Shown here: piece after piece, positions 1 to 64,000 of the stretch
Layout: each line of letters starts with the position of its first letter
Position numbering within the stretch: the stretch's first letter is position 1
Source of the DNA: an uncultured Bacillales bacterium
GTDB taxonomy: Bacteria > Bacillota_I > Bacilli_A > RF39 > UBA660
Reading direction: 5' to 3'
Length of the DNA: 64,000 bases
NCBI GenBank assembly: GCA_949948745.1
Contig: CATLHA010000002.1
Location: forward strand, 11,195-75,194
Made by a program: the position numbers and the translations under genes
The notes under the pieces: model-generated
What the model was told of the DNA's origin: nothing
The model's input: only the letters and a program-made list of their open reading frames with translations
Database searches by the model: none

Positions 1-3000
1 AACAGAAACCATTTTTTGATAACCGACTTCTGTCATATTATCACTAACAAAATTATCATGCGGATATCGACCACGTTTTTCGGCTAAATGGTTATCTCCA
101 AAATCCCAAATCTGATATTCTTTTTTAAATTCAGAAAAATTTTTACCAACAGATGCATCCACAAAATTTTTTGCTGCATCAATAAAGGAACCTCCATTTT
201 GTAAAATCCAATTTTCGATTCCAACACCGCCTAAGCCACCTTGTGGATTTTCACTATGACCAGATTTATATACTTCTGCTTCTTTTAATACTTGTTTCGC
301 TAAAAGAATATTTGCGATAATATAAGGATATTTTTCTGGACTATTTTTTTGAATATTAGTCAGCCTATCCACTAAAGAAACATCTGTTGAATAGAAAACC
401 TTATCCGTTTTTTCTGCAAAAGTAATGTCAATATCAACAATAGTCTTCTCATCAATTTCAACCTTTTTAAGTCTAAAGTCGCCAGCAGATGTTACCTCTT
501 TTGTTGCCTCCTTTCCTAAATTCCTTAAAATTGTAGTTTTTAAGTTTTCTATTTTAGAAGGATCACTTAATAAGGATTTATCTAATCTCATCAAAAAGTC
601 AAAATCGCCATCACCAGGCTTATTCGTTCCTCTACCAGTAGAACCAGTATCAATTAGTTCTACAAAACCTTCCGTTAAATCACCATCAATTGTTGTTTTA
701 AGTTCTAAACCCAACTCATTTAATGATTGTTGAATCACCTCATTAATTTTCTTCTTCTTTGCCCTCGTAATATAATTACTTTGTTCTATCTCTTCTAACA
801 TCATTTCAGGAACACCCATCATCAAATTATTAGAAAACTTGTAATCATACTCATCAAAATAAGTAAGTCCACTCATCTTTTCTCTTAACTTATCATAATC
901 ATCTGGGGTAAATACTATCTTTCCTTTCATGTCTACAACAGGAATATAAAAACCATTCATACAAATTTCAAGTCCAACAGCAGGATTATAATCATCCATC
1001 AATATATAATTAATTTCACTAGAAGCAAATCCAGTTCTTATTCCATAGTGATCAGGTCCTAAAACTCCTGTATAAAAAGCTTCCAACTTAGACATATCCT
1101 TTTTTTCACTAGAGTTCTCAGTAGAAGTCCTTGTTATATCAAAACGATCATCTCTTTTTAATACAAACCAAATCGGACCATATTTCCTAGAAGCGGTTTC
1201 TTCTATTTTTTCTTGAATTGTTCCTTCTTCTTTAATAATCATAGATACATCTGTATCTAAAGGCGTTGAATCACTTCCTGCACTAGAACCGAGATATTCT
1301 TTAGAAACACTACCATTTTGTAAAATATTTCTTAAATAAGTAATATCTCCTATTCCTTTTACAAAATCTCCTGCTTCAAGTTTCATTTCAGAATTAGAAG
1401 ACATTCTGTTTCTAATATTTGCACTATCTTTTTTTTGACGAACATATTCTTTTGCTTGTTCTAATGTGTCAATTCCTGCAAGTCCACAAAACATTCTAAC
1501 AACTCGATTTGCTAAATTATAATCTAGTGTGCCATCTGGTGAGAATAATTTCTCTAATTTTGAAATATCCTCTATCTCATTTCCTGTAAGCGAAAATTTT
1601 TCTGTATTCATTTTTCCATGCAAAGTATTGTTATAAAGAGTTGCCAAATGCTTACTAAAAGTTGTTAACTCTTCCCTTTGTGATTCATCTAACATATTCA
1701 ATTGAATTTGCCCAGATTTTACATCTTTATATAATTTAGAGCCTATCTCAATATTTTTTAAATAAGAATTGATAGATTTATTATTAGAGCCAAAAGATGC
1801 TTTTAATAAATCGGAAAATATAATTGTTTTTCTTCCCATCATAGAAGAATTTTGAAGAACAGGAGACATCATAGGTGCTGCAAAATCAAATCCTTCAAGA
1901 TTAGGATGAAGTATTTCAAAACAAGAATACACCTTACCAACAATCGGAATATTATTTTTAATAAATACATCTTCAATTTTATTCAAACTTTCTATAGGAT
2001 CATGCGAATTTAATATCTGCGTTGCTAATTCCTGTCGGAATGTAAAAATTTCACTAGAATTTGAAGAAGATAACCTAGATAGCACAGTAGAAATATAGGA
2101 AAGTTTATCTATATCAATAGAATTTTGAAATTTTTTTACATATTCTCTAAATGTTTCTTGAAATAGAGAGTCTGAAATTTTTGAATAAGCAGAAACAACT
2201 TTTAGCCTACTCATATTTGCTTTCTTCGAATCCTCGCAATTACTAAATAAGGGAATAATCCAAGAAAAGTTTCCAGGTAATCCACAAACAACATTTGTAT
2301 TACCAAATAAATCTAGTAAAGTAGAATCTTCAAAATCACTAGTTGTAAATTCTCTATTATAAAATTTTTGGCGAATTTCTAAAGGCAAAGTAGAATCTAA
2401 AAATAATGTTGGATTTGCATTTTTAAAGCGCTCTGGAGCATCTTCATTATATTTCATTTTTCCATCAATAATCCCCTTGAGCAAATTAGAGTCCATCTCA
2501 TTCAGTATATCTTCTTTTGTAAAATCAGACTTTAGTCTAAATTCACGCAATTGATTCCATCTAAAAATAGAATCAAGATAATCTCCATATTCTAATATGA
2601 AGTCAAAACTAGTATCTGAGTCAAATACTTGTTTAATCGCATTCACTAAGTTAATAGAATAATATCTTTTATTATCATCTTCAATAAAAACTGGCATATA
2701 CTTATAAATTAATTCTAAATCAACATCTTTTAAATATCTTCGATAAATTGGATTTTTCAAAATCTTTGATGAACGGACTGTTCTATTATAAAAAGCGTCT
2801 TGTAATTCTTTAGGAGCATTAGAATCTAAAAACAAGTGAGGACAATCTACAAGAAGACTTTGTGGAACAAATTTAGGATAAATTTTTTCTTTTTCAATCA
2901 TGATTTTTCTAAACAAAGCATTCATTTTTTTTCTAATTTGATCAATATCATCATCTTTGAAAATTTTAAATTCAACTTCGTAACTACTTGTGCTTAATAA

Positions 3001-4536
3001 ATTATTTCCAAAAATAATATCATATACATCCCTATAATCAATAATAAAATCCATAAGATGATGAAAATCCATTTTACGTCCAAGAAACTCATAAAGGTTT
3101 TCATACCCCAATAGGTTACCACTACCCTCTACTGGAATTTGTCTTGGTTTTAAACAGGAACTTAGATTTTTTCCTTTTAGGTATTCTAAATATTCTCTAT
3201 GTTCAGCTAAAAACTTAGGAGTAATAGATTTTTTATAAAATTTATCCTGTAATTCTAATGGTGCTTCTTCGGAAATAAATAGTGTACTATTTCTTAGTCG
3301 AAATTCACCCGTAATATTTCTGTAATCAATAGCTTTATTCATATAGTCAAAATTGCTTGGTCCATAGACTATCATTCTTCTCATAGCCTCATAGAATTCT
3401 TCCTTTGTATATCCTCTTTCTATATAATTTCCATTTTCATCATAAGTTTTCTTTGTATGAATTGATTTTTGTGGATCAGGTTCATTTCCAGAATAATGCA
3501 AATACAGCGTATTCATCATTCCTAACATCAAACAATTATTACTAGTAAAAAAGTGCCCGCATTCATTATCAAAATCAACAATATTTTTAAGTCCATAAAA
3601 AGATAGAAAGGCTATCACATTATAGTCTTTAAATCTTTTAAAAGGAATTGGAGAATTCCATATATAATCAGGTGGAAGAGTTTCTAGTTCTTTAGATATA
3701 CGATTTATATCCTTCTCATAACTCGGATAAATTTTTTTCAAATAATCCTGAATAGAAGAATATTGGAACAACAATCTATATTCTTCTTGATTTAAGATAA
3801 TAGACTGACTATTCTCTTCTATTGTTCTTGATAAAATTTGATCTGTAACTTTTTTCATACATTCTGTTACCTCAGATGGATTCTTACAATTACTTACCTC
3901 CGAAATAACTTGATATAGATTAGAATGTTTAAAAATCAATATAGCGATATCAGAAAAATTATCCATGAAATTTTTAACTTGCTCACTTGTAATATGAGAA
4001 ACATTATTTCTATCGTTCTTTAAACAATAACCTAAGTCTTTTTCTTTATATAAATCCCACTGATCAATAAAATCTTTTAGGGATGTGTTTCCACGATTAA
4101 AATTACGTGCAATATATTGATATGGAAGATTTTTTTCCTCCTCCTCACTAAATAATCGATTAGAATATACTTTTTTCATTCCATCAGGATACTTAGATGG
4201 TTCTATTTGATCTTTTATAATTTCATATAAAGAGAGATTGATATCATCTGTAGATGGATCTACCTCATATTTTAACAATTCTATAAAATGAGATGATTGT
4301 AGATATAAATCGCCAGTAAATAATGTTATATCTAAATTTTTTATCTTTTCAATCCCAAACTTTTCAACAATTTGTCTATCTGATTCAAATAAACAAGTAG
4401 TTGGAATTTTATCTATCAAGTGATATTCTAACATTTCTTTTAAAGAAAGTGTACAATTGTAAATATTAGATAATATATACTTTGGTACTTTTAACCTTTT
4501 TCCAAAAAGTTGTCCCTTTTTATATTTGTAATTCAT
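1..4536 (-). CDS. Giant multidomain protein, N-terminal >1511 aa only (C-terminus lies beyond the window edge); Pol-beta-type nucleotidyltransferase domain (GlnE/GlnD/NTP_transf_2-like) near the in-window C-terminal end; ~150-aa internal repeats
   Basis: ATG at 4534-4536 (minus) follows an AGGAGA SD. Hand translation of many 60-nt blocks (4536-4261, 1080-961, 480-1) stays open in one frame through position 1. The ORF track shows no ORF of 60 aa or more in any frame across 733-4627, as expected for an unterminated ORF. The sequence encoded at ~420-640 is LIDTGSTGRGTNKPGDGDFDFLMRL...IVDIDITF, a G[GS]-x9-11-DxD plus third-Asp NTase signature, followed by GGLGGVGIENWILQNGG. Confidence 0.6.
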   Translation of the reverse strand, partial: MNYKYKKGQLFGKRLKVPKYILSNIYNCTLSLKEMLEYHLIDKIPTTCLFESDRQIVEKFGIEKIKNLDITLFTGDLYLQSSHFIELLKYEVDPSTDDINLSLYEIIKDQIEPSKYPDGMKKVYSNRLFSEEEEKNLPYQYIARNFNRGNTSLKDFIDQWDLYKEKDLGYCLKNDRNNVSHITSEQVKNFMDNFSDIAILIFKHSNLYQVISEVSNCKNPSEVTECMKKVTDQILSRTIEENSQSIILNQEEYRLLFQYSSIQDYLKKIYPSYEKDINRISKELETLPPDYIWNSPIPFKRFKDYNVIAFLSFYGLKNIVDFDNECGHFFTSNNCLMLGMMNTLYLHYSGNEPDPQKSIHTKKTYDENGNYIERGYTKEEFYEAMRRMIVYGPSNFDYMNKAIDYRNITGEFRLRNSTLFISEEAPLELQDKFYKKSITPKFLAEHREYLEYLKGKNLSSCLKPRQIPVEGSGNLLGYENLYEFLGRKMDFHHLMDFIIDYRDVYDIIFGNNLLSTSSYEVEFKIFKDDDIDQIRKKMNALFRKIMIEKEKIYPKFVPQSLLVDCPHLFLDSNAPKELQDAFYNRTVRSSKILKNPIYRRYLKDVDLELIYKYMPVFIEDDNKRYYSINLVNAIKQVFDSDTSFDFILEYGDYLDSIFRWNQLREFRLKSDFTKEDILNEMDSNLLKGIIDGKMKYNEDAPERFKNANPTLFLDSTLPLEIRQKFYNREFTTSDFEDSTLLDLFGNTNVVCGLPGNFSWIIPLFSNCEDSKKANMSRLKVVSAYSKISDSLFQETFREYVKKFQNSIDIDKLSYISTVLSRLSSSNSSEIFTFRQELATQILNSHDPIESLNKIEDVFIKNNIPIVGKVYSCFEILHPNLEGFDFAAPMMSPVLQNSSMMGRKTIIFSDLLKASFGSNNKSINSYLKNIEIGSKLYKDVKSGQIQLNMLDESQREELTTFSKHLATLYNNTLHGKMNTEKFSLTGNEIEDISKLEKLFSPDGTLDYNLANRVVRMFCGLAGIDTLEQAKEYVRQKKDSANIRNRMSSNSEMKLEAGDFVKGIGDITYLRNILQNGSVSKEYLGSSAGSDSTPLDTDVSMIIKEEGTIQEKIEETASRKYGPIWFVLKRDDRFDITRTSTENSSEKKDMSKLEAFYTGVLGPDHYGIRTGFASSEINYILMDDYNPAVGLEICMNGFYIPVVDMKGKIVFTPDDYDKLREKMSGLTYFDEYDYKFSNNLMMGVPEMMLEEIEQSNYITRAKKKKINEVIQQSLNELGLELKTTIDGDLTEGFVELIDTGSTGRGTNKPGDGDFDFLMRLDKSLLSDPSKIENLKTTILRNLGKEATKEVTSAGDFRLKKVEIDEKTIVDIDITFAEKTDKVFYSTDVSLVDRLTNIQKNSPEKYPYIIANILLAKQVLKEAEVYKSGHSENPQGGLGGVGIENWILQNGGSFIDAAKNFVDASVGKNFSEFKKEYQIWDFGDNHLAEKRGRYPHDNFVSDNMTEVGYQKMVSV

Positions 4537-4626
4537 AAGCATCTCCTATGATTACATTATATCACATACATTTTACATTTTTCAAAAAAAGAAAAAGAAA
4601 GACCATATAAGCCTTTCAAGATCATT

Positions 4627-5115
4627 TTACTCATCAATTTTATTTTTTAAAATAATACTTTCTAAAGAAGAATATACTTGATCTATTTCTTCTTTTTTTC
4701 CTTCAATTGCGACTACATTCATGCGAGGAGAGATATATTTATCAATTTCAAACACAACATTTTTCTTTTTAAAAACAATACGTTTTCTTTTAAATATCTT
4801 AATATTTGTTAAATCTAGTATTTGAATTAAAGAATCAACAAATTTTTTATTTTCTTTTGTAATAACTAAATCTTCTGATTCTCTAGAAATTTTTAATGGA
4901 CTACTATTTAAATTATCATCTTTAAAATTTAAAATACTAACTTTCTTATCATTATAAGTATTCGTAGTAATTCTAGCCATAACTTTTCCACCATTTTTAT
5001 ATAAGGTACGAACTTGTTTATATTCTTCTACTATTTTATAATGATTCTCTTCACAATATTTAATAAAATCATTTACACTTTTTACTTTAAAACTATATTC
5101 ATATTCTTCATTCAT
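4627..5115 (-). CDS. CYTH-like (CyaB/thiamine-triphosphatase-type triphosphate tunnel) domain protein, tentative
   Basis: 162 aa. N-terminal EEYEYSFKV and C-terminal KRKRIVFKKKNVVFEIDKY...NVVAIEGK resemble the CYTH beta-strand motifs (ExExK ... hDxhxG..hEhE). The start overlaps the upstream stop (TAATG at 5113-5117). Confidence 0.4.
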   Translation of the reverse strand: MNEEYEYSFKVKSVNDFIKYCEENHYKIVEEYKQVRTLYKNGGKVMARITTNTYNDKKVSILNFKDDNLNSSPLKISRESEDLVITKENKKFVDSLIQILDLTNIKIFKRKRIVFKKKNVVFEIDKYISPRMNVVAIEGKKEEIDQVYSSLESIILKNKIDE

Positions 5116-6503
5116 TATTTTTTCCTCTTCATAAGTACTGGATTTGGATAATTAAATCTAGTAAAAACTTGATATTCTGGATATCCTACTAAAAAATGCA
5201 TACTTGCTTCACATGCATCATCTGTAGAATGCACATAATTTGTAAGTAAATTAGGATCCCATAACATTTTTTCACCATTAAACCATTCTACATAATGACC
5301 TTTAATTTTTTGTCCATAATTCTTTCGAATCCAATGCTTTCTTTCATTTAATAGATCTTGATCATCGTTTAATAAAATAACTTTATTAGGGCCTTTCATC
5401 TGATAGTTATATTTCATACCATGTGGATGAAAGAAACTCATAGGATATAAACCAAGTTCTGATTTTTCCCCTATATTACAATCATACTCTGTAATTAATC
5501 TTCTTTGATCTGGAATCATAGATAAAGTAACAGATTTAGAAATTCCTAATAAATAAGAAGAAGATTTAATAATAATAACGTTATATCCAAATTCATAGAA
5601 TAACCGTGGCGTAATATGATTATATAAAATTGACATATCCCTTAAATCTAAATATTTATCTTTCTTCTCTTCTCCAATAATCTTTTGTGCCTCAATTTGT
5701 TGTGCTTTATAATCTTTACTATTTTCTAGTAAGAATTCTAAATTAGATTTCCAACGTTCAATTACTGGTTCCTTATGAATATCATTTAACTGTTCTATAT
5801 TTTCAAACTCAGTAATTTTATCAAAAAATTCATGTTTTAAAATTTCTTTCAAATGAGAAAAATTACTATCCATAACACATTCGTAATATCGATAAAATAA
5901 TCCATCTAAATAATCAACATTCTGAAGTGACTTTTTAAAGATATTATAATTTTCAATCTGAGAATAGTTATATTGTCCATGAGAAATATAATACATATCA
6001 TTTCGAATAAGAGAAATTAATTCTTCTAAAGTAGAATCCACTACTGTATAAGACTGATAGATATCTTGATGTTCTAAATCAATAACTTTTCCATAAGTAT
6101 AACCAACATCTGGAGTAGTATCTACCATAAATGTTTTATTATTAGGAGCTTCTACAATAACAACAAAATGATATAAAGAACTATTTTTTAAATCAATATT
6201 CTTTCTACTGTTTACCAAAGCCAAATGACTCTTTGGAAAAAGGTTTAAATCATGAATATAATCTAAAAACACTTTAGAAGAAGTAAAATCATCTCCCATT
6301 AATATATCTCTATCATTATTTGGATTGGGATACTTCATATAAATCATGCTTTGCCTAACAAGATCCGCTAGTACTTGTAGTTGCTCTTTCACATATAATT
6401 TAGAGAATTCACGCACCATTGGAGTTTCAGAAAATGTTTCCGTAGAATCAGAAATTGGAACTAAGTCCTCTAATCTTGGTAAGTATTTATTCATAATCAT
6501 CAC
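5115..6503 (-). CDS. hypothetical protein (462 aa), no recognisable motif
   Basis: Long ORF translationally coupled on both sides (overlaps at 5115 and 6487-6503). Confidence 0.6.
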   Translation of the reverse strand: MMIMNKYLPRLEDLVPISDSTETFSETPMVREFSKLYVKEQLQVLADLVRQSMIYMKYPNPNNDRDILMGDDFTSSKVFLDYIHDLNLFPKSHLALVNSRKNIDLKNSSLYHFVVIVEAPNNKTFMVDTTPDVGYTYGKVIDLEHQDIYQSYTVVDSTLEELISLIRNDMYYISHGQYNYSQIENYNIFKKSLQNVDYLDGLFYRYYECVMDSNFSHLKEILKHEFFDKITEFENIEQLNDIHKEPVIERWKSNLEFLLENSKDYKAQQIEAQKIIGEEKKDKYLDLRDMSILYNHITPRLFYEFGYNVIIIKSSSYLLGISKSVTLSMIPDQRRLITEYDCNIGEKSELGLYPMSFFHPHGMKYNYQMKGPNKVILLNDDQDLLNERKHWIRKNYGQKIKGHYVEWFNGEKMLWDPNLLTNYVHSTDDACEASMHFLVGYPEYQVFTRFNYPNPVLMKRKK

Positions 6504-7785
6504 CTAAAATCTTCCTGAAAAAATAATCAAAATTTTGAATTAAGTTATAATCATTTTCTAATCTTTTTTGCGCATTTTTATTAAATCGAATCATATCTTC
6601 TTCATTAAAATGTTTTAAAATTTTCTGAGTACTACTTTCTATATCATTTAAATCAACTAAAATACCATCTTCTAAATCCTCAATTTGTTCATGAAGACCA
6701 CCACGATCATTCGCAACAATTAAAACATTATCTTTCTTAAAACGACGTATTTCATTAATAATTAAACCAAAGATTTCCCTTTCAGATGGAATTAACATAA
6801 TCATGGGTTTAGAAAAGTATTTAACAATATACTGAGGTAAGAAAAATGGTGGATCTACATATAGCAAAGATGATGTTTCCTCAGCTTTCTTTTTATAATC
6901 TTCAATGATTGGTTGTCCATCAAAATATTGCTGTGTAATAATGATTGGCTTCACTTTTAAACTATTTCCTAAAACCATTGCTTGCTCTAGGTTTTTATAT
7001 TTTTCAGCACGACCAAATGCCATTAAAATAGAATCGTATTGATTTAAATCTTCTAATATATTTTTCATTGTATCTGTTTCATCATAAGAATTTTCTCTTG
7101 ATAGAATTTCACCATTAATAATATTAATATTTTTTTCTTCTTTTAATTGATACTCTTTAATTAAATGATCATGAATATATACACCTGTAGAAATTAAATA
7201 GGTATTAGAATCTTGATTAATATAATCAACAGCAGCTTGCTCCCAATCAATATGCTCCTTATGTAATTGATCCTCTTCTGAAATTGAAGAATCTACATTA
7301 TAAATTTTTCCAGTAGAATGTGGTATCCAAGCTTTAATACTATTTTTCTCATCTTTAATCATAGAAAGTAAGCATGCAAAAGGAGTGTCGTTACATAAGG
7401 TAACTACATAATCATACTGATTAAAATCAATCTCATTGATAATTCTTGCGACATTTTGACTAGCTAAAGTCCAATTTTTCACATTTCCAAAACTAGTCTC
7501 TCCATTTGTTCCATTAGGAACAATATATAAAGAGGAATTTTCTAACTCCTTATGAAAATCCCAAAGTTCTTTGTTATAACCCATACTATCTTCATTAAAT
7601 TCTAAAGTAAATAAATTTAAATGATAATCAATATTTTTTTCTTTTAGTAAAATTGTTAATACTTCAATATATCTTCTAACAATGGTTCCTACTCCTGCAT
7701 AATGACTAATAATACCATCATGGCCACACAAATTAATTAATAATTTCATTGATAACTTCCTCCATATTATTTTTTCTATATTCAA
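6487..7785 (-). CDS. GT-B fold glycosyltransferase (GT4-like)
   Basis: The C-terminal PSEREIFGLIINEI...VANDRGGLHEQIEDLEDGILVD matches the GT4 E-x7-E / GG..E..DG..G.LV signature. Confidence 0.6.
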   Translation of the reverse strand: MNIEKIIWRKLSMKLLINLCGHDGIISHYAGVGTIVRRYIEVLTILLKEKNIDYHLNLFTLEFNEDSMGYNKELWDFHKELENSSLYIVPNGTNGETSFGNVKNWTLASQNVARIINEIDFNQYDYVVTLCNDTPFACLLSMIKDEKNSIKAWIPHSTGKIYNVDSSISEEDQLHKEHIDWEQAAVDYINQDSNTYLISTGVYIHDHLIKEYQLKEEKNINIINGEILSRENSYDETDTMKNILEDLNQYDSILMAFGRAEKYKNLEQAMVLGNSLKVKPIIITQQYFDGQPIIEDYKKKAEETSSLLYVDPPFFLPQYIVKYFSKPMIMLIPSEREIFGLIINEIRRFKKDNVLIVANDRGGLHEQIEDLEDGILVDLNDIESSTQKILKHFNEEDMIRFNKNAQKRLENDYNLIQNFDYFFRKILGDDYE

Positions 7786-8266
7786 TTACTTTAAAATTTT
7801 TCGCATACTTCTTCAAATTAAATAATGTTAAAGCATGTGTTAATTTTAAATTATCAATAGAACCAAATGGATTTTTATCATCCTCCAAAGATGGATGGTA
7901 TTCCTCTGGATGATATAAATAATATGTATATGTAGTATCGTCTTTATAAATATCACTAAATTTTTGAAACCATTTTTCGACATAAGAGGCATCATAACTG
8001 TTATCAATCAAATGATTTACTTGATTATAAACTAAAGTGCTGATAGGTCCACGATCAACAATTGTTAAATCTTTCTTACGATTAAAAACCTTCATTTCAT
8101 CATTTTTTAAGAAAACTTCCTCAGGATCAATAAATGGATTATCAATGTCTGGATTAATTAATTCATCGACAATTTCTACACCATCAAGACCCATTTCTTT
8201 AATTTTCGTTACCATTGTCGTCTTCCCAACACCAGGCAATCCTTCAATAAAAATCATTTTCTTCAT
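7733..8266 (-). CDS. P-loop nucleoside/nucleotide kinase-like protein (dNK/TMPK-like fold)
   Basis: Walker A IFIEGLPGVGKTT and a DRGPIST (DRS-like) motif. The ORF-track start (TTG at 8278) lies inside the SD; ATG AAG AAA ATG (MKKMIFIEG) at ~8266 is the more plausible start. Confidence 0.45.
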   Translation of the reverse strand: MKKMIFIEGLPGVGKTTMVTKIKEMGLDGVEIVDELINPDIDNPFIDPEEVFLKNDEMKVFNRKKDLTIVDRGPISTLVYNQVNHLIDNSYDASYVEKWFQKFSDIYKDDTTYTYYLYHPEEYHPSLEDDKNPFGSIDNLKLTHALTLFNLKKYAKNFKVIEYRKNNMEEVINEIIN

Positions 8267-8334
8267 TACTACCACCAACCAAACTAAATTTTATTTATTA
8301 GATTACCACAAACAAGAAGAAAAGTATAGTTTTT

Positions 8335-9234
8335 TTACTTAGAAAGTACCTCTTGAATCCTTTTTAAAATTTGCTCACTTGCCCTATCATAACATTGTTT
8401 GGTATCCCCAGAAATATCTTTACTATAAATAATATTTTCATAATCTAGAATCTCTTCTAAATCTGAATCAATCGTTGCCTTATCACAAATATAATAATTG
8501 TCCTTATTTTGTAACCACTCTTTTAAAGAGGCAAATTCGTAACACTTTCCAATCGAAGTATTGACAATAATTTTTCCATTACCAAATTGCTTTAATCGAC
8601 TTCCACCAATCAAACAAACATCTCGGTTTACATTGATAGATAAAATATCAACAGTAGATAATAGTTCTTCCAACTCTAAATATGTAATATTTAATTGTTC
8701 TTCTAAATTTTTCTTTCTTGTTCTACTATAATAATAAATATCAGCATCAAAAAAAGAAAATAAAGAAGCTACTTTACTGCCTAGATTTCCAAGACCTAAA
8801 ATTCCAACTTTTAAATTGGATAAGTCAAGAATTTCATTTTTCCATCTCTTTCCAGAAAAACCATGAAGTAACTGAATCACAGAAGAAATTGTAAACTCTA
8901 AAACACCGTGATCCCCATGTCCAGATAAATAAGAATATGTAATATTTTTATCTTCTAAAGCATCGATATCCACTTTACAAAATTCCTTTCCATAATAAGA
9001 ACAACAAAGCATAACATGTTTTAAATTTCTACAAGAATAAATTACTTCCTTAGAAATGACAGTTCTAGAAGAAACCAAAATGCAATCTGCATCTTGAATT
9101 CTTTCTAATATCTTTTTTTGATCTAAAGTAGGAACATCAAAAGAAACCAATTCCTGGCAATAATTCTTTAATTCTTTCTTGGATGGTTCATTTAATAAAA
9201 CTGGTTCTACAATAACTATTTTTTTAAATTTCAT
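8335..9234 (-). CDS. D-isomer-specific 2-hydroxyacid dehydrogenase family protein (divergent)
   Basis: NAD-binding GILGLGNLGSKVA...D; the usual NTARG catalytic Arg is replaced (NTSIG). Confidence 0.5.
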   Translation of the reverse strand: MKFKKIVIVEPVLLNEPSKKELKNYCQELVSFDVPTLDQKKILERIQDADCILVSSRTVISKEVIYSCRNLKHVMLCCSYYGKEFCKVDIDALEDKNITYSYLSGHGDHGVLEFTISSVIQLLHGFSGKRWKNEILDLSNLKVGILGLGNLGSKVASLFSFFDADIYYYSRTRKKNLEEQLNITYLELEELLSTVDILSINVNRDVCLIGGSRLKQFGNGKIIVNTSIGKCYEFASLKEWLQNKDNYYICDKATIDSDLEEILDYENIIYSKDISGDTKQCYDRASEQILKRIQEVLSK

Positions 9235-9249
9235 CTTTCTTCTCCCACT

Positions 9250-10728
9250 TTACTTATTTCCATATTTTTCTTCAAAATATCTAGCTATTGGTTCAATCGT
9301 TATGTCAAAACCACATAGCTTTTCTATAATTTCATTAGAAGTATAGGCACCACCATTTTGATGAATATTCTTTATTAAATAATCTGTAATTTCTTGAACA
9401 CGCCCTTCTTTTAAAAGAAAATCGATATCTCCTAAATCTCTTTTTATCGCATCTAAGAACATTCCATCATAAATAGATCCTAATAAATAGGAAGGAAAAT
9501 ATCCAAAATCTCCTTCAGACCAATGTACATCCTGCATAAATCCATCAATATCATTTTCTACATCTACATTTAAATATTCCTTCATTTTCTTTTTCCATAC
9601 AGAAGGAATTTCTTCTACAGTAAGATTTCCATTAAACAAATCTCGTTCTATTTCATATCTTAAAATAATATGCATGCAATAAGTAAGTTCATCTGCTTCT
9701 ACTCGAATAAGTCCAGGGTTAGGACAATTTAAAAACTTTATAAACTGATCTAAATCGATAGTTAAATGTAACATTTCCTTTACCTTATCATAAATAGGAA
9801 TCCAAAAATTTTTATTTCTTCCTAAAATATTTTCATAAAATCTAGATTGACTCTCATGTAAAGCATATAAATGATTTAATGGAGAATTCTCGTATTTCGT
9901 TAAACTTTCCTTCATATTTTGTTCAAAGATTCCATGTCCACCTTCATGAATTACAGTAGTAACAAAATCAATTGGATCCTCGGTATGTCTAAAAGTAATT
10001 CGAATATCATTAGGCCCTAATTTTTCAGTAAAACCATGAGGATAAATTCCAAGAGCTCCTCGATTCATATCAAAACCAATGTATTTTAACAGGTACTCCG
10101 CACACTCTATTAATTCAGAATCACGACAAGTAACCTTTGGCACATTAGAAAAAACAGTAGTTTTTGGAATTAAAGGTAAAATCCTCTTTTTTAATTCTTC
10201 AAATAAAGGATCAATTTGCTTACTGGTAACACCCATCTCGTAACTATCTAGCATAACATCATATAAATTACTAGTCTCACTATCTATATAACGATAACAT
10301 TTCTTAGTCATTTCAACAATTTGTTTAAAATAAGGAAAGAATAAAGAAGAGTCATTCTTCTCTTTTGCTTCTCTCCAAGCAATATTTGATTTATTTTTAA
10401 GTTCTGCATATTCAATATAAAAATCAGAAGGAATTTTTTTATCTTCATTATATCTTTTTAATAAATCCAAGATATATCTTTGTTCAGGAACCTCTATTTC
10501 TTGAAATTCTATAGATTCCACTATTTCTTGAAGTAATATCCCATATTTAGTAGATGTCTTCATTTGAAATAATTCATTTTCATATTTGGTAATTAAATGA
10601 ATTAAATCTTCTTCGGATTTTTTAGGTGCAGATATTCTTAACTCCCATTCTAAAAGATTTATTGTATATTGAAGACTTAATATTTCTTGTTCATATTTTA
10701 ATAACTGTTCTATTTTTTTCATCAGCAA
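9250..10728 (-). CDS. carboxypeptidase Taq (M32) family metallopeptidase
   Basis: HEGGHGIFEQ (HExxH) plus the downstream HESQSRFYEN motif, both typical of M32; 492 aa. Confidence 0.8.
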   Translation of the reverse strand: MLMKKIEQLLKYEQEILSLQYTINLLEWELRISAPKKSEEDLIHLITKYENELFQMKTSTKYGILLQEIVESIEFQEIEVPEQRYILDLLKRYNEDKKIPSDFYIEYAELKNKSNIAWREAKEKNDSSLFFPYFKQIVEMTKKCYRYIDSETSNLYDVMLDSYEMGVTSKQIDPLFEELKKRILPLIPKTTVFSNVPKVTCRDSELIECAEYLLKYIGFDMNRGALGIYPHGFTEKLGPNDIRITFRHTEDPIDFVTTVIHEGGHGIFEQNMKESLTKYENSPLNHLYALHESQSRFYENILGRNKNFWIPIYDKVKEMLHLTIDLDQFIKFLNCPNPGLIRVEADELTYCMHIILRYEIERDLFNGNLTVEEIPSVWKKKMKEYLNVDVENDIDGFMQDVHWSEGDFGYFPSYLLGSIYDGMFLDAIKRDLGDIDFLLKEGRVQEITDYLIKNIHQNGGAYTSNEIIEKLCGFDITIEPIARYFEEKYGNK

Positions 10729-10742
10729 AATCCCCTCCTAAA

Positions 10743-11342
10743 TTATAATTTTTCGTTATTGGAAATAATTTTTCCATCTCCATTTTCTATCGCAATCACT
10801 GGATATTTACTTGTCTTCATATATTCTAAAATATGTTCTTTTCTCTTATTAGCATGAGGAATAATAATAGAATCAATAAATCCTAATCCACTAAAGTCAG
10901 TTAACCCAACAATATTTTCATCAAAACCAAGCGCAGCATCAATACTTTTAGCGATTACTTCACTTCCAGCACTAGAGCCAATATAGACAATTCCCTCATT
11001 AATTACGTCTTTTAAAATCTGATCAAAATGATATTCTCTAATTTTAGACATTAAATAAAAAGTATTACCACCCATCATATAGATAACATCAAAATGATGA
11101 ACATCAATTTCTTGTCCAATTTTATATTCTACAATATGTTCCTTTAATATTCCTAAATCTAATATTGTTTGATATTCTTCATCTACCCAAGATAAGTCAG
11201 AATCTCGTTCTCCATCAACCGCTGTTGTAATATAAAGCATATGAATATCCTTCGGTTCTTTATCAAATAACTTTAAAGTATCTTTCTTTAGTTTTTCGTT
11301 AATAACACCACATGCAGTTAAAACTAATTTCATATAACTCAC
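10743..11342 (-). CDS. peptidase E-like (S51 family) dipeptidase
   Basis: GGNTFYL and GSSAGS motifs. Confidence 0.65.
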   Translation of the reverse strand: MSYMKLVLTACGVINEKLKKDTLKLFDKEPKDIHMLYITTAVDGERDSDLSWVDEEYQTILDLGILKEHIVEYKIGQEIDVHHFDVIYMMGGNTFYLMSKIREYHFDQILKDVINEGIVYIGSSAGSEVIAKSIDAALGFDENIVGLTDFSGLGFIDSIIIPHANKRKEHILEYMKTSKYPVIAIENGDGKIISNNEKL

Positions 11343-11345
11343 CTT

Positions 11346-11882
11346 TTAATCAATATCTTTTAAAATTTCATTTAAAATCTCATATTCCCTATGATGTGGA
11401 ATAATCTCATTATTCTTAATAAATCCATCAAGTTCATTTTTTGTACACCACTTAGCTTCACTAACTTCCTCTTCTTGAAGTTTAATAGAATGAATATCAA
11501 TATCATCATAAATCACAAAACAAGAAACAAATTCATTACTAATAATTCCATGATCACAAAACATTTCTTTAACAACTTCAAAAACTTTAAAATCATATTT
11601 CGAAGAATCTAATCCAAGTTCTTCTTCTAATTCTCTTTTCGCACTAGTAACAACATCTTCCCCGCTACTAATATGTCCACCTACCGCAATATCCCACATA
11701 TTTGGATATAAATCTTTTCTTTCACATCTTTTTTGTAACAATGTTTTTGTACAATCTTTATTTACAATTAAAATATGAATTGAAGAATGCCATATTCCCT
11801 TCTTATGTGCTTCCTTTTTACTAATTACTTTTCCTGTTAGTTTTCCTGTTTCACCATCAAGTACATCAATCATTTCTTCCAT
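11346..11882 (-). CDS. Nudix hydrolase
   Basis: Nudix box GGHISSGEDVVTSAKRELEEELGL. Confidence 0.8.
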   Translation of the reverse strand: MEEMIDVLDGETGKLTGKVISKKEAHKKGIWHSSIHILIVNKDCTKTLLQKRCERKDLYPNMWDIAVGGHISSGEDVVTSAKRELEEELGLDSSKYDFKVFEVVKEMFCDHGIISNEFVSCFVIYDDIDIHSIKLQEEEVSEAKWCTKNELDGFIKNNEIIPHHREYEILNEILKDID

Positions 11883-11896
11883 TAAAATACCTCCAC

Positions 11897-12316
11897 CTAA
11901 ACTTTATCAAAATAAGTAATTCTTCTTTCATTTACATCATCTTCAATCGCATCTCTTAAAAGCTTACGTACCTTAGAAGCATCAGTTAAATGACGTAAAT
12001 ATATTTTCATCCCAGAACGTTCACTACTACTATGAGTATCTACTGTAACACTAATTGTTCCAACATGAATCATTCTCTCAATTAAAGTTTCTGTTAAATC
12101 AGGATCTTTCAAAGTATATAGTTCAAAAGAATTGCTCTTTCGCTTAAAAAATCCAGTTGTCACAATTAATTCATCCTTTGTTATTTGATACTTTGTAAAA
12201 TTTAAATGAATTAAAGTCAAAAATCTCTCCCAAAGACCATTAGGAACTCCTTCCCATAAAATTTCAAAATCTATTTCATCTAGCTTTTCTTTTTTCATAA
12301 ATACACCTCTATTCAT
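11897..12316 (-). CDS. bacterial PH (bPH_2/YdbT-like) domain protein, tentative
   Basis: ~130 aa with TKDELIVTTGFFKRKSNSFELYTLKD...IHVGTISV, the bPH_2 pattern. Confidence 0.35.
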   Translation of the reverse strand: MNRGVFMKKEKLDEIDFEILWEGVPNGLWERFLTLIHLNFTKYQITKDELIVTTGFFKRKSNSFELYTLKDPDLTETLIERMIHVGTISVTVDTHSSSERSGMKIYLRHLTDASKVRKLLRDAIEDDVNERRITYFDKV

Positions 12317-12373
12317 TAAAATAATTTTATCATAAATAAAGAAAAAGAGAAATTCTTTTAACGAATCTCTCTA

Positions 12374-12592
12374 CTAAGCCTTTTCTCCAACACGACTAAG
12401 CAACTGATTTACAATATCCATATTAGTAACCATTTCTAAATTGTCCATCTCTACAACACAAAAAATAAGCTGAAATGGTTGAAATAAACTAGATAACATC
12501 AAATAATTACTATCTCCTATTGAAATCACTTGAGTAACTAAATATTCTTTTTCTTGAAAAATTACTGTATCTCCTGCTTCATATTTTGCCAT
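12374..12592 (-). CDS. small hypothetical protein (72 aa)
   Basis: ORF with an SD-like context between two genes. Confidence 0.4.
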   Translation of the reverse strand: MAKYEAGDTVIFQEKEYLVTQVISIGDSNYLMLSSLFQPFQLIFCVVEMDNLEMVTNMDIVNQLLSRVGEKA

Positions 12593-12598
12593 ATTCTT

Positions 12599-13924
12599 TT
12601 ATCCTTTCTGTTTAGTAGCATTCCATAACCTCTTCCACATTTTATCTGTAGAATAATTTAAGATTCCTACTTTATAAATTCTAAATCCATACTTAATCAT
12701 AATCCAAATCGTAATAATTAAAAATAACACTGAAATTAGGACATCAAAAATACCAATTTGTCCTATCACAAGTAATGCTGGTGAAAGTAAACAAGAAATA
12801 AAAGGAACATAAGATAACACTCGAATAAAAATAGAACCATTAAATACTCCAGCCATAATAGACAAATAATATCCAAGTAAACATACCATCATAATAGGTG
12901 TTTGGATTTGTTGAAAATCTTCCATATTTACAGTCATAGAAGCTAAAATTCCCGCAATTAAAGAATATGCGATAAATGACAAAATCATAAGAACTAAAGC
13001 AGAGATTATAATTTCTGGAAGTCGATCCATAATTCCCATCTGCCCTAAACTATTCCATATATCATTAAAAGTACTAGTAAGAGAACTAGAACTTGTACTT
13101 GTACCAAAAAGAGTTTTAACAAGTAATCCAATTCCACCATAAATAAGAAGAAGTGCTCCTTGCATTAAAACAAAGACATTAGATGCTAACACTTTAGAAA
13201 AGAAATGTGTCTTTGGACTAACATTAGAAATAATGATTTCCATACTTTTTGTAGTCTTTTCTTCATTAATTTCCGTACCAATCATTTGTACTAAAAAGAT
13301 AACTAACATAAAAAATGGTAAGATTACTGTCGGAAAAACAGTACCCATAATTAAAGACATAGCTTCATCATCAGTTTTTGCCTCAGTATCTAAAATTAAT
13401 CGTTCTATCTCAACATTAGAAGTAATCTTCTGTAATTGAATAGGATCAATATTAGCATATTTCATCGCAACTTGTGCCTTCGTTTGATTCAAAGCTTGTA
13501 CAAGTAATTGATAAGACATCGTATCAATCTTAGTATCAGAAATAATTTTTGCTTTCATATAAACATCATTATCTTTTTCTAAAACAATTCCTATCTTATC
13601 ATTTTCTTTTAATTCTTCTTTTAACTTATCTAAATTACCAGAATAAACTTCAACTGAAATATCATTATCTAAATCTAAAGTTTCTTTAGAAAAAGTTAAG
13701 TTTTGTTCAAATATTTCTTTACTTTCTTTTGTTTCATCTAATAATACAATCTCTATATCTGATGAAAAATCTCCACCAAAGAAACTAATAATACTATCCA
13801 TATTTATAATACCAACAAGAACTACCAAAAGTAATAAATTCGCAAATAAAAACCATTTTGTTTTTACTTTTTTATTTAAACTTTGCTTTGTCAAAAACCA
13901 AAATTTACTCGTCATATGCTTCAC
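12599..13924 (-). CDS. ABC-2 type transporter permease
   Basis: N-terminal TM, large extracytoplasmic loop and a C-terminal cluster of 5-6 TM helices; overlaps the ATPase gene. Confidence 0.65.
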   Translation of the reverse strand: MKHMTSKFWFLTKQSLNKKVKTKWFLFANLLLLVVLVGIINMDSIISFFGGDFSSDIEIVLLDETKESKEIFEQNLTFSKETLDLDNDISVEVYSGNLDKLKEELKENDKIGIVLEKDNDVYMKAKIISDTKIDTMSYQLLVQALNQTKAQVAMKYANIDPIQLQKITSNVEIERLILDTEAKTDDEAMSLIMGTVFPTVILPFFMLVIFLVQMIGTEINEEKTTKSMEIIISNVSPKTHFFSKVLASNVFVLMQGALLLIYGGIGLLVKTLFGTSTSSSSLTSTFNDIWNSLGQMGIMDRLPEIIISALVLMILSFIAYSLIAGILASMTVNMEDFQQIQTPIMMVCLLGYYLSIMAGVFNGSIFIRVLSYVPFISCLLSPALLVIGQIGIFDVLISVLFLIITIWIMIKYGFRIYKVGILNYSTDKMWKRLWNATKQKG

Positions 13925-14801
13925 CTACTTTTTCGATAAAAATCTCATTTAAACTAGCCTCTTCTACAACAAATTTCGTAATTCTGCTCTTACTAATTGC
14001 CTGAAAAACTTTCTCTACAATTGCATCACTTTCTATTTTTACTTGATATTCTTGGTTTAATAAAGTAACATCAAGTACACCTTTTATTTTTTTAAGCTCA
14101 GAAACAGAGACATCTCCTTCAATCAGAATATTTTTCTTCCGATATTCTTTTTTGATATCTTTTAAATATCCACTAAGAACCACTTTTCCTTTGACTAAGA
14201 TAACAAGCTTCTCACAAAATAATTCAATATGTTCCATTTGATGAGATGAAAAAATAATAGAACATCCTTTACTTTTTAAATCCAAAATTACTTCTTGAAA
14301 CATTTTAACATTAATTGGATCAAGTCCAGAAAATGGTTCATCTAAAATTAATAATTGAGGAGAATGAATCACTCCAGAAATAAATTGAATTTTTTGTTGA
14401 TTCCCTTTAGAAAGCTCTTTGATTTTTCGATTCTTATATTCTGAAATATGAAATTTTTCCAACCATATATCAAGTTTTTCTAAAATATCTTCTTCTACCA
14501 TTCCCTTTAATATTCCATAATAGATAATTTGTTCTTTTACAGTAAGTTTTGTAAGTAAACTTCTCTCTTCTGTAACAAATCCTATTTTATCAGTCATCGT
14601 ATAATCAATTGGTTTTTCATCAAATGTAATATTTCCTTGATTTGGTTCAAGTAAACCCATAATCATACGAAAAGTAGTTGTTTTACCTGCACCATTCGCT
14701 CCTAAAAGTCCAAAAATTTCTCCTTGGTTAACTTCAAAGGATAAATGATCTACAGCTAAATGAGAACCATAATACTTAGTGACATCTTTTACCTTTAACA
14801 T
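13905..14801 (-). CDS. ABC transporter ATP-binding protein
   Basis: Walker A GANGAGKTT, signature LSKGNQQK and Walker B LLILDE. The start is set at ATG 14801 (AAGGAGGG SD) rather than the track's 14864. Confidence 0.8.
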   Translation of the reverse strand: MLKVKDVTKYYGSHLAVDHLSFEVNQGEIFGLLGANGAGKTTTFRMIMGLLEPNQGNITFDEKPIDYTMTDKIGFVTEERSLLTKLTVKEQIIYYGILKGMVEEDILEKLDIWLEKFHISEYKNRKIKELSKGNQQKIQFISGVIHSPQLLILDEPFSGLDPINVKMFQEVILDLKSKGCSIIFSSHQMEHIELFCEKLVILVKGKVVLSGYLKDIKKEYRKKNILIEGDVSVSELKKIKGVLDVTLLNQEYQVKIESDAIVEKVFQAISKSRITKFVVEEASLNEIFIEKVGEAYDE

Positions 14802-14894
14802 GACGCCCTCCTTTATCATCTTATTCTTATATATAATATACCACAAATAAAGAAAAAAAGACAATTTTACAAAAAAAAGATACCATAAAGGTAT

Positions 14895-15464
14895 CTATTT
14901 ACAAACTGCACCTACTTGTTGTTCATATAAAGCTTTCATATCAGAAACTAATACTTTTCCGTTCTTAATAAGAGTTGCATTCTCTTTATTAATTTCTATC
15001 ATTTTTTCTGTATCAATTTTCGCATAATTGATATTTACTGTACTTGTTAATGTATTTCCATTAATTTTAACATCATAATCATAAAATTCAATATCCTGAT
15101 ATGGTTCATATCCACGAATTAATAAATTACGATATTGTTGTAAATACTCCTCATTATTAGTCATTAATTTTTCCACAGTATGAACCTCTTCAGCATAAAT
15201 TCCATCATGAAATACTTGATAAGTAAAATCAGCTTGAACACCAGTAGTCACTGTTCCAGATTTCGTACAAGTCAATACTTTTCTAGAATCATTTTTATTA
15301 TCATTGGTAGTATCAGAATTAGAATCTTTATCTTGAATATTATCTAAAATACTATCTTTTTCATTTAAATGTCCACCTAATTTTTGATTATTATTATCAG
15401 AACATCCTGTAACTGCAAATACACATAAAATTAACAATACTGATATTTTGAAAGTTTTTTTCAT
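14895..15464 (-). CDS. lipoprotein, function unknown
   Basis: Signal peptide with lipobox LILCVFAVTGC; SD TAGGAG before MKKTFK. Confidence 0.6.
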   Translation of the reverse strand: MKKTFKISVLLILCVFAVTGCSDNNNQKLGGHLNEKDSILDNIQDKDSNSDTTNDNKNDSRKVLTCTKSGTVTTGVQADFTYQVFHDGIYAEEVHTVEKLMTNNEEYLQQYRNLLIRGYEPYQDIEFYDYDVKINGNTLTSTVNINYAKIDTEKMIEINKENATLIKNGKVLVSDMKALYEQQVGAVCK

Positions 15465-15472
15465 ATTTTCTC

Positions 15473-16639
15473 CTATTCTACTTTTGTTCCACAATTACTA
15501 CAGAAGTTTCCTGTAACTGGATTTCCACAATTACTACAGAATTTAGGTTTTACTTCTTGATTTTCTGGAGCCTCTACTGAAGGAGATGCTTCCGTATTCA
15601 CAGCAGCAGGTTGTTGTTGATATGGATCTACTGCTTGGAAAGTTTGATTAGGAGCCGCATTTTGGAATGGAGCATTTACTGCACCACCAACCATTCCGCC
15701 ACTTGCCATATTCATCATGCCAACACCAACAAAGCCAGTTCCTGCACCATTTTCGTTTTTAGCAGCATCCTGAACAGCATTTGCATAAGCACCAACAAGA
15801 GCACCTTGTTGCATCATAGAATTACTTGATAATTCATAATTATCAATCTTCTTATTAGATTCTTCATCTAATGAAACACTTTCAACAACGAAACCACGTA
15901 ATTTTAAACCTCTTTCACGAATTGGTTGGTCAAATACTTTTTCATCCATTGTTGTCTTAATTTCATCAGTACGACTAGGAAGTTCCATAACTGGTACCTT
16001 ATGAACAGAAGAACCAAGTTCATTTAATACGTTTTGGAAAGATCCAATTACTTCTGCTCTCATTTGATCTGTAATTTGATCAACTCTATATTCATCTCCT
16101 GCACCAGCTACATTTTGCATAAACACAACTGGATCTCCTACTGAGAATGTATAAGTTCCATAACAACGTACTTCTACTCTCATTGGAGAATATGTTCCCG
16201 TCATCTGATTTGGAATTGGATGAGACCAATCTTGAAATACAATTGGAGTTGCAGTACCAAACTTATTTCCTAAAATTTCAGTCATATTAAAGAAATATAC
16301 AGCTTGCCCTTTTGCAGGTGTTCCATTATACTTGAATCTTTGCCACATTTCCTTAAATACTGCTCCAAACTGCCCACCAAAGAATGATGGTGATGAAGAT
16401 TGATCAAACTCGTAAGCACCACTCTCTGCAGTAGCATCTACAATCATACCTGAATCTAAGATAACTGCCATTTGTCCAGGCGCTACAATTATTCTACTTC
16501 CTTTTGAAATTTGTCCAGTAGGAGTTGTTACTTTTTTCATAAGTAATTCATTTCCCATATTTTCACATTGAATCAAATCTTGCCATTGATCATGTAAAGT
16601 TCCTCCAACAGACTGAACCATTGATTTAATTAAACCCAT
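15473..16639 (-). CDS. SPFH/Band-7-like (YdjI-type) protein with C-terminal zinc ribbon, tentative
   Basis: N-terminus MGLIKSMVQSVGGTLHDQWQD resembles the Band_7_1 family; C-terminal CSNCGNPVTGNFCSNCG. Confidence 0.4.
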   Translation of the reverse strand: MGLIKSMVQSVGGTLHDQWQDLIQCENMGNELLMKKVTTPTGQISKGSRIIVAPGQMAVILDSGMIVDATAESGAYEFDQSSSPSFFGGQFGAVFKEMWQRFKYNGTPAKGQAVYFFNMTEILGNKFGTATPIVFQDWSHPIPNQMTGTYSPMRVEVRCYGTYTFSVGDPVVFMQNVAGAGDEYRVDQITDQMRAEVIGSFQNVLNELGSSVHKVPVMELPSRTDEIKTTMDEKVFDQPIRERGLKLRGFVVESVSLDEESNKKIDNYELSSNSMMQQGALVGAYANAVQDAAKNENGAGTGFVGVGMMNMASGGMVGGAVNAPFQNAAPNQTFQAVDPYQQQPAAVNTEASPSVEAPENQEVKPKFCSNCGNPVTGNFCSNCGTKVE

Positions 16640-16787
16640 TCTAATACCTCCTAATATGAATAGTTTATAAATATCTGTGAGTTTTTCTTCTTCTACTAAC
16701 GAAGTCTACCCTACTTCATTATATCATTAAATAAAAGAAAAAAAAGTAAAAAACAAAAATTAGACAAATATTTTATCGAATATTTTA

Positions 16788-17558
16788 TCAATCTTCTTTT
16801 ACATCAATTATTTTGAAACATTTTACTAAAGAAGCAATTTGAAAATAAATTCCACTTTTACAATAAGGACATGATTTTTTTTCTAAACTCTCAATAGGAC
16901 CTCCACATGAAGGACAAGTAAGTCCAAGTACTCTCATATCAAACCCAGCTTTTTTAACATCATATATATATACAAAAGTTGTAAAATACCTAGTCTGTTT
17001 TTTATCTTCTGTTGAAATAATCTTTTTAAAATCTTTTGATTCTTCATAATAATATTCTAAAGAACTAGATACTACTAACTTAATAATCCCATTTTTATTC
17101 TCGTAAGATTTTATTCCATGTTTATGAAAATTGATATCTCCATAATGTTTACTAATATGAGCATCTTTTAAATTTTCAATTTGAAAAAAGATTTTATCTC
17201 GTATTAGTATATATTCATCAGAATCCAAATAACTACTTTCCTTTTCTTCGATACATTTTAATACTGTACGAATACATCTTTCTGTTTGATTATAAAATTC
17301 TTCCTCCTGAAAATCTTTAAAATCTTCTAAGATTTTTGGTTTTAAAATAGGAGTCATTCCTGATACTTGCTTTGGTTTTTTATTATTTAACTTTTCTTGT
17401 CTTTTAGCTTCTTCATATATTTGACGCAAATTCTTGTTCTTAAAACCATATTTATTTAACATCATACGAAACCATAGATAGATTAAAAATATTATAAATA
17501 GAATTCCAAGTACAACCCCTAAAAATGAAATAATTAGTGTCTTCATAAGTTTTATCAC
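16788..17558 (-). CDS. membrane-anchored protein with C-terminal zinc ribbon
   Basis: N-terminal TM helix; CPSCGGP...CPYCKSG. Confidence 0.5.
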   Translation of the reverse strand: MIKLMKTLIISFLGVVLGILFIIFLIYLWFRMMLNKYGFKNKNLRQIYEEAKRQEKLNNKKPKQVSGMTPILKPKILEDFKDFQEEEFYNQTERCIRTVLKCIEEKESSYLDSDEYILIRDKIFFQIENLKDAHISKHYGDINFHKHGIKSYENKNGIIKLVVSSSLEYYYEESKDFKKIISTEDKKQTRYFTTFVYIYDVKKAGFDMRVLGLTCPSCGGPIESLEKKSCPYCKSGIYFQIASLVKCFKIIDVKED

Positions 17559-17648
17559 CTTCTATTATAAATATAACACAAGAAAAAGAAAAAAACATAG
17601 AAATACTTTTTTCGTACTCCTATGTTTCTATCAATTAAAATTAATTTT

Positions 17649-18026
17649 TTAAATTTTCCCAATTTTTATTACACCACTTGTTAGAGAATGAAGAAGTTTT
17701 TTCGCTTTGTTTGGTTTATTTTCATCATCTTTATGTTCTTCTTGATATTGTCTCAATGATTGTAATTTTTCCAAACGACTTTGTCTAAGATTAGCTAAGG
17801 CTTCCTTATGTTGAGTTTCACTAACTTTATCAATGAATTGACAATTTTCAGTAATATGTACACCCGCATAATCTTCAGCTTGAATTAAGCTATCAATATC
17901 AAGTTCTCCTCCATTTACTGAACACCAATACATGTCTTCAATATTACACACTTTTTCTAATACTAAATGGTAAACACCACCTCTTAGATAAATATCACCA
18001 ACTTGGACATTTTTAATATAACCCAT
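17649..18026 (-). CDS. hypothetical protein (125 aa)
   Basis: ORF only. Confidence 0.4.
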   Translation of the reverse strand: MGYIKNVQVGDIYLRGGVYHLVLEKVCNIEDMYWCSVNGGELDIDSLIQAEDYAGVHITENCQFIDKVSETQHKEALANLRQSRLEKLQSLRQYQEEHKDDENKPNKAKKLLHSLTSGVIKIGKI

Positions 18027-18061
18027 AAATATCCCCCTTTCCTTTAAAAATGCCTATATTA

Positions 18062-18110
18062 TACCACAAAAAAAACGAAAGTAAATCTTTTTCTTCACTT
18101 TTCGTTTTTT
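18062..18110 (-). terminator. intrinsic terminator downstream of pheT
   Basis: AAACGAAAAGT...ACTTTCGTTT hairpin followed by a T-run. Confidence 0.5.
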
Positions 18111-18118
18111 AATAAGTT

Positions 18119-20485
18119 TTATTTATCACGAACTACTGCTGGTAATTTATTTTCAACAGATTCGATAATTTGATTAAATATCTTCATTACTTCTTCATCA
18201 TTTAATGTACGTGTAGGATCTTGGAATGTTAAAGAGAATGCGATAGATTTTTCATCATTACCAACATTTTCACCTTCATATACATCGAATACTTGGGTAG
18301 AAGTTAATAACTTTCCACCTGCTTTTTTAATTACAGAACGAATCTCATCAGCAGTAATATTTTTCTTAACAACAAAGGCAACATCTTTTAATACACTTGG
18401 GTATTTTGTGATTTCTTTATATTGCATTTTCTTTGTACGGAAGCTAAGTAATGTTTCTAGGTTAATTTCCATTACAAAAATATTGTCTTTTATAATAGAA
18501 GGATGTACTTTTCCAATAACACCGATTTCAACATTATTTAAAATAATCTTCGCACTTTGTCCAGGATGAAGTTCATCAACTTCACTAGTTGGAACAATAC
18601 TGTAACGGTTTTGGTATCCTAAAGATTCTAATATTTCTTCTAAGATTCCCTTAATTACATAAAAGTCTACTACTTCTTTATGAAGTCCAACATTATAAAT
18701 TCCTGTCATAAGTACAGCCAAACGCTCTTCTTCATGATAAATTCCATCTTTTTTATAGAATCCTTTTCCAATTTCATAAATAGAGATATCTTTATAATTT
18801 CTTGCCTTATTGTATTTGAATACAGATAATAAAGACGGAATTAGACTATATCTTAAAGTGTTTCTATCTTCACTCATTGGATCTAGTACTTTTACCTTTT
18901 CAACATCCTTAACAGTTGTAAATTTTAGTCCATCAGACTCAGGAGTAAGCGCATAACTTAACGTTTCATTTAATCCTAAATCAGCTAGTTTATTTCTAAT
19001 ATAACGTTTCGTTCTATCTACAGTGCCAGGCATAACAGGAAGCATCATCGCTTTTCCTTCAATTTTATCAATACCATAAATTCTACCAACTTCTTCGATA
19101 ATATCTTCTGGAATTGAAATATCAGTTCTTCTAGTTGGAACAGTAATAGTTAAAACAGAATCTTTTTCTACTACTTCAAATTGTAAACGTTTTAAAATAT
19201 CAAGTATTTCTTCTTTTGTAATGGAAATACCAAGAACTTTATTAATCTTATCAATAGAAACAACTACTTCTTTTTCTTTAATTTCCATATTTTTATATTC
19301 CACCATGCCAGATACAATTTTGGCATCTGCATACTTTTCTAATAAGTGACAACTTCTCATCATTGCCATATAAGTTCTTTTTGGATCAAGACCTTTTTCA
19401 AAACGATTACTTGCTTCACTTCTTAATACTTTCTTACTTGTCTTACGAATGCATGTTGGATGGAAGATTGCGGATTCGATAATAATATTTTTTGTATCTT
19501 CTTCGATCTCAGTAGTTAAACCACCCATAACACCAGCAAGTCCAACTGCTTCTTTATCAGTCGCAATCACAATATCAGAAGAAGATAATACTCTTTCTTG
19601 ACTATCTAGTGTTGTTAATTTTTCATCGTCTTTCGCCATACGAACGATTAATTTATCTCCTAATCGATCGGCATCATAATAATGAAGAGGCTGCCCTGTT
19701 TCTAACATAACATAGTTTGAAATATCAACTACATTATTAATTGGACGAATTCCAGATGCCATTAAGCGATTTTTAATAAATTCAGGACTTTCTTTAATTG
19801 TCACATCTACTACTTTTTTAGCTAAGAATAAAGGACAATTTTCAGTTTGTATATCAAGAATAAATTTACCATCAATAGATTCTTTTTCTTCTTTAAATGA
19901 TAAATCAATATCTCCTACTTCTTTTCCATAAATAGCCCCAATTTCATAAGCCATTCCTAAAATACTTAAAAGGTCTCCTCTATTAGAAGTTAATTCAAAG
20001 TCGATAACTTCATCATCAAGTCCCATAAATTGAATAGCATCCTCTCCAACAGGAGCATCACTAGGTAATTCATGAATTCCATTGATATCTTTTTCAGTTA
20101 AGAATTTATGTTCTAAACCAAGTTCAGAAATAGCGCAAAGCATTCCATTAGATTCTTGACCACGAATAGTTCCTTTTTTAATAACACCACCAGGAAGGGT
20201 TGTACCATCTGTTGCGACGATTACTTTAATTCCTGTACGAACATTAGGAGCACCACATACAATTTGTAGTACTTCACTACCAATATTTACTTTACATACA
20301 TGAAGATGATCACTATCTGGATGATCGATACATTCTACTACTTCACCAATAATTAATTTAGAAGTTGGAATTAGCTTTTCACAAGAGTCGTATTCATTTC
20401 CAACGTTAGTCATATCATCAGCTAAAGTCTTAGTATCAACATCGATTGATACATAATCACTAACAAATTTTCTACTTAATTTCAT
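18119..20485 (-). CDS. pheT: phenylalanine--tRNA ligase beta subunit
   Basis: tRNA-binding, B3/4 and B5 domain architecture, ~790 aa; start at MKLSRKF after SD AAAGGATGAGG. Confidence 0.9.
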   Translation of the reverse strand: MKLSRKFVSDYVSIDVDTKTLADDMTNVGNEYDSCEKLIPTSKLIIGEVVECIDHPDSDHLHVCKVNIGSEVLQIVCGAPNVRTGIKVIVATDGTTLPGGVIKKGTIRGQESNGMLCAISELGLEHKFLTEKDINGIHELPSDAPVGEDAIQFMGLDDEVIDFELTSNRGDLLSILGMAYEIGAIYGKEVGDIDLSFKEEKESIDGKFILDIQTENCPLFLAKKVVDVTIKESPEFIKNRLMASGIRPINNVVDISNYVMLETGQPLHYYDADRLGDKLIVRMAKDDEKLTTLDSQERVLSSSDIVIATDKEAVGLAGVMGGLTTEIEEDTKNIIIESAIFHPTCIRKTSKKVLRSEASNRFEKGLDPKRTYMAMMRSCHLLEKYADAKIVSGMVEYKNMEIKEKEVVVSIDKINKVLGISITKEEILDILKRLQFEVVEKDSVLTITVPTRRTDISIPEDIIEEVGRIYGIDKIEGKAMMLPVMPGTVDRTKRYIRNKLADLGLNETLSYALTPESDGLKFTTVKDVEKVKVLDPMSEDRNTLRYSLIPSLLSVFKYNKARNYKDISIYEIGKGFYKKDGIYHEEERLAVLMTGIYNVGLHKEVVDFYVIKGILEEILESLGYQNRYSIVPTSEVDELHPGQSAKIILNNVEIGVIGKVHPSIIKDNIFVMEINLETLLSFRTKKMQYKEITKYPSVLKDVAFVVKKNITADEIRSVIKKAGGKLLTSTQVFDVYEGENVGNDEKSIAFSLTFQDPTRTLNDEEVMKIFNQIIESVENKLPAVVRDK

Positions 20486-21530
20486 TTTCCTCATCCTTTC
20501 TATCAAATTGTTCTAAGAAACGGATATCATTTGTATATAAATAACGAATATCAGGAATTTCATAACGGAACATAGCTAATCTATCTAAACCAGTTCCAAA
20601 AGCAAATCCTGTCCAAACTTTAGGATCATATCCACCCATTTCTAATACATTAGGATGAACCATACCTGCACCTAATAATTCAATCCATCCTGTTTGTTTA
20701 CATAAAGGACATCCCTTACCACCACATTTAAAGCATGTAACATCAACTTCAACACTTGGCTCTGTAAATGGGAAGAAACTTGGACGAAAACGAACATGAG
20801 TATTTTCACCTAACATCTTTTTCGCAAATAACTCTAAAGTTCCTTTTAGATCTGCTAAAGAAACATCTTTATCAACAACCAATCCTTCTACTTGTCCAAA
20901 TTGATGAGAATGAGTAGCATCATCATCCCTACGATATACTTTACCAGGACAAATCATACGGATTGCTGTTTTATCTTTATTTGCTTGCATAGTTCTTGCT
21001 TGAACACTAGAAGTTTGTGTACGAAGTAAGTATTCTGGATCAATATAGAAGGTATCTTGTGCATCTCTTGCTGGATGTCCTAAAGGTACATTTAATCTTT
21101 GGAAACAATTTTCATCTGTTTCAAGTTCTGGTCCATCTACTACATCATATCCCATAGAAACAAAGAAATCTTCAACATCTTCAATAATTCTTTGGAATGG
21201 ATGACGAGAACCTCTTTTTAACTTTTTACTAGGTAAACTTAAGTCAATTCTTTCTGACTCTAATTTTTCATTTAATTCTTTTATCTTTAGTTCTTCTTCC
21301 AATTCAGAAATTTTTGTAGTTACTTCTACTTTGATTTCATTAGAAACACGTCCTACTTCTTTCTTTTCTTCGATAGAAAGTTCTTTCATATTACTAGTAA
21401 GTCCTGTAACAAGACCTTTTTTTCCGAAATATTTTACTTTTAATTCTTGACAGTCTTTACTAGATGTAACATTCTTAATATCTTCTTCTAAAGACTCTCT
21501 AATTATTTTTACTTTTTCTGTTATATTCAT
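20472..21530 (-). CDS. pheS: phenylalanine--tRNA ligase alpha subunit
   Basis: Class II aaRS motifs. The start is placed at MNITEK (ATG 21530, SD AAAGGA) because the track's 5' extension would run through the T-box terminator. Confidence 0.9.
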   Translation of the reverse strand: MNITEKVKIIRESLEEDIKNVTSSKDCQELKVKYFGKKGLVTGLTSNMKELSIEEKKEVGRVSNEIKVEVTTKISELEEELKIKELNEKLESERIDLSLPSKKLKRGSRHPFQRIIEDVEDFFVSMGYDVVDGPELETDENCFQRLNVPLGHPARDAQDTFYIDPEYLLRTQTSSVQARTMQANKDKTAIRMICPGKVYRRDDDATHSHQFGQVEGLVVDKDVSLADLKGTLELFAKKMLGENTHVRFRPSFFPFTEPSVEVDVTCFKCGGKGCPLCKQTGWIELLGAGMVHPNVLEMGGYDPKVWTGFAFGTGLDRLAMFRYEIPDIRYLYTNDIRFLEQFDRKDEENEIK

Positions 21531-21555
21531 AAAAATCATCCTTTCTAACATAGTA

Positions 21556-21790
21556 GTTTGAGCATGAAAAAACGACAACTCACACCTAAGGGCGAATTGT
21601 CGCGGTACCACCTTATTTATAGATTTCTCTATATCTCTAATTTCTTAACGCGAAATATACGCTTAGCTTTTTACTAAGAACTCCAAAGGTGAATTCTTAA
21701 GAACTATCTTCCTTGTTTTCACCAACCACAAGGTCTCTAATAAGATATTTTTCTTAGTACTACTCCTTTATCCAAGTCAAACTCAATATG
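21556..21790 (-). promoter_or_regulatory. T-box riboswitch leader with Phe (UUC) specifier, upstream of pheST
   Basis: Minus strand shows AGAGA box, specifier context GAAUUCACC, T-box sequence AAGGUGGUACCGCG, then terminator CGACAA...UUGUCG plus U6 (21567-21602). Confidence 0.85.
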
Positions 21791-21795
21791 ACTTG

Positions 21796-21824
21796 ATTAT
21801 ACTCTAATTTATGAAAATTGTAAA
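21796..21824 (-). promoter_or_regulatory. sigma-A promoter TTTACA-17-TATAAT driving the T-box/pheST transcript
   Basis: Perfect -10 and near-consensus -35 with a 17-nt spacer on the minus strand. Confidence 0.6.
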
Positions 21825-21851
21825 GTTATACTATAAATTTTATAATTTTTC

Positions 21852-22823
21852 CTACTTCGATACAACACTCTTACATGACTCATTATGAAAAACCTGTAAA
21901 AGATTTTCTATACACATATTTTGAACTCTAGTAGTTCCTTCTACTGCATTATATCCAGTATGAGGAGTTAAAGTAAATTTTCCTACTGGCAAAGTCAAAA
22001 GTTTTGCTTCACTCGTACTTAAATCAACTGGTTCTTGATAAAACCCATCATAAGCACATCCAGCAATTTTATCATTTTTAAGTACATCATATAAAGCCTC
22101 TGCATCTACTACTTCAGCTCTTGCTGTATTAATTAAATAAGCATGCTTCTTCATCAAACTTAATTCTTTTTCACCAATTAAATTACGAGTACTATCGTTT
22201 AAAGGTATATGTAAGGAAACAACATCTGAATCTTTAAAAAGTTCTTCTAAAGATACACGTTTGGCTTGATATTTTTCTTCCTCTTCTTTTCTTTCTTCAA
22301 TATCATAATAAAGAATTTGATTTCCAAAAGCATGATACATAATCTGCGCCACATATTTACCTATATGCCCCATTCCAACAATTCCAATTACTTTATCTTT
22401 TAAATCAAAAAAAGTTTTTTCTACCCAATCACCATTCCTTGAATTATAATCATGAACTAATAATTTTTGGTTCAAAGTTAAAATAAGCCCCAAAGTGAAC
22501 TCTGCTACAGAATAGGAATTAACTTTAGGTGTATTTAAAACAATCTTTCCATATTTTTTAGCTGTCTCTAAATCAACACATTTAGAATAACCAATTCCAA
22601 AGAATTGAATAAATTTAAGTCTTTCACATTGGCTTAAAATAGAATCACTATAATATTCTTCTCCATTACAAATAACTGCATCACAATCTTGTAAAGACGC
22701 AATAAGTTCTTCATCAGTCAAATTCTTCTCTGCTGGAATAATTTCAAGACCTTTTTCTTTTAATTCATTAATTTTATCATGATCAAATGTACATCCTGTA
22801 AATAAAACTCTATAATTATTCAT
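21852..22823 (-). CDS. D-isomer-specific 2-hydroxyacid dehydrogenase (NAD-dependent)
   Basis: GIVGMGHIGKYVA, NTARAEVVD, EP and TPH motifs; start at MNNYRV after GGAGG. Confidence 0.75.
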   Translation of the reverse strand: MNNYRVLFTGCTFDHDKINELKEKGLEIIPAEKNLTDEELIASLQDCDAVICNGEEYYSDSILSQCERLKFIQFFGIGYSKCVDLETAKKYGKIVLNTPKVNSYSVAEFTLGLILTLNQKLLVHDYNSRNGDWVEKTFFDLKDKVIGIVGMGHIGKYVAQIMYHAFGNQILYYDIEERKEEEEKYQAKRVSLEELFKDSDVVSLHIPLNDSTRNLIGEKELSLMKKHAYLINTARAEVVDAEALYDVLKNDKIAGCAYDGFYQEPVDLSTSEAKLLTLPVGKFTLTPHTGYNAVEGTTRVQNMCIENLLQVFHNESCKSVVSK

Positions 22824-22883
22824 AAAAACCTCCATAAAAATATATTTTAAGTATAAAGTATATAAAACTTAAAATCAAGAAAA

Positions 22884-22906
22884 GAAAGTAACTACTAATT
22901 ACTTTC
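22884..22906 (-). terminator. intrinsic terminator enclosing the stop codon of the 84-aa gene
   Basis: GAAAGTAA-7-TTACTTTC hairpin plus a T-run on the minus strand. Confidence 0.5.
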
Positions 22907-23146
22907 TTTTAATCTACTACTAAAATATTTTTCCAATTCTCTTAATAAATTAGAATCTCCCACTGGAACCAAATTTTGATTATCTTCTAAACAAAAAATA
23001 GCTACAACATTACTTAAATTACCAAGAGTATCTAAGCGATTTGCCAAATAATAAGCCTTTCCCTGACAATTTCCCTGATCAATAATCATATATTTACTTC
23101 CATCTTCTAAAGCAAAGATAAAGTCAATTTTATTTTCAAGATTCAT
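22895..23146 (-). CDS. hypothetical protein (~84 aa)
   Basis: ORF; start at MNLENK overlaps the upstream TGA stop. Confidence 0.4.
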   Translation of the reverse strand: MNLENKIDFIFALEDGSKYMIIDQGNCQGKAYYLANRLDTLGNLSNVVAIFCLEDNQNLVPVGDSNLLRELEKYFSSRLKESN

Positions 23147-23888
23147 GAGCATTTCCCTCCTGATTATTAGATTGAAGCATTTCAATAGCTCCGTTTTGTG
23201 TAACGGTTTCAACTACTGTTTTCCCATTCACATAACCAACAACCGTTTCTCCTTTAAGTAATGGAAAAACAAGTTCTTCAGCTAAAATTGATGGATTATT
23301 AAAATCCTCAACTTTAACAAATGTATCATTCATTAATCTTTCAGGGTAACCTAAAATAGAACCTGAAAAATCAAAATTAGTAACTACATTTTCCTGTTTC
23401 AATGCATCAATTTGACTTTCATAAACAGAAACTATAGAATCACCGTCCATAGAAATTATCATATCTTCATAATGAATACGATTTATGACACTTTCAAAAT
23501 TAAAAGAAACTTTTTCCCAAACAGGATTAATTATTGAAGTATTTTCATCCATTTCTACTTGTGACACTTCATCTACTGGCATCCAGATACTATTTGTAAC
23601 ATCTTTTGGAGGATAAATTCCATGATATGTTTCCCCAGTATAATTCCAATAAGGAACATCTTCTTGAATATTCTCATTTTTTGATTCTTGATTTAGATTA
23701 TCTTCTTTTGTCACTATTTCTTGATTTAAATCTACATTTTCTCCTAGTACCACATCAGATAGAAATGACCCAAGTTTTTCTATACGACTCATCTTTTGGT
23801 TCTTCTGCTCAGGAGTAGCCTCTATTACAGAAACCAATCTACCTGTCTTTTCTTCCAATTGATAAGTTTGATTATCTTGATTTATCAT
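23136..23888 (-). CDS. hypothetical protein (250 aa)
   Basis: ORF with a TGA stop. Confidence 0.5.
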   Translation of the reverse strand: MINQDNQTYQLEEKTGRLVSVIEATPEQKNQKMSRIEKLGSFLSDVVLGENVDLNQEIVTKEDNLNQESKNENIQEDVPYWNYTGETYHGIYPPKDVTNSIWMPVDEVSQVEMDENTSIINPVWEKVSFNFESVINRIHYEDMIISMDGDSIVSVYESQIDALKQENVVTNFDFSGSILGYPERLMNDTFVKVEDFNNPSILAEELVFPLLKGETVVGYVNGKTVVETVTQNGAIEMLQSNNQEGNAHES

Positions 23889-23908
23889 ATTTTCACCCCA
23901 ATTTTTGA

Positions 23909-24454
23909 CTATACAGTCATTAATTCTTCTTCTTTTTCTTTTGCCTTTTCATCAATTAGTTTATTATATTTATTCACTAAATCCTGTACTTGATTCGTCA
24001 AAGATTTTTGCTCATCTTCACTTACTTCCATTTTATCGATTTCTTCAATCCCATCATGACGAATGTTACGAATAGCGATTTTTCCCTCTTCTCCCATAGC
24101 CTTAACTTGTTTTACTAATTCTTTTCTTCTATCTTCTGTTAAGACAGGAATAATAATACGAATTGTTTCTCCATCATTATTAGGCGTATATCCTAAATTT
24201 GATTCAAAAATAGCCTTTTCAATCCCAGCCAAACAACCACGATCAAATGGCTTAATCAATAATTGTCTTGCTTCAGGAACTGAAATAGTTGCCAATTGTT
24301 TTAATGGTGTTGGAGTACCATAATACTCTACTGTAATTCCATCTAAACTACTTGGATTAGCACGACCAGCACGTACAGTTGCAAATCTCTTTTCCAAATT
24401 CTCAATTGCTTTTAGCAATCTTTCTTCTACTGATTCAATAATATTTGTATCCAT
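23909..24454 (-). CDS. frr: ribosome recycling factor
   Basis: Typical RRF sequence (…VRAGRANPSSLDGITVEYYG…); 181 aa. Confidence 0.9.
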   Translation of the reverse strand: MDTNIIESVEERLLKAIENLEKRFATVRAGRANPSSLDGITVEYYGTPTPLKQLATISVPEARQLLIKPFDRGCLAGIEKAIFESNLGYTPNNDGETIRIIIPVLTEDRRKELVKQVKAMGEEGKIAIRNIRHDGIEEIDKMEVSEDEQKSLTNQVQDLVNKYNKLIDEKAKEKEEELMTV

Positions 24455-24603
24455 AATTTCCTTCCTTTATCTATATTATATATTTATTATATTATAAAAA
24501 GAAAATTATGGAAAGACTTTTTCAAGATAATATTTGTATTTAAGAAAGAAACATGTTATTATAAAAAGCAATAAATTATAAGCATGAAAAGGAAAGAACA
24601 AGC

Positions 24604-25512
24604 ATGAATCAATTAAAAAAAGATTTAGAAATGGTATCTACTCTTCTAGATGGTAAGAAATTAACTATAGATGAAAAAAAATATCATGGAAAAATTTATT
24701 TAGCACAAACAGAAAATTCAAAAAAATTATATAGAGATTTATCAGAAAATTGGACAAATAGTCTCTTCATTGGTGGTAGTGGTGATCAACCTATTAATAG
24801 TATCTTATATGGTTGTAAAAATTTGATAATTACTGATATTAATCATAACGCAATCTACTTCATTTTATTAAAAATTGCAGCAATTCAAGCTTTAGATTAT
24901 GAAGAGTTCTTATCATTTTTCTTGATTCATTTTCATGCAAATAATGAATTTAAAAAAATAAAAGATTTCTTAGATAAAAGAACATATTATTTTTGGAAAA
25001 CTGTGTTTACAAGTTATAAAGAATCCATAATAAGAGAACAGTTATTTTTTGAATTAGATGGAAACTCAAATCGATATATGGAACGAATTGTTATTAATAA
25101 AAATCCATATTTAAATGAAAATTCATATAGAAAATTAAAAGAAGAAATAAAAAAAGTTAATATTGAAGTAAATTTTCTTAACATACAAGATTTATCAAAA
25201 AAATTGAAAATAAACTTCTTCGATAAAATATATTTATCTAATATAATATTAAGCATGGGATTAACATTAGAAGAATATTGGGAATTCCTACAACAAGACA
25301 TCATACCACTATTAAATGACTATGGAGAATTAATGGCAGGATATTTTAATTTAACAGGCTATGAATATGCAAATTTATCCAATTTAGGAACCACAGATGA
25401 AATAATTTATTTTTTTAAACAAAAAGACTTTAAACAACATTTAATCTTTGATGATGAAATAAGACAATTAAATTCAGCACTTGTTTACCAAAAAACAAAG
25501 AAAAAAGGATAA
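24604..25512 (+). CDS. DUF3419/BtaA-like class I SAM-dependent methyltransferase-fold protein
   Basis: The only plus-strand gene. Motif I-like FIGGSGDQ with acidic LIITDIN; DKIYLSNII resembles the DUF3419 C-terminal region. Confidence 0.4.
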   Translation: MNQLKKDLEMVSTLLDGKKLTIDEKKYHGKIYLAQTENSKKLYRDLSENWTNSLFIGGSGDQPINSILYGCKNLIITDINHNAIYFILLKIAAIQALDYEEFLSFFLIHFHANNEFKKIKDFLDKRTYYFWKTVFTSYKESIIREQLFFELDGNSNRYMERIVINKNPYLNENSYRKLKEEIKKVNIEVNFLNIQDLSKKLKINFFDKIYLSNIILSMGLTLEEYWEFLQQDIIPLLNDYGELMAGYFNLTGYEYANLSNLGTTDEIIYFFKQKDFKQHLIFDDEIRQLNSALVYQKTKKKG

Positions 25513-25530
25513 TCAATTTGATTATCCTTT
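25504..25530. terminator. palindromic bidirectional terminator shared by the convergent plus-strand gene and tsf
   Basis: AAAGGATAATCA-ATTT-GATTATCCTTT. Both stop codons (25510-25512 and 25522-25524) lie inside the arms. Confidence 0.55.
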
Positions 25531-26397
25531 AATTTGACTCATTACTTCTTCAGCAAAGTTTTCTTGTTTCTTTTCGATTCCTTCTCCTACTTCATAACGA
25601 ATCATTTGTAGGATTTCTCCACCGTTAGATTGAACAAACTTACCAACTGTTTCTTTATCTTCTGCTTTAATAAAGATCTGATCTACTAAACAAATATCTT
25701 GATAATATTTATTTACTTTACCAACTAAGATTTGTTCAACACGATCTTCAGGTTTTCCTTCTTTTAATAATTGTTCTTTCATAACAGCTTTTTCACGCTC
25801 TAAAACTTCAGTAGGTACATCTTTAGAAGTTAAATAAGCTGGTTTCATAGCAGCTACATGCATAGCTACATCTTTTGCAACTTCTTCATTTGCTCCTTCT
25901 AATAATACTAAAGTACCAATTTTTCCTCCCATATGAGAGTAAGCTCCAAAAACTTGTGAATCTGTTTTAACAACTCTTTCAAACCTTCTAAATGATAACT
26001 TTTCTCCAATTTTAGCAACTGTTGCAGCCACCATATCGCTAACAGTTCCTTCTTCAGTAGAAAGTACTAATGCTTCATCCATAGTAGATACTTCACTATT
26101 TAAAATAAGATCTGTTAATTTACTAACAAAAGTTTGGAATTCAGCATTTTTAGCAACAAAGTCAGTTTCAGAATTTACTTCTAATATTACTGCCTTGTTT
26201 CCTTCAATTTTAATACTTGTAATTCCTTCAGCAGCAATTCTAGAATTCTTCTTTTCTGCTTTTGCCATTCCATTTTCTCTTAGCCAATCAATGGCCTTAT
26301 CCATATCACCTTCAGATGCTTGTAAAGCTTTTTTACAATCCATCATTCCAGCTCCAGTTCTTTCTCTTAATTCTTTTACATCGCTTGCGCTAAACAT
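25522..26397 (-). CDS. tsf: elongation factor Ts
   Basis: N-terminus MFSASDVKELRERTGAGMMDCKKAL. Confidence 0.9.
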   Translation of the reverse strand: MFSASDVKELRERTGAGMMDCKKALQASEGDMDKAIDWLRENGMAKAEKKNSRIAAEGITSIKIEGNKAVILEVNSETDFVAKNAEFQTFVSKLTDLILNSEVSTMDEALVLSTEEGTVSDMVAATVAKIGEKLSFRRFERVVKTDSQVFGAYSHMGGKIGTLVLLEGANEEVAKDVAMHVAAMKPAYLTSKDVPTEVLEREKAVMKEQLLKEGKPEDRVEQILVGKVNKYYQDICLVDQIFIKAEDKETVGKFVQSNGGEILQMIRYEVGEGIEKKQENFAEEVMSQIKG

Positions 26398-26415
26398 ATT
26401 TTTCCTCCTAGAATT

Positions 26416-27321
26416 TTATTTTAAAGCTTCAAGTAATTCAGCTTTTTTCATTGAAGTATATCCTTCAACTCCTGCTTCTTTTGCCATTGCTTTTAATTCA
26501 GCAACTGATTTTTTTGATAAATCTTCTTCTGTTGTTTCTTCAGTAAATACTTCTTCTACTTTTTCAGTTGATTTATTTTCTTTCTTTTCTTTCTTAGCTG
26601 CTTTTGATTTATCATCCTCTGTTAAATAATCAATTACTTCATTTCCGTTAACTTCAGCAATAGCATTAGTTAAAGCACCAATCATTAATTTAACACTTCT
26701 AACAGCATCATCATTTCCAGGAATAACATAGTCAACCATATCTGGATCACAGTTAGTATCAACTACACCAAATACTGGAATTCCTAAAATTCTAGCTTCC
26801 TTAATTGCGATTTCTTCTTTTCTAGGATCTACGATAATTAAAGCCTCAGGAACTTTCTTCATATCGCGAATACCACGTAAATTTTTATTTAATTTTTCAT
26901 ATTCTTTCTTAATTTGAATTACTTCTTTTTTAGGTAATACTTCGAAAACACCATCTTTTTCCATTTTTTCGATGTCTTCCATTCTCTTAATTCTAGTACG
27001 AATTGTTTTAAAGTTAGTTAATGTACCACCTAACCATCTTTCATTAATGAAATACATATTAGTTCTAGTTGCATTCTCTTCTGCTGCTTCTTGTGCTTGT
27101 TTCTTAGTACCTACATAAAGTACCTTTCCACCATTTTCAGCGATTTCTTTTAAAGCCTTATAAGCTTCTTCAATCTTCTTTGCTGTTTTTTGTAAATCGA
27201 TAATATAAATATCATCACGAGTTGTGAAGATGTATTCCTTCATCTTTGGATTCCATCTTCTTTTTTGGTGTCCAAAATGAACACCTGCTTCTAATAAATA
27301 ATTCATTGAAACTACTGTCAT
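26416..27321 (-). CDS. rpsB: 30S ribosomal protein S2 with C-terminal Rho_N-like extension
   Basis: Typical S2 core; the tail …[30 protein letters not shown] matches the Rho N-terminal (SAP-like) helix-hairpin motif. Confidence 0.85.
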
Positions 27322-27407
27322 AATTTTCTTCCTTTCGTTTTTACCTTCTATTAATTTCTAAAATCTATCACCATTTAGGCACTCGATAGATCAATTCACT
27401 AATATGA

Positions 27408-27947
27408 TTATTTTTCTAAAGCAGCTACTAATTCCGCCTTTTTCATTGAAGTATATCCTTCAATTCCTGCATCTTTCGCCATAGCTTTTAAATCAGCTAC
27501 AGTCATTTTAGAGAAATCTTTTGTTTCTTCTTTCTTTGTTTCCTTTACTTCAGCTTTAGCTTCTGTTTTTTTACTAGCTACAGCACTATTAGAAACTTTT
27601 CCAGCTTTTGCAATTTCTACTAATTCACTGAATGCTTTTTCATCATTAATTGCGATTTCACTTAACATTTTTCTGTTGATTTCAACACCAGCTTTTGTTA
27701 GACCATCAATAAATCTAGAATAACTAATGTCATTCATTCTACATGCTGCGTTAATTCTAGCAATCCACAATTTTCTGAAATCTCTTTTCTTTTGTTTTCT
27801 ATCTCTAAAAGCATATTGTCCAGAATGCATTAATTGTTCTTTTGCTGTTTTATATAATCTATGTTTGCTTCCGAAATACCCCTTAGCTTGTTTTAATACT
27901 TTTTTATGACGAGCCTTAGTTGTAGCTCCATTTTTAACTCTTGCCAT
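27408..27947 (-). CDS. rplT: 50S ribosomal protein L20 with C-terminal Rho_N-like extension
   Basis: L20 core ([19 protein letters not shown]…) followed by a ~60-aa tail ending [32 protein letters not shown]. Confidence 0.85.
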
Positions 27948-27976
27948 CTTCTTCTTCCTCCTTCTTACTTATGGGA

Positions 27977-28165
27977 TTAAATGATATTTTTAAATCTTTT
28001 AGCATCCCCACTGCTTAAACGAACACTCTTTCTTTTTTTTCTGTTATAAGCTGCGCTCTTGCTTCCTGTGTTATGTCTAGAACCTGGATGACCCATTGTA
28101 ACAGTTCCGCTTTTTCTTACGTTCAATACTTTTTTAGTTCCTTTATGAGTTTTTAACTTTCCCAT
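27977..28165 (-). CDS. rpmI: 50S ribosomal protein L35
   Basis: 62 aa basic protein MGKLKTHKGTKK…. Confidence 0.85.
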   Translation of the reverse strand: MGKLKTHKGTKKVLNVRKSGTVTMGHPGSRHNTGSKSAAYNRKKRKSVRLSSGDAKRFKNII

Positions 28166-28174
28166 TTTGTCCTC

Positions 28175-28705
28175 CTATTTTTCTTTTTTTGGTGCTAATA
28201 ACATTATCATAGTTCTACCATCCAATTTTGCTGCCTGTTCAATTATTGAAATATCTTCTAATTTTGCGGCAAACTTATCTAGTACTTCTTTTCCTAATTC
28301 AGTATGTGCCATTTGTCTACCTTTAAAACGAATAGAAAGTTTTATTTTATCTCCCTTTTCAAGATATTTAGACACATTTCTTAATTTCGTTTCAAAATCT
28401 CCAATATCGATTACTGGTGATAAACGAAATTCCTTTAATTGTGAACTAGCTGCACGCTGTTTCTTAGTTGCCTCTTTTTCTTTCTTTTGTTTTTCATAAC
28501 GATATTTGTTATAATCCATCACTTTACAAACTGGTGGATTTCCATTTGGATTCATTAAAACCAAATCTAGTCCTGCGTAGCTTGCCAGTGTCAAAGCATC
28601 TTTGATTGGCTTTACACCAACTTGTTCACCATTAGGACCAATAACTAGAACATTACTTGCTTTAATTTGTTCATTGATCAGTAGACCATTCTTATTGTTT
28701 GCTAT
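28175..28705 (-). CDS. infC: translation initiation factor IF-3, probable non-AUG (AUA/AUU) start
   Basis: IF3 N- and C-domains (…INEQIKASNVLVIGPNGEQVGV…). The only in-frame ATG (28720) sits inside the SD GGAGGTG, so the start is inferred at the ATA of YIANN. Confidence 0.8.
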   Translation of the reverse strand: MANNKNGLLINEQIKASNVLVIGPNGEQVGVKPIKDALTLASYAGLDLVLMNPNGNPPVCKVMDYNKYRYEKQKKEKEATKKQRAASSQLKEFRLSPVIDIGDFETKLRNVSKYLEKGDKIKLSIRFKGRQMAHTELGKEVLDKFAAKLEDISIIEQAAKLDGRTMIMLLAPKKEK

Positions 28706-28720
28706 ATAAAACACCTCCAT

Positions 28721-28855
28721 TAAATATAAAAGGTGGATTTCTTAAAATCCACCCAAAAGCACACAATTATATCAAATAATTTTATTGGCTCTTTACCTAC
28801 TACTATTCGCAAGTCAGGTGGATTTCAAATCGCTTTCCTTTTAATTTCGTTTACT
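28721..28855 (-). promoter_or_regulatory. L20 leader-like autoregulatory attenuator of the infC-rpmI-rplT operon
   Basis: Three copies of the AAATCCACC / GGTGGATTT element, including a GGGTGGATTT-TAAGA-AATCCACC hairpin followed by a U-run. The upstream copy allows an alternative pairing. Confidence 0.55.
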
Positions 28856-28884
28856 ATTATAATAAGAATATTAACAAATGTCAA
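28856..28884 (-). promoter_or_regulatory. consensus sigma-A promoter TTGACA-17-TATAAT for the infC operon
   Basis: Exact hexamers with a 17-nt spacer on the minus strand. Confidence 0.65.
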
Positions 28885-28892
28885 CAAAAATA

Positions 28893-28922
28893 TTAAAAAA
28901 AGGTAGATATCTACCTTTTTTA
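28893..28922 (-). terminator. intrinsic terminator after the 932-aa gene
   Basis: GGTAGATATCTACC hairpin followed by T7. Confidence 0.6.
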
Positions 28923-28932
28923 TGCAATGATA

Positions 28933-31731
28933 CTACTTAGACTTTGAAGAATCTTCAGTTAATTCAGAAGTTTCTGAAGTTTGTTCCATAGTCATATTTT
29001 CAGTAGCAACTTCAGCAGCAAGTTCATTAATGGCTTGATTAACAATATCTTCACTAACAATATCAGAAGCATATGCAGCAGCTTGATCTTGATCGTATTG
29101 TTCCATTGCTAAATTAATTTGATTAATGATATCCTCATCACTAAATATATTTAATTTTCCGCCTTCAACTGAAGAATCTACAATTGGAACAAAGCCCTCA
29201 GGTAAATCAAATTCATCTTCATTACCTTCTTCTTGTTTCTTCTTTTCTTCCTCTTCTTGTCTTTTTCTTTCTTCTTCTTCTTGTCTTTTTCTTTCTTCTT
29301 CTTCTCGTTTTTTTCTTTCTTCTTCTTGACGACGTTTTTCTTCCTCAAGATCTTTGTTTGTATCTTCACTATTAGAATCATTGATTACATCCTGAATAGT
29401 TGTACTACCAGTTCCATCAGTGCTAATATTTTCAATATAATCACTTATAATAGAATCACCTAAACCTGATTCATTTTTAGTTTCTCCACCAGTAATTAGT
29501 CCTAATTTTCTTGCTTCTTCCTCGGCAGTTTTATCCCCAGCATTAGCTCTATTGATTAAATTAGTGTTATATTCTGCAATACCTGCGTTTTTACCATCTG
29601 TATAACCTAATTTAGCAGAATTATTTAAAGCAGTAGCATTATCACCAGTAGCATTATAATTCATGTAACGAGATTCTTCAGCTGGAGCACTTGCATTACT
29701 ACCATATTGTTTATAATAGTTGAATGCTGATTTATATGCTTCATTATAAACTGATTGAGATTGTTGTTCAATTTTGTCTACTTCAGCTTCAGCTTTTTTC
29801 TGAGTTTCAGCATTATCTTTACCTAAAATACCTTGTTTTTGATTAGCTTCCTCTTCTGCTTTATTTAACATTTCTTCAGCTTGCGCAGCAGTAGCTCCAC
29901 GATTAATTAATTCATCCTTAGCAGCTGCTCTATTTTCCTCCATAGTACCTTGAGAGAAAGTTACAGGATTAGTAGCACCGTTTCCTTTTCCATTACCCTT
30001 AGAACCATAATTTACAGATAAACTATCCTTTATTCTCATAACTTCTTTTGCCCATTTTTCAGCAAATACTTCTGTATGAGATGGATATCTATTTAATTCT
30101 AACATTTTAGTTCTAATTAATTCTTCAATATCAGTAACAGCATAAGTTCTTTCACGAAGCTCATCTAACTTAGAAACAACTTGAGTTGTAGAAATACTAT
30201 TAAGATCTTCTTCAGTAAGAGATTCACCATTAGCAATTCTTTGACGAATCATTTCTAATTGTTGTTCACTAGATAAATCTACATCTGCATTTTGCATATC
30301 ACGAATGTATTCATTAGCACTTGTAATTTTTCCATAAATATATTCACAAGTAGCATCTGTAATACTCATAACATTACTTGATTTATTAATATAATATCCA
30401 TTAGAATTATATCCAACACGTTTTAAATAATTCTCACTATCAAAATTTTGCATTCCTGTACGGAACCAAGCATCAAATTGTGGTCCAAACAAGTCTGTTT
30501 TAACTTCGATTGGTTGTTCACTACCATTTTTATAGATTAATTCTTTTCCAGTATAGTTATAAGCTTTACAGAACTCCGTATCAGCAATATACATAGTTCT
30601 TGAAATAAATGCAGTAGCTTCATCACTAACTTTTGTATCTGAATCTGTAATATCACTAGCAAAAATATCATCATATAATGCACGTTGTGCTTCAGCAGCA
30701 GCTTTTCTATCTTTATCATTTTCTGCATTTAACATTGCATTATGACCTTCGATAAATTTACGTACAATTTCTTTATCGTGAGCTGTATCAAAGAATGCTG
30801 TTACAGCATCAATATCCTCTGTACTTAAAGCTCCATCTTTAAACCATTGTTGGAATACTTCATAAGCTTGTTGAATAATAACTGTAGAATCTTCCATAAG
30901 TGGTTTTCCTTGTTCATCAAACATTGGATTACCATCATTATCAAGCATAGGAATTTGATTAAACAATTCCCCTCCCATAATTTCAGCAATCTCTTCATCT
31001 GAATAATTATGAGAAACTAAATAAAGTAATCTAGCTTGAGGAACTGTAAGACCTAACTTTCCTTCTACACCAGCTTCACTTGTATAAGTATGTGTAGACA
31101 TACGAGTATTAAGAGCATCATATGCTGGATAGAAATTATCTTGATAGAAAGTAGCTTGTAAACTTTCAGGAGCATTTTCTACATAAAACTCCCAACTAGT
31201 TCCTTTAATCTCAGCTTTGGTAACAGTTTGTTCTTCTGTAACTTCATTTTGAACTTCCTCTTTTTCTTCCTTGTTACGAGCTTGAGAAATAAGATAGGCT
31301 CCCCCACCAATTGCAGCAGCACCAACAGCAGTACCTGCACCGATACCTACAGCCTTTAATATCTTACTTTTCCTTTCATTCTTTAAACAATCTTCTAAAT
31401 AATTCTCATATTCATCAACTACAAGAGAATAATCATCTTCATTAAAAACACCTCTAGCAATTGATTTATCTTCATATTGAGTAAAAACTGCTTTTATATT
31501 ACTCCTGTCTATGTTTTGTGCTTTCATAGACCTTTTAATCAAGTTATCCACTGCACGAGTTGCAGCCTCTCTTTCATCTTCTTCAGGAGTAATTCTAATG
31601 TAACTACCATCATTTAATTCAATAATTGTGTCTAATAAGCAGGCATCTAAATTAGAAGTATCAGTCAAAGACGAAACATGAGTAACGTCTTGACCTTTAA
31701 TTCCTCTTAAATCTCTATAAGTCATATCCAT
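28933..31731 (-). CDS. large single-pass membrane protein with coiled-coil and Glu/Lys/Arg-rich repeats (932 aa)
   Basis: A TM segment at AVGIGAGTAVGAAAIGGGAYLI follows a ~125-aa N-terminal domain. The C-terminal part contains EEEKRRQEEERKKREEEERKRQEEEERKRQEEEEKKKQEE. Confidence 0.6.
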   Translation of the reverse strand: MDMTYRDLRGIKGQDVTHVSSLTDTSNLDACLLDTIIELNDGSYIRITPEEDEREAATRAVDNLIKRSMKAQNIDRSNIKAVFTQYEDKSIARGVFNEDDYSLVVDEYENYLEDCLKNERKSKILKAVGIGAGTAVGAAAIGGGAYLISQARNKEEKEEVQNEVTEEQTVTKAEIKGTSWEFYVENAPESLQATFYQDNFYPAYDALNTRMSTHTYTSEAGVEGKLGLTVPQARLLYLVSHNYSDEEIAEIMGGELFNQIPMLDNDGNPMFDEQGKPLMEDSTVIIQQAYEVFQQWFKDGALSTEDIDAVTAFFDTAHDKEIVRKFIEGHNAMLNAENDKDRKAAAEAQRALYDDIFASDITDSDTKVSDEATAFISRTMYIADTEFCKAYNYTGKELIYKNGSEQPIEVKTDLFGPQFDAWFRTGMQNFDSENYLKRVGYNSNGYYINKSSNVMSITDATCEYIYGKITSANEYIRDMQNADVDLSSEQQLEMIRQRIANGESLTEEDLNSISTTQVVSKLDELRERTYAVTDIEELIRTKMLELNRYPSHTEVFAEKWAKEVMRIKDSLSVNYGSKGNGKGNGATNPVTFSQGTMEENRAAAKDELINRGATAAQAEEMLNKAEEEANQKQGILGKDNAETQKKAEAEVDKIEQQSQSVYNEAYKSAFNYYKQYGSNASAPAEESRYMNYNATGDNATALNNSAKLGYTDGKNAGIAEYNTNLINRANAGDKTAEEEARKLGLITGGETKNESGLGDSIISDYIENISTDGTGSTTIQDVINDSNSEDTNKDLEEEKRRQEEERKKREEEERKRQEEEERKRQEEEEKKKQEEGNEDEFDLPEGFVPIVDSSVEGGKLNIFSDEDIINQINLAMEQYDQDQAAAYASDIVSEDIVNQAINELAAEVATENMTMEQTSETSELTEDSSKSK
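29215..29340. repeat. 27-nt tandem repeats (tcttcttcttgtctttttctttcttct-like) encoding the (EEERKRQEE)n tract
   Basis: Directly visible tandem periodicity in the coding sequence. Confidence 0.7.
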
Positions 31732-31750
31732 AAATTTTCCCTCCTATTCT

Positions 31751-33181
31751 TTATTTGCAATATTTACCAGTATATCCATAACCATTGTTCAATAAATTTC
31801 TATCATTATAAGTTGAACATTGTTTATATGTTTTTTGTGCTACAACAGAAGTACATGTTTTTTCACGATAGAAGTGAACATCACCATATAATTTTTGCTC
31901 TGGTTGAACTTGCACCTTAGTAGCAGTTGTTTTAATACGATTTACATAAACAGGTAAAGAACGAGTTTCAATATCTGTACAAGTAGCTGTTACTTGTAAT
32001 GGGCTTGAATAAGCAGTTCCACTACGAACCTGTTGTCTATATAATGTGGTTGGATGATTTACACAATCTCCAGTACAATTTTCCCAATCTACCCCAACTG
32101 GAATCCAACGAGATGTTGGTGTATCAGCAGGTGGATTTTGTCCTGTATAAGTTTGACCAGAATACTTCCAATCGCCACTTACTTGATAAATTGTACCATT
32201 GTTACCACCAGATACTACATAAGAATAATTTTTACATACTTTATAGTTATAAGTACCAACTTGTTCTTGTACATTTGTTTTTACATATACAGTTTGATAT
32301 TTAGCTGTAATCGTACCAACTTGAACACGTTTAATACCAAGATCTTCAACTACACGGTTAATTGTATTAATTGGAGTAATTGATTGACCTTTTGCTAACA
32401 TTTTTGTAGTCCAACTTGACCAGTTTGCACAATAAGCACTTTCTGTTTTTGAATATTCATATTTTGTATTTGGTTTTTGTGTTGGCGGTGGTGTTGGCGT
32501 TGGTGTCGGTGTTGGTGGTGGTGTTGTTGGTTTGTCTGTTGGTGGCGGTGTTGTCGGCTTGTCTGTTGGTGGCGGTGTTGTCGGCTTGCAAGAAGGACAA
32601 GGTGTGCATGTTGGACAAGGTATTGTTGTAGGTTTTGGTACATAAGTTGGAACTGTAGTTGGTCTTTGTGTTGGAACTGGAGTTTTCTTAGGTGGTGTTA
32701 CTGGTTTAACAGGTTCCTCTTCCTTCTTCTCACAAATATCAGTTGTACAATATGCATAGCATCCTAAATGTACTAAAATATAGTTTTCCTCTTCACCACA
32801 TTTTAAATTAACTTTCATTAAGTATTCAGTTTCTTGTTTTTCAATTGTTACATATGATGCAGTAACATCACACGAATCTCCATTCTTATCTACAAATGGA
32901 ACTAATAACTTCATGTCATACATTTGTTGTAATGTAAGAGTTTTCTTATCCCCTACATTTTGAGGCAATCTCTCAGATGTATAATATGTGATTGCAGCAT
33001 TCTTCATTTCTTGAATATTAGAATTGAAGATTTGACTCTTTAATGGATTTAAAGCATCCAAATAAGAATCGAAGTTTGGCTTAGGTACTAGCCAAATTAA
33101 TAATAATACAAAGATGATAATTAAAATTAATTTAAGTAAAAATTCTTTAAGTAAATTACTTTTTCTTTCTTCAGTATACAT
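31751..33181 (-). CDS. membrane-anchored protein with long Pro/Thr-rich linker and Cys-rich C-terminal domain
   Basis: N-terminal TM LLKLILIIIFVLLLIWLV; linker (KPTTPPPTD)n plus TPTPTPTPPPT; start at MYTEE after SD GGGGGAGAG. Confidence 0.6.
   Translation of the reverse strand: MYTEERKSNLLKEFLLKLILIIIFVLLLIWLVPKPNFDSYLDALNPLKSQIFNSNIQEMKNAAITYYTSERLPQNVGDKKTLTLQQMYDMKLLVPFVDKNGDSCDVTASYVTIEKQETEYLMKVNLKCGEEENYILVHLGCYAYCTTDICEKKEEEPVKPVTPPKKTPVPTQRPTTVPTYVPKPTTIPCPTCTPCPSCKPTTPPPTDKPTTPPPTDKPTTPPPTPTPTPTPPPTQKPNTKYEYSKTESAYCANWSSWTTKMLAKGQSITPINTINRVVEDLGIKRVQVGTITAKYQTVYVKTNVQEQVGTYNYKVCKNYSYVVSGGNNGTIYQVSGDWKYSGQTYTGQNPPADTPTSRWIPVGVDWENCTGDCVNHPTTLYRQQVRSGTAYSSPLQVTATCTDIETRSLPVYVNRIKTTATKVQVQPEQKLYGDVHFYREKTCTSVVAQKTYKQCSTYNDRNLLNNGYGYTGKYCK
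32470..32610. repeat. 27-nt tandem repeats encoding the PTTPPPTDK linker
   Basis: ttgtctgttggtggcggtgttgtcggc repeated 2-3 times plus degenerate GGTGTTGG units. Confidence 0.7.
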
Positions 33182-33237
33182 ATACTCTCCCCCTTTGGTT
33201 AATATGTGCCATATTATAGCACAAACCAAATTATTTG

Positions 33238-33498
33238 TCAATTATTTTTTCTAAGTGTAACGACTGTAGTACCAACATTAAAAAAATCTACATAAAAGCT
33301 TTCTACTAGCTTTTCTTTTTCTAACACTTCTCTTACCGTCTTTTTTAAAACACCCGTACCAATTCCATGAATGATAACCACTTTTTCATCACCCATCTTG
33401 TAATGATCTCGTATAAATTCTCTAACAAGTATTCTAGTAATCTCACGGTCCATTCCATGGAGATCCAAACTTGGAATATTAGATAACAAAATCATCAC
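33238..33498 (-). CDS. Smr (small MutS-related) domain protein
   Basis: LDLHGM…VVIIHGIGTGVLKKTV pattern; 86 aa. Confidence 0.7.
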   Translation of the reverse strand: MMILLSNIPSLDLHGMDREITRILVREFIRDHYKMGDEKVVIIHGIGTGVLKKTVREVLEKEKLVESFYVDFFNVGTTVVTLRKNN

Positions 33499-34387
33499 CG
33501 TATTCTAACACTTCTTTTAATTCTGGCATAGAATTTTTTCCTCCTAACTTCATAACAGATAAAGCACCTGCTATATTAGAAAATCGAAGTGCATCATATA
33601 ATTTGTAGCCATTACACAAAAAATAAGTAAATGCTCCGTGAAAGATATCACCAGCAGCTGTAGAATCTACTGGGTTGATAATACTAAGTGTTTCTACTAC
33701 TACTGATTTTCCATCAATTCTAGTAAAGGATCCTTTAGAGCCTAAAGTAATAACTACAGTATTATAGAAATCATCTACTAACTTTTGATAGGCCATCTCT
33801 AGAGTATCTAAGTTTTCAATAGATAATTGAATTTTCGTATACTCTTCCGCAAAATCTTTAGAACAAACCAAAAATTTTACATATGGACAAAGTGCAACAA
33901 TACCAGGCTTTAAATTGCCAGCATCTAATACGCTTATTGCATCCGGATACTTTTCAAGCAAATACTTTGAAACGTCAGGTTCTTCTCCATCCACTAAAAT
34001 TGCAGTAGGATTAAAATTAAAGTTCCTATTTTCAACATATGTTTTCTTATCTCTAGAAACAATAATTGTACGACTACCATTACTAAAGTTTGCCAAAATA
34101 TAACTTGTACTTGTGTGAAAGGTATCAGAAGTCTCTAAGTAATCAATATTAGTACCGACCTTTTTAAATTCTTCTTTTATTCTTTCTCCATATAAATCTT
34201 GACCTACAATACCAACAAACGAAGTATCCATCCCCCATTTTGATAAAAGATAGGCAGCATTTGCAGCAGCCCCTCCTCCACATTCAACACCAGGAGAAAT
34301 TCTCATTTTTGTATTTTCTATAGGATATTGTTCAATAGGTAATGTAATGTCATATGCGGCATGACCAATGCATATTATCTTTTGCAT
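33479..34387 (-). CDS. PfkB-family carbohydrate kinase
   Basis: GGAAANAAY and DSTAAGDIFHGAF signatures. Confidence 0.8.
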   Translation of the reverse strand: MQKIICIGHAAYDITLPIEQYPIENTKMRISPGVECGGGAAANAAYLLSKWGMDTSFVGIVGQDLYGERIKEEFKKVGTNIDYLETSDTFHTSTSYILANFSNGSRTIIVSRDKKTYVENRNFNFNPTAILVDGEEPDVSKYLLEKYPDAISVLDAGNLKPGIVALCPYVKFLVCSKDFAEEYTKIQLSIENLDTLEMAYQKLVDDFYNTVVITLGSKGSFTRIDGKSVVVETLSIINPVDSTAAGDIFHGAFTYFLCNGYKLYDALRFSNIAGALSVMKLGGKNSMPELKEVLEYGDDFVI

Positions 34388-34409
34388 ATTTTACCACCTA
34401 TACTCATTA

Positions 34410-34445
34410 TAGCAAAAAAAGAATTGTCTTGAAAGACAATTCTTT
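34410..34445 (-). terminator. intrinsic terminator after the PMT-like gene
   Basis: AAAAGAATTGTCTT-TCA-AGACAATTCTTTT plus T7, followed by an extended -10 TGCTATAAT for the kinase gene. Confidence 0.6.
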
Positions 34446-34476
34446 TAATTTTATTCATTTTTTTATCTATTGACAT

Positions 34477-36201
34477 TTAGAAAAACCAAGTTGAAAACCA
34501 ACGAAGAGTATCTAAATATGTTCTAGAAACTAGAAGTCCAGATACTGCTGGATAAAAATAAGAAAATAAGAAAATAACAACAGCAATATAAAATACCATA
34601 AAACTATTATTTTTCATCTTTTCACATATAAATTTAACGAAAGCAACAACTGCTAACATCAAAAATGGTAAAGTTGGGAAGAAATGATACATAAACATTG
34701 CTCTTCCTATAAACATATATGGTAACCAAGTACAAAGAATAAATAACACTACATAACTTTCTTCTTTATTTCTCTTCATTAAACTCATAATAAGTGCAAA
34801 AATACTAGCGATAATACCAAACCACCATATAGCTGGATTTCCAATACCTACAATAGTACCCCTCATAGTAGTACCTAAATATCCACCATAATACCAAACA
34901 GGTCTTTGCATAATTGGCCAAGTATACCATACAGAAGAAAAATCATGTCCTTCTTGAAGCCCAGAATGGTAATCAAACATCCACCCCATCTGTCTAAATA
35001 CATCACTAATGCTATGAACTTCCTCAGGATATACTCTAGGGAATAATAAATATGATGCAAAATAAATAATAGCTGGAATGAATACAAATACTAAAACACA
35101 ATATCCAATAATAGTAAGCAATTCTTTTTTATCATTCTTTGTTTGTCTCTTCTTATAGAAATATTTAAAGAACAAATCAACAAAGAATGCAATAGCAAGT
35201 GCAAGTCCTGCATATAAACCAGTCCATTTTGTAGAAATAGCACAACCGATGAATAAACCAGAAAGTCCTAGATTAATAAATTTCTTTTTTAATGGTTCCT
35301 TTTTCTCTAAAGTAATATACTTAAACATATATAAGGCACTTAGCATAATAAATAATACTAAGAATGTATCCACAGTTCCCATTCTAGATTGCGCAAAATG
35401 GAAATTATCAAACATCATAAGAATAGCCGCTAAAAATCCCCATCTACGGTCCTTAAATATTGTCTTACCTAAAGCATACATTACAGCAATCATCAAGATA
35501 CCTGCAATATTTCCCATCAAACGATAAAAGAATGGTGCCATTCCAAAAATTGCAATTGGAATTGCCTGAATTAATTTACCTAAAGGTGGATGAACCCACT
35601 CCATAACATTAATTCCATGCACATATTGATAAGCACTTCTAGCAAAATAAACTTCATCAAAATACGCACTATTTTTATAACTAATAATTGCAGGAACTAC
35701 ATCCTTCTCATCAATCATCAGTTTGGCTTTCTCATTTTCAGAGATTGCTTCTACCTTATCACCATAAGTATCATATAATTGAATTTCTCCAATATGAGTC
35801 CCAGGTTGTCGAGAAATTAACTTAATATATTTTAAATCTTGATTAATTTCAAAATCATCCCAAGCAAATGACATTGTCTGTTCAACTGTTACTGCAAAAT
35901 TATATGTTTCATTATCACTAGAATAATAAATATCATATGTACCATTAGAGTCTCCAGCAAACATACGAATTTTTGAGATTCCCTCAGCAGTATCCCCTAC
36001 TGAGAAGACAATTTCATCTCCTGTATTTTGGAACTCATAAAAAGTTTGTGGATTTTTTGTAGAACCAAGGTTAATAAATGAAAAAATTCCATACACTAAA
36101 ACCAAAACTCCTATAATAATCCAATCTGTTTTATGAAGTTCTCTCGTTGTATCACTAAATTTCTGCCAAAATTGTTTAAATTTTGACTTATCCTTTTCCA
36201 T
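34477..36201 (-). CDS. GT39 (PMT-like) dolichyl/polyprenyl-phosphate-mannose protein mannosyltransferase family membrane glycosyltransferase
   Basis: Polytopic protein with YFDEVYFARSAYQY…EWVHPPLGK (the DE/HPPLxK loop motif of the PMT family) after a ~180-aa N-terminal extracytoplasmic domain. Confidence 0.7.
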   Translation of the reverse strand: MEKDKSKFKQFWQKFSDTTRELHKTDWIIIGVLVLVYGIFSFINLGSTKNPQTFYEFQNTGDEIVFSVGDTAEGISKIRMFAGDSNGTYDIYYSSDNETYNFAVTVEQTMSFAWDDFEINQDLKYIKLISRQPGTHIGEIQLYDTYGDKVEAISENEKAKLMIDEKDVVPAIISYKNSAYFDEVYFARSAYQYVHGINVMEWVHPPLGKLIQAIPIAIFGMAPFFYRLMGNIAGILMIAVMYALGKTIFKDRRWGFLAAILMMFDNFHFAQSRMGTVDTFLVLFIMLSALYMFKYITLEKKEPLKKKFINLGLSGLFIGCAISTKWTGLYAGLALAIAFFVDLFFKYFYKKRQTKNDKKELLTIIGYCVLVFVFIPAIIYFASYLLFPRVYPEEVHSISDVFRQMGWMFDYHSGLQEGHDFSSVWYTWPIMQRPVWYYGGYLGTTMRGTIVGIGNPAIWWFGIIASIFALIMSLMKRNKEESYVVLFILCTWLPYMFIGRAMFMYHFFPTLPFLMLAVVAFVKFICEKMKNNSFMVFYIAVVIFLFSYFYPAVSGLLVSRTYLDTLRWFSTWFF

Positions 36202-36237
36202 ATTTTTAGCCTCCTATCATATATAATGATATCAAAA

Positions 36238-36270
36238 AAAAAAGCATCTTGGAAGATGCTTTCTTTATTT
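36238..36270. terminator. bidirectional hairpin terminator downstream of ppdK
   Basis: AAGCATCTTCCAAGATGCTT flanked by A/T runs. Confidence 0.6.
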
Positions 36271-36342
36271 TTTTTAATTTTATGTAAATATAATTGTAGC
36301 CTTTTTTATATAATGATTATTTATAATAACCTTATTTTGTTC

Positions 36343-38976
36343 TTATACTCTAGATTTAACTACAGCCTGTGCAGCAGCAAGTCTTGCTAATGGTACACGA
36401 TATGGACTACATGATACATAAGTTAGACCTATTTCATGACAGAATTCTACAGTTGATGGATCTCCTCCATGTTCACCACAAATACCAAGTTTGATATTTG
36501 GTCTTGTTGCTTTTCCCTTTTCAATTGCAATCTTCATTAATTGTCCAACACCTTCTTGATCAACTTTAGCAAATGGATCACTTTCAAAAATAGCTTTAGA
36601 ATAATAATCTTCTAAGAATTTACCAGCATCATCTCTACTAAATCCATAAGTCATTTGTGTTAAATCATTCGTTCCAAATGAGAAGAATTCAGCATCTTCA
36701 GCAATTTTATCAGCAGTTAATGCAGCACGAGGAATTTCAATCATTGTACCAACTGAATATTTTAATTCTACTCCTTGTTCTTTAATAATTGCATCTGCAG
36801 TTTCACATACAATATTCTTAACATATTTTAATTCTTTTGTATCTCCTACTAATGGTATCATAATTTCAGGTTCTACATTAAGACCATCTTTATTTACATT
36901 GATAGCAGCTTCAATAACAGCCCTTGTTTGCATTCTTGCAATTTCTGGATAAGTAACTGCTAAACGACATCCACGATGTCCCATCATTGGATTAAATTCT
37001 TTCAATGATTCTACTCTAGACTTTAATGCCTCAAATGTCATTCCTAAACTTTCAGCAAGTGGAGCGATTTCTTCATCTGTATGAGGTAAGAATTCATGTA
37101 GAGGTGGATCTAAGAAACGAATTGTAACTCCATATCCATCCATAACTCTAAATAATCCCTCAAAGTCATCTCTTTGATATGGAAGAATCTTTTCTAATGC
37201 TTCTTCTCTTGCCTCTACTGTTTCAGCAGTAATCATACGACGGAAATTGAAAATTCTTTCTTCTTCAAAGAACATGTGTTCTGTACGACAAAGACCAATT
37301 CCCTCAGCTCCAAAATCACGAGCTACTTGAGCATCTTTTGGATTATCAGCATTTGTTCTAACTTTTAATTTACGAACACTATCAGCCCATCCCATAAATG
37401 TTTCGAAATCTCCAACAATTTCAGGAGCAACTGTTTTAATTTGTTCTCCATAAACATTACCAGTAGAACCATCTAAACTCATCCAGTCACCTTCAGAAAA
37501 AGTACGTCCATCTTTTGTAGTAACTGTTTTCTTTTCTTCATCGATTCTTAATTCACCACATCCAGAAACACAGCAAGTTCCCATACCACGAGCAACTACT
37601 GCAGCATGACTTGTCATTCCTCCACGAATAGTTAAAATACCATGGGCTAAGTTCATTCCTTCAATATCCTCTGGTGAAGTTTCTAAACGAACTAATAATA
37701 AATCTTTTTCTCCTGCTTCATGTGCTTTCATAACATCTTCAGCAGTAAAATAAATTTTACCTGTAGCAGCTCCTGGAGATGCAGCTAAACCTTTTGCGAT
37801 TACTTCAGCAGCTTTTAAACTATCTTGATCAAAGTTTGGATGTAATAATTGATCTAATTGTTTTGGTTCAACTTTAAGTAATGCTTCTTCTTTGGTAAGC
37901 ATTCCTTCATTTACTAAATCAACGGCAATTTTAAGTGCAGCACTTGCAGTTCTTTTTCCATTTCTTGTTTGAAGCATGAAAAGTTTCCCATCTTCAATTG
38001 TAAATTCCATATCTTGCATATCACGATAATGATTTTCCAAAATATTACAGATTTTTACAAATTCTTCATAACATTCAGGCATTGTTTCTTTTAAGGTATC
38101 AATTGGTTGTGGTGTACGAATACCAGCAACAACATCTTCTCCTTGTGCATTCATTAAGTATTCACCAAATAATGCTTTTTCTCCAGTTGCTGGATTTCTT
38201 GTAAATGCAACACCTGTTCCAGAAGTTTCCCCACGGTTACCATAAACCATCTCTTGAACATTTACTGCAGTTCCCCAACTACCTGGAATATCATTAAGTC
38301 TACGATAAGTAATCGCACGATCATTATTCCAACTTCTAAATACAGCTTTAATAGCTTCCATCATTTGAACACGAGGGTCTTGTGGGAATTCTACTCCTGC
38401 ATGCTTTTTATATTCTTCCTTATAAATATTAACAACTTCCATCAAATCTTCCGCTGTTAATTCTGTATCATATGTAACATTCTTCTCCTCTTTGATTTTA
38501 TCAAAAAGTCTTTCAAAAGAGCTCTTAGGGAATCCCATAACAACATCTGCAAACATTTGAATGAATCTACGATAAGAATCATATACAAATCTTGGATTAT
38601 TTGTTACTTTACTAAATCCTTCAGCAACATCATCATTCATACCTAGGTTTAAAACTGTATCCATCATACCTGGCATACTAGCTCTAGCTCCACTACGAAC
38701 AGATACTAATAAAGGATTTTCTTTATCTCCTAGTTTCTTTCCTGTAATTTTCTCTAGTTCTTCTACTTTTTCTTCAATTTCTTGTACAATTTCAGAAGCA
38801 ATTTCTTTTCCATCTTCATAATATCTAGTACAAGCTTCAGTAGTTACTGTAAATCCTCTTGGTACTGGAAGTCCTATTCCTGTCATTTCTGCTAGGTTAG
38901 CACCTTTTCCACCAAGTAGATTACGCATATCTTTATTTCCTTCGCTAAATAAATAAACGTATTTCATCATCATCAT
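36343..38976 (-). CDS. ppdK: pyruvate, phosphate dikinase
   Basis: GGMTSHAAVVARGMG phosphohistidine motif and C-terminal PEP-utilising CGEHGGDP; ~875 aa. Which of the four tandem ATGs (MMMMKYVY) is the start is ambiguous. Confidence 0.9.
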   Translation of the reverse strand: MMMMKYVYLFSEGNKDMRNLLGGKGANLAEMTGIGLPVPRGFTVTTEACTRYYEDGKEIASEIVQEIEEKVEELEKITGKKLGDKENPLLVSVRSGARASMPGMMDTVLNLGMNDDVAEGFSKVTNNPRFVYDSYRRFIQMFADVVMGFPKSSFERLFDKIKEEKNVTYDTELTAEDLMEVVNIYKEEYKKHAGVEFPQDPRVQMMEAIKAVFRSWNNDRAITYRRLNDIPGSWGTAVNVQEMVYGNRGETSGTGVAFTRNPATGEKALFGEYLMNAQGEDVVAGIRTPQPIDTLKETMPECYEEFVKICNILENHYRDMQDMEFTIEDGKLFMLQTRNGKRTASAALKIAVDLVNEGMLTKEEALLKVEPKQLDQLLHPNFDQDSLKAAEVIAKGLAASPGAATGKIYFTAEDVMKAHEAGEKDLLLVRLETSPEDIEGMNLAHGILTIRGGMTSHAAVVARGMGTCCVSGCGELRIDEEKKTVTTKDGRTFSEGDWMSLDGSTGNVYGEQIKTVAPEIVGDFETFMGWADSVRKLKVRTNADNPKDAQVARDFGAEGIGLCRTEHMFFEEERIFNFRRMITAETVEAREEALEKILPYQRDDFEGLFRVMDGYGVTIRFLDPPLHEFLPHTDEEIAPLAESLGMTFEALKSRVESLKEFNPMMGHRGCRLAVTYPEIARMQTRAVIEAAINVNKDGLNVEPEIMIPLVGDTKELKYVKNIVCETADAIIKEQGVELKYSVGTMIEIPRAALTADKIAEDAEFFSFGTNDLTQMTYGFSRDDAGKFLEDYYSKAIFESDPFAKVDQEGVGQLMKIAIEKGKATRPNIKLGICGEHGGDPSTVEFCHEIGLTYVSCSPYRVPLARLAAAQAVVKSRV

Positions 38977-39099
38977 CCTCTCTATCTACTGACTCTTTTA
39001 GTATAAAAGAAAAAAGGAAAGAAAAGCAAGGAAAAAAACACTTTTTTTAACTCTTTTTAGTTTCTTTACAAAAAGACAAAAGAAGAAAAAGAAAAAGAA

Positions 39100-39468
39100 T
39101 CAGTTTTTATGAACCAATTCTTTTCCCATTTCCCAACTACGGAAGAAAATGCATTCCAAATAATCATTAAATTTAATTTCATAGATTCCATTAAAAGAGA
39201 AAGAATCCCTTTCAAAAATCCAATTGACAATCAAAGTATTTCTATCGATTGCCAAAATAAGAAATTCAATCTTTTTGATATTTTGATTTTTAATATGCTG
39301 CCATTCTTTTTGAATTTCTTCAAATGTAGTATAACCTTCGACAAAAGGAGTTTCTTGATAATAAGTAGTTTTCTTAAATAAATTCGTTGCTTTTTCTATA
39401 TTTTTTTCAAACCAACCCATTTTTAATTCTTCCAACCATTTACATGCAAATTCATAAGTTAATTTCAT
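39100..39468 (-). CDS. hypothetical protein (122 aa)
   Basis: ORF with a TGA stop; overlaps the recombinase gene by 17 nt. Confidence 0.5.
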   Translation of the reverse strand: MKLTYEFACKWLEELKMGWFEKNIEKATNLFKKTTYYQETPFVEGYTTFEEIQKEWQHIKNQNIKKIEFLILAIDRNTLIVNWIFERDSFSFNGIYEIKFNDYLECIFFRSWEMGKELVHKN

Positions 39469-40405
39469 CTTGTTTTCTTTCCTTTCTAGCCCTCGGATGA
39501 GTTTTTAAATAAACATCTTTTAATCGATTACTTGTAATATGTGTATAGATACTAGTAGTTGTCAGACTTTCATGTCCTAAAAGTTGTTGAACAGAAAGTA
39601 AATCACACCCTTCATTCAATAAATGAGTCGCAAAACTATGTCGAATCATATGAGGAGAAATATTTTTATTAATTGATGTCTTTTGTATAATCTCCTCTAA
39701 TACTTGTTGCACCCTTCTAGTTGTTAATTTTCCTCCTCTACGATTTAAAAATAAATAAGGAGATTGATTCATATCCAAGACTTTTCTACCACTTTCTATA
39801 TAATTATTCATTTTTCTTAAAGCAACATCATTAAAATAAACCTTTCTCATCTTGCTTCCTTTTCCTAGAATACGAATAGACTTTTCACTAATAGAAATAT
39901 CTTTTATTTGAATATTTATAAGTTCACTAACACGTACACCTGTTGCATAAAGCATTTCCAAAATCACGGAATCTCTCTGTCCTAATGGCGTAGAACAATC
40001 TGGTACTAAAAACATCTTTTCTAGTTCACTATATTCAAAATACTTAGGAAGCCTCTTCTCCTTCTTTGGTAAAACCAATAAAGAAAAAGACTCATTAGAT
40101 ACAATTTTTTGATTCGCTAAATAGCGATAAAAACTACGAATACAGGAAATTTTTCTAGAAACAGTAGTAGCTTTTTCATGATTTTCTTCATATAAATAAA
40201 GCAAATATTCCTTTGCATTCTGATAATTTATATTTAAATAAGAATAATGGTGAAAATTACAGAAACCTAAAAACTCTATTAAATCTTCCCTATAACTAGC
40301 AATAGTATCAACAGAATAGTTTTTTTGAATCCTTAAATATTCAAAAAAAGAATCTAATTCCTTTTGCTCCATATAATAATTACGATAAGAAAACTTACTT
40401 TCCAT
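39452..40405 (-). CDS. tyrosine site-specific recombinase, XerC/XerD family
   Basis: N-terminal core-binding domain (…SVDTIASYREDLIEFL…) and C-terminal RHSFATHLLNEGCDLLSVQQLLGHESLTTTSIYTHI with the catalytic Tyr. Confidence 0.8.
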   Translation of the reverse strand: MESKFSYRNYYMEQKELDSFFEYLRIQKNYSVDTIASYREDLIEFLGFCNFHHYSYLNINYQNAKEYLLYLYEENHEKATTVSRKISCIRSFYRYLANQKIVSNESFSLLVLPKKEKRLPKYFEYSELEKMFLVPDCSTPLGQRDSVILEMLYATGVRVSELINIQIKDISISEKSIRILGKGSKMRKVYFNDVALRKMNNYIESGRKVLDMNQSPYLFLNRRGGKLTTRRVQQVLEEIIQKTSINKNISPHMIRHSFATHLLNEGCDLLSVQQLLGHESLTTTSIYTHITSNRLKDVYLKTHPRARKERKQDEINL

Positions 40406-41174
40406 AATAATTTCCCATTTCCTCTATCTCTTCTGAATCTAAAAATTCTTCTTTTTCATTATCCATATCATCTACATAAATTTGCTTATATCCTGCATAA
40501 ATAGAAGAAACTTCTTTATCTAGTTGAAAAGTACTAGATAAAAATTTATTTGTTTGCGGTTTCAATTTGGTAACAGGTTTAATTCCATGGTAAACAGAAT
40601 TTATCCTTCTATCCAAATGATTTCTATACACACACAAAGAACGATAAGTCTTATAATCCATTAACTCTTTTAGAATACTATCTTCTAATAATTTTTTTTG
40701 ATGCATGTCTTCTTCGCTATCTGAAAAACTACACAAGTATTTATTTACTAACCGAGAAAATTTATTACGATATTGATAATATTGTAAGAAATTCTTACCT
40801 CCATTCTCAAAATCCTGGAAAAGAAATCTCCTCATATCAGAAACACCAGAGGCATCAGAAAGATTTTTGATTCTTAAAGATTGTTTATCATCAACAACTC
40901 CATTGATTACAGATTCTAAAAAAGGATTTTGAAACATTACAGAGTAACTATAATCCTTTCCTTTAATTGAAATTCTAAAGGATGAAATCATTTGAATATC
41001 CCTTTGATCTAAATAATTTTCTAAACTATGAATAAAATCCCACTTACTATATACATTGGTAAACTTATCAATTTCTAATAAACTAGGCGCATTTGATACT
41101 AAAAAATTTAAATTAATTGTTTTTTCATCATTTAATACTGCTTCTAATATATATGTAGCCATCATAAACACCAC
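40395..41174 (-). CDS. hypothetical protein (259 aa)
   Basis: ORF translationally coupled to the recombinase gene. Confidence 0.5.
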   Translation of the reverse strand: MVFMMATYILEAVLNDEKTINLNFLVSNAPSLLEIDKFTNVYSKWDFIHSLENYLDQRDIQMISSFRISIKGKDYSYSVMFQNPFLESVINGVVDDKQSLRIKNLSDASGVSDMRRFLFQDFENGGKNFLQYYQYRNKFSRLVNKYLCSFSDSEEDMHQKKLLEDSILKELMDYKTYRSLCVYRNHLDRRINSVYHGIKPVTKLKPQTNKFLSSTFQLDKEVSSIYAGYKQIYVDDMDNEKEEFLDSEEIEEMGNYYGK

Positions 41175-41236
41175 CCTATTAAAATCATTGTAACAAACTA
41201 GTTTTCATTTGTAAATTAAAGAAAAGACGATTGGCA

Positions 41237-43318
41237 TTACTTAACACCAATCATCTTACATTTATCTGTAACCAATTCTTTTCTTAAAATATTCATCTCC
41301 TCTTTTGTATATCCAGAATAAGGAGTATAAATCAAAGATCTAATTACCTTTTCTAAAATAGGGAGATTTTCCTCATGACTTAACACTTCAAAATTGCGTA
41401 AAAAGCGATTTCTAGAAACTGGAATTCCTGAAATTGAATATAAGGAATCACCAATTAAATATTTAGAATCCAATTCTCTTATAATAGGCATAGAAAGTGT
41501 TTCAGAAGAAATTGTTAATCTAGAGTTATTTTCTAAAATATCATCAGAAGATAAGCAATAATCATCTTCAAAATACTGATTGATATCAGAAACAGGAAAT
41601 ACATCGTCCATAAAACAGTTGATAGGTATTTCTCCTTCTACTAAATATCCAATTTCTCTCATTAATCGAATTCTTTTCCCTACAAATTTATTTTGTTCTG
41701 TCAACAAACAAGGATTCTCTCTAATAAAGTTTAAAAATCCCAATTCGATAAATTCATCGTATAAATCAAAAGATTGATCATATAAAAGATAATTATAATC
41801 ATTCATTGAATTAGAATAAAAAGAAGTTTCATAATACTCATGCAAATTTAATCGTTCTTTTAACTTTTCAAAATCTTCTAAAAATATAGAAAATGTTCTC
41901 TTAGACACATCCTTTGCTGAAATACCCTTCCCTTCTAGTAAACTAGAATTTCTTTCGAATTGATTAAAATTATCAGAATGAACATCAAAGTATTCAATAT
42001 GCTCACTTAATATTTTAACAGTTAAATATTTTCTTTTTAAATAATATTCTATCTTTGAAATTCTATTTATTGATGTAGTAGTTAAAATTTGAAAATAGAA
42101 AGGCTTCCAGTTAAAAGTACTATTTTCTAATAATAGGATCATTTCTTTTATCTTCTCTAAGGAACAAATAGAAGTCATTTTTTGTTTCTCACTATCAGAA
42201 AGTGTTTCTGGATGACAATGATATTGATTAAGTAATGCACATAACTGTTCAAAATCATTTTTCTTATACTTGTATAATTTTCTTTTCCATTTTCTTTCTC
42301 CTTTTAAATTAACCTCCTGCATTTTTAACAGTATTTGCTTTTGTAAATTTTTGTTTTTTAATTTAACAATAGAAGAAGATAAAGGATAGAATTCTTCATT
42401 CTTGGACAATAATTGTATAATACTAGTTAAATGAGAAATCTGCGCATATAATTCCTTTCGTTCTTTAGAAAACAAATTTTCATTTTCCTGACACATTACA
42501 AAAAAATGATAAACTGGTTCTAACTTCCTCCACATATTCTGATATTCATTAAAATCCTCTGCTAATTGAGTAATTTTTGAATCATTCACATCATTACAAA
42601 CAACAATTAGTTGACTTCCTGATTTATCAAATTTTATTTTATTCTGCTTAAGCATTAGATTTAATTGTTCTATACAAGAATTATATTTTGTAATCACTCC
42701 TAAAAAACCTTTAAAGATAGAATACTCTTCTTTTAATTTTTCAAAAACAGTAGAAAATAAAATTAAAAAAGTAAAAAGCCTTTGAATTCCATCTACAGTT
42801 GTCTTTTTATTTTGAAAATCTTTTAAATCTTCAAAAGCATTAACAAAATTATTTTTAATTAAAACTGCTAAAACAATTTTTAAATCATAATCCTTATTTT
42901 TATCTTCCACTTGATGATTTTCCTCTAAAAAGGTATCTATATCAATTGAAATAAGAGATTCCATTTGATCTTCTTTTAAAAATTCTTCAATACCAGATAT
43001 ATAATTATCCAATATGTCTTTATCTAACTGCTCTATCCCATAAAACAATTGAAACCAAATAATTTCAGGCTTATCATCAATGTACGGTGCTAAGTCATCC
43101 ATAATTTCCGAAATTAAAAACCATTTTTCAAAAGGAATATATAAATAAAAATATATTTTAAATAATTCAGACACTTTTAATATTGGGAAATCTTTATTGA
43201 AAGACGGATTTACAATATTTTTAATTTTCTCTTCAATTCTTAAACACTCATCAATCGCACCTATTTCATATTGATATTCTACTTTTTGAGCCAAAATTTT
43301 ACTTATTACTTTTTGCAT
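41237..43318 (-). CDS. hypothetical protein (693 aa)
   Basis: Long ORF with no recognisable motif. Confidence 0.55.
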   Translation of the reverse strand: MQKVISKILAQKVEYQYEIGAIDECLRIEEKIKNIVNPSFNKDFPILKVSELFKIYFYLYIPFEKWFLISEIMDDLAPYIDDKPEIIWFQLFYGIEQLDKDILDNYISGIEEFLKEDQMESLISIDIDTFLEENHQVEDKNKDYDLKIVLAVLIKNNFVNAFEDLKDFQNKKTTVDGIQRLFTFLILFSTVFEKLKEEYSIFKGFLGVITKYNSCIEQLNLMLKQNKIKFDKSGSQLIVVCNDVNDSKITQLAEDFNEYQNMWRKLEPVYHFFVMCQENENLFSKERKELYAQISHLTSIIQLLSKNEEFYPLSSSIVKLKNKNLQKQILLKMQEVNLKGERKWKRKLYKYKKNDFEQLCALLNQYHCHPETLSDSEKQKMTSICSLEKIKEMILLLENSTFNWKPFYFQILTTTSINRISKIEYYLKRKYLTVKILSEHIEYFDVHSDNFNQFERNSSLLEGKGISAKDVSKRTFSIFLEDFEKLKERLNLHEYYETSFYSNSMNDYNYLLYDQSFDLYDEFIELGFLNFIRENPCLLTEQNKFVGKRIRLMREIGYLVEGEIPINCFMDDVFPVSDINQYFEDDYCLSSDDILENNSRLTISSETLSMPIIRELDSKYLIGDSLYSISGIPVSRNRFLRNFEVLSHEENLPILEKVIRSLIYTPYSGYTKEEMNILRKELVTDKCKMIGVK

Positions 43319-44313
43319 TTCGCATCACCACCAATATTATCTTTTTGGTTTCGATCTAATAGAGAAAAAATCTGTTCTTCAAATAGTTTCTGCCTACTTA
43401 AATACTCTATATTCTCTTCTTCCAAACATTTATAAATTTGTTTTGACTGTTTATTATAAGAATCCTCTCTATTTTGAAGATTAATACGAAGTTCTTTTTC
43501 CCATAAACATTTTTTAACAAAAGCAGTTAATACACAATAATAATTTTTATAAACTCTAGTAAATACAACACGACTTGCACCATCCTTTACTTCAAATAAA
43601 GATGTATTAGTTTGAAGTTTTCTTAAACTGGGGAAAACTCCCTCTTCTAAATATCGAAATAGTTTCATAAATGAAGAATAGGATTCCAAAGGAATATCAT
43701 TTGATTTTAAATCAGATAATACGCAAGCTTTATTAGAAATAGTTTCCAAATATACAAGAGAGTTTTTTTGACACTCCTTTACATCTTTAGATTCAAAGCT
43801 AGGAGCCATATATTCATGAATCCAAGCTATTTTGGATTTAATAGATTCTATCTCCTTCAAAATATATTCATGTTCTTCCCCTTCAAAATCATCTAAAATA
43901 AAACTATAATCTTTTTTTTCTTTTGCAAGTGCATACAAAATTTTAGAAAGATAATAAAAACTATTATCTTCTTTAATAGAAGGTAAATAATGATAGAACT
44001 CTTCTCTTGATTGAATATTACTAGAAAAGATTAAATCTAAATAAAATTGAAGTTTCTCACAGTTTTCTGAATCTTTCTCTTCTTCTATCTGATCATCCTC
44101 AAAAACCTTTTCTTCTTCACTAGAAATAAAATCAGGTAAATTACTTATTGATAGTAATTTACTAATCTTTTCCTGTTCTATACATTGTTTTTGTAAAGAT
44201 ATCCCTTTCTTATAGCCTTCCACAACACCAAGTTGAAGATTAGAAATTAAAGAACTAGATACTTCTTTAGATTCACTCTTCAAAGAAGAATATAATTGAT
44301 TCCAAGTTCGCAT
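43306..44313 (-). CDS. hypothetical protein (335 aa)
   Basis: ORF; overlaps the 693-aa gene by 13 nt. Confidence 0.5.
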   Translation of the reverse strand: MRTWNQLYSSLKSESKEVSSSLISNLQLGVVEGYKKGISLQKQCIEQEKISKLLSISNLPDFISSEEEKVFEDDQIEEEKDSENCEKLQFYLDLIFSSNIQSREEFYHYLPSIKEDNSFYYLSKILYALAKEKKDYSFILDDFEGEEHEYILKEIESIKSKIAWIHEYMAPSFESKDVKECQKNSLVYLETISNKACVLSDLKSNDIPLESYSSFMKLFRYLEEGVFPSLRKLQTNTSLFEVKDGASRVVFTRVYKNYYCVLTAFVKKCLWEKELRINLQNREDSYNKQSKQIYKCLEEENIEYLSRQKLFEEQIFSLLDRNQKDNIGGDAKCKK

Positions 44314-44382
44314 TCAAAATCACTCCCAAAAAAATTGTACTTATTATAACACAATGTATAAAAACACACAATAAAAGAGAGA

Positions 44383-46434
44383 TTACTCTCCCTTTGCATT
44401 TTTTTCATTTGTTTTACATTCTGAATTACTACATTTCACTTGACTATTTTTTTCAACTAGCAAACTACCACACTCTTTACAGATATCACCAGTTGGTATG
44501 TCCCAAGTAGCCACTTTACATTTTGGATAATTATTGCATCCATAAAATATTTTACCACGTTTTGTCTTTTTTTCTATGATTTGTCCCTTTTTACAAATAG
44601 GACAATCCATAATTATTTTCTCTTCTTTTAGTTCCTTCTTTATATATTTACATTCTGGATAATTACTACAAGCGGTAAATTCACCATATCTACCTTTTCG
44701 AATAACTAATGGACTTCCGCACTCTGGGCAAGTCTCTCCTGTTTCCTTTGGTGGAACTTTTTCCATTTCACCAAATGCTTTCTTAACAGTAGGTTCAAAT
44801 TTTTCATAGAAAGTTTCCAATACCTCCAAGGATTTTTCCTTTCCTTCTGCAATCTCATCTAAATCATGTTCCATCTGTGCTGTATATTTAACATTAATAA
44901 AATCTGAAAATCCTTCCTGTAATTTATCTGTAGTAATAATACCTATCTCAGTTGGCTTAAATTTCTTATCTATTACTTCTACATATCCGCGTGCTTTAAT
45001 TGTATCAACAATTGTTGCATAAGTAGATGGTCGACCGATTCCTAAATCTTCCAACTCCTTAATCAATTTTGCTTCACTGTAACGTGCTGGTGGAGATGTA
45101 AAATGTTGTTTAGACTCAACATCATCTGTCATAAAAGTTTTTTCACTCATCAGTTTTTCCGGTAATATTTTATCTTCACTATCTTCATAATCTGCGTATA
45201 GTTTTAAATAACCATCAAAAATTAGAACTTGACCATTTACTTTAAATTGATATTCATGATTATCTAAAATAACACTAGTTGCTCTAACTTTAGCATCACT
45301 CATTAAAGAAGATAAGGCTCTCGTATAAATGAAACGATATAGTTTATATTCATCAGGAGTTAGATATTGTTTCATCTCATTAGGGGTACGATTAATACTA
45401 GTTGGACGGATTGCTTCATGTGCATCTTGGATATTTTCATTTTTCTTTGACTTTTTTACATATCCAACATATTCTTTTCCATACTCTTTAAAAAGATATG
45501 CTTGTGCAGATGATACAAATTCATCACTCAAACGAACTGAATCTGTTCTCATATAAGTAATAAGTCCAACTGTTTCAGTTCCCAAATCAATACCTTCATA
45601 TAATTTTTGTGCCAAACTCATTGTCTTCTTTGCTGTAAATCCTAATTTTGTAGAAGCTTCCTGCTGTAAAGTAGATGTAATAAAGGGAGCCTTTCCTTTT
45701 TTATTCTTTTCTTTTTCTTCAACATTAATAACTGTATAAGTAGAATCAATAGATTTAAGAACAGAATCAACATCATCTTTAGTCTTTAATTCTATCTTTT
45801 TATTTTTATATTGAAATAATTCCGCCGAAAAATCATCAAATAGTGCAGTAATTGTCCAATATTCTTCTGGAATAAAAGCTTCTATTTCTCTTTCACGATC
45901 TACAATTAATTTCAGTGCCACACTTTGAACCCTTCCAGCAGACTTACCGCCTGTCTTTGACTGCATTAATTTACTCAAACGGAATCCTATAATACGATCT
46001 AAAATTCTTCTAGTTTCTTGACTATGAACTAAATCTTCATCAATCTTTCTTGTAGATAAAAATGCTTCTAATACTTTATCTTTTGTAATTTCATGAAACA
46101 ATACACGTTCATAATTATTATCTTTAATTCCTAATGTTTCTTTTAAATGCCATGAAATTGCTTCTCCTTCACGGTCAGGGTCGGTTGCTAGATAAACTTT
46201 GTCTGCTTCTTTTACATTTTTTTTAAGTTCAGAAACCAATTTTTTCTTTCCACTAATCAATATGTAATTAGGTTCAAAATGATTATCAACATCTACACCA
46301 AGACCATACTTACCAGTTGTTGCAAGATCTCTAATATGTCCAACAGATGCTACTACTTTATAATCTTTTCCTAAATATTTTTCTATAGTCTTACTTTTAC
46401 TAGGTGATTCCACAATTACCAATTTTTCTGCCAT
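44383..46434 (-). CDS. topA: DNA topoisomerase I
   Basis: Toprim plus Topo IA core (…YLATDPDREGEAI…) and C-terminal zinc ribbons (CPECGSPLV…, CPICKKG…, CKECGSLL…). Confidence 0.9.
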   Translation of the reverse strand: MAEKLVIVESPSKSKTIEKYLGKDYKVVASVGHIRDLATTGKYGLGVDVDNHFEPNYILISGKKKLVSELKKNVKEADKVYLATDPDREGEAISWHLKETLGIKDNNYERVLFHEITKDKVLEAFLSTRKIDEDLVHSQETRRILDRIIGFRLSKLMQSKTGGKSAGRVQSVALKLIVDREREIEAFIPEEYWTITALFDDFSAELFQYKNKKIELKTKDDVDSVLKSIDSTYTVINVEEKEKNKKGKAPFITSTLQQEASTKLGFTAKKTMSLAQKLYEGIDLGTETVGLITYMRTDSVRLSDEFVSSAQAYLFKEYGKEYVGYVKKSKKNENIQDAHEAIRPTSINRTPNEMKQYLTPDEYKLYRFIYTRALSSLMSDAKVRATSVILDNHEYQFKVNGQVLIFDGYLKLYADYEDSEDKILPEKLMSEKTFMTDDVESKQHFTSPPARYSEAKLIKELEDLGIGRPSTYATIVDTIKARGYVEVIDKKFKPTEIGIITTDKLQEGFSDFINVKYTAQMEHDLDEIAEGKEKSLEVLETFYEKFEPTVKKAFGEMEKVPPKETGETCPECGSPLVIRKGRYGEFTACSNYPECKYIKKELKEEKIIMDCPICKKGQIIEKKTKRGKIFYGCNNYPKCKVATWDIPTGDICKECGSLLVEKNSQVKCSNSECKTNEKNAKGE

Positions 46435-46461
46435 ACAAATTCGCTCCTTTGCTCTTTAACA

Positions 46462-46490
46462 TTTATACTAATTATTTTCTTTCTTGTCAA
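46462..46490 (-). promoter_or_regulatory. sigma-A promoter TTGACA-17-TATAAA for topA
   Basis: Minus-strand hexamers followed by SD AAAGGAG and the ATG. Confidence 0.55.
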
Positions 46491-46537
46491 TATTTATTCT
46501 TCTATAATTTAATTATACCAACTTTTTTACAGAAAAA

Positions 46538-46572
46538 AACAAAAAAAAGAAGTTAAAGTTTTTAACCTCTTA
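46538..46572 (-). terminator. terminator downstream of the vWA/DUF285 surface-protein gene
   Basis: GTTAAA-AAC-TTTAAC stem plus T8 on the minus strand. Confidence 0.45.
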
Positions 46573-46579
46573 ATTATAA

Positions 46580-49500
46580 TTAAACAACAAGGGAACCTTT
46601 TACTACATTAGAATTGCTAGATTTTGTGGTAAGCATGGAATCTACTAAATTAGAATTATTACTTGTATAATTAATAATAAGTTTTGCTGGAGAATTCTTT
46701 GCTGTTCCAAAAAAAGCTTCTGAATATGTAGTATTTGTTGTACGTATTGTAAACGTTGTAGTTAAACGCCAACAATTGTAAAAGATTTTATCCATTCGAG
46801 TCACATTTCTTGTATCAAAACCACTTAAATCAAAATCACCTAATGATGTACAATTAAAAAACATTTCCTCCATACTTGTCACCTTTGAAGTATTAAAGTT
46901 AGTAACATTTAGATTTCCTAATCTTTGACAATCTCGAAACATTCTTGTCATATCAGTTACACTAGATGTATCAAAATTCTGAAGAATAGTAGTTATATAC
47001 CAACATGCCCGAAACATAGAGTCCATGGTTATTACTTTACTGGTATTAAAATAACGCAAATCTAAAGACTGAATTTTTCCTAATTCAAAAAACATATAAC
47101 TCATATTTGTTACATTAGAAGTATTAAAACTACTAACATTCAATTCAGGAAGATTTTTACAAGAACAAAACATATAAGCCATATTTGTTACTTTAGATGT
47201 ATTAAATTTACTTACATCAAGATTAGTTAAAGACTTACAAGCATGAAACATATAAGCCATATTTGTTACTTTGGATGTATTAAATTTACTTACATCTAGT
47301 GCCGTAATATTATTACATTCTTGAAACATATAGCCCATATTTGTTACATTTGATGTATTAAATTTACTTACATCAAGATTAGCTAAAGACTTACAAGATT
47401 GAAACATATAAGCCATATTTGTTACTTTGGATGTATTAAACTTACTTACATCTAAACTTGTTAAACTACTACAACCACGAAACATATTTTGCATTGTTGT
47501 AACTAAAGATGTATCAAAAGTATCTATATTTATATTTAATACTTCTAATTTATTACATTCTTGAAACATTCCAAGCATCGTTGTAACATTTTTTGTATTG
47601 AAATTTCTGATATCTAAATTCTCTAATTCATAGCAATTATTAAACATATTAGATGTATTAGTTACCTTTTCTGTATTAAAACTGCTTAAATTAACTGATT
47701 TTAAATAATTTGTATTACTAAACATAACCCTCATTGTTGTTACATTACTTGTATCAAAATTACTTAAATCTAAATTAACCAATCCAGTTCCTGCAAACAT
47801 CGCGGTCATGTCTGTTACTTTTGATGTATTAAAACTACTTAAATTAATTTCTTGAAGTTTAGAAGTTCCTCCAAACATCCACTGCATTGTTGTTACATTA
47901 CTTGTATCAAAACTACTAACATCTAAACTTGTCAATGCCAAATTGTCTCGAAACATATTTAACATGGTTGTTACTTTACTTGTATCAAATGTCCTTAAGT
48001 CTAAACTCTTTAAACTCTCACACCAACCAAACATAGAACTCATATCAGTAACATTAGATGTATCAAAATATTCTATTCCCTCCACACTTTCTAATCTCCT
48101 AAATTGATTAAATAAATAGGAACTATTTTTATTCGCTATTACTCTATTATCCCCTTGGATATATATTGTATAAGTAGAAGAATCTTCTACATTAGGTACA
48201 ACTCTTCCCATTACCCCAAAATTATTTTCTTCTGACAAATCAAAGCTTTCTAGAGTATTATACACTTCTTTAATTTGATCTTGAAATACTACCTTTGTTA
48301 CCGAATCTTTATACTTCCATATCTCCTCTGCTCCTGTATCCGAATTTAATGCAACTTGCATTTTAGGAACTGGCGCTACATAAATTTCTCCACTCATAGA
48401 TTTCGCCAAAGATAGTTTTCGCCACTCTGCTTTTAATACTACATCTGCTTCTGGCATAATAAAGTAATCATCATTTATTTGCTTTGCCTCTACTCCCATC
48501 ACTTTCCATTCTTGAAATCGATATCCTTCACATTCTGGAACTATTTCACTAATGGATACCTTATCAAATACAAAGTGATTTTCTGATATTGGTATATTCC
48601 TTACAGTACATCCCTCTGGTGCATTTCCTTCATAACTTACTCGATAATTATTCGATATTCTTGGTGTTTCTGTACTTGTTATATTTTCTTCTATCCCACC
48701 AATACTACTTTCTACTTTCTCTTTATTATTTGTATTATAAACACCTACTTGATTTATATAATTACTCTTTAATTCTACATCAAGTTCCATCTTTAATTTA
48801 GATCCTGATTTTAAATTATCAATTGTCCATGTTACTTTTTGTTCTTCTTGATTAAATGTAACATTTCCTTGACTGACTGTAATATCATTACTACTTTCTA
48901 ATTTAAAATTACTAGTATCTATATAATCTGTTAATACAAAATTATCATATGAAGTTGGTACAATAGATGCATCAAATAATATATTATTTAGTGTTTCTAT
49001 ATCTGCTAGATATTGATTATCTGATACTTTCTTGATTGGATCTAGAATATCCATCCCCATTTCATATTGAATTCCATTAACTATAACTTGTGGATATTCT
49101 TGTTTTAGATATTGAAAATAACTTTCCTCGTTTGGTGTATCTTCACAAGGATAACCATCTGTTAAAAATAAAACAATACAATTTCTATCATTACTTGATA
49201 TATAATTTTTTAATATATTATCTACATTGATTAAAGCTTGATAATAATTTGTTGTTCCTTTTTCACTTAGATTATTTATTAAACTTATCAAAGTAGTTTT
49301 ATCATTCGTAAAATCCGATAATATTTCTGAATCTGTATCAAATGTAATTAAGGCAGCTTTATTATTAGAATCTGATAGTAATGTATCAACAAGTCCTATA
49401 CTGTCTTGTTTTACTCTTTCTATTTTATTTCCACTCATGGAACCTGAAATATCCAGTACAAATATAATATCTCTATTTTTATCTTCTGTTTTCAATATGG

Positions 49501-49744
49501 TATCTATTTGAAAGGTAATCCTAGCTTTTCCACTACCTATCCACTCTGCGCTCTTCTCTACTTGAAAGCTTCCTGGTTCTTTTTTATTATAATTTAACTT
49601 TTCTGATGAAAAATTAATACTCTTTATTGGAGTAACTAGTGCAAAAGAACTATAAAGTAATCCTGTTATTGTTAATAAAAAACCTACAACTACAATTGAT
49701 AGTAAAACAAACTTATTTGGTACTTTCAAAATATCATTCTTCAT
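46580..49744 (-). CDS. secreted/surface protein with N-terminal vWA domain and long array of DUF285/BspA-like ~23-aa repeats
   Basis: Signal/TM segment, vWA MIDAS motif VLDISGSMSGNK, then ~25 repeats of LDxSxFNTSxVTNMxYMFxxCxxL. Confidence 0.75.
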   Translation of the reverse strand: MKNDILKVPNKFVLLSIVVVGFLLTITGLLYSSFALVTPIKSINFSSEKLNYNKKEPGSFQVEKSAEWIGSGKARITFQIDTILKTEDKNRDIIFVLDISGSMSGNKIERVKQDSIGLVDTLLSDSNNKAALITFDTDSEILSDFTNDKTTLISLINNLSEKGTTNYYQALINVDNILKNYISSNDRNCIVLFLTDGYPCEDTPNEESYFQYLKQEYPQVIVNGIQYEMGMDILDPIKKVSDNQYLADIETLNNILFDASIVPTSYDNFVLTDYIDTSNFKLESSNDITVSQGNVTFNQEEQKVTWTIDNLKSGSKLKMELDVELKSNYINQVGVYNTNNKEKVESSIGGIEENITSTETPRISNNYRVSYEGNAPEGCTVRNIPISENHFVFDKVSISEIVPECEGYRFQEWKVMGVEAKQINDDYFIMPEADVVLKAEWRKLSLAKSMSGEIYVAPVPKMQVALNSDTGAEEIWKYKDSVTKVVFQDQIKEVYNTLESFDLSEENNFGVMGRVVPNVEDSSTYTIYIQGDNRVIANKNSSYLFNQFRRLESVEGIEYFDTSNVTDMSSMFGWCESLKSLDLRTFDTSKVTTMLNMFRDNLALTSLDVSSFDTSNVTTMQWMFGGTSKLQEINLSSFNTSKVTDMTAMFAGTGLVNLDLSNFDTSNVTTMRVMFSNTNYLKSVNLSSFNTEKVTNTSNMFNNCYELENLDIRNFNTKNVTTMLGMFQECNKLEVLNINIDTFDTSLVTTMQNMFRGCSSLTSLDVSKFNTSKVTNMAYMFQSCKSLANLDVSKFNTSNVTNMGYMFQECNNITALDVSKFNTSKVTNMAYMFHACKSLTNLDVSKFNTSKVTNMAYMFCSCKNLPELNVSSFNTSNVTNMSYMFFELGKIQSLDLRYFNTSKVITMDSMFRACWYITTILQNFDTSSVTDMTRMFRDCQRLGNLNVTNFNTSKVTSMEEMFFNCTSLGDFDLSGFDTRNVTRMDKIFYNCWRLTTTFTIRTTNTTYSEAFFGTAKNSPAKLIINYTSNNSNLVDSMLTTKSSNSNVVKGSLVV
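46840..47900. repeat. intragenic 66-69-nt tandem repeats (near-identical copies) encoding the DUF285/BspA-like modules
   Basis: catatttgttactttggatgtattaaatttacttacatc and variants recur every ~69 nt (e.g. 47263, 47332, 47395). Confidence 0.75.
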
Positions 49745-49776
49745 ATTCTAATCTCCCATCTTACCTTATAATTAAT

Positions 49777-49806
49777 ATTATACCCCCCCCCAGGCGAATT
49801 TTGCAA
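49777..49806 (-). promoter_or_regulatory. candidate phase-variable promoter: TTGCAA -35, 18-nt spacer containing G9, TATAAT -10
   Basis: Minus strand reads TTGCAA-AATTCGCCT-GGGGGGGGG-TATAAT, then 26 nt with SD GGGAG, then ATG at 49744. Confidence 0.55.
49783..49791. repeat. C9/G9 homopolymeric tract
   Basis: The only long G/C homopolymer seen in this AT-rich window; it sits in the promoter spacer. Confidence 0.9.
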
Positions 49807-49894
49807 TATTAACTTCTTGTAATACTTAAAGTGTACTTTTTGTGCTGGTAAACTTAAAGTAGACAGTGAGAAGAAAAAAACATAGTATACAAAA

Positions 49895-50025
49895 AAAGAC
49901 ACTCCTAAAACTGAATGTCTTTATTATAAGTATATTATGGCATAATTTTTATTATTATATTTTTTATTTTTTAATAATCATACTTTTCATATACAAAATA
50001 AAAGGAAGAATTCTCTTCCTTAATT
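49895..50025 (-). terminator. two intrinsic terminators downstream of ftsZ
   Basis: GGAAGAGAATTCTTCC plus T-run (~50003-50025) and AAAGACA…TGTCTTT plus T7 (~49895-49922). Confidence 0.5.
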
Positions 50026-50031
50026 TAACTC

Positions 50032-51132
50032 TTAGAAATTTCTATTTTGTAGGAATACCGGAATATCATCATCACCGTCGTCATCATCATCAAAGTCCTC
50101 AATAACCTCAATATCACGAGCTTGACTACGACGAGTATTTTGTACATTGTTATATACTGGTTCTTTTTGTGATTGAGTAGATGCTTTATCAAAACCAGTA
50201 GCAATAACTGTAACAATAACTTCATCAGTTAAGTTCTCATTGATAACAGAACCAAAAATTGTATTAATTTCAGTATTAGCAGCAGCTCTCACTACTTCAG
50301 CAGCTTGTTCCGCTTCAAACAAAGTTAAGTTAACTCCACCTGTAACATTAATAATTGCATCTGTAGCACCAGAAATACTTGTTTCCAAAAGTGGAGAGGA
50401 AACAGCCTGTTTTGCAGCTTCAATCGCACGATCTTCACCCATACCAATACCAATACCAATAATTGCATTTCCTGAATTTTGCATTACAGCCTTTACATCA
50501 GCAAAGTCTAAGTTAACAAGTCCAACTACTGCAATTAAATCTGAAATTGATTGAACACCACGACGAAGTACATTATCTACTTCTTTAAATGCTTCAAGCA
50601 TTGGTGTAGTTTTATCGATAATTTCTCTTAAACGATCATTTGGAATTACAATTAAAGTATCTACATGTTTCTTTAATTCTTCCAATCCTTTTAAGGCATT
50701 ATCCATCCTTCTTTTTCCTTCAAAACCAAATGGCTTTGTAACAATAGCAACAGTAAGCGCTCCAAGGGATTGGGCAATCTCTGCAGCAACAGGAGAAGCA
50801 CCAGTACCAGTTCCTCCACCCATACCACAAGTAATAAATACTAAGTCAGCTCCTTTTAAAGCTTCCTCGATTTCTTTTTTAGATTCTACTGCAGCTTCCC
50901 TACCAACATCTGGATTGGCACCTGCACCTAATCCATCAGTAAGATTCGCTCCAATCTGTATCTTAATATCTGCATTAGAATTATTAAGTACCTGTAAATC
51001 TGTATTGGCTACAATAAATTCAACACCCTTTACACCAGACTCAATCATTCGATTGACAGCGTTACATCCACCGCCACCAATACCAATTACTTTAATCTTA
51101 GCTAACTGATCCATTTCCAATTTATTTAACAT
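50032..51132 (-). CDS. ftsZ: cell division protein FtsZ
   Basis: [13 protein letters not shown] tubulin motif; start at MLNKLEM after SD GAGGAGGA (the track start is a TTG within the SD). Confidence 0.9.
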
Positions 51133-51149
51133 AAAAATCCTCCTCAGCG

Positions 51150-52388
51150 TCAAGAAAAGTATCCAAAGACTTTTTGAATAATACTTTCGTTTGTTGTTCC
51201 TGACATTTTTCTATTTGATGATATTAAATCCTCAGATTGACTTTCATTAAACATCGAATACGTCTTTCCTCTAGATTCTAATTTATAATAAAAGTATTTG
51301 ATCATACCAAGAGCACTAGAATACATATTATTTCTAACACCCATTGTATTAATATCTAAAGTTGTAGCTCTTCGATCAAAAACATTTTCTACAACATATT
51401 GAAAACCAGCAAGTTCACTAATTCCCCCAGTTATTATTATATAACGTATTTCTCGGTTTGTTAAGAGATTTATTTGTTTTTTGGCAAGTTTTAAAAGCTC
51501 TAAAAACTTATTTTCAACTAACTCAGATATTTCAAGTTGACCTATGGTTACTTTTTCACCATCACGATTCAAAACTTCTACATAATCTCCTGCATCTGCA
51601 TGCCTAGTATTACTAATTGCAAAATGTTCTTTTAACCCCCTAGCAACTCCTTTTTTAACAAAATACCTTTTCATAATTTCTAAATCAATTTCTCGAGACC
51701 CAACCTCAATACTTTCATTTTTTATCATAATTCCCTTATTAAAAATAGAAACATCAATATGACTATATCCAATATTAATAACAGCACTAACCCCACCATC
51801 AACATCTGCATTTCTAGCTTCATAATAATCTCCAACAGAAGTAAAGCAAACATCAACAGGAGTAATTTCACAATTTTTTAATAAAGTTAAAGTCTGTTTT
51901 AAGGAATTTTTAGGAATTGTTGTGATAACAGCTTTCACAGAGAGATTCGTTCCCATCATTCCCTTGGGATCTTTTACACCCTCTTTATGATCCACATAAA
52001 AAGAAATTGGCATAATCGTAATTAATTCACGCTTCTCTAAAACATTTCCTAAAATAGATTCATGCAAGACTTTAGCAATTTCCTTAGAGTCAATTAATTG
52101 GTTCTCATCAAGAGAAATCTCTCCTGATACAATATTAAAATCAATATCTTTGGAAGAAACAGAAACAATCGCTTGATCTATAGAAACTCCAATCATCTCT
52201 TCAATATTTTTTCTTGCTTTCTGTAAAGAACTGATAGCACTTTCCAAATCTACAATTTCCCCATTCATAATTCCTTTACTACGAACATTAGTAGCAGCCA
52301 ATACATGAAAAGCGCCCTGAACACATTCACTAACTATCATTTTAATTCCATAACTTCCAAGATCAATACTAGTATATATTTTTTTCAT
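51150..52388 (-). CDS. ftsA: cell division protein FtsA
   Basis: Actin-fold [19 protein letters not shown]…; 412 aa. Confidence 0.85.
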
Positions 52389-52500
52389 GAATGAACTGCC
52401 TCCTATTTTATAAGATAATTATACACTAAAGAAATCAAAAATAAAAGTATAAAAATTAAAAAGAGCTTGGTTTAACCAAACTCTTCTACTTTTCTCATAA

Positions 52501-52809
52501 TTAACGTTTTTTCCATAAAATTCGAACAGTATAAAATAAAAACACGATAAACATTAAAACGTAAACCCATATTAATACCTTAGATAAAATTCCATCTGTG
52601 TATTTATAAATAACACCTGGAATACTCTCTGGAAAATATTCTCTAATAAATCTACTAATTTCCGCTACACCTAAATTATCACGAAGAAAGGTTAAAATTC
52701 GAAAGAAAATATCTAGCGATGCAATAAAATATACACTGCTATCTAATCTTCGAAAGAAACAAACTCCAGCAACAATTAGTATAATTAATAAAAATACGTC
52801 AAATCCCAT
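52501..52809 (-). CDS. small membrane protein (possibly Sbp/DUF1290-like, upstream of ftsA)
   Basis: Two hydrophobic helices; position matches sbp in the Bacillus division cluster. Confidence 0.35.
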   Translation of the reverse strand: MGFDVFLLIILIVAGVCFFRRLDSSVYFIASLDIFFRILTFLRDNLGVAEISRFIREYFPESIPGVIYKYTDGILSKVLIWVYVLMFIVFLFYTVRILWKKR

Positions 52810-52909
52810 ACAAATACTCCCTTTCTACTTTCAAATTAAGAATATCATAAATGAAGAAATTTGACAATATTCGAACAAGGAAAAAGAATGACAAGAATGT
52901 CAATCTTTT

Positions 52910-53401
52910 TTAAAAATAAGGATTCATAATTTTCTCAAATTCTAAAGTGGTTTTAGGTCCATGTCCTGGATATAATACATAGTTTTCTTTTTCTAAAAGT
53001 AACTCCTCAATGGAATTTTTCATTTCCTGATAATCTCCACCTTCTAAATCTGTTCTACCAATAGAATTTAGAAAAACAAAGTCTCCAACAAACATCTTTT
53101 TTTCTTTTCCAAAAACAAAGCGAATAGAGTCTTTCGAATGTCCCGGATTAAAAACAATATGAAAAGTAAAAGGACCAACAGTATATTCCTTCTCTTCTAC
53201 TTCAGAATATTCAAAAACTGGTACATCACAATCACGAACAAGTTCATCAAGAGCACCTATATGATCAAAATGTCGATGGGTTAAAAGAATCCCTAATACA
53301 GAAAAATCTTGAATCGCATCTTTTATTTTAGAATATTCATCACCAGGATCTACAATTAAACACTGATTATCCTGAACTAAGATATAACAATTTTCCTCCA
53401 A
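52910..53401 (-). CDS. MBL-fold metallo-hydrolase
   Basis: THRHFDHIGAL (HxHxDH) with a downstream His and Asp. Confidence 0.65.
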   Translation of the reverse strand: MEENCYILVQDNQCLIVDPGDEYSKIKDAIQDFSVLGILLTHRHFDHIGALDELVRDCDVPVFEYSEVEEKEYTVGPFTFHIVFNPGHSKDSIRFVFGKEKKMFVGDFVFLNSIGRTDLEGGDYQEMKNSIEELLLEKENYVLYPGHGPKTTLEFEKIMNPYF

Positions 53402-53435
53402 TTCACCAACAACTACTACTTTTACTTCTATAACA

Positions 53436-53849
53436 TCACACCTTTCTAATTTTTAATTTACCATTACCAAAAACAGTAACTTCTAATAAAGATAATTGAA
53501 ACCTTTCCGAAATATTTCCCAAAAAAGTAGAAGAAATATATAAATCTTTAATTACATGATTTGCCTCAAGAAATCTTTTTTCTACTAGGAAGAAATCCAT
53601 CTCTTCCATTTGTAAATCTAAACGATAAAGAGAAATTCCCTTTTTAAAATCTGAATCAAAAAAGGATGGATCTTTATCAATCCATAATTCCCCCTGTAAA
53701 ATAGTACCATCTGTAACAATTTTTGTAGATACGAAATTTTCTTTAGAAAAAGCTCGAAACTTTAAATTTCGTTCATCATATCTTTTTAAATTATAACAGT
53801 TTTCAATACAAAATGCTTCAATATTCATATCATTTTTATTTTTTATCAT
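53436..53849 (-). CDS. hypothetical protein (137 aa)
   Basis: ORF only. Confidence 0.4.
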   Translation of the reverse strand: MIKNKNDMNIEAFCIENCYNLKRYDERNLKFRAFSKENFVSTKIVTDGTILQGELWIDKDPSFFDSDFKKGISLYRLDLQMEEMDFFLVEKRFLEANHVIKDLYISSTFLGNISERFQLSLLEVTVFGNGKLKIRKV

Positions 53850-53908
53850 AAAGTCTCTCCTTAAAAATAGATAATCAAAAAATAATATGTGAAAAAGAAA
53901 AAAATATT

Positions 53909-54565
53909 CTAATTTTTTAGAATATCTTCAATATTTTTAGTAGCTCGAACTCTTTCTTCTCTTTCACTTTTAGAATAAACACATCCACAATAGTCTTGTC
54001 GATAAAGTCCATATTCTAAAGATAATTCAATACTTCTTTTATATCCATTCTTCTTTTTAAAATCAGCATATAAATAAGAAATATTATACTCTTCCTCCAA
54101 CTCTTCTCCAATTTCGTTTAACCACTGACTATTTTTATATGGACTAATACTAAGTGTCGTCCCAAAATAATCATAATTTCCTAATTTAGCTAGTTTTGCT
54201 GTTTCTTCTAATCGTAACCTATAACAACAAAAACAACGTTTACTACCCTCTTTTAAATGTTCATATCCACGTATCGCATCAAAAAATTCTTTTGGCTCAT
54301 ATCTACCAGGCAAAACCTCAATGGGATATTTTGTATTTAATAAAGAAACAAATTTAATAATTTCGTTTAATCTTTTTTGATACTCATCTGCCTCTGAAAT
54401 ATTTGGATTATAATAAAGAATTGTAATTTTAAAATATTTAGAAATTCTTTCTAATACAGCACTAGAACATGGAGCACAACATGCTTGAAGCAAAAGAGTT
54501 GGGACCTTTTCTTTTTGAATGTTTTCCTGAATGATTTCTTCCATTTTTACTTGATAATTTTTCAT
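53909..54565 (-). CDS. queH: epoxyqueuosine reductase QueH (DUF208)
   Basis: LLLQACCAPCSS Cys motif plus later Cys residues; ~218 aa. Confidence 0.7.
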   Translation of the reverse strand: MKNYQVKMEEIIQENIQKEKVPTLLLQACCAPCSSAVLERISKYFKITILYYNPNISEADEYQKRLNEIIKFVSLLNTKYPIEVLPGRYEPKEFFDAIRGYEHLKEGSKRCFCCYRLRLEETAKLAKLGNYDYFGTTLSISPYKNSQWLNEIGEELEEEYNISYLYADFKKKNGYKRSIELSLEYGLYRQDYCGCVYSKSEREERVRATKNIEDILKN

Positions 54566-55509
54566 AAATCATTTTCCTTTTCTACAAACATGGTATGAAC
54601 AACTGATTTAGAAACTACCATAGACACCCCACGTTCAATTTTAATATCATATGTATTATCAGGACATTCAAAAATTTCCCCATCTAAACACCAAGGTTTT
54701 CTTAATTTTTCATGAAATTTAATTTTCAAATGATCTGTTTTATGAAAATAAAATCCAGGTACTTTAGTAATATCATTTAATTTCAAATAGATTAAGCTTC
54801 GAACAATATCTTTCTTTGCTTGAAGATTACAAAAAGCAACCTCAAACTGATTATCATCTAATTTAACATTATGATAAAAATTATCGATTCCCGCAATACG
54901 ATTTGCATTAGAAATCAAAGCAAAGGAATATAATCCATGATACTTTTCGTCATTTAACTCATATGTAATTTCATAAAGAGGTGTTTTTCTACGAAAGAAA
55001 TCACGAACACCTTGTAAAATATATGCACCTCTCCCTAATCTCTTCTTTAAATTTCTATTTGTTTCATAAGGGACATTCATAAATTTTCCAAATCCAGCAG
55101 AATAGATAAATGGATGACCATTAATTGTACAAATATCAATTTTTTTAACAACCCCTGATAAAATCAATTGTAAATTACGATATGGATTTTTCCCAAAACC
55201 AAACATCGCACCAACATCATTTGTAGTACCATAAGGTAAATGTGCAAATACTAATCGATGTTTTCGTCTAAAATTTCCAACCATAGCCTCATTTAATGTT
55301 CCATCTCCACCAACAGAAATAACTAAATCAATATCATCCTCTAATTTTTCTACAATTTCTGTAATGTGACCTGAATAATACGATTTATATAAAGTAACCT
55401 CATAATCATGTTTTTTAAAAAGTGATAAATATTTAGAAAAATCATCACTAATTTGATTTTTATTTTTCTTACCACTATGAGGATTTATAATCATTACTGC
55501 CTTCTTCAT
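54562..55509 (-). CDS. diacylglycerol kinase-family lipid kinase (DagK/YegS-like)
   Basis: MKKAVMIINPHSGK… and VISVGGDGTLNEAM. Confidence 0.75.
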   Translation of the reverse strand: MKKAVMIINPHSGKKNKNQISDDFSKYLSLFKKHDYEVTLYKSYYSGHITEIVEKLEDDIDLVISVGGDGTLNEAMVGNFRRKHRLVFAHLPYGTTNDVGAMFGFGKNPYRNLQLILSGVVKKIDICTINGHPFIYSAGFGKFMNVPYETNRNLKKRLGRGAYILQGVRDFFRRKTPLYEITYELNDEKYHGLYSFALISNANRIAGIDNFYHNVKLDDNQFEVAFCNLQAKKDIVRSLIYLKLNDITKVPGFYFHKTDHLKIKFHEKLRKPWCLDGEIFECPDNTYDIKIERGVSMVVSKSVVHTMFVEKENDL

Positions 55510-55538
55510 AATAACTCCCTTATAGTATATAACTAAAA

Positions 55539-56261
55539 CTATTCACTTAAATTATGATATACATCTTGAACATCATCAATATCTTCTAAAGTTTCAATTA
55601 AAGCAATAATTCTAGATTTTACTTCCTCATCCTCTACTTCAACTAAATTAGAAGCAACATAAGTAATTTCACTTGTAATAAACTCCGTAACTCCCATCTC
55701 TTCTACTACCTTTTTTACTTGTAAAAAAGTATCTGGAGTAGTATAGATTTCATAAGTATCATCATTTGTAATCATATCTAGAGCACCATTATCCAAAACT
55801 GCCATCATCAATTCTTCTTCATCTACAGTTTTTTGGGTAACAATAACACCTTTTCTTTCAAATAAGTAACTTACACTACCATCTGTTCCTAAATTTCCTC
55901 CACGTTTTGTAAAAGAAGAACGAACTAAAGATGCTGTACGATTACGATTATCAGTTAAACAGTCTACCATAATAGCAATACCATTTGGTCCATATCCCTC
56001 ATAACGGATACTTTCAAAGTCTTCTCCACCAGCAGCACCTACAGCCTTATCAATAGCTTTTTGAATATTATCCTTTGGCATATTTTGACTTCTACATTTT
56101 TCAATAACCATTCTTAAAGATGGATTCGAATCAGGATCTCCATTCGTACCCTTTGCAGCTACATAAATTTCTTTTGCTAATTTTTGAAATATTTTTCCTC
56201 TTTCAGCATCAATTAACCCTTTTTTACGGTGAATTGTTGCCCATTTTGAGTGTCCACTCAT
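55539..56261 (-). CDS. yebC: YebC/PmpR family transcriptional regulator
   Basis: N-terminus MSGHSKWATIHRKKG. Confidence 0.85.
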   Translation of the reverse strand: MSGHSKWATIHRKKGLIDAERGKIFQKLAKEIYVAAKGTNGDPDSNPSLRMVIEKCRSQNMPKDNIQKAIDKAVGAAGGEDFESIRYEGYGPNGIAIMVDCLTDNRNRTASLVRSSFTKRGGNLGTDGSVSYLFERKGVIVTQKTVDEEELMMAVLDNGALDMITNDDTYEIYTTPDTFLQVKKVVEEMGVTEFITSEITYVASNLVEVEDEEVKSRIIALIETLEDIDDVQDVYHNLSE

Positions 56262-56309
56262 ATTAACCTCTCCTTACTTAATATTTATATAAGTCTTCTT
56301 AGAATATTC

Positions 56310-56329
56310 TAAGAACAGTACTATAATAT
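56310..56329. promoter_or_regulatory. perfect 9-2-9 palindrome TTCTTAGAA-TA-TTCTAAGAA in the yebC promoter region (candidate operator)
   Basis: Seen directly; overlaps the presumptive -35 upstream of TATAAAT and SD AAGGAGAGG. Confidence 0.4.
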
Positions 56330-56374
56330 CATAAAAATAAAAGAATGAAAAGAAATTCTCTACTAGTTAGAAAG

Positions 56375-56405
56375 AGAATTAAAAAAGAAAAAGAGCCAAA
56401 GCTCT
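56375..56405 (-). terminator. intrinsic terminator after the Hpt-REC gene
   Basis: AAGAAAGAGC-TTTG-GCTCTTTTTCTT plus T-run. Confidence 0.55.
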
Positions 56406-56413
56406 TTCTTTCC

Positions 56414-57235
56414 TTACATTGCATCATGAAAAATAATCGTACGTTCTACAATACGCTTTACATCGCGTTCATTAAATGGTTTATTTAAAACATCAACAAT
56501 TGGATATGTAAATGCTTTTTCTATCATTTCCTTAGAAGCCTCTCCAGTAATTACTGATGTAGGTATTTTTAAGAAAAGATTATGTGTTTTTAAATATTCC
56601 AAAACCTCAAATCCATCAATATTTGGCATATTTAAATCTAAAAGCATCCCAACAATGTTACTATTATTGGCATTTCCCATAATAATAGAAAGTGCTTCCT
56701 TTCCATCTTGTGCTACCAACACCTCATAAGTATCATTAAATATCTTTTGAATAAAATTACGAACTACATTAGAATCATCTACTACTAAAATGGTTTTATC
56801 TCTTACTACAGAATCCTTCACTGGAGCAGTATCGGAAGTTGTAGCTATACCAAGATACTCTCTAGCAATACGAAGAGCTTTTTCAGCTTCCATCATAAGT
56901 TCATCAAAATGATCTGTTACATAGTACATATCATTTGCTTTACTTTGAAGTTCATGTTGATATGCCATTTCTCCCAAAGTTTCAAATCCAAAATAACGAG
57001 CATCACTTTTTAATGAATGAACTAATATTGCATAATTAGCCATATCTGAAACTTCTTTATATTCCTTAATCTTTTTAAGTTTTTCTGGAACATCAGACAC
57101 AAAATCTTTTAATGTACCATTATATGTTTCTATATCTCCGAAAAGTTCTAAACTCTTTTCAATATTCACACCATTTGAAATTAAAAATTCTTTATCTTTC
57201 ATATTCTCACATCCTATTCTTTTACAGTATAGCAT
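56414..57235 (-). CDS. Hpt domain - response regulator receiver (REC) fusion protein
   Basis: Hpt motif HSLKSDARYFG in the N-terminal half; REC ILVVDDSNVVRN…LLDLNMPNIDGFEVL in the C-terminal half. The start may be MKDKEF at ~57202. Confidence 0.65.
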   Translation of the reverse strand: MLYCKRIGCENMKDKEFLISNGVNIEKSLELFGDIETYNGTLKDFVSDVPEKLKKIKEYKEVSDMANYAILVHSLKSDARYFGFETLGEMAYQHELQSKANDMYYVTDHFDELMMEAEKALRIAREYLGIATTSDTAPVKDSVVRDKTILVVDDSNVVRNFIQKIFNDTYEVLVAQDGKEALSIIMGNANNSNIVGMLLDLNMPNIDGFEVLEYLKTHNLFLKIPTSVITGEASKEMIEKAFTYPIVDVLNKPFNERDVKRIVERTIIFHDAM

Positions 57236-57277
57236 AAGAAAAAAAAGATTGCTAGTAATTTGACAATCTTTTATAGG

Positions 57278-57706
57278 CTATAAGTCTAATTCTGTAATAA
57301 TTTCAATTCCATTTTCTTTAAATAAAGAAGCAGTCACTCCATCTCCATCAATCAAATTATGAGAAAATGTTCCATCATAAATTTTTCCACTTCCACAAGA
57401 TGGACTTTTTGCTTTTAATAGTGCTTTTTTTACCCCAAGCTTTTTCGCTAAATTTAAAGATTCTAAGGCACCTTTTTGAAACGCCTCTGTTACATTATCT
57501 CCATTTTCTGTAAACACTTGATTTCCATTTCTTTCAGCAGCAGCTCTAGGAGTAGATAACCCTCCCCATACTTCTGGACAAATAGGAATCACTTCTTTAT
57601 CTTTTAGGTATTCAAACACCTTATCATTTTCATTATTTCCACCACTATATTTACAATTGACTCCAAGTAAACATGCGCTAACTAATATTTTTTCTTTCAT
57701 AAACAA
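57278..57706 (-). CDS. DUF523 (TudS/YbbK-like) protein
   Basis: CPEVWGGLSTPR and SPSCGSGKIYDG motifs. Confidence 0.7.
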   Translation of the reverse strand: MFMKEKILVSACLLGVNCKYSGGNNENDKVFEYLKDKEVIPICPEVWGGLSTPRAAAERNGNQVFTENGDNVTEAFQKGALESLNLAKKLGVKKALLKAKSPSCGSGKIYDGTFSHNLIDGDGVTASLFKENGIEIITELDL

Positions 57707-57720
57707 CCTCTATTATTTTT

Positions 57721-59208
57721 TTAATTCTTCTTATAAACTGGAAGAGATTCTAAAATTTTCTGTTTTGCATAAGTTGTCTGTGCTTTTTCTACCCAGTCAC
57801 TGTTTGGACCATAAGAAATTGCATTCGTCAAGAATCGAACACGGTCCTTTGTATGAAGTACATAATCAAGTGGTACTTCTTTATCGTTAACAATTACTTT
57901 GTCGATAGTGTTTCCAAATTTTGGATCTGTTTTATAAGCCAAATCAAGAGGAGTTGCTCCTTCAGGAAGTTCAATTAATTTTCCACCTAATCCATAAACA
58001 TATACTTTGTCTGATAGAATTTCTTTTCTTACTTGAGAAACAAAATCATGATTATCTACAAATTTATGATTAATTTCTAATAAGGAATCATAAAACTGAT
58101 ATTTTTCTCTTACTTGTTGTTGCATAATTTCTCTTTCATTTCCATCATGCATTCCCCAATAAGCAGCAAGTCCAAATGACGCAACCTTGTCCATATCAAA
58201 AGTACGAATTTGCATTTGAACCAAACGATCATCCGGTCCAAAAACAGTTGTATGTAAGGAACGATATTGATTTGTCTTTGGATTACAAATATAATCTTTC
58301 ATTTTTCCATTATACGGCTTATATGTCTCATGAATTGGTCTTAATAGTAAGTAACAACGATCTACTTCATCTACCATAATTTTAAATGAAATTAAGTCAT
58401 GAATGTTATCCAAAGTACGACCTCTTTTTAATCGTTTATAAACACTACAAATGTTTTTCATACGAACTTTTACTTCACTAGGAGCATCTTCACATGAAAG
58501 AATTTCATATATTTTTCCTAACATTTCTTCAATACAAGGAGTACTTGCCTTTTCTATTTCTTCCATCTTTTCTTTTAATTCTTGATACTCTTCAGGTTGA
58601 AGATAACGTAAAGATAAATCTTCTAACTCTGTTTTAATTCGATAAGCACCTAGCATATACGCAATTGGAACATATAATTCCATTGTTTCAAGTGCATTTT
58701 CTCTTTGCTTTTCTCTGCTTTTAAATTGAAGTGTTCTCATATTATGAAGACGATCGGCTAGCTTAATCATAATGGTTCGAATATCCTTTGCCAAAGTAAG
58801 AATAATTTTCCTTGTATTCGCTAAACGTTCTTCCTCTTTAGTAGAGAAATTAAGCTTACTAATTTTGGTAACCCCATCTACCATGACAGAAACATCTATT
58901 CCAAACATTTCTTCTATCTTAGAAACTGTAATATCTGTATCTTCTACAACATCATGAAGTAATCCAGCACAAATCGTATCACAATCAACATGTAACTCTG
59001 CTAAAATATAAGCAACACTAATTGGGTGAATGATATATGGTTCACCACTTTGCCTAAACTGTCCTTGATGGAGGCTATTCGCAAGTTCATAAGCACGTTT
59101 AATTTTTTCAATTTCCTCTTCCGTGTACTCAGAAGAAATCAACCATAATAATTTTTCATAGGTAACCCCATCTGTTTTCATTTGTTCAATATCCAATAAA
59201 TACTTCAT
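57721..59208 (-). CDS. RelA/SpoT-family (p)ppGpp synthetase/hydrolase, short form (HD + synthetase + TGS, no ACT)
   Basis: HD LLHDVVEDT, synthetase …YRSLHTTV…, TGS-like C-terminus; start at MKYLL after SD GGAGGAGGAG (the track start is a TTG inside the SD). Confidence 0.8.
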   Translation of the reverse strand: MKYLLDIEQMKTDGVTYEKLLWLISSEYTEEEIEKIKRAYELANSLHQGQFRQSGEPYIIHPISVAYILAELHVDCDTICAGLLHDVVEDTDITVSKIEEMFGIDVSVMVDGVTKISKLNFSTKEEERLANTRKIILTLAKDIRTIMIKLADRLHNMRTLQFKSREKQRENALETMELYVPIAYMLGAYRIKTELEDLSLRYLQPEEYQELKEKMEEIEKASTPCIEEMLGKIYEILSCEDAPSEVKVRMKNICSVYKRLKRGRTLDNIHDLISFKIMVDEVDRCYLLLRPIHETYKPYNGKMKDYICNPKTNQYRSLHTTVFGPDDRLVQMQIRTFDMDKVASFGLAAYWGMHDGNEREIMQQQVREKYQFYDSLLEINHKFVDNHDFVSQVRKEILSDKVYVYGLGGKLIELPEGATPLDLAYKTDPKFGNTIDKVIVNDKEVPLDYVLHTKDRVRFLTNAISYGPNSDWVEKAQTTYAKQKILESLPVYKKN

Positions 59209-59237
59209 AAATAACTCCTCCTCCAAAAACAAAAGAA

Positions 59238-59272
59238 CACATAAGCACCCAAAAGCTTATATGTTCTTATCT
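59238..59272 (-). terminator. terminator hairpin downstream of obg, abutting the relA SD
   Basis: GAACATATAAGC-TTTTGGGT-GCTTATGTGTTC plus a T-run on the minus strand. Confidence 0.5.
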
Positions 59273-59426
59273 GAAATAGTACATACAAAAGAACAAAATT
59301 GTACTTTTTTAATTTTAGAAAATAAAAAAAGAATATTTCCACTCATAGTACCACCTCAAAATAATATTAAAATCCATATTATCACCCTAGGTATTAGAAT
59401 GTCAATATCTTTTTTCTTATTTTTCA

Positions 59427-60710
59427 TTATTTACGATATTCAAAATCAAAATCTAATAAATGAACAATATCTCCCTCTTGAGCACCAAGTTCTTCTAATT
59501 TATCATCGATTCCCATTTTACGAAGTCTCTTAGTAAAACGAGCAATTCCTTCATCTGTTTGGAAGTTTGCCATTCTAAATATTTTTTCAACTTCATCTCC
59601 ATGAATTGTAAAATCTCCATTATCTTCTCTTGTAATGGTATAAGGTTCTTCTTTCTTAAATTTATATAAGACATGTCCTTCCATTTGGTCTTCATCATAA
59701 AGAGGAGTCTCCAAAGTAGAATCTAATAAATCTGCTAAAGCAGTTAAAACAGGATCTAATCCCTCTTGATTCATCGCACTAACAGGATAAATAGGAGCAT
59801 CTACTTTTTCCTTAAATTTTTTCAAGTTTTCTTCGGCACCTTCTAAATCCATCTTATTCGCAATAATAATTTGAGGTTTTTGAATTAATTTTTCGCTGAA
59901 GGATTTTAATTCATTCTGAATTACTTGATAATCTTCATATGGATCTCTTCCTTCAAATCCTGACATATCTAGTACATGAGCAATAACTCTAGTTCTTTCA
60001 ATATGACGTAAGAATCTGTCACCCAATCCTTCTCCTTGACTAGCTCCTTCAATTAATCCTGGTAAATCAGCCATAACAAAACTACGTCCATCATTGGCTT
60101 TTACAACACCTAAATTTGGAGTTAATGTCGTAAAATGATAAGCAGCTATTTTAGGTTTTGATCTAGACACTTGTGAAATAATCGTACTTTTTCCAACACT
60201 AGGAAGACCAACTAAACCAACATCAGCTAGAAGTTTTAATTCTACTTTTAAATATTTTACTTCTCCAGGTTCTCCTTTTTCACAGAAATTAGGTGCTGGG
60301 TTGCTTTGTGTTTTAAAAGCAGTATTACCACGACCACCACGTCCACCATAAGCAACAATGACTTCATCTTCTTTTCCTCTCATATCTGCAACAACAAAGC
60401 CACTATCTAAATCTGTAACTACTGTTCCTTGTGGTACACGAATAATCACATCTTCACTGTTTTTTCCATGACAATTTTTACCTTCTCCATTCGCTCCCTT
60501 TTTTCCTTTAATAATTCGATTATAACGTAAATCCAATAATGTATGAAGACCAGTATCTACTTTAAAAACAATATTACTTCCACGTCCACCATTTCCACCA
60601 AATGGACCTCCCATCGGAATATATTTCTCACGCCTAAAAGCAAGACAACCATCTCCGCCATTTCCAGCATGAACCTCTATTGTTACTTCATCTATAAACA
60701 TAAGTACCAC
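59427..60710 (-). CDS. obg: GTPase Obg
   Basis: Obg fold N-terminus MFIDEVTIEVHAGNGGDG; G1 GLPSVGKST; OCT domain. Confidence 0.9.
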   Translation of the reverse strand: MVLMFIDEVTIEVHAGNGGDGCLAFRREKYIPMGGPFGGNGGRGSNIVFKVDTGLHTLLDLRYNRIIKGKKGANGEGKNCHGKNSEDVIIRVPQGTVVTDLDSGFVVADMRGKEDEVIVAYGGRGGRGNTAFKTQSNPAPNFCEKGEPGEVKYLKVELKLLADVGLVGLPSVGKSTIISQVSRSKPKIAAYHFTTLTPNLGVVKANDGRSFVMADLPGLIEGASQGEGLGDRFLRHIERTRVIAHVLDMSGFEGRDPYEDYQVIQNELKSFSEKLIQKPQIIIANKMDLEGAEENLKKFKEKVDAPIYPVSAMNQEGLDPVLTALADLLDSTLETPLYDEDQMEGHVLYKFKKEEPYTITREDNGDFTIHGDEVEKIFRMANFQTDEGIARFTKRLRKMGIDDKLEELGAQEGDIVHLLDFDFEYRK

Positions 60711-60774
60711 TCCTTTCTTTTATAAACAAAATCTATTCAAAGTATATCATGTTTAAAAATAATATACTACGACT

Positions 60775-61194
60775 TTAAATTTTATTTCTATATTTTACAT
60801 ATTGATTTAAATGATTTTCTTCTTCTTGATAGAATGCATGAAGCGCACATTTTCTACTTTTAAAATTTTCTGGATGAATAATTAAACGTGTTCCAGAAAT
60901 CATTGGAAACTTAAAAAAAGAAAAATCTGTTGCCTGCGATAATAAAGCACTTCCATAATGATATCCACGATAATCGGGATGAATCGCATATCGAAGTTCT
61001 AACATATGATCAAAAGATAATTCATAGAAATGAAGATACCCAATTGGTCTTCTTCCGTCTATTGATACAATATAACTATTTCCTATTTCTATTTTTTCAG
61101 GATTTCTAGGTTCTTTTAGTAACTCATCAAAAGAACCAGACAATAAATTACATACTAAAATATCTTCTTTCATTTCATCAACAAAACGAACCAT
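60775..61194 (-). CDS. GNAT-like N-acetyltransferase, tentative
   Basis: IHPDYRGYHYGSAL resembles GNAT motif A. Confidence 0.4.
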   Translation of the reverse strand: MVRFVDEMKEDILVCNLLSGSFDELLKEPRNPEKIEIGNSYIVSIDGRRPIGYLHFYELSFDHMLELRYAIHPDYRGYHYGSALLSQATDFSFFKFPMISGTRLIIHPENFKSRKCALHAFYQEEENHLNQYVKYRNKI

Positions 61195-61639
61195 CTAAAT
61201 ATTTTTTTAAAGGTGTTTCCAGTACTTCTATTTCAATAGCTTTCTCATCAAGTCCCCAACCTAAATTTATGGTTTTACCTTCTTGAAACAGATAAAAAGG
61301 AATTACTTCACAAGTATCCTTATTATAAAAAGAAGCAACATTAATATGATCAGGAGGAAGTATATAATCGATAGTAAATTCTGTGTTACTCCTTTTTGTT
61401 TTCTCTTTTGGTACATCAAAAGTTAATACGCATAATTCATTCGGATTTAACTTGTGGTATAAAAATAGCCACCATACCTTAAGTGTATAATAATTAGCAG
61501 TAAAACATATAACTTCTCTATTGTCTCCAACACTACGGCTTCTTTCTCCACATTGTGGAATTAATCCTTTTGCTCCTATACCATCTTCACCATATAAATT
61601 TTTTACTTGAGTTAAGTGATATCCCTTCATGACTTCCAT
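61178..61639 (-). CDS. hypothetical protein (153 aa)
   Basis: ORF only. Confidence 0.4.
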   Translation of the reverse strand: MEVMKGYHLTQVKNLYGEDGIGAKGLIPQCGERSRSVGDNREVICFTANYYTLKVWWLFLYHKLNPNELCVLTFDVPKEKTKRSNTEFTIDYILPPDHINVASFYNKDTCEVIPFYLFQEGKTINLGWGLDEKAIEIEVLETPLKKYLDGSFC

Positions 61640-61730
61640 CCCCTATAAACGGTGGATATTATACCACAATTTACCTTCTACATCAACACTAACTATTGAC
61701 ACACTAACTATTGACACACTCATACTGTAA

Positions 61731-62141
61731 CTATAAATTTTTTTCAAAAACAACTACTGCTTGTTTTAATAATCCTCTTTCATCCTCATGAGAAATTAAA
61801 TGTAGTGCTTCTTTAATATTTATAAATTTTGCTTCAGATACTTCTGTAACTTGAGGAATAATATGATCCCCAACTGGCATTCCTAGAAAAAAGACAACAT
61901 CTTTTTCCACACCTGAAGAAGGAGAATAAGTAATTACTTTTCTAAAATCAGAAACAATCGTAGATTCAATTCCTGTTTCTTCAAACACTTCACGAATTGC
62001 TGTTTCTTCTTCTGTTTCATCAAGCTCTACATGCCCTTTTGGAAATCCCCAATGACCTAGATTATGATGAACTAATAACACTTCAACATCTTCTAAATTC
62101 TTACGAAATACAATAACACCACATGATTTTTCTCGTTTCAT
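61731..62141 (-). CDS. Nudix hydrolase
   Basis: GFPKGHVELDETEEETAIREVFEETGI. Confidence 0.8.
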   Translation of the reverse strand: MKREKSCGVIVFRKNLEDVEVLLVHHNLGHWGFPKGHVELDETEEETAIREVFEETGIESTIVSDFRKVITYSPSSGVEKDVVFFLGMPVGDHIIPQVTEVSEAKFINIKEALHLISHEDERGLLKQAVVVFEKNL

Positions 62142-62190
62142 ATAACCAACTCCTTTTGTTTTTTTATTAAGAAAAAAAGAATAGTCGAAA

Positions 62191-62481
62191 CTATTCTTCT
62201 ACAGCATAAACACTAGCTTGCTTTTTATCTCTACCTACACGTTCAAATTTAACGATTCCGCTAACTTTAGCGTATAATGTATCATCATTTCCACGACCAA
62301 CATTATTTCCTGGGAATATTTTAGTTCCTCTTTGACGATAGATAATAGAACCAGCAGTAACGAATTCACCGTCAGCAGCTTTAGCTCCTAATCTACGTCC
62401 AGCAGAATCACGACCATTTGATGTAGAACCTTGTCCTTTATGGTGAGCAAAGTATTGAATATTTAATACTAATCTGTTCAT
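62191..62481 (-). CDS. rpmA: 50S ribosomal protein L27 (with cleavable N-terminal propeptide)
   Basis: …[26 protein letters not shown]…; an N-terminal extension of the Firmicutes type. Confidence 0.9.
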
Positions 62482-62493
62482 TCTTTTTCCTCC

Positions 62494-62796
62494 CTACTTA
62501 ACTATAATATTTTTTGGATAACTTTCTGATAATTCTTCCAATAAAGAAATCATATTTTCAATTAACTTATAACAGATTTCATCTTTTTCTAAAATTTGAA
62601 TCATCATCATATCTTTTTTTTCAGTAACTGTTAGATAATTAGAACGAATTTTTAAGATACCATTTACTGTCGTAATCACAATACTACTAACACTACTACA
62701 AACAATGTCTTTTCCAAAATCAGCATAATTTGCATGTCCTGAAATGGTAACTTTACTTATTGTCTTATCTTCTCTCTCGACATTTACTTTAATCAT
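62494..62796 (-). CDS. prp: ribosomal-processing cysteine protease Prp (DUF464)
   Basis: SGHANYADFGKDIVCSSVSSIV motif; sits between rplU and rpmA. Confidence 0.8.
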   Translation of the reverse strand: MIKVNVEREDKTISKVTISGHANYADFGKDIVCSSVSSIVITTVNGILKIRSNYLTVTEKKDMMMIQILEKDEICYKLIENMISLLEELSESYPKNIIVK

Positions 62797-62801
62797 TAAA
62801 C

Positions 62802-63104
62802 TTACCCATTAATTTTTTTAATTTCAACTTTTGTATAAGGTTGTCTGTGTCCAAGAGTTCTTCTATTACTTCTGTCTTTTGATTTATACTTGAAGACACG
62901 AATTTTTTTACTCTTTCCTTGTTTTAAAACAACACCCTCAACAGTTGCATTCTTAACGTAAGGATTTCCTACTTTACTATCAAGCATTAAAACCTCATCA
63001 AAAACAACTTTGTCTCCCTCGTTTAAAGCTAATTTTTCAACGAAAACTACACTTCCTTCAGAAACAAGATATTGTTTACCACCTGTTTTAATAACTGCGT
63101 TCAT
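62802..63104 (-). CDS. rplU: 50S ribosomal protein L21
   Basis: [17 protein letters not shown]…. Confidence 0.9.
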
Positions 63105-63306
63105 GAATATACCTCCTTTATTAGTTTTCTAGACTCACTCTTAAGGTAGTCATTTGACTTTTTGAACCTTTTCAATGTGGTTTGATTCCTATAAAGGCTT
63201 CAAACATCTAAAATATTATCATAGAAAAAAGTAAAAGTCAATGAATTTTTCATTAGATATCCTTTATTTAAAAGAAAAATATGTAGAATAACCACATATT
63301 TTAAAT

Positions 63307-64000
63307 CTATCTTCCTGAGAAATATTTCTTAACCTTATTTCTAGTATTTTCATATTTATCATCGTAAAAACATCCTGTATAAAAATATCCCTGATTTTCT
63401 TCATTATATGTATTTCTTGATGCAGAATAAAATTCTTTATCTCTCCCACTATCAATTAAAGATGAAAAAATCATATCTTTAGAAACTCCTGCTTTTTCCA
63501 ATTGTCTACGAATAACTGTTTCAATGTCGATATAGAAATGTCCACGATAGTCTGTAACAATTCCATTACCCCAAACATTATTATAATTTTTCATCCATTC
63601 TGGAAAACCACATCGATCAATAAAAGAATCCCTAGAAGCATGAGGACCCATATAGACAGAAATATCCTTTGTCTTAGTATCCGCTTCTTCTCTTAAAGAT
63701 TCAATTAATTGAATTGGAAGTTCTCTATCAATATACTCTCCACCACAATAACAAACTGCTGCTAACTGTTTTTTATTATCTTTAGCTACAAGTACTGGAC
63801 AATCAGAAACTGGATAGGCAACCGCCACCTTTGGAACCTTAGGATGAATCATTACAATATCTGCAAAAACATAGAAATCCTGAAGATCAGTAAAAGAATG
63901 AATCATATCTTTTGTAATTTTAACATAAGCACCATCTGGATAACTAGTAAACTTGCTTCTTTTTCCGCCAAAATTTTTTTCCGCAGAATATTCTGTTTTT
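63307..64000 (-). CDS. hypothetical protein, 5' end outside window; possibly divergent YfiH/PgeF (DUF152)-like
   Basis: The reading frame stays open upstream of the track's ATG (63906) to the window edge. VSDCPVLVA and YMGPHAS weakly resemble YfiH ADCxPVL / GP motifs. Confidence 0.3.
   Translation of the reverse strand, partial: KTEYSAEKNFGGKRSKFTSYPDGAYVKITKDMIHSFTDLQDFYVFADIVMIHPKVPKVAVAYPVSDCPVLVAKDNKKQLAAVCYCGGEYIDRELPIQLIESLREEADTKTKDISVYMGPHASRDSFIDRCGFPEWMKNYNNVWGNGIVTDYRGHFYIDIETVIRRQLEKAGVSKDMIFSSLIDSGRDKEFYSASRNTYNEENQGYFYTGCFYDDKYENTRNKVKKYFSGR

Follow-up and report, generated by a model that had tools for sequence, protein, structure and literature searches.

Do five adjacent minus-strand genes at the beginning of a 64,000-nt stretch of DNA (the window, that is, the whole stretch analysed) make up a single system, and which chemistry would they serve? 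The first-pass annotation had described them as a translationally coupled five-gene operon. All five ORFs were present in the ORF list, in the order, from high coordinates down, kinase, GT4 glycosyltransferase, 459-aa protein, CYTH protein and giant gene, with no predicted TM segment in any of the five proteins (0/5). We found that the interval is made of two independent units, a four-gene enzyme cassette and an unrelated neighbouring giant gene. The cassette consists of the following genes:

7736..8266, minus strand: P-loop kinase of the thymidylate-kinase/dNK type (gene 1, 177 aa), called from the ORF and an ATG with Shine-Dalgarno sequence
6490..7749, minus strand: GT4 glycosyltransferase (GT-B, retaining type; gene 2, 420 aa), called from Pfam and a start overlapping the kinase stop by 17 nt
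5118..6494, minus strand: three-domain protein (gene 3, 459 aa), overlapping the GT4 gene by 8 nt
4630..5115, minus strand: divergent CYTH / triphosphate-tunnel metalloenzyme (gene 4, 162 aa), its ATG overlapping the preceding stop (TAATG)

The successive genes of the cassette overlap by 17 nt (7733-7749, kinase/GT4), 8 nt (6487-6494, ATGAATAA, GT4/459-aa gene) and 1 nt, and each of them carries a Shine-Dalgarno sequence. The TAATG at 5113-5117, joining the stop of the 459-aa gene to the CYTH start, was exactly as first described; the two other overlaps are also real, with sizes of 8 nt and 17 nt instead of the 17 and 53 nt claimed earlier, which were an artefact of the longest GTG/TTG ORFs. 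The present sizes use ATG starts with Shine-Dalgarno sequences that agree with the N-termini of homologues. These overlaps are non-random: 19 complete copies of the four genes, closely spaced and with their order unchanged, were found among 22 other related loci, all from low-GC gut Bacilli/Mycoplasmatota MAGs (complete copies, L014-L029, L031, L032 and L035; decayed remnants, L030, L033 and L034). The conserved unit is therefore of four genes and not five, the giant gene being an independent neighbour.

Protein identity among the complete cassettes ranges from 31 to 77%. The neighbours of the cassette always differ between loci, no gene family common to all cassette loci was found beyond the four, and recombinases or transposases frequently adjoin, the flanking genes including large serine recombinases, a DDE transposase and IS605 TnpB. 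By its observed gene architecture, synteny and mobility context, the cassette is a self-contained, horizontally mobile unit of uncultured low-GC gut bacteria. Mobility and patchiness would fit a conflict/defence or a niche-specific role; PycTM and Schlafen-like genes lie near the cassette in L014, but no PADLOC model matched the cassette and viral contigs lacked it.

The kinase-like call made on gene 1 was borne out. The protein contains the Walker A motif GLPGVGKTT together with DRGPISTLVYNQ, the quoted DRGPIS falling in a DRGPxST motif, and residues 1-93 matched PHROG 761 'thymidylate kinase' (1.7e-10), while all P-loop/TMPK matches in Pfam and NCBIfam were sub-threshold. Its ATG start is preceded by a GGTGG Shine-Dalgarno sequence and agrees with the N-termini of 14 homologues. 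Gene 2, with a GGAGGA Shine-Dalgarno sequence 9 nt 5' of its ATG, encodes a GT4 enzyme as proposed, with a Pfam Glycos_transf_1 match (5.7e-8, 32.9 bits) above the gathering cut-off of 26.4 and an E325-x7-E333 motif invariant in the family.

The 459-aa protein encoded by gene 3 had been described as without any motif. Its predicted structure (pLDDT 91) showed instead an N-terminal NAT/transglutaminase-like domain, a helical linker and a C-terminal NDK fold. In the first domain, H109 and D125 are found together with T71, which occupies the catalytic Cys position. This Thr is invariant, a difference from arylamine N-acetyltransferases and transglutaminase-like papain-fold enzymes that excludes classical thioester chemistry; the domain may bind the substrate or use other chemistry. 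We counted the missing nucleophilic Cys against a nucleotide pathway. The C-terminal domain contains K310 and H422, the latter in the motif NxVHSTDD. Its closest structures are the NDKs of Mimivirus (2b8p) and S. aureus (3q83), which share its ferredoxin-like fold over 111 residues at 2.2 A, with the Lys after strand 1 and the His, in N-x-x-H-x-[ST]-D, at the equivalent strand/helix junction. H422 and K310 were judged the putative equivalents of the NDK catalytic residues, by motif and secondary-structure position only. In contrast to these NDKs, the domain is the C-terminal part of a 459-aa fusion, is 11-17% identical and has no sequence-profile similarity to NDK (hhalign probability 0.3, no Pfam match), which also counts against a nucleotide pathway.

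For gene 4, Pfam run directly on the protein of the window did not detect a CYTH domain. However, the CYTH-like call was confirmed by a family profile of 46 sequences, for which all seven PDB matches were CYTH/TTM proteins (among them the archaeal TTMs 1yem, the best at 5.4e-7, 2dc4 at 8.5e-5 and Saci_0718 at 1.8e-3, and the class IV adenylyl cyclase of Yersinia at 3e-4), and 8 of the 46 members weakly matched Pfam CYTH. The homology to this group, which includes the CyaB-type class IV adenylyl cyclases, is at the profile level and nearly full length. Like these proteins, the product of gene 4 consists of one domain, roughly 160 aa long, with conserved acidic and basic tunnel residues (E4, E6, R36, R48, K65, E79, R112, D125 and E138 near-invariant); unlike them, it belongs to a small family (229 representatives at E<=1e-3 in 1.84 billion proteins searched), and the Lys of ExExK is an invariant Ser, a Lys being found two residues on. 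The Ser in place of the canonical Lys was also counted against a nucleotide pathway. CYTH enzymes either have triphosphates as substrates or belong to the class IV cyclases (PMC10249747).

No named pathway for this combination of genes was found in Pfam, NCBIfam, PADLOC, PHROGs or the searched literature, in agreement with the first reading of the locus, and profile searches gave no assignment to a characterised housekeeping pathway. Our main reading, to which we give a probability of about 0.5, is that of two units, a mobile cassette encoding a pathway for a nucleotide-like small molecule and a giant gene with its own promoter and a nucleotidyltransferase (NTase). The fold and family assignments are observed; we infer the substrates and the biological role, and build the order of the steps from domain chemistry. 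The cassette would be a short cytoplasmic accessory pathway of soluble enzymes whose substrate is a small molecule, nucleotide-like or phosphorylated. Phosphoryl groups would be added in succession by the P-loop kinase and by the NDK-fold domain, with H422 as putative phospho-His, taking a monophosphate to the diphosphate and triphosphate, the GT4 would transfer a sugar from an NDP-sugar, with a second sugar added by a GT2 in divergent cassettes, and the CYTH enzyme would hydrolyse or cyclise the resulting triphosphate to give an accessory metabolite.

Phage hypermodified-nucleotide pathways use a T4-type dNMP kinase and an NDP kinase, then a DNA glucosyltransferase, and nucleotide kinases accompany prokaryotic viperins. 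The cassette resembles these systems in that a P-loop enzyme of the NMP-kinase type is combined with a glycosyltransferase and a putative NDK step, and in that serial phosphorylation would raise an unusual nucleotide to a triphosphate. It differs from them by the lack of a base-modifying enzyme (hydroxymethylase, radical-SAM viperin), by the fusion of its NDK-fold to a NAT-like domain, by the presence of a CYTH enzyme and, for the phage pathways, by its location in bacterial chromosomes, viral contigs and phage records having yielded no copy. The likeness is thus best taken as a functional analogy and not as membership.

P-loop kinases of the same fold also phosphorylate non-nucleotide small molecules, and the GT4 relatives BshA and MshA use small acids or inositol phosphate, so that a glycoside-phosphate pathway fits about as well. 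One alternative is a pathway to a small-molecule glycoside, as for mycothiol, bacillithiol, glucosylglycerate or sucrose-phosphate, in which the acceptor is phosphorylated, glycosylated and dephosphorylated. Here the acceptor would be phosphorylated by the kinase and receive its sugar from the GT4, alone or along with GT2; the CYTH protein would serve as phosphohydrolase, and the NAT-like domain would bind the product or acylate it. The solubility of every protein (no predicted TM), the absence of flippase and polymerase from the cassette, and the NAD-dependent epimerase/dehydratase and acyltransferase that follow the cassette in L017 are consistent with it. In NCBIfam and the PDB, the C-terminal domain of the GT4 likewise comes closest to BshA, MshA and sucrose-phosphate-synthase-type enzymes, but the top PDB match of the family profile (BshA 5d00, 1.3e-5) covers the C-terminal domain only, which is the generic donor-binding domain, and the protein is far under every NCBIfam equivalog cut-off (BshA, 37.6 vs 273.7 bits). 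Moreover, the closest family of the kinase is thymidylate kinase, such pathways give the NDK-fold domain no role, and CYTH enzymes are triphosphate-specific and not monoester phosphatases (PMC10249747). We consider this alternative clearly less likely than the main reading.

An accessory module for cell-envelope or protein glycosylation appears quite unlikely. The GT4 and GT2 would then add sugars to a teichoic-acid-like polymer, a glycolipid or a surface protein, and the nucleotide of the sugar donor would be provided or recycled by the kinase, NDK-like and CYTH proteins, an NDK-like enzyme being able, in principle, to rephosphorylate the NDP freed by glycosyltransferases. The GT4 family does cover lipid-linked and wall-polymer glycosyltransferases (PglA/H/J matches), a GT2 gene is inserted with frame-overlap in four divergent cassettes, and the cassette of L035 has an internal Listeria-Bacteroides-repeat (Flg_new) surface protein. 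However, no conserved membrane protein, flippase, polymerase or sugar-nucleotide synthase goes with the cassette, 0 of the 4 cassette proteins have TM segments, most neighbourhoods are unrelated to envelope loci and the cassette is decayed or absent in close relatives.

The second unit of our main reading, the giant gene, follows the cassette after a gap of 90 nt, between the CYTH stop (4627-4629) and its ATG (4536):

4597..4617, minus strand: terminator-like hairpin then T-run, 10 nt past the CYTH stop codon
4556..4585, minus strand: promoter-like site of the giant gene, sigma-70-like (TTGAAA-18-TATAAT, extended -10 TG)
1..4536, minus strand: giant cytoplasmic protein outside the cassette, from the ATG at 4536 (1512 of 1536 aa in the window)

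Promoter and terminator were called by consensus matching alone. The hairpin, one of only two terminator-like sites in 4300-9500, is likely the 3' end of the cassette transcript, and the promoter-like site scores 11/12, the best in the same interval; coupling of the fifth gene does not hold with such a gap. The giant ATG is preceded at 7 nt by an AGGAGA Shine-Dalgarno sequence.

Contigs of the same species gave a full length of 1536 aa, so that the window lacks just the last 24 residues, and the C-terminal domains, first left as unknown, were resolved by the completed ORF, the NTase being the C-terminal domain. Three repeats of ~150 aa carry the motif LF(L/I)D/S..aP.E(L/I)(Q/R)..FY, at residues 420, 569 and 712, and are followed by a strongly conserved central and C-terminal region. 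The final domain is a Pol-beta-type NTase with the residues G1298-S ... D1311-x-D1313 ... D1368-x-D1370, and the quoted GSTGRGTNKPGDGDFDFL ... DIDITF is present. Its predicted fold (pLDDT about 50-80, moderate) resembles terminal transferases and CD-NTases; the GlnE/GlnD type proposed earlier found no match by sequence or fold, and no Pfam NTase model matched the protein. Unlike the template-independent Pol-beta NTases (TUTase/Cid1/CutA, CD-NTases/DncV, OAS), the giant protein has ~1250 upstream residues, which, repeats included, had no detectable relatives. Expressed from its own putative promoter, the giant protein would presumably use its NTase to nucleotidylylate or tail a substrate bound by the repeat region.

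One obligately co-expressed system, with the giant NTase as effector or core enzyme served by the four small proteins, is highly improbable and largely refuted by synteny: the five genes are adjacent on one strand, all with nucleotide-handling chemistry, and the adjacency is kept in the closest relative, the 68%-identical L041 (CYTH C-terminus upstream, ~100 nt before the giant gene), but the hairpin and near-consensus promoter separate them, the giant gene is missing from the fetched flanks of the 19 complete cassette copies, and its family looks far more widespread (at least 380 homologues vs 31 for the 459-aa family, in searches not strictly comparable). At five loci from four other species (L011-L013, L036 and L037), the giant gene stands among unrelated neighbours with the cassette absent. 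It adjoins a CYTH gene only here and in L041; outside the present species and this closest relative, it is a stand-alone, lineage-wide gene.

The window opens with five consecutive minus-strand ORFs (positions 1-8278), and their starts were assigned to ATG codons preceded by a Shine-Dalgarno sequence and in agreement with the N-termini of homologues. The first four form what we call the cassette, and the fifth is the giant gene.

Genes at the start of the window
7736-8266, minus strand, P-loop kinase-like gene (177 aa)
6490-7749, minus strand, GT4 glycosyltransferase gene (420 aa)
5118-6494, minus strand, gene of the 459-aa protein
4630-5115, minus strand, gene of the 162-aa CYTH protein
start at 4536, running off the window start, minus strand, giant gene (1512 aa inside the window)

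The first-pass annotation had read all five as one translationally coupled operon. The five ORFs and every motif quoted for them were found again, with the coupling limited to the cassette, where each gene shares its end with the start of the next, by 17, 8 and 1 nt in turn (TAATG at the last junction); the 1-nt overlap was as described, and the two longer ones had been overestimated from the longest TTG/GTG ORFs. The CYTH stop codon is separated from the giant gene by a gap of 90 nt, in which consensus-type calls placed a terminator-like hairpin followed by a T-run (4617-4597; one of only two in 4300-9500) and the top sigma-70-like site of the same region (4585-4556; TTGAAA-18-TATAAT with TG). 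With these predicted signals in the gap, and synteny kept for four genes only, a single five-gene coupled operon fails.

The synteny was established with 22 related loci (L014-L035), found through homologues of the 459-aa protein in metagenome contigs and GTDB representative genomes and compared in gene content by tblastn and ORF clustering. Complete cassettes, tightly packed with kinase, GT4, 459-aa and CYTH genes in one order, were present in 19 of them, with protein identities of 31-77%. No further gene family was common to the 22 loci by the same comparison, and the giant gene was never found inside their fetched flanks. In four divergent cassettes, a GT2 glycosyltransferase gene has been inserted behind the 459-aa gene, whose end it overlaps. 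The three other loci are remnants, with an intact CYTH gene and upstream genes reduced to 3' fragments, and several loci have recombinase or transposase genes beside the cassette.

Decayed cassettes (CYTH 64-68% identity; 3' fragments of the 459-aa gene) and mobility genes
L030:4401-5651, decayed cassette, also with a GT4 fragment
L033:4518-5347, decayed cassette
L034:6001-6746, decayed cassette
L019:370-1968, large serine recombinase (Resolvase and Recombinase domains)
L024:8039-9628, large serine recombinase (same domains)
L030:2465-3892, large serine recombinase (same domains)
L033, three copies of large serine recombinase (same domains)
L014:3656-5383 and 10061-11212, DDE transposase and IS605 TnpB flanking the cassette

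PycTM and Schlafen-like genes also lie near the cassette in L014. Because of this patchy distribution, the decay, the changing neighbourhoods and the adjacent recombinases, we consider the cassette to be accessory cargo, a character that would suit a role in defence or conflict without demonstrating one. No PADLOC-DB 2.0 system model was matched by the component proteins, which gave only P-loop-level hits (E ≥ 1.5e-4) and one weak glycosyltransferase hit. A prophage or plasmid origin of the window's copy was rejected because searches of IMG/VR and of phage and plasmid collections found neither the cassette nor the giant protein. The GC content of all loci is 24-34%, and they are recorded as uncultured Bacilli, Tenericutes, Candidatus Faecisoma (Mycoplasmatota incertae sedis in the NCBI taxonomy) and Candidatus Coprosoma, labels which we take to correspond to the RF39-type gut lineage. 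In one locus, the cassette is preceded, at a distance of about 3 kb, by a shorter second paralogue of the 459-aa protein (L031:1988-3061; 358 aa, no Pfam match). In two others, a NadR-like protein with HTH_3, AAA_28 and weak CYTH domains (L015:14322-15629 and L016:11666-12973) is encoded about 5 kb downstream of a GT2-containing cassette, a second, unrelated kinase-CYTH pairing in the neighbourhood.

Single-sequence searches of the 459-aa, 162-aa and giant proteins against Pfam, NCBIfam, PADLOC, PHROG and the PDB were empty, and family profiles and structure models alone were informative. The AlphaFold2 model of the 459-aa protein, built with 22 homologues (pLDDT 91.2, pTM 0.91), comprises an N-terminal arylamine N-acetyltransferase (NAT)/transglutaminase-like domain and a C-terminal domain that is predicted to have the nucleoside diphosphate kinase (NDK) fold; both folds were recovered independently by Foldseek against viral structures. 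The N-terminal domain retains H109 and D125, whereas the position of the catalytic cysteine of NAT/transglutaminase-like enzymes is occupied by an invariant Thr71, so that the Cys-His-Asp triad of these enzymes is not complete. In the C-terminal domain, an invariant K310 follows the first strand (305-309) and an invariant H422 lies in N419-x-V-H-S-T-D-D, at the junction of strand 421-423 and helix 427-434. From motif and secondary-structure position, K310 and H422 would sit where NDK has its nucleotide-binding lysine and its phospho-histidine. The likeness to NDK is one of fold but not of sequence-family membership: the domain has no Pfam or NCBIfam NDK match, the family profile found no NDK in the PDB, and hhalign of the family with a bona fide NDK sequence (validated against the PDB at 4e-71) gave a probability of 0.3. 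A canonical ndk gene was not found in the window or in the loci.

The 162-aa protein was at first borderline. Alone it gave no CYTH match by Pfam or PDB search, its first 15-sequence profile reached 2dc4 at an E value of 0.073, a Pfam scan of the members of this profile found no CYTH match, and one further homologue search (word-indexed) returned close relatives only, without Pfam labels. The question was settled by a profile search run exhaustively over 1.84 billion representatives, which delimited a small family of 229 members at E ≤ 1e-3, and by a rebuilt 46-sequence profile, for which all seven PDB hits were CYTH/triphosphate tunnel (TTM) proteins (5.4e-7 to 0.017), among them 1yem (5.4e-7), 2dc4, the Yersinia class IV adenylyl cyclase, Saci_0718, 2aca and 2een. 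PF01928 (CYTH) was weakly matched by 8 of the 46 members (best 7e-4). By profile similarity, the protein is thus assigned to the CYTH/TTM superfamily. The canonical CYTH motif is ExExK; in this family E4-x-E6 is invariant, but the lysine is replaced by Ser8, likewise invariant, and a lysine (K10) follows two positions on. Residues R36, R48, K65, E79, R110/R112, E123/D125 and E138 are also conserved. CYTH enzymes are triphosphatases, thiamine triphosphatases or class IV cyclases, and cyclase assignments among them have been mistaken in the past (PMC10249747). A distant member of the family, P0417 (locus L038), is encoded by a stand-alone gene.

The GT4 protein scored 32.9 bits with Glycos_transf_1, above the Pfam gathering score of 26.4, and E325 and E333 of its E-x7-E motif are invariant in 15 homologues, which places it by sequence in the GT4 glycosyltransferase family. 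All PDB matches of its family profile were GT4 enzymes (BshA, PglA-type and others), mostly confined to the donor-binding C-terminal domain. The kinase shows, in the homologue alignment, a Walker A motif, an invariant E35 and DRGPxST(L/F)xYNQ, with Walker A and D71-R72-G invariant. It matched PHROG 761 'thymidylate kinase' over residues 1-93 (1.7e-10), but stayed sub-threshold with Pfam Thymidylate_kin (18.4 against a cut-off of 27) and TIGR00041 (20.5 against 83); an arginine-rich lid was not recognised in its sequence. The individual domain calls of the first-pass annotation were thus largely right: its CYTH-like and GT4 proteins are borne out, and its P-loop kinase-like call is supported, with the Pfam and NCBIfam thymidylate kinase models under their thresholds. 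Its third protein 'without any motif' has instead the two modelled folds and the invariant K310 and H422 described here.

Three of the four cassette enzymes are of phosphoanhydride-handling type (NMP-kinase type, NDK type and triphosphate tunnel) and the fourth is of NDP-sugar-using type. All appear cytoplasmic, with no transmembrane segment predicted in these or in the giant protein, and no transporter, flippase or polymerase accompanies them. The most economical model, in which substrates, order of steps and biological role are what we infer around the observed architecture, fold and family assignments and synteny, would be a short pathway acting on a nucleotide-like molecule. The kinase would convert a monophosphate to a diphosphate, which the NDK-like domain would convert to a triphosphate via phospho-H422; the GT4 enzyme would then glycosylate it, with GT2 adding a second sugar in some versions, and the CYTH enzyme would process the triphosphate. 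A glycoside-phosphate pathway of the BshA/MshA type is a reasonable alternative; BshA is among the structural matches of the GT4 profile, and the protein scores far under the cut-off of every equivalog model, including those of NCBIfam for BshA (37.6 against 273.7 bits) and MshA (17 against 462.5 bits). Another reasonable alternative would be a helper module of envelope glycosylation, for which the glycosyltransferases could speak and the cytoplasmic, transporter-free make-up of the cassette would not. In its fullest form, the nucleotide-pathway model amounts to a mobile system of a kind not described before, whose product, a nucleotide triphosphate bearing a sugar or a cyclic form of it, would be made by a dedicated NMP-kinase/NDK-like phosphorelay, a GT4 enzyme and a CYTH cyclase or processing enzyme and would serve as an anti-phage or inter-bacterial agent or a signal in uncultured gut Bacilli, with the Cys-to-Thr change of the NAT-like domain giving new chemistry or substrate capture; we hold this full reading to be improbable as it stands, with a probability of about 15%.

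Each cassette domain falls in a known superfamily, but no counterpart of the 459-aa fusion, of its Thr-for-Cys NAT-like domain, of the divergent CYTH subfamily or of the four genes together turned up among the curated families and systems of the searched libraries or in the papers found. We rate the cassette as an accessory nucleotide- or sugar-modifying enzyme operon which an orphan giant nucleotidyltransferase protein happens to adjoin. Should its product be a modified nucleotide or a glycoside linked to a nucleotide, the cassette would represent a new small-molecule pathway, possibly of defence or signalling chemistry, and would give a first functional context to an NDK fold fused to a Thr-for-Cys NAT-like domain and to the divergent CYTH subfamily. 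Its hosts belong to a gut lineage that is abundant but uncultured, with reduced genomes whose genes are in large part functionally unassigned. Uncharacterised enzyme cassettes are, however, common among metagenome-assembled genomes; this one is well defined and conserved, with some unusual domain features, and so far nothing about it points to an unusual mechanism or exceptional biology.

The giant protein had been thought to lose its C-terminal domains beyond the window; in contigs of the same species it has 1536 aa, and only 24 residues lie outside. The whole family profile gave no PDB match at E ≤ 1. We found three repeats of about 150 aa with the motif LF(L/I)D..aP.E(L/I)Q..FY, and conservation is highest in the C-terminal ~1100 residues. 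In an AF2 model of residues 313-1512 of moderate quality (mean pLDDT 67.6), together with an invariant G-S ... D-x-D ... D-x-D signature in the family alignment, the C-terminus has hG[GS] x9-13 Dh[DE]h, a third carboxylate on the following strand and a nucleotidyltransferase fold, and is accordingly modelled as a Pol-beta superfamily nucleotidyltransferase. It is not of the GlnE/GlnD type once proposed, having no domain of these families and a closest fold match elsewhere. The remaining ~900 modelled residues gave no convincing match. Full-length homologues (57-68% identity over about 1540 residues) are numerous across many MAGs, and this protein without sequence relatives of known function is a well-defined structural and biochemical target.

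In four other species (L011/L012, L013, L036 and L037) the giant gene is solitary: its neighbours are unrelated, and the intergenic stretches around it are often long. Besides the window, a CYTH gene lies about 100 nt upstream of it only in the closest relative (L041, 68% identity), and the adjacency is therefore considered a local, recent arrangement. An Imm26 gene (L001:16939-17856, in the window's own species but outside the window) and a SUKH gene (L013:15599-16048) each follow the giant gene at a distance of about 2 kb or less, and no cognate toxin was recognised. The polymorphic-toxin reading that they prompted was rejected, the giant protein having its most conserved part at the C-terminus, no secretion signal or transmembrane segment, and variable neighbours. 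A His_Phos_1 gene adjoins the giant gene in three contexts (L001:15295-15834, L041:4897-5457 and L011:8199-8753); the L001 and L011 proteins share no more than 29% identity, and this is probably coincidence rather than conserved linkage. In L011 (1-9880), the giant gene follows an NAD-related cluster of CTP_transf_like, CinA, two NrtR-like NUDIX regulators, NAD kinase and an AAA_28 NadR-like kinase.

Elsewhere in the window, all but one of the 37 ORFs that reach 150 aa between 12000 and 64000 are on the minus strand and the GC skew is uniformly negative throughout, which places the window on one replichore with very strong co-orientation. A T-box leader (21585-21783, minus strand, 118 bits) lies directly upstream of pheS (20475-21611, minus strand) and pheT (18122-20506, minus strand), an ordinary T-box-regulated phenylalanyl-tRNA synthetase operon.

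What the first reader, a model, noticed from the sequence alone, without database searches (positions are those of the whole stretch)
26416..27500. Ribosomal proteins S2 and L20 both carry a near-identical C-terminal Rho_N-like tail, from a duplicated ~70-nt module
S2 ends …[30 protein letters not shown] and L20 ends …[32 protein letters not shown]. This matches the Rho N-terminal helix-hairpin (SAP-like, nucleic-acid binding) consensus L..L+..AKE.GIEGYS.M+KAELI.AL. The encoding DNA (about 26420-26500 and 27412-27495) is ~85-90% identical, indicating recent duplication or gene conversion between two r-protein genes. The genes also sit in an unusual arrangement, infC-rpmI-rplT immediately upstream of rpsB-tsf. 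Two different core r-proteins sharing a grafted RNA-binding module is unusual and may tether mRNA or Rho-like functions to the ribosome.
Basis: partly seen in the sequence, partly recalled or inferred. Interest (0 to 1): 0.55.

Follow-up and report, generated by a model that had tools for sequence, protein, structure and literature searches.

The report
Shared Rho-N-type tail on ribosomal S2 and L20
In this uncultured gut bacterium and many of its relatives, two neighbouring ribosomal protein genes (S2 and L20) each end in the same small nucleic-acid-binding module on a floppy linker, and the two copies are kept alike by repeated copying between the genes; it is real and conserved, but its function has not been tested.

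Summary
rpsB (26416-27321, minus strand, 301 aa) and rplT (27408-27947, minus strand, 179 aa) each consist of a normal core, a charged linker that is predicted to be disordered, and a C-terminal module of about 35 aa. The module scores above Pfam's Rho_N threshold in both proteins and is predicted to fold as helix / extended loop / helix. The DNA similarity is about 105-115 nt at 81-89% identity. It has sharp edges and is the only sizeable dispersed repeat in the window.

It is not an artefact: eight independent assemblies carry both tails exactly. It is not a recent duplication either. 78 of 80 related species-level genomes (uncultured gut Bacilli, 'Tenericutes'-like MAGs) have the S2 tail. 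32 share the infC-rpmI-rplT-rpsB-tsf order, and 26 carry both tails. Two tail types switch together within genomes, against the core-gene tree. In several genomes the two copies are closer to each other than to any orthologue. This indicates repeated gene conversion in both directions. The tail is under purifying selection (dN/dS about 0.18).

The function is inferred: a tethered, low-specificity nucleic-acid (probably RNA) binder on both ribosomal subunits. NCBI already has an 'L20/unknown domain fusion protein' model. I found no paper that describes the fusions.

The parts
26416..27321 (-). rpsB, ribosomal protein uS2, 301 aa, TAA stop. The core is residues 1-225.
   Evidence: Pfam Ribosomal_S2 at 331.9 bits over residues 9-223. 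NCBIfam TIGR01011 rpsB_bact at 341.3 bits against a cutoff of 76.3.
26524..26646 (-). S2 linker, residues 226-266. It is K/E/T-rich with net charge -6, and relatives cannot be aligned across it.
   Evidence: AlphaFold2 pLDDT is below 50 for residues 240-265. The 39-sequence alignment has no invariant column between K238 and L276, and only two nearly invariant ones (K240, K243) before D267.
26419..26523 (-). S2 C-terminal Rho_N / HeH module, residues 267-301 ([35 protein letters not shown]).
   Evidence: Pfam Rho_N at 37.9 bits against a cutoff of 24.9. Predicted helix 273-283, loop, helix 293-300, with pLDDT about 78-80.
27408..27947 (-). rplT, ribosomal protein bL20, 179 aa, TAA stop. The core is residues 1-117.
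   Evidence: Pfam Ribosomal_L20 at 161 bits over residues 3-109. TIGR01032 rplT_bact at 169.5 bits against a cutoff of 65.65.
27516..27596 (-). L20 linker, residues 118-144, K/E/A-rich.
   Evidence: AlphaFold2 pLDDT is below 50 for residues 119-142.
27411..27515 (-). L20 C-terminal Rho_N / HeH module, residues 145-179 ([35 protein letters not shown]).
   Evidence: Pfam Rho_N at 45.6 bits. On the tail alone, SAP scores 23.9 bits, exactly at its cutoff. Predicted helix 150-159, extended loop, helix 170-178, with pLDDT about 75-78. The only PDB sequence matches are the N-termini of Rho factors: 7oqh, 8hsj and 3l0o.
26411..26525 (.). Copy 1 of the direct DNA repeat (S2 tail plus stop codon).
   Evidence: the repeat finder family D4: 115 nt, 81% identical ungapped, copies 995 nt apart. 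Sharp boundaries are shown.
27406..27520 (.). Copy 2 of the direct DNA repeat (L20 tail plus stop codon).
27977..28165 (-). rpmI (L35), 62 aa.
   Evidence: Pfam Ribosomal_L35p is recorded for the identical gene in independent contigs.
28175..28720 (-). infC (IF3), 181 aa.
   Evidence: IF3_N and IF3_C are recorded for the identical gene.
28719..28841 (-). L20 leader-like element upstream of infC, containing an attenuator hairpin at 28731-28754.
   Evidence: Rfam RF00558 at 37.6 bits, E 1.4e-4, which is below the gathering score of 58.7. A terminator-like hairpin is found.
28856..28884 (-). Consensus sigma-70-type promoter, TTGACA-17-TATAAT.
   Evidence: 12 of 12 consensus positions match. This is a consensus match only, not evidence of function.
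25522..26397 (-). tsf (EF-Ts), 291 aa, the last gene of the apparent five-gene unit.
   Evidence: Pfam EF_TS is recorded for the identical gene. A terminator-like hairpin lies at 25504-25530, and none lies between rplT and rpsB.

Best explanation
uS2 and bL20 of this organism are ordinary ribosomal proteins to which a small domain of about 35 aa has been added. The domain is of the Rho_N type (Pfam HeH clan, which also holds SAP and LEM) and folds as helix / extended loop / helix. It sits at the extreme C-terminus, behind a charged, disordered linker of 27-41 residues. The addition is old and is shared by a clade of uncultured gut Bacilli. In the sub-clade where the infC-rpmI-rplT operon lies directly upstream of rpsB-tsf, the two tail-coding segments are about 1 kb apart in direct orientation, and they have repeatedly overwritten each other, in both directions, by short-tract gene conversion. 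That is why they look nearly identical within a genome. All of this is shown.

The function is inferred. Each tail probably acts as a tethered, low-specificity nucleic-acid binder, most likely for single-stranded RNA. One hangs from the solvent side of the 30S subunit near the mRNA exit and platform (uS2), and one hangs from the solvent side of the 50S subunit (bL20). Together they would raise the local concentration of mRNA, or of rRNA during assembly, at the ribosome surface. The two copies are functionally interchangeable, and this is what allows conversion to go unpunished.
For: Domain identity:
- Pfam Rho_N scores above its gathering score in both proteins.
- The only PDB sequence relatives of the tail are Rho N-termini.
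- AlphaFold2 predicts a helix-loop-helix tail at pLDDT 75-80 behind a low-confidence linker in both proteins.

Age and reality:
- 78 of 80 related genomes have the S2 tail. 32 have the same gene order, and 26 have both tails.
- All 120 best L20 homologues, and 119 of the 120 best S2 homologues, carry a precomputed Rho_N hit; the one exception is a partial sequence.
- Eight independent assemblies carry identical tails.

Gene conversion:
- There are two tail types: A (...[13 protein letters not shown]...) and B (...KINVTGMKKAEI...). S2 and L20 switch type together in separate branches of the core-gene tree.
- In L003, L004, L009 and L025 the two tails of one genome are closer to each other than to any orthologue. 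In L003 they are 96% identical at the nucleotide level, against at most 81% to any orthologue.
- L003 tail dS is 0.17, against a core dS of at least 0.66 between species.
- The tract has sharp edges in the window.
- In the window species both tails share a derived K-to-A change (KEAG / KDAG) where close relatives have KEKG / KDKG.

Selection:
- dN/dS is 0.18 over 104 orthologous S2 tail pairs.
- The conserved residues are hydrophobic core positions plus lysines, including the MKK at the start of helix 2.

Function by analogy:
- The isolated C-terminal 40 aa Rho-N motif of Arabidopsis RHON1 binds single-stranded RNA with low specificity, including rRNA fragments (PMC3458557).
- The Rho N-terminal helix bundle is described as positively charged and as helping RNA recruitment (PMC11347177).
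- In some relatives the HeH module of L20 (L006, L016, L020, L021) or of S2 (L068) is replaced by a lysine-rich tail. The S2 tail of L068 gives a weak histone-H1-like hit. This suggests that generic polyanion binding is the property being kept.
Against: - There is no experimental or structural evidence that the tails are retained on mature ribosomes. No solved ribosome contains an S2 or L20 with such a tail.
- The tails are only weakly basic. Net charge is +1 in the window and about +2.3 on average. The S2 linker is acidic, at -6.
- HeH, SAP and LEM domains can also bind double-stranded DNA or proteins, so the ligand is not settled.
- uS2 and bL20 lie far apart on the 70S ribosome (established ribosome structures, my own knowledge). 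A single localised role such as mRNA capture at the platform explains the S2 tail better than the L20 tail.
- The core-gene tree used to place the conversion events is a neighbour-joining tree on 827 aa with no support values.
Confidence: 0.5

Rival explanations
1. The tails tether ribosomes to DNA, as a SAP / LEM-like binder of double-stranded, AT-rich DNA. This would hold ribosomes at the nucleoid and favour coupled transcription and translation in a small, AT-rich genome.
For: The L20 tail scores exactly at the SAP gathering score (23.9 bits) and close to HeH/LEM (24.1 against 28.9). The L003 tail weakly matches the SAP-bearing C-terminus of Ku70, and the S2 tail of L068 is replaced by a sequence with a weak histone-H1-like DNA-binding hit. 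The window is 29% G+C.
Against: The best-scoring family is Rho_N, and its one tested stand-alone example (RHON1) binds single-stranded RNA and does not bind a double-stranded RNA fragment. No DNA-binding test exists for this subgroup. The SAP hit on S2 is below threshold, at 15.7 bits.
Confidence: 0.2
2. The tails are protein-protein adaptors that recruit one common partner to both subunits, for example an RNase, a helicase, RNA polymerase or a hibernation factor. Conversion between the copies is tolerated because the partner is the same.
For: The two copies are kept nearly identical within genomes even when the type changes. This would fit co-evolution with a single partner. RHON1 forms a complex with RNase E.
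Against: In RHON1 the Rho-N motif itself was shown to be the RNA-binding part. No candidate partner is encoded next to the locus. In some relatives the module is replaced by low-complexity lysine-rich tails, which is hard to reconcile with a specific protein interface.
Confidence: 0.15
3. The tail has no function on the ribosome. It is a neutral passenger segment that spread from rpsB to the adjacent rplT by local duplication and persists through conversion.
For: The L20 HeH module has been lost or replaced in at least four genomes (L006, L016, L020, L021), and the S2 module in one (L068).
Against: dN/dS is 0.18, and specific residues stay invariant while the adjacent linker evolves freely in sequence and length. 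The tail is retained in 78 of 80 S2 genes across deep divergence, with core identity down to 58%.
Confidence: 0.08
4. The repeat is a recent duplication, or an assembly artefact that collapsed or chimerised one locus.
For: The repeat can confuse assemblers. Contig L091 (protein P0123) switches from the S2 tail to the L20 tail exactly at the 25-nt stretch of perfect identity, and it is also chimeric upstream.
Against: Eight independent long contigs, up to 115 kb, carry both tails exactly. The two copies differ by dS 0.61. The arrangement is conserved in 32 species-level genomes.
Confidence: 0.02

Closest known systems
N-terminal helix bundle of transcription termination factor Rho (Pfam Rho_N, PF07498; HeH clan CL0306)
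   Same: The sequence motif is the same (L..LK..AK..GI.GYS.MKK.ELI.AL), with HMM scores above the curated threshold. A helix / extended loop / helix fold is predicted, and the lysines at the start of helix 2 are conserved.
   Different: The motif sits at the C-terminus of a ribosomal protein rather than the N-terminus of a helicase. No Rho OB-fold or ATPase follows it. It covers only model positions 1-36 of 43. There is no evidence of any role in termination.
Arabidopsis RHON1 (C-terminal Rho-N motif; PMC3458557)
   Same: A Rho-N motif of about 40 aa lies at the extreme C-terminus of an unrelated protein, preceded by a highly charged stretch. In RHON1 this motif alone binds single-stranded RNA, including 16S and 23S rRNA fragments, with low specificity.
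   Different: RHON1 is a plant chloroplast partner of RNase E, not a ribosomal protein. There is one copy, and no concerted evolution between paralogous tails.
NCBIfam NF011109 (PRK14537), '50S ribosomal protein L20/unknown domain fusion protein'
   Same: An L20 core is followed by an extra C-terminal region. Profile positions 163-225 align with both window tails (E 7e-6 for S2 and 2e-7 for L20). The window L20 scores 173.5 bits.
   Different: The score is below the curated cutoff of 187, so the window protein is not formally a member. The model names the extra part 'unknown domain' and covers L20 only.
NCBIfam 'sunset domain variant' models for S2 (NF051451) and L20 (NF051450)
   Same: NCBI curators have defined special C-terminally extended variants for exactly the same two ribosomal proteins.
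   Different: The window proteins match only the core and linker part of these profiles (290 against 710 bits, and 143 against 375 bits). The last 50 or so profile positions are not matched. I could not find out what the 'sunset domain' is.
Lineage-specific extensions of bacterial ribosomal proteins (for example those seen in the Mycoplasma pneumoniae in-cell ribosome model, bioRxiv 10.1101/2021.12.18.473270, listed)
   Same: These are conserved ribosomal proteins that carry clade-specific terminal additions in reduced-genome Bacilli and Mollicutes.
   Different: Here the addition is a recognisable folded domain shared by two proteins on different subunits, and it is homogenised by gene conversion.
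Concerted evolution of duplicated bacterial genes by gene conversion (for example tufA/tufB and rRNA operons; my own knowledge)
   Same: Paralogous segments within one genome stay more alike than orthologues across species do.
   Different: The converted unit is only about 100 nt, it encodes a domain shared by two otherwise unrelated genes, and the copies are about 1 kb apart in the same operon.

Membership tests
Pfam Rho_N (PF07498) / HeH clan | Profile HMM score at or above the curated gathering score (24.9 bits). | tested here: met
   S2 scores 37.9 bits and L20 45.6 bits. The tails alone score 42.0 and 43.5 bits.
Pfam Rho_N (PF07498) / HeH clan | Helix / extended loop / helix fold. | tested here: met
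   AlphaFold2 models give helix 150-159, loop, helix 170-178 for L20, and helix 273-283, loop, helix 293-300 for S2, at pLDDT 75-80. These are predictions, not solved structures.
Pfam Rho_N (PF07498) / HeH clan | Binds nucleic acid. | not testable with these tools
   This rests only on analogy with RHON1 and with the Rho helix bundle.
Transcription termination factor Rho | Rho_N is followed by the Rho RNA-binding OB-fold and the RecA-type ATPase. | tested here: not met
   The motif is the last 35 residues of each protein and a TAA stop follows. The only other Pfam domains are Ribosomal_S2 and Ribosomal_L20. The NCBIfam rho models match only positions 3-40.
Bacterial uS2 (TIGR01011 / PF00318) | Equivalog HMM score above its cutoff. 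| tested here: met
   341.3 bits against 76.3. PF00318 scores 331.9 bits.
Bacterial bL20 (TIGR01032 / PF00453) | Equivalog HMM score above its cutoff. | tested here: met
   169.5 bits against 65.65. PF00453 scores 161 bits.
NCBIfam NF011109 'L20/unknown domain fusion protein' | Whole-protein score at or above 187 bits. | tested here: not met
   173.5 bits, a near miss. Relatives score 158-180 bits. The tails do align to profile positions 163-225.
NCBIfam 'sunset domain variant' of S2 and of L20 (NF051451, NF051450) | Whole-protein score at or above 710 bits (S2) or 375 bits (L20), including the C-terminal domain. | tested here: not met
   290.4 and 142.7 bits. Only the core and linker part of each profile is matched.
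SAP domain (PF02037) | Score at or above 23.9 bits. | tested here: inconclusive
   The L20 tail alone scores 23.9 bits, exactly at the cutoff. L20 as a whole protein scores 21.0 bits, and the S2 tail 15.7 bits.
Gene conversion / concerted evolution | Paralogues within a genome are more similar than orthologues between genomes. | tested here: met
   In 12 of 52 tails the nearest tail is the paralogue in the same genome. In L003, L004, L009 and L025 this holds for both tails. L003 paralogue dS is 0.17, against an interspecies core dS of at least 0.66.
Gene conversion / concerted evolution | A discrete tract with sharp boundaries, and a character distribution that conflicts with the species tree. 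| tested here: met
   The boundaries are shown. The joint switching of tail types A and B on the core-gene tree is shown. That tree is neighbour-joining, with no support values.

The most novel reading that the evidence does not exclude
The two tails form one system. The same module is displayed on both subunits because it must engage one shared ligand, for example a nascent or messenger RNA, or an RNA polymerase or RNA-decay component. In reduced genomes that may have lost Rho or S1, this ligand binding would couple transcription, translation or mRNA surveillance. On this reading, gene conversion is favoured by selection because it keeps the two binding specificities identical. The fact that NCBI curators have separate 'sunset domain' variants for exactly S2 and L20 would then indicate a recurrent solution in which uS2 and bL20 are the preferred attachment points for ribosome-tethered accessory domains.
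Probability: 0.1. Interest if true: 0.75.

Novelty: new variant of a known kind. Interest (0 to 1): 0.42.

Why it matters
Lineage-specific additions to core ribosomal proteins are one of the few ways in which bacterial ribosomes differ, and most of them are featureless tails. Here a recognisable nucleic-acid-binding domain is displayed on flexible tethers from both subunits. This holds across a whole clade of abundant, uncultured gut bacteria with reduced genomes. If the tails bind RNA, they would be a ribosome-borne device for capturing mRNA or chaperoning rRNA, possibly compensating for factors lost during genome reduction. The locus is also a clean natural example of domain-sized gene conversion between two otherwise unrelated essential genes. 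In practical terms, the repeat produces chimeric contigs and chimeric 'proteins' in metagenome catalogues.

Tried and rejected
- A word-indexed homology search with the 42-aa tail gave only 10 short candidates and nothing about domain architectures.
- An exhaustive representative search with the tail was dominated by multi-copy Rho_N proteins. The single-copy, high-identity hits were mostly S2 or L20 fragments, or tails joined to unrelated N-termini. At least one of the latter is an assembly chimera at the repeat. This search therefore could not show which other protein families truly carry the tail.
- Nine literature searches found no description of Rho_N fused to ribosomal proteins, of the 'sunset domain', or of the 'L20/unknown domain fusion protein'. 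The search terms included Rho_N with ribosomal protein, PF07498, HeH/SAP/LEM, uS2/bL20 extension, 'sunset domain' and 'unknown domain fusion protein'.
- I looked for rho, rpsA or any obvious partner gene by scanning the window's larger ORFs against Pfam. None is present in these 64 kb. This says nothing about the rest of the genome.
- I considered whether the 86-nt rplT-rpsB spacer is a regulatory RNA. It holds only a modest hairpin (z -2.3) and gives no Rfam hit.
- I did not run fold search. The full-length models would match only the S2 and L20 cores.

Full report
**What is in the sequence.** On the minus strand the window carries infC (28175-28720), rpmI (27977-28165), rplT (27408-27947), rpsB (26416-27321) and tsf (25522-26397). 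rpsB encodes 301 aa and rplT 179 aa, against roughly 225-255 and 115-120 aa in solved bacterial ribosomes. Pfam Rho_N (gathering score 24.9) scores 37.9 bits on S2 and 45.6 bits on L20. SAP and HeH/LEM, which belong to the same clan, score near or below their thresholds.

**The DNA repeat.**
- The last 115 nt or so of the two genes are 81% identical ungapped and 89% identical with gaps.
- In a longer alignment the similarity starts abruptly about 105 nt before the stops and ends at the stops.
- It is the only sizeable dispersed repeat in the window.
- A profile of the tail finds no third copy in the six-frame translation.

**Not an artefact.** The exact L20 protein is indexed in 57 blocks of the contig collection. 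Of the 24 contigs read, eight places were fetched, from JGI, ENA, NCBI and Logan. These match the window over the five genes at 94.5-100% identity, and each contains both tail sequences exactly. One short contig (L091, protein P0123) does jump from the S2 tail to the L20 tail at the 25-nt stretch of perfect identity, and it is chimeric upstream as well. The repeat can therefore mislead assemblers, but the window itself is sound.

**Structure.** AlphaFold2, run with alignments of 39-40 homologues, gives the same picture for both proteins: the known core, a linker with pLDDT below 50 (L20 residues 119-142, S2 residues 240-265), and then helix / extended loop / helix at pLDDT 75-80. By sequence, the only solved relatives of the tail are the N-termini of Rho factors (7oqh, 8hsj, 3l0o; E 0.01-0.2). 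No solved ribosome has an S2 or L20 that aligns across the tail.

**Distribution.** A scan of one genome per species returned 80 related loci. All come from uncultured gut Bacilli, 'Tenericutes', Erysipelotrichaceae-like or Mycoplasmatota MAGs.
- 78 of the 80 S2 genes carry the tail. One of the two exceptions is cut off by the contig end. The other (L068) has a long lysine-rich tail with a weak histone-H1-like hit instead.
- 32 loci share the infC-rpmI-rplT-rpsB-tsf order, and 26 have the tail on both proteins.
- In L006, L016, L020 and L021, L20 ends in a K/A/T-rich low-complexity tail with no HeH module.
- All 120 best L20 homologues, and 119 of the 120 best S2 homologues, in a 5.8-billion-protein collection carry a precomputed Rho_N hit. 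The one S2 without it is a partial sequence.
- NCBI names such proteins simply 'ribosomal protein S2' or 'L20'.

**Concerted evolution.** The tails come in two types: A (...[13 protein letters not shown]...) and B (...KINVTGMKKAEI..., one residue shorter).
- Type A is found in 72 of 79 S2 tails, including every S2 gene that is not next to rplT. L20 tails are split 14 type A and 12 type B.
- On a neighbour-joining tree of the four core proteins, S2 has become type B in two separate branches, always in genomes whose L20 is type B. L20 is type A in branches nested among type-B relatives.
- In L003 the two tails are 96% identical at the nucleotide level, while the best orthologue reaches 81%. In L003, L004, L009 and L025 each tail is closer to its partner in the same genome than to any orthologue.
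- Synonymous divergence between the two tails of one genome is 0.17 in L003 and 0.61 in the window. Between the window and the nearest sampled species, core dS is 0.66-0.78.
- Close relatives of the window species keep protein-specific ends (S2 ...LLEALK, L20 ...VAALEK) but share the centre. The window species has the same derived K-to-A change in both tails.

Together these results show repeated short-tract gene conversion in both directions. They rule out a recent duplication.

**Selection.** Across 104 orthologous pairs of S2 tails, dN/dS is 0.18. Hydrophobic core positions and several lysines are invariant, whereas the linker has no conserved column and varies widely in length. Total S2 length among the closest homologues ranges from 297 to 343 aa, and some related loci encode still longer S2 ORFs. 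The tail is weakly basic, about +2.3 on average and +1 in the window.

**Expression context.** A perfect sigma-70 consensus lies at 28856-28884. It is followed by a sub-threshold match to the L20 leader (RF00558, 37.6 bits, E 1.4e-4) that contains an attenuator-like hairpin. There is no terminator-like site between rplT and rpsB, and one lies after tsf. The five genes may therefore form a single unit under L20 control. This is inferred from consensus matches only.

**How it probably works (inferred).** The closest tested analogue is Arabidopsis RHON1. Its C-terminal 40-aa Rho-N motif alone binds single-stranded RNA with low specificity, including rRNA fragments (PMC3458557). The Rho helix bundle is described as positively charged and as assisting RNA recruitment (PMC11347177). 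In some relatives the module is replaced by lysine-rich, in one case histone-H1-like, tails. This suggests that the property being retained is generic nucleic-acid binding. My best reading is a tethered, low-specificity RNA binder on the solvent faces of both subunits. DNA tethering, or recruitment of a shared protein partner, cannot be excluded.

**Comparison with what is known.** The module is a member of Pfam Rho_N, but neither protein is a Rho factor.
- NCBIfam NF011109, '50S ribosomal protein L20/unknown domain fusion protein', scores 173.5 bits against a cutoff of 187. Its C-terminal region aligns with both tails. An L20 fusion of this kind has therefore been catalogued before, with the added part left unidentified.
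- NCBIfam also has 'sunset domain variant' models for exactly S2 and L20. The window proteins do not match them, and I could not find out what that domain is.
- I found no paper on these fusions.

**Verdict.** The feature is real and conserved, and its evolution is interesting: a known small domain grafted onto two ribosomal proteins and homogenised by gene conversion. Its existence is already implicit in the databases, and its function is unknown. It is a new variant of a known kind and of moderate interest.

Noticed in passing
window 23909-25512: The usual rpsB-tsf-pyrH-frr order is broken. Between tsf and frr (23909-24454, minus strand) there is no pyrH. Instead an opposite-strand 302-aa DUF3419 gene lies at 24604-25512 (plus strand). 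The same layout is seen in the independent contigs.
   Followed up: partly
window 28719-28884: A perfect TTGACA-17-TATAAT promoter consensus is followed by a sub-threshold L20 leader match (RF00558, 37.6 bits against a gathering score of 58.7) with a terminator-like hairpin at 28731-28754. There is no terminator between rplT and rpsB, so rpsB-tsf may have been brought under L20-leader control.
   Followed up: partly
NCBIfam NF051451 / NF051450: NCBI curators maintain 'sunset domain variant' models for exactly the same two ribosomal proteins, S2 and L20. The window proteins match only the core and linker part of these models. I could not determine what the sunset domain is, or whether it is related to Rho_N.
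   Followed up: partly
L006:3309-3902, L016:3344-3907, L020:3286-3909, L021:3293-3910, L068:3887-5161: In some relatives the HeH module is missing and the protein ends in a long lysine/alanine/threonine-rich tail. This affects L20 in four genomes and S2 in L068; the L068 tail gives a weak histone-H1-like hit of 23.6 bits.
   Followed up: partly
L091:1583-1938 (protein P0123) and proteins P0208, P0211, P0216, P0247, P0253: Metagenome catalogues contain short 'proteins' in which this tail is joined to unrelated N-termini, such as a TopA fragment or a DnaC-like fragment. L091 is shown to be a chimera that switches at the 25-nt identical core of the repeat. The others probably arose the same way.
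   Followed up: partly
protein P0267: A 113-aa protein has an N-terminus resembling ribosomal protein bTHX (MGKGDKKSKKGKR...), a lysine/alanine-rich linker, and the same type of Rho_N tail. This may be a third ribosomal protein carrying the module in another lineage. The bTHX identification is by eye only.
   Followed up: no
proteins P0001 (293 aa), P0003 (239 aa), P0278 (524 aa), P0285 (452 aa): Some metagenomic L20 and S2 homologues contain internally duplicated core segments ahead of the tail. On its 124.7 kb contig (locus L090), P0001 has two L20 domains. Whether these are real tandem duplications or assembly errors was not resolved.
   Followed up: partly
window 28933-31731: A 932-aa ORF upstream of infC has no family assignment apart from a low-complexity E/K/R repeat (EEERKKREEEERKRQ..., a spurious MAP7 hit). 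Its length varies between strains, from 924 to 956 aa in the independent contigs.
   Followed up: no
window 46580-49744: [quoted passage not shown] They are encoded by a 78-nt (26-aa) tandem repeat array at about 46754-48014.
   Followed up: no
window 27322-27407: The 86-nt rplT-rpsB spacer folds into a modest hairpin (-14.4 kcal/mol, z -2.3) ahead of the rpsB ribosome-binding site. It gives no Rfam match. It could be an S2-responsive element or a weak attenuator.
   Followed up: partly

Follow-up and report, generated by a model that had tools for sequence, protein, structure and literature searches.

A GT39/PMT-type glycosyltransferase and a neighbouring Pro/Thr-linker membrane protein as its plausible substrate in an uncultured Bacillales bacterium

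Glycosylation of Pro/Thr linkers that depends on a GT39 enzyme is known from Caldicellulosiruptor bescii. Its Cbes_1864, a 556-aa GT39 protein with a CBM-like domain in loop 1 (aa 32-124), lies near genes of proteins with alternating Pro/Thr linkers, and upon its deletion the secreted high-molecular-weight P/T-linker enzymes lose all glycostain (Russell et al. 2018, PMC6151902). The concept is therefore not new, and PMT-dependent glycosylation in a low-GC Gram-positive, as suggested in the earlier note on the present DNA, had been anticipated genetically in 2018 (PMC6151902). For the actinobacterial branch of the family, the essential residues of MtPMT from Mycobacterium tuberculosis include D74, D176, R441 and Y444 (PMC12331936).

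The window considered here, i.e., the whole 64-kb stretch of DNA that was analysed, harbours a comparable gene arrangement (Table 1). The 574-aa protein with its DE…HPPLGK signature, the PfkB kinase, the linker protein and the 932-aa protein, all previously described from this DNA, are indeed present on the minus strand. The gene string also contains an Smr gene that was absent from that description.

Table 1. Features of the GT39/linker protein region, in window coordinates, listed in the direction of transcription.
Feature	Coordinates	Strand	Basis
Terminator-like hairpin between PPDK and GT39	36237..36266	-	13-bp stem, then T-run
GT39/PMT-type GT-C glycosyltransferase, 574 aa	34477..36201	-	Pfam, PDB sequence matches, AF2 + Foldseek
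Loop-1 beta-sandwich of GT39, F5/8-type-C/CBM32-like, residues ~50-145	35767..36054	-	AF2, Foldseek, fused relatives
D182-E183 codons, loop-1 DE motif (FDEVYF)	35653..35658	-	Homologue alignment, PDB alignment
Terminator-like hairpin between GT39 and PfkB	34417..34446	-	Pattern scan
PfkB-family (ribokinase-like) sugar kinase, 302 aa	33479..34387	-	Pfam PfkB 1e-40
Stand-alone Smr-domain protein, 86 aa	33238..33498	-	Pfam Smr 5e-17
Consensus sigma-70 promoter (TTGACA, 17 nt, TG-TATAAT) of the linker/932-aa gene pair	33213..33241	-	Pattern scan, sequence read
MYTEE type II membrane protein, 476 aa, unannotated family	31751..33181	-	ORF, AF2, homologues
Pro/Thr linker, candidate O-glycosylation tract, residues 156-236	32474..32716	-	Composition, tandem repeat, orthologues
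Single-pass membrane protein, 932 aa	28933..31731	-	ORF
Terminator-like hairpin ending the linker/932-aa transcription unit	28896..28921	-	Pattern scan

The earlier note had placed the 574-aa protein in a PMT-like GT39 family and had called for an HMM check of that placement, which bears it out. Matches to PMT (PF02366, 2e-24), PMT_4TMC (PF16192, 7e-19) and PMT_2 (2e-14) are all three above the Pfam gathering thresholds (86.9 bits against a cutoff of 22.7 for PMT and 68.6 against 32.4 for PMT_4TMC). Pmt is the top match in NCBIfam, followed by STT3 and ArnT, with the ArnT model reaching 22.7 bits, far under its cutoff of 567. The actinobacterial Pmt equivalog (NF058602) scores 78.2 bits, far under the cutoff of 800; judged from these profiles, the enzyme is related to actinobacterial Pmt, yet is no orthologue by NCBI's criterion. 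In NCBI sources its relatives are named only 'phospholipid carrier-dependent glycosyltransferase'.

The closest PDB sequences are fungal PMTs, 9i5k (9e-13) and 6p25_B, and a Foldseek search with the AF2 model (pTM 0.76) returned the Pmt4 structure 9i5k at 1.4e-10 (TMt 0.65) and yeast Pmt1/2 and Pmt4 at 2e-6 to 2e-5. Other GT-C enzymes followed, AglB at 2e-5 and ArnT at 1.5e-4 (TMq 0.36), the latter with an E-value about 10^6-fold weaker than that of Pmt4; the predicted fold thus resembles PMTs of known structure more than it does other families of GT-C enzymes. We conclude that the protein is a true GT39/PMT-type GT-C glycosyltransferase and not one of the ArnT type. Its layout runs from a cytoplasmic, K/R-rich N-terminus through TM1, an extracytoplasmic loop 1 and about ten further TM helices to the PMT_4TMC C-terminal region. 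Pfam found no MIR domain in it, and loop 5 of the AF2 model has no more than a short beta-hairpin (residues 436-451); to our knowledge, the MIR domain is absent from bacterial PMTs too.

All four residues of the PMT catalytic centre are kept. The DE motif is invariant in 14 homologues (54-74% identity), as are R273-x4-D278 and R500-x2-F503; these residues correspond to D74, D176, R441 and Y444 of MtPMT, with the D182-E183 motif as the D74 equivalent. FDEVYF aligns with FDEVHF of C. thermophilum Pmt4 (9i5k), the two arginine motifs align to counterparts in 9i5k and yeast Pmt2 (SRVTY), and over the alignment with fungal PMTs the DE, HPPLGK (H204-K209), R-x4-D, W-P and R-x2-F motifs are all matched, and none of them varies among the 14 homologues.

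Between TM1 and the DE motif the AF2 model shows an additional beta-sandwich with strands at residues 55-144, for which Foldseek gave the CBM32 modules 4lpl, 4a42 and 4a41 (E ~1e-2, TMt 0.53-0.63); fused relatives of the enzyme have F5_F8_type_C matches near the Pfam threshold. The module composed of a TM helix, this domain and GT39 was also found fused behind a GT87-like GT-C, and one relative adjoins a GtrB/DPM1-type GT2, both of which fit a lipid-linked-sugar chemistry outside the membrane. The 64-kb window contains no gene that we could find for a polyprenyl-phosphate-sugar synthase acting as donor synthase, or for a flippase, and the sugar transferred need not be mannose.

Two genes downstream of GT39, the MYTEE protein consists of a short N-terminal tail, a TM helix (~10-31), an alpha/beta domain (45-150), the Pro/Thr linker and a beta-rich C-terminal domain (240-476). 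Its gene starts at ATG 33181, with GGGGGAG upstream and an N-terminus, MYTEE, that is conserved in the family. A TTG 'start' at 33241 (ORF 31751-33241) was rejected, given that this TTG belongs to the -35 box of a promoter that matches the consensus perfectly (TTGACA-17-TGnTATAAT). Searches against Pfam, NCBIfam and PHROGs returned no match, the AF2 model (pLDDT 70.6; ~85 in the C-terminal domain, <50 in the linker) had no significant Foldseek match (best E 0.065), and none of the 354 homologues found is named. A Cys-rich ectodomain had been proposed for this protein; 'Cys-rich' overstates a C-terminal domain with about 9 Cys in ~240 residues, 3-4 of them conserved across the family.

The Pro/Thr content of the linker (residues counted from ATG 33181) is far beyond chance: of its 81 residues, 32 are Pro and 23 are Thr (68% Pro+Thr), where minus-strand ORFs of the window average 2.8% Pro and 5.5% Thr, and no other tract in the 64-kb window exceeds 40% P/T/S in any 30 residues. 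It contains three KPTTPPPTD repeats along with TPTPTPTPPPT, and its DNA (48% GC vs. 33% in the entire linker gene) has a 27-nt repeat encoding KPTTPPPTD in 2.9 copies with 94% match. The tract is predicted to be disordered and extracytoplasmic. Most orthologues present a P/T/S-rich tract at the same position, in which composition is kept and sequence is not, and a strain with a near-identical MYTEE protein shows a 13-aa difference in repeat number inside it. The exported neighbour of the enzyme does have the type of Pro/Thr linker on which such glycosyltransferases act, as proposed earlier, and in its family this linker is a conserved trait of composition.

Taken together, we give an even chance to the explanation that the locus encodes a Firmicute-type GT39 protein O-glycosyltransferase with the architecture of Cbes_1864, for which the nearby Pro/Thr-linker protein is a plausible substrate. 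The enzyme would be embedded in the cytoplasmic membrane, expose loop 1 to the outside and use a polyprenyl-phosphate-hexose as its hexose donor. Its base would be Asp182, with R273/D278 and R500/F503 holding the donor phosphate and the acceptor, and the hexose would pass to Thr/Ser hydroxyls of unfolded Pro/Thr-rich stretches in exported proteins. We infer a possible role for the loop-1 F5/8-type-C/CBM32-like domain in binding sugar on the glycoprotein as it grows. In the MYTEE protein the 81-residue stalk would join the membrane-proximal domain to the distal beta-rich domain, and glycosylation would make it stiffer and shield it from proteases. As read from the sequences, no protein encoded nearby is a more plausible substrate than this one, and the enzyme most likely has many substrates, as a general O-glycosyltransferase.

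The enzyme may also be rightly assigned and its pairing coincidental. A general GT39 would then happen to adjoin, in one lineage, an old conserved block of PfkB, Smr, MYTEE and large-protein genes, and the stalk would be an unmodified flexible or extended spacer, or be modified no more than other exported P/T tracts. We consider this possible but rather unlikely. Exported proteins of bacteria often have Pro/Thr linkers, glycosylated or not, which agrees with such a coincidence, and so do the transcription signals. Pattern scans argue against co-transcription of GT39 and the linker gene: a terminator-like hairpin on either side of GT39 and a separate promoter before the linker gene, all predicted signals, place them in distinct transcription units rather than an operon. 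Next after the hairpin behind GT39 are a TATAAT box and, as ribosome-binding site of PfkB, GGTGG; the promoter of the linker gene has a 12/12 consensus match and an extended -10 element; and past the hairpin that ends this unit there is a consensus infC promoter (28856-28884).

Synteny points both ways. Among the best 80 loci of a genome-collection scan, chosen for similarity to this GT39 and not including Caldicellulosiruptor, the linker gene follows GT39 in 57, where GT39, with or without PfkB, then Smr and the linker gene succeed one another even at a GT39 identity as low as 42%. This block outlasts the flanking PPDK and infC, which drift, an observation that speaks against coincidence, whereas 20 of the 80 GT39 relatives lie in unrelated gene contexts. 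A second set comprised 38 metagenome loci chosen for the linker gene and with enough upstream sequence. Without exception (38/38), the gene just upstream of the linker-family gene in these is Smr, while GT39 is adjacent in 18/38 and found nowhere within 8 kb in 20/38; therefore, the tight unit is Smr-linker protein and not GT39-linker, as expected under a coincidental pairing. The candidate pair put forward in the earlier note holds as proximity, with a weaker tie between the two genes than had been suggested.

PfkB is found upstream of the Smr-linker unit in 29/38 linker-selected loci and stays with Smr and the linker gene where GT39 is missing, i.e., it tracks these two genes rather than GT39. 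At this locus it overlaps Smr by 20 nt and scores 128 bits against the NCBIfam ribokinase equivalog (cutoff 300). Its presence in the gene string had been reported correctly, but nothing was found that ties this ribokinase-like protein to glycosylation; PfkB is probably not a part of that function, and both PfkB and Smr are outside the proposed glycosylation system. The 932-aa gene starts 19 nt downstream of the linker gene, and its product ends in an E/K/R coiled-coil and an acidic tail, with no P/T tract and low-complexity MAP7 as the sole Pfam match. It is poorly conserved (detectable in 16/80 GT39-selected loci at 20-55% identity), and in the 8 loci inspected, distant relatives included, a large variable protein occupies its position downstream of the linker gene.

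Linker composition varies with the adjacency of GT39. Mean P/T/S richness is 0.69 with GT39 adjacent and 0.45 without (Mann-Whitney p 7e-6 on 90%-identity clusters and 0.0065 on 55%-identity clusters, ~6 parsimony changes), and it is significantly higher with an adjacent GT39 even inside the mixed clade, which speaks against a coincidental pairing. This co-variation is suggestive but confounded by phylogeny, with few independent events. Two lineages have strong P/T linkers and no adjacent GT39 (L122, L158), as a coincidence would allow, and some orthologues have poor ones despite an adjacent GT39 (L080, L087). GT39 and the linker gene do not form an obligate pair; they lie close together within a single lineage of uncultured gut Bacilli. 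A further point against coincidence is that P/T-linker enzymes lost all glycostain on GT39 deletion in the one studied homologue (PMC6151902).

An acceptor other than protein on the outside of the membrane, such as a teichoic acid (lipoteichoic or wall), a surface polysaccharide or a glycolipid, is improbable in our view. Other bacterial GT-C enzymes (ArnT, YfhO/GtlB-type, Emb/Aft) do act on non-protein acceptors, and the name that NCBI gives to the relatives is compatible with this. Although the GT-C fold is shared, ArnT and AglB are among the significant Foldseek matches and the score is far under the Pmt equivalog cutoff, PMTs stand about six orders of magnitude above ArnT in Foldseek E-value and are also ahead by HMM score, and the PMT-specific C-terminal 4-TM region is found in the enzyme. 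The CBM-like loop-1 domain could bind a glycan acceptor and the GT87-like fusion fits glycan building, but the catalytic and acceptor-pocket residues of PMTs are kept, including R-x2-F and the W-P loop, and protein glycosylation depends on the sole characterised enzyme that shares this architecture, as published (PMC6151902). We thus infer a protein acceptor.

That everything from GT39 to the 932-aa gene is one dedicated glycosylation operon, with PfkB feeding the sugar donor pathway, is very improbable: the genes are co-directional and tightly spaced, and in 46/80 loci PfkB comes after GT39 and before the linker gene, but the string is interrupted by terminator-like hairpins and by promoters within it, PfkB is missing from 14/60 GT39-Smr loci and present in loci without GT39, Smr is a nuclease domain, and kinases of the PfkB family place phosphate on non-anomeric hydroxyls of sugars or nucleosides and do not make the sugar-1-phosphates required for nucleotide-sugar or polyprenyl-phosphate-sugar synthesis.

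Of the known systems compared, ArnT (GT83) matches the 574-aa enzyme far less well than PMTs do; common to both are the GT-C fold, an active site outside the cytoplasm and, as proposed here, a polyprenyl-phosphate-sugar as donor. ArnT lacks the PMT_4TMC region and its acceptor is lipid A, which, as far as we know, Bacillota do not have. Eukaryotic PMT1/PMT2/PMT4 (6p25; 9i5k) are the best structural and PDB-sequence matches, with PMT_4TMC in common and FDEV[HY]F, HPPLGKL, R-x4-D, WP and GR-x2-F-x2-H-x2-P aligned. However, a luminal loop-5 MIR beta-trefoil is theirs only, an extra loop-1 beta-sandwich being present here instead, and the bacterial enzyme is ~200 residues shorter, with 13-21% identity over the aligned model.

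Actinobacterial Pmt (M. tuberculosis Rv1002c/S. coelicolor) has the same GT39 fold, loop-1 DE motif, second-loop Asp and loop-5 R-x2-Y/F, again with no MIR domain. Its targets are Sec-exported proteins, in regions rich in Pro/Thr/Ala, and its donor is polyprenyl-phosphate-mannose, a likeness by proposal in our case. It differs in being without a loop-1 F5/8-type-C domain, as far as published, and in its donor synthase Ppm1, of which no counterpart was identified here, where the sugar may not be mannose.

Cbes_1864 differs in its substrates, which are secreted multidomain cellulases of a thermophile, whereas the candidate here is a membrane-anchored protein in a small-genome gut bacterium. Both are Firmicute GT39 proteins of similar length (556 vs. 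574 aa), and both genes lie near those of Pro/Thr-linker proteins. According to its published description, Cbes_1864 also has the same succession of an N-terminal TM, a loop-1 beta-sandwich (aa 32-124 vs. ~50-145) and a GT-C core.

All genes and features described in the earlier note are present in the window (GC ~29%, almost all genes on the minus strand), where five genes lie between PPDK and infC. The first encodes the 574-aa polytopic protein (hereafter GT39), and the ORF of the ribokinase-like PfkB, which scores below equivalog level in NCBIfam, overlaps that of the Smr protein by 20 nt. The TTG at 33241, taken as the start codon of the Pro/Thr-tract ORF in the original call, represents the -35 hexamer in a perfect TTGACA-17-TGnTATAAT promoter upstream of this linker gene, so that a -35 box was mis-read as a start. 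Translation most likely begins at the ATG at 33181, which is preceded by GGGGGAG and gives the family-wide conserved N-terminus MYTEE; we refer to the product as the MYTEE protein. Sigma-70 promoters matching the consensus at 12/12 positions number two, one before this gene and one before infC. Pattern scans of the window place terminator-like hairpins on both sides of the GT39 gene and assign the linker gene and the 932-aa gene a consensus promoter and terminator of their own. A single operon is rejected on these scans together with direct reading of the intergenic sequence.

Features of the GT39 region and other loci discussed in the text
Feature	Coordinates	Strand	Remark
Large ORF	1-4542	-	>1514 aa, runs off window start
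Ribosomal protein S2	26416-27321	-	C-terminal extension
Ribosomal protein L20	27408-27947	-	C-terminal extension
infC	28175-28720
Promoter before infC	28856-28884	-	12/12 sigma-70 consensus
Single-pass protein	28933-31731	-	932 aa
PfkB-Smr-MYTEE-large-protein block	28933-34387
MYTEE protein, most likely start	31751-33181	-	476 aa
Pro/Thr-tract ORF as called	31751-33241	-	496 aa
Pro/Thr tract	32474-32716		81 residues
Promoter before linker gene	33213-33241	-	12/12 sigma-70 consensus
Smr protein	33238-33498	-	86 aa
PfkB kinase	33479-34387	-
GT39 polytopic protein	34477-36201	-	574 aa
PPDK	36343-38976
VWA/DUF285 protein	46580-49744	-	1054 aa

GT39 scores above the Pfam cutoffs of PMT, PMT_4TMC and PMT_2, and NCBIfam ranks protein O-mannosyltransferase (78 bits) over archaeal STT3 (30) and ArnT (23), all far under equivalog cutoffs. 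The sole real matches in a PDB sequence search are fungal PMTs (9i5k, 9e-13; yeast Pmt2, 1.5e-4), with which FDEVYF aligns to FDEVHF, HPPLGKL to HPPLGKL, R273-x4-D278 to R-x4-D, W428-P429 to W-P and GR500-x2-F503-x2-H-x2-P to GR-x2-F/Y-x2-H-x2-P. These residues are invariant across 14 homologues of 54-74% identity and include the equivalents of D74, D176, R441 and Y444, the four residues found essential by mutagenesis in the M. tuberculosis PMT (PMC12331936). Foldseek with the AlphaFold2 model (pTM 0.76) places C. thermophilum Pmt4 on top (1.4e-10), followed by yeast Pmt1/Pmt2 and Pmt4, with ArnT at 1.5e-4. HMM and fold scores thus rule out an OST identity as well as the ArnT/GT83 one, which the earlier note had named as fatal to its proposal, and the enzyme is close to certainly a PMT-type transferase dependent on a lipid-phosphate-sugar. 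By analogy with Cbes_1864, the GT39 of Caldicellulosiruptor bescii, and given the conserved PMT acceptor-pocket residues, it likely glycosylates Ser/Thr of exported proteins.

In the model, a beta-sandwich of ~95 residues that matches CBM32 and F5/8-type-C modules in Foldseek lies between TM1 and the DE motif. Searching the N-terminal 175 residues of GT39 against 1.84 billion representatives (E <= 0.001) returned 377 clusters with this TM-plus-sandwich module, which usually stands at the start of ~570-aa proteins. It lies mid-protein in some proteins of 840-1300 aa; in all seven of these that were scanned the PMT core follows the module, and in three (P0283, P0288, P0287; ~1100-1300 aa) a GT87-like GT-C domain precedes it. 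Such fusions suggest initiating and elongating lipid-sugar-dependent transferases in one polypeptide.

The candidate substrate, the MYTEE protein, carries a Pro/Thr tract with 32 Pro and 23 Thr, against window averages of 2.8% Pro and 5.5% Thr, and in the 64 kb this is the only ORF in which 30 consecutive residues contain more than 40% P/T/S. The tract DNA is a 27-nt tandem repeat. A protein from another sample (P0121), 97% identical overall, has 13 additional residues within the repeat as almost its sole difference, the varying element being the number of KPTTPPPT[DQ] units, which makes the linker a strain-level length polymorphism. Pfam, NCBIfam and PHROGs gave no match to the protein, its 354 homologues are all unnamed, a PDB profile search returned nothing significant and Foldseek against PDB found only insignificant aerolysin-like and viral-capsid matches. 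In the model, residues 10-31 form a TM helix, 45-140 a helix lying against a sheet of four strands, 155-236 a disordered segment and 240-476 a C-terminal domain that is all-beta and predicted with confidence. Among orthologues, the tract joining these last two folded domains keeps its position and composition but not its sequence or length (PTPTNK, PSPSPS, TTTPT and PSNKPS repeats are examples), and certain distant members have another Ser/Thr tract in addition or have Ig-like repeats inserted. That this stalk protein is a GT39 substrate is plausible, at about an even chance. The N-terminal domain looks pilin-like in the model; the prepilin-peptidase motif is absent from the MYTEE protein. A type IV prepilin-like gene (MIRLKKGFTLIELLAVIV...) is found directly upstream of PfkB in a relative without GT39 (L122:6274-6690).

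Gene order was compared from both sides of the proposed pair. The relatives are uncultured gut Bacilli, formerly labelled 'Tenericutes' or 'Mollicutes' (e.g. Ca. Alloscybalousia). Among 80 genome loci chosen by GT39 similarity, Smr, the linker gene and PfkB lie downstream of GT39 in 60, 57 and 46 loci, respectively. The GT39-to-linker order survives in loci whose GT39 is as little as 42% identical, with PPDK and infC drifting off; in the remaining 20 loci, mostly labelled Clostridia, GT39 occurs in unrelated contexts. The reciprocal set consisted of 80 metagenome loci (L081-L160) chosen by linker-protein similarity, 38 of which extend far enough upstream. Smr immediately precedes the linker gene in 38/38 and PfkB is present ahead of Smr in 29/38, but GT39 adjoins the linker gene in only 18/38 and is missing within 8 kb in 20/38; in 8/8 inspected loci without GT39 the PPDK-PfkB gap is filled by other genes. 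A large variable protein (550-1300 aa) is encoded downstream of the MYTEE gene in the eight inspected loci. These reciprocal counts define Smr-MYTEE as the invariant unit, usually with PfkB upstream and the large variable protein downstream, and GT39 is a lineage-specific neighbour of it. The PfkB-Smr-MYTEE-large-protein block is itself conserved independently of GT39. A role for PfkB in the glycosylation pathway is rejected, since its occurrence goes with Smr and the linker gene and not with GT39, and the chemistry of its family is unsuited. A dedicated system made up of these genes, PfkB included, is not supported.

Linker composition does vary with GT39 adjacency. The linker's P/T/S fraction, taken at its maximum, averages 0.69 with an adjacent GT39 versus 0.45 without, a difference with p = 7e-6 over 72 clusters at 90% identity and 0.0065 over 24 clusters at 55% identity, phylogeny being not properly controlled in either. 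Adjacency changes state about six times on a neighbour-joining tree, and the difference persists inside a mixed clade; there are exceptions both ways, and 'non-adjacent' genomes may carry GT39 elsewhere. This co-variation favours a functional link. A wider reading, which we consider rather improbable, is that GT39 and MYTEE would be a co-evolving enzyme-substrate pair of small-genome gut Bacilli, with the Pro/Thr stalk kept only alongside GT39 and decaying on its loss to Asn/Asp-rich or Ig-domain spacers, and that the glycosylated stalk protein together with its large variable partner would build a mucin-like surface structure, resistant to proteases and peculiar to these bacteria.

A polyprenyl-phosphate-sugar GT2 is absent from the window and occurs in two of the 160 relatives' loci, L053 and L048. 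In L053 (Clostridiaceae MAG, 6701-12815), the GT39 relative is flanked by a GT2 of GtrB/DPM1 type that bears TM helices at its C-terminus, and by two further membrane proteins, both polytopic; together they may make up a complete cluster for lipid-linked-sugar glycosylation. The window composition scan shows no P/T tract in the 932-aa protein, and identity searches returned low-complexity coiled-coil matches only. Elsewhere in the window, the extensions of ribosomal proteins S2 and L20 consist of a Lys/Glu-rich spacer and a near-identical ~34-aa tail that scores above the Pfam Rho_N threshold (37.9 and 45.6 bits), and the same SAP/Rho_N-like tail on two ribosomal proteins is unusual. A VWA-domain protein that also has five DUF285 ('Mycoplasma') repeats, and the ORF at the window start, which has no Pfam match, are probably large surface proteins.

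PMT-type protein O-glycosylation has been studied thoroughly in eukaryotes and Actinobacteria. The linker glycans of C. bescii and C. thermocellum are galactose-based, and mannose should thus not be assumed for the window GT39. If confirmed, the locus would offer a simple model pair for Pro/Thr-tract selection by bacterial GT39 enzymes, and surface glycoproteins would be part of the envelope in these poorly known gut bacteria. Cbes_1864 (556 aa), located near celA, has a carbohydrate-binding-module-like domain in loop 1 (aa 32-124), and its deletion strips all glycostain from the secreted enzymes, in whose linkers Thr and Pro alternate (Russell et al. 2018, PMC6151902). Our literature search found no characterisation of a Firmicute GT39 beyond this one knockout study. 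The window GT39 shares the published architecture, from which, and not from alignment, we infer orthology; like other bacterial PMTs it is without a MIR domain. PMT-dependent glycosylation in a low-GC Gram-positive, as the earlier note suggested, therefore has experimental support as a concept but is not new, having been shown earlier in C. bescii (PMC6151902). With this locus the Firmicute GT39 type, its lectin-like domain in loop 1 included, is extended to uncultured Bacilli that are abundant in the gut, and a specific, conserved protein is put forward as candidate substrate, its linker composition varying with the presence of the enzyme. The kind of system is already known, and the added interest, modest, lies in the candidate substrate family, the co-variation signal, and the loop-1 lectin-like module with its GT87 fusions.

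Follow-up and report, generated by a model that had tools for sequence, protein, structure and literature searches.

A putative atypical toxin–partner gene pair, probably relocated beside a separate lineage-specific Xer-coupled unit, in an uncultured Bacillales bacterium

Introduction

In Bacillus subtilis, the genes downstream of topA follow the order topA-trmFO-xerC(codV)-hslVU(clpQY)-codY. The 64,000-nucleotide stretch of contig CATLHA010000002.1 analysed here (the window), from an uncultured Bacillales bacterium, resembles this arrangement in that topA has a XerC/D-type gene downstream of it, in the same orientation; however, trmFO, hslVU and codY are absent, ppdK comes after the recombinase, and the intervening space is occupied by p3 and, in the sub-clade to which the window belongs, also by p1 and p2. 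A first-pass annotation, made from the letters alone, described p1, p2 and p3 as a three-gene cassette co-expressed with the recombinase, and proposed either an accessory module for chromosome maintenance or dimer resolution or a cargo or defence insertion. What are these genes, and do they belong together?

Results

Organization of the topA–xer interval

In the list of open reading frames of the window, topA, p1, p2, p3 and the Xer gene all lie on the minus strand, as do the other features located below. The upstream context gene, topA (44383–46434, 683 aa), whose identical copy in loci L001–L005 carries the Pfam domains Toprim, Topoisom_bac and Zn_ribbon_Top1, ends in a terminator-like hairpin (44374–44395) that is also found in the relative L006 (429–450). 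It is followed by a promoter-like site 5’ of p1 (TTTATA-17-TACAAT, 44334–44362), identified by consensus match only; the equivalent site in the relative L013 reads TTGCGA-17-TATAAT with a TG. p1 (43306–44313, 335 aa) overlaps p2 (41237–43318, 693 aa) by 13 nt (43306–43318), and p3 overlaps the Xer gene (39452–40405, 317 aa) by 11 nt (40395–40405). The stop of the latter is in turn overlapped, by 17 nt, by a small reading frame, orf122 (39100–39468, 122 aa), with a terminator-like hairpin at its 3’ side (39090–39127). The reading frames, lengths and overlaps given in the first-pass annotation are borne out by this list, as is its remark that unannotated genes occupy the interval where many Firmicutes carry trmFO.

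p3 is annotated from a GTG (40395–41174, 259 aa). Its start is probably the ATG at 41165 or 41162, giving 255–256 aa (40395–41165 for the longer form), because the orthologues begin there and the GTG falls inside a Shine-Dalgarno-like GGGTGGTG. Orthologues in the same order (gene order is conserved in loci at 38–73% identity) and dN/dS values against one relative of 0.25–0.30 for p1–p3 (0.09 for Xer) indicate that all three are genuine genes.

Two predicted units rather than one cassette

p2 and p3 do not overlap. Their 62-nt spacing accommodates a terminator-like hairpin of 15 pairs with a T-run, which spans the p2 stop codon and would close the p1-p2 unit (41224–41257), and a promoter-like site 5’ of p3 (TTTACA-17-TACAAT with a TG-extended -10, 41187–41215). 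The hairpin recurs almost base for base in L006 (3572–3605), even though the proteins are only ~70% identical, and the promoter-like element is present in both L006 (3615–3643) and L013 (13120–13148). The two gene groups are also distributed independently: in 65 other loci p1-p2 occurs without p3 or Xer in the locus sequence examined and without topA among the annotated neighbours, while p1-p2 is missing from the site in relatives with topA-p3-xer. Since the hairpin and promoter-like site are kept in relatives and the distributions are independent, the interval can be resolved, at the level of sequence, into two separate units, p1-p2 and p3-xer(-orf122). orf122 is the last gene of the second unit in this species only; in L006, L012, L018 and further relatives no copy follows Xer.

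The proposed three-gene cassette thus falls apart. Of the comparison of the topA–xer interval that had been suggested, the p3–Xer portion proved constant and p1-p2 was not at that site in several related lineages; co-expression with a tyrosine recombinase is suggested for p3 only, and p1-p2 has its own operon. It is very unlikely that all three proteins nevertheless constitute one accessory module expressed and working with the recombinase, as their adjacency on one strand here and in the closest relatives might suggest, given the conserved terminator and promoter between p2 and p3, the 65 loci just described and the several lineages in which p3-xer occurs without p1-p2.

p1 contains a predicted Gp49/HigB-like domain

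p1 combines an acidic helical N-terminal region (pI 4.7) with a basic C-terminal domain (pI 8.8), of which residues ~185–290 (43444–43761) resemble the Gp49/HigB type. Proteins of this type share the BECR (RelE/ParE) fold, known from ribosome-dependent mRNA endonucleases. The Pfam model PF05973 scores window p1 at 14 bits (cut-off 23.9; E 0.054) and matches 30 of 80 p1 homologues at E ≤ 0.1, the best at 1.2e-5. Using hhalign, the domain aligned with gp49 of phage N15 at 72% probability (E 3.5e-5), and its profile with that of five phage gp49 sequences at 88% (E 3e-6). Across the 80 homologues R248 and K267 are invariant and E241, F265 and K268 nearly so, and the signature residues align with the invariant E53, R63, F80, K82 and K83 of the gp49 set (the R55 column is K or R in the p1 family and K243 in window p1). 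The elements G..E-[VL]-[KR] (β2), R (β3) and F-x-K-K (after β4) are therefore kept, as in the Gp49/HigB type II modules (PF05973; phage N15 gene 49 and gene 48). An NCBIfam search of the p1 family returned nothing consistent, and the alternative of a LytTR domain reached a probability of only 4%.

Structure prediction, which the first-pass annotation had recommended together with remote-homology searches, gave AlphaFold models of low confidence for p1 and p3 (pLDDT 53 and 49), so the fold is unconfirmed and Foldseek searches with these models were uninformative; in the Gp49-like region (pLDDT ~45–60) the predicted β-β-α-β-β order is compatible with BECR/RelE. Taken together, the alignments show the C-terminal part of p1 to be a likely Gp49/HigB-like homologue that lies below the Pfam cut-off. 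The earlier statement that the proteins lack recognisable motifs is accurate at curated thresholds, but not for this sub-threshold domain, and of the three only p1 yielded a remote match; p2 and p3 match no known family.

p1 and p2 form a pair with its own distribution

A sensitive search produced 260 matches at E ≤ 1e-3, and among the best 150 of the 260, which were classified, at least 112 cluster representatives are p1-like and 31 p2-like; they come from related low-GC bacteria of gut and rumen. p2 directly follows p1 in nearly all loci with sufficient sequence (65 loci), with a spacing of mostly -8 to +2 nt (52 junctions); some loci have the pair in tandem (p1-p2-p1-p2) or a p2 gene that is split. 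To judge by this order and spacing, p1-p2 is an obligate pair. The p2 proteins are 520–690 aa long in the family and most conserved in their C-terminal third; the 26 homologues searched contained no HTH, RHH or AbrB domain, and no similarity to N15 gp48 was detected.

The usual site of the pair is upstream of rplU-prp-rpmA. Among the downstream genes rplU-prp-rpmA dominates, followed by an ABC-F protein; infC-rpmI-rplT is also found downstream, and in one locus the pair has rpsU-yqeY on its upstream side. Outside the window’s sub-clade p1-p2 was never found beside topA, p3 or Xer, and the window’s own rplU operon (~62.2–63.1 kb) has a different gene upstream. Such a stable clade-wide position among housekeeping genes is unusual for a selfish toxin–antitoxin or defence module. 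Sequence identity is low (p1 20–30% and p2 16–21% where Obg is 66–70%) and dN/dS is 0.25–0.35, while synteny is stable across species in which p1 identity is only 42–48%; the pair appears to be fast-evolving yet vertically inherited with the chromosome. By these comparisons, p1-p2 is a two-gene family without earlier annotation that is restricted to a single group of low-GC Bacilli from gut and rumen; none of Pfam, NCBIfam and PADLOC includes a model for it. The first-pass annotation had envisaged that all three proteins might prove to be ordinary housekeeping proteins with the same context everywhere: they are indeed lineage-conserved chromosomal genes, and the context of p3 is the same throughout, but their functions are not ordinary known ones.

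p3 is coupled to an intact XerC/D-type recombinase gene

The recombinase matches Pfam PF02899 and PF00589 (the SAM-like N-terminal and tyrosine-recombinase catalytic domains) and aligns with Escherichia coli XerD (1A0P, E 7e-51), with the catalytic R, K, HxxR, H and Y all in register (ATGVRVSEL, GKGSKMR, HMIRHSF, LLGHESL and IYTHI). It falls below the NCBIfam equivalog cut-offs for XerC (314 versus 335 bits) and XerD (300 versus 330) and passes that of the generic tyrosine recombinase subfamily NF001399 (289 versus 279). No second Xer gene and no Bacillus-type dif site at up to 3 mismatches was found within the window. By its domains and residues the protein is an intact, predicted XerC/D-type enzyme, and its gene has a fixed chromosomal position in all relatives.

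The coupling to the recombinase gene noted in the first-pass annotation is, for p3, tight and consistent. In 25 of 25 loci examined, including lineages without p1-p2, p3 is flanked by topA on one side and on the other by the Xer gene, which it overlaps. The adjacency is 1:1 and the p3 stop codon overlaps the Xer start in every lineage seen, with Xer identity falling to 62% and that of p3 to 36–39%; among these loci p3 was never found away from Xer. The low-confidence model of p3 suggests a beta-rich N-terminal region, a helical middle and a disordered linker, and the C-terminus carries a conserved acidic motif (EE-K/R-EEFL..EE-I/L-E.M) encoded at the junction with xer. Searches of Pfam, NCBIfam and PDB revealed no sequence or structural similarity for p3.

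The interval is not a mobile element

No direct repeats (att-like) flank the region, no tRNA occurs in the whole window, and no phage or plasmid genes are present in the interval or its neighbours (topA, ppdK, ftsAZ and similar). Relatives were found in none of the phage, plasmid and IMG/VR collections, and at E ≤ 1 PADLOC (PADLOC-DB 2.0) matched none of the four proteins p1, p2, p3 and Xer. The interval is therefore not a mobile element, and the suggestion that cargo or defence genes were inserted together with the recombinase, as well as the idea that the latter might be a phage integrase with prophage flanks, can be set aside. The features that could recall an integrated element or defence island, namely the GC content of p1-p2 (0.235–0.27, below the ~0.30–0.34 of the flanks), the related lineages that lack the pair at this site and the toxin-like domain of p1, leave such an origin, with the recombinase as integrase, extremely improbable, because the XerC/D-type gene is linked to topA in all relatives whether p1-p2 is present or not and synteny persists across the diverged species mentioned above.

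Discussion

On balance, and with moderate confidence, we read the interval as an atypical p1-p2 toxin–partner module that has been relocated beside a separate, lineage-specific Xer-coupled p3 unit, both of them passed on vertically as parts of the chromosome. p1-p2 would be an atypical, toxin-first type II toxin–antitoxin or defence-like module, in which the Gp49-like domain of p1 may bind the ribosome or RNA and may be restrained by p2, by the acidic N-terminal region of p1, or by both. The two genes are translationally coupled, with p2 as the obligate partner, and in the window’s sub-clade the pair would have moved ~17 kb, from upstream of rplU-prp-rpmA to just downstream of topA. Toxin activity of p1 and its neutralisation by p2 are predictions from sequence.

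The toxin-like gene in first place and the tight bicistronic arrangement favour a module of this kind. Classical type II pairs consist of a toxin of ~90–120 aa and a small DNA-binding antitoxin, and p1-p2 departs from both: p1 is three times the normal toxin size, and p2 is at least six times the normal antitoxin size with no HTH detected. In N15, gene 49 is followed by gene 48, and according to a 2025 survey by Gerdes of multidomain BECR-fold toxins (gp49–HTH fusions, ToxM and ptuXYZ), the toxin gene precedes the antitoxin gene in the gp49 family (PMC11980606). p1-p2 is similar to gp49 modules in having a basic toxin-like domain encoded first and an overlapping partner gene. It differs in the extra N-terminal region of ~180 aa, in a partner much larger than the XRE-type antitoxin of ~95 aa, and in being located in conserved housekeeping contexts rather than on phages or plasmids. 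As in the surveyed proteins, the Gp49-type domain is one part of a larger protein; the described gp49 fusions, however, have a C-terminal HTH antitoxin domain, whereas p1 has an N-terminal helical acidic extension and a separate large partner, an architecture for which we found no description in the main-text passages of the survey (PMC11980606).

In a different account p1-p2 would have been domesticated as a housekeeping factor rather than a toxin system, with the RelE-fold domain of p1 docking on the ribosome and the complex serving translation or ribosome quality control. The pair does have a core-gene setting and shares its strand with the housekeeping genes, many of its neighbours across several arrangements are translation genes (rplU-prp-rpmA, infC-rpmI-rplT, rpsU-yqeY), it has been vertically inherited and retained through relocation, and Gp49-family toxins target the ribosome, as stated in the same survey (PMC11980606). 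We nonetheless consider this account unlikely, if worth keeping in mind. p1 and p2 diverge very fast, relative to Obg, for a core translation factor; the tandem copies and split p2 genes indicate dispensability; the spacers of 129–139 nt before rplU do not indicate co-transcription; ribosomal genes are often neighbours by chance in small genomes; and the window copy adjoins topA instead.

As for the second unit, p3-xer(-orf122) would be transcribed from its own promoter-like site, with p3 as a clade-specific protein whose translation is always linked to that of the chromosomal XerC/D-type recombinase. From this association we infer that p3 may be a partner or modulator of Xer, perhaps docking via its conserved acidic C-terminal tail. 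Known accessory or activating factors of Xer include the FtsK gamma domain, PepA, ArgR and ArcA at cer and psi, and the phage-encoded XafT; if it modulates Xer, p3 would resemble them as a dedicated protein of small size with a XerC/D-type enzyme as its target. It differs from them in being similar to nothing in the databases searched and in being linked to Xer by association, and we know of no Xer accessory factor encoded in a reading frame that overlaps xer. It is also quite conceivable, if somewhat short of an even chance, that p3 has no functional connection with Xer and just shares its operon. In Bacillus subtilis codV, which encodes the XerC homologue, is in one operon with clpQY and codY, genes of unrelated function, and co-operonic placement with Xer is thus weak evidence; moreover, no homology, domain or structure linking p3 to DNA or recombinases was found, and p3 evolves far faster than Xer (39–43% versus 62–71% identity). 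Against this reading stand the strict 1:1 adjacency with overlapping codons, the finding of p3 nowhere else and the acidic peptide encoded right at the xer junction. A stronger version, in which p3, obligately co-translated, is a dedicated subunit or regulator of the chromosomal Xer in reduced-genome Bacilli, and/or p1-p2 a HigB-like ribosome-binding module domesticated lineage-wide, strikes us as doubtful.

The locus illustrates that contiguous, overlapping genes of unknown function next to a recombinase do not necessarily form one system. If the module reading is true, p1-p2 would represent a new RelE/ParE (Gp49/HigB) architecture, in which a long toxin-like protein with an added N-terminal region is matched with a very large partner. 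The pair, a fixed component of the core chromosome throughout a group of uncultured Bacilli from gut and rumen, would offer a test case for the retention or domestication of toxin folds where genomes are small. The strict conservation of the p3-xer overlap makes p3 a specific candidate for an Xer partner peculiar to this lineage and, if p3 is a subunit or regulator of Xer, it would reveal a new way to control dimer resolution.

Gene organization downstream of topA

On the minus strand, topA (44383-46434) is followed by three unannotated genes, p1 (43306-44313; 335 aa), p2 (41237-43318; 693 aa) and p3 (40395-41174; 259 aa counted from a GTG), then by the gene for a XerC/D-type tyrosine recombinase (Xer, 39452-40405; 317 aa) and by orf122 (39100-39468; 122 aa), which shares 17 nt with the end of the recombinase gene, stop included. 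The ORFs and lengths proposed in the first-pass annotation, together with its overlaps of 13 nt between p1 and p2 and 11 nt between p3 and the recombinase gene, were borne out by an ORF listing. Alignment of orthologues places the p3 start at an ATG at 41165 or 41162, and the GTG sits within the Shine-Dalgarno-like GGGTGGTG. The same gene order is found in orthologues of p1-p3 at 38-73% identity, and dN/dS against one relative is 0.25-0.30 for p1-p3 (0.09 for the recombinase); judged by this conserved order and low dN/dS, p1, p2 and p3 are real genes. All three products are acidic overall, with no transmembrane segments in any of them. Across p2 and the 3' portion of p1 (approximately 41500-43500) the GC content is lower, at 0.235-0.26, than in topA and ppdK (~0.30-0.34), which fits genes that evolve fast under weak constraint; taken alone, this difference is no evidence for a foreign origin.

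The interval holds two predicted transcription units. A 15-pair hairpin followed by a T-run extends across the p2 stop (41257-41224), and a promoter-like TTTACA-17-TACAAT with a TG-extended -10 lies immediately 5' of p3 (41215-41187); further hairpins follow topA and orf122 (the latter, at 39127-39090, terminator-like), all of these elements being consensus matches rather than transcript data. In the related locus L006, where the proteins are only ~70% identical, conservation of the hairpin and of the promoter-like site is almost base for base and extends to the non-coding half of the stem, and the promoter-like site 5' of p3 was also found in the more distant locus L013. Because these predicted terminator and promoter elements are conserved, they support [p1 p2] and [p3 xer orf122] as separate units. 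Only contigs of the same species (L001-L005) carry orf122, which is missing after Xer in all other relatives; its family matches are weak and insignificant.

p3 accompanies Xer, whereas p1-p2 form a separate pair

Relatives of p3 at 36-43% identity occur in metagenome-assembled genomes labelled as Bacilli bacterium, uncultured Tenericutes UMGS592 and Candidatus Scybalousia intestinigallinarum (a genus now listed at NCBI as Candidatus Alloscybalousia, Bacilli incertae sedis). The order topA-p3-xer is seen in all of these loci whose upstream flank is sequenced, and in them the stop codon of p3 overlaps or abuts the start of xer; ppdK comes next wherever the downstream flank is sequenced. Most of the loci lack p1-p2. 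Overall, p3 lies immediately 5' of a Xer gene in all 25 p3 loci collected, and each of the 25 Xer genes collected is immediately preceded by p3, while neither p3 nor Xer lies within the sequence available for any of 65 further p1-p2 loci. The coupling of p3 to Xer is thus strict. The identity of p3 across relatives (39-43%) compares with 62-71% for Xer, 74-84% for TopA and 90-95% for PpdK, which points to a much faster evolution of p3 than of its neighbours. Neither p3 alone nor a 17-sequence profile matched anything in Pfam, NCBIfam, PHROGs, PADLOC or the PDB, and p3 showed no relatedness to p1 or p2 that would make it their paralogue. The family is marked by the conserved motifs IDxFTN, KGKxYxYSVxFxN, EMKxFLF and YKTYRSLxxYR, followed by a variable linker and an acidic C-terminal peptide (EE-K/R-EEFL..EE-I/L-E.M).

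A word-indexed homology search returned only 5-6 close relatives per protein, giving the impression of an orphan cassette that was overturned by a more sensitive HMMER search. Using the concatenated p2, p3 and p1[90-335] as the query against a database of 1.84 billion representatives, this search recovered 260 proteins at E<=1e-3, the best 150 of which include 112 p1-like (~310-350 aa), 31 p2-like (~620-695 aa) and 19 p3-like proteins. A metagenome scan, performed with a narrower p1 sub-alignment because the full-family alignments were too diverse, added 59 loci of gut and rumen origin (GC content 0.20-0.31). In nearly all loci with sufficient sequence p2 directly follows p1 on the same strand, mostly at a spacing of -8 to +2 nt; the pair is repeated in tandem (p1-p2-p1-p2) in L034, L035 and L059, and p2 is split into two ORFs in L027 and L074. 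These genes are thus an obligate pair and a family of order-scale distribution. In L028, an extra p2 paralogue (1290-3155 of that locus) lies between small ORFs of 160-170 aa.

The commonest downstream neighbour of p1-p2 is rplU-prp-rpmA-obg; others are an ABC-F protein, infC-rpmI-rplT, a GyrB/ParE-like gene, SpoIVB and FtsK, and a variety of housekeeping genes lie upstream (those for AddAB, an amino-acid-kinase-family protein, a MinD-like protein, YlmH, HolA and LeuRS). Since Obg and L21 in these loci are close to those of the window (66-70% and 67-74% identity) but p1 and p2 are divergent (only 20-30% and 16-21%), the p1-p2 family belongs to a single, rather restricted group of Bacilli and evolves very fast. 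The window's own rplU operon (~62.2-63.1 kb, minus strand) has another gene upstream; in the sub-clade carrying p1-p2 near topA the pair has therefore moved ~17 kb, to its present place on the topA side.

These distributions contradict the single three-gene cassette of the first-pass annotation. Its proposed link to the recombinase holds for p3 and dissolves for p1 and p2.

Xer and its surroundings

The recombinase carries SAM-like and catalytic domains, falls slightly short of the equivalog cut-offs for XerC and XerD, passes that of the generic tyrosine-recombinase subfamily, and matches Escherichia coli XerD (1A0P; E 7e-51), all of the catalytic R, K, HxxR, H and Y being present. It is an intact chromosomal enzyme of the XerC/D type and not the integrase of an element. 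It also matches, over residues 17-310 (E 1.9e-44), the 401-aa chain 14 of PDB entry 9i5v, labelled 'Ribosome-associated translation inhibitor RaiA'; this chain is probably mislabelled, unless it is a fusion.

The interval lacks the hallmarks of a mobile element. The flanking direct repeats proposed as a check were searched for, as were inverted ones, and none around the interval was meaningful; no tRNA genes occur within the 64-kb window, and the interval is surrounded by housekeeping genes (ftsA, ftsZ, topA, ppdK and one for a PMT-family glycosyltransferase). Phage and plasmid collections held no relatives of p1 or of one central member of its family, and pattern scans of IMG/VR with the p1 sub-alignment and with the p3 alignment gave no matches. 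The Bacillus dif sequence was not found in the window, which is uninformative because dif need not be near and may lie elsewhere.

Several other features of the window were recorded. At its start (1-4600, minus strand), which has no entries in the ORF listing because ORFs extending beyond the source are omitted there, a stop-free frame of >1,515 aa continues past the window start and so marks a very large truncated gene. The sole Rfam match is a T-box leader (RF00230, 118 bits; 21585-21783, minus strand) upstream of ORFs of 379 aa (20472-21611) and 795 aa (18119-20506), whose sizes would suit paired aminoacyl-tRNA synthetase genes, for example pheS/pheT. A 1,054-aa VWA and DUF285 repeat protein (46580-49744, minus strand) lies between ftsZ and topA, also in L002, and is missing from this position in L012, L023 and L033. 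Upstream of topA, L001, whose p2 is identical, has GGDEF and BrkB-like genes and ~3.4 kb without a called gene, either a strain-level rearrangement or an assembly difference. A 199-aa ORF (63307-63906, minus strand) precedes the window's rplU-prp-rpmA, where p1-p2 lie in most relatives.

A predicted Gp49/HigB-like domain in p1

Searches of Pfam, NCBIfam, PADLOC and PHROGs with single p1, p2 and p3 sequences gave nothing above threshold, in agreement with the initial view that they carry no recognisable catalytic motif. Below threshold, PF05973 ('phage-derived protein Gp49-like') aligned with p1 residues 207-268 (E 0.054); five of six close homologues matched it as well, and so did 30 of the 80 family members searched (E<=0.1; best E 1.2e-5), with no second Pfam family recurring among the 80. 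A 31-sequence profile of the p1 C-terminal domain matched phage N15 gp49 with 72% probability (E 3.5e-5) and a gp49 profile made from five sequences in phage records with 88% (E 3e-6). The gp49 invariants E53, R63, F80, K82 and K83 align with p1 E241, R248, F265, K267 and K268, which are invariant or nearly so in the 80 homologues, and in the column of gp49 R55 the p1 proteins have either K or R (K243 in the one encoded here). Taken together, these profile comparisons show a predicted Gp49/HigB-like domain, of the RelE/ParE toxin superfamily, in p1. This domain is basic (pI 8.8), and the first ~180 residues are acidic (pI 4.7) and helical.

PDB profile searches with narrow and broad p1 alignments returned only coiled-coil noise or weak matches to LytTR, an identity rejected by hhalign (4% probability versus 88% for gp49). 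AlphaFold models made without deep alignments had a mean pLDDT of 52.9 (p1) and 48.8 (p3), and comparing them with the PDB by Foldseek gave nothing below E 0.04 and was uninformative at such low confidence; we base no claim on the fold of p1 or p3 on these models.

For p2, neither the single sequence nor a 26-sequence profile matched a known family or a solved structure, yielding coiled-coil-type noise only, and the protein has no similarity to gp48, the antitoxin partner of N15 gp49. Its best-conserved part is the C-terminal third (approximately residues 495-665), which contains the motifs D..D.FIELG and ISRNRxLRN.

Discussion

In the excerpted text of Gerdes 2025 (PMC11980606), toxins of the gp49 family are ribosome-dependent mRNases encoded upstream of their antitoxins, and the multidomain forms described are gp49-HTH fusions, whereas p1 is N-terminally extended and has a large separate partner, a form not described in that text. 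We infer that p1-p2 may be an atypical, toxin-first module of the RelE/ParE type, in which an RNase-like domain of p1 would be restrained by p2, by the acidic N-terminal region of p1, or by both. The main rival suggested is a domesticated, ribosome-associated housekeeping role, which would account for the fixed core positions of the pair beside translation genes but sits poorly with its very fast evolution, its duplications and its split copies.

As for p3, its invariable adjacency to Xer suggests that the two may act together; the main rival would be mere sharing of an operon, for which codV-clpQY-codY of Bacillus subtilis offers a precedent. A cargo or defence insertion carried by the recombinase, as once proposed for the whole interval, is contradicted by the distribution of p1-p2 and of p3-xer. 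What the first-pass annotation had observed was thus confirmed and its interpretation partly supported, with the single module and the mobile or defence island falling away.

No surprising mechanism is demonstrated for p1-p2 or p3-Xer. The interval is best described as a toxin-like module of the RelE/ParE superfamily, unusual in its architecture, beside a lineage-specific, Xer-coupled p3. As families, p1, p2 and p3 are testable and had no entries of their own in the annotation libraries searched.
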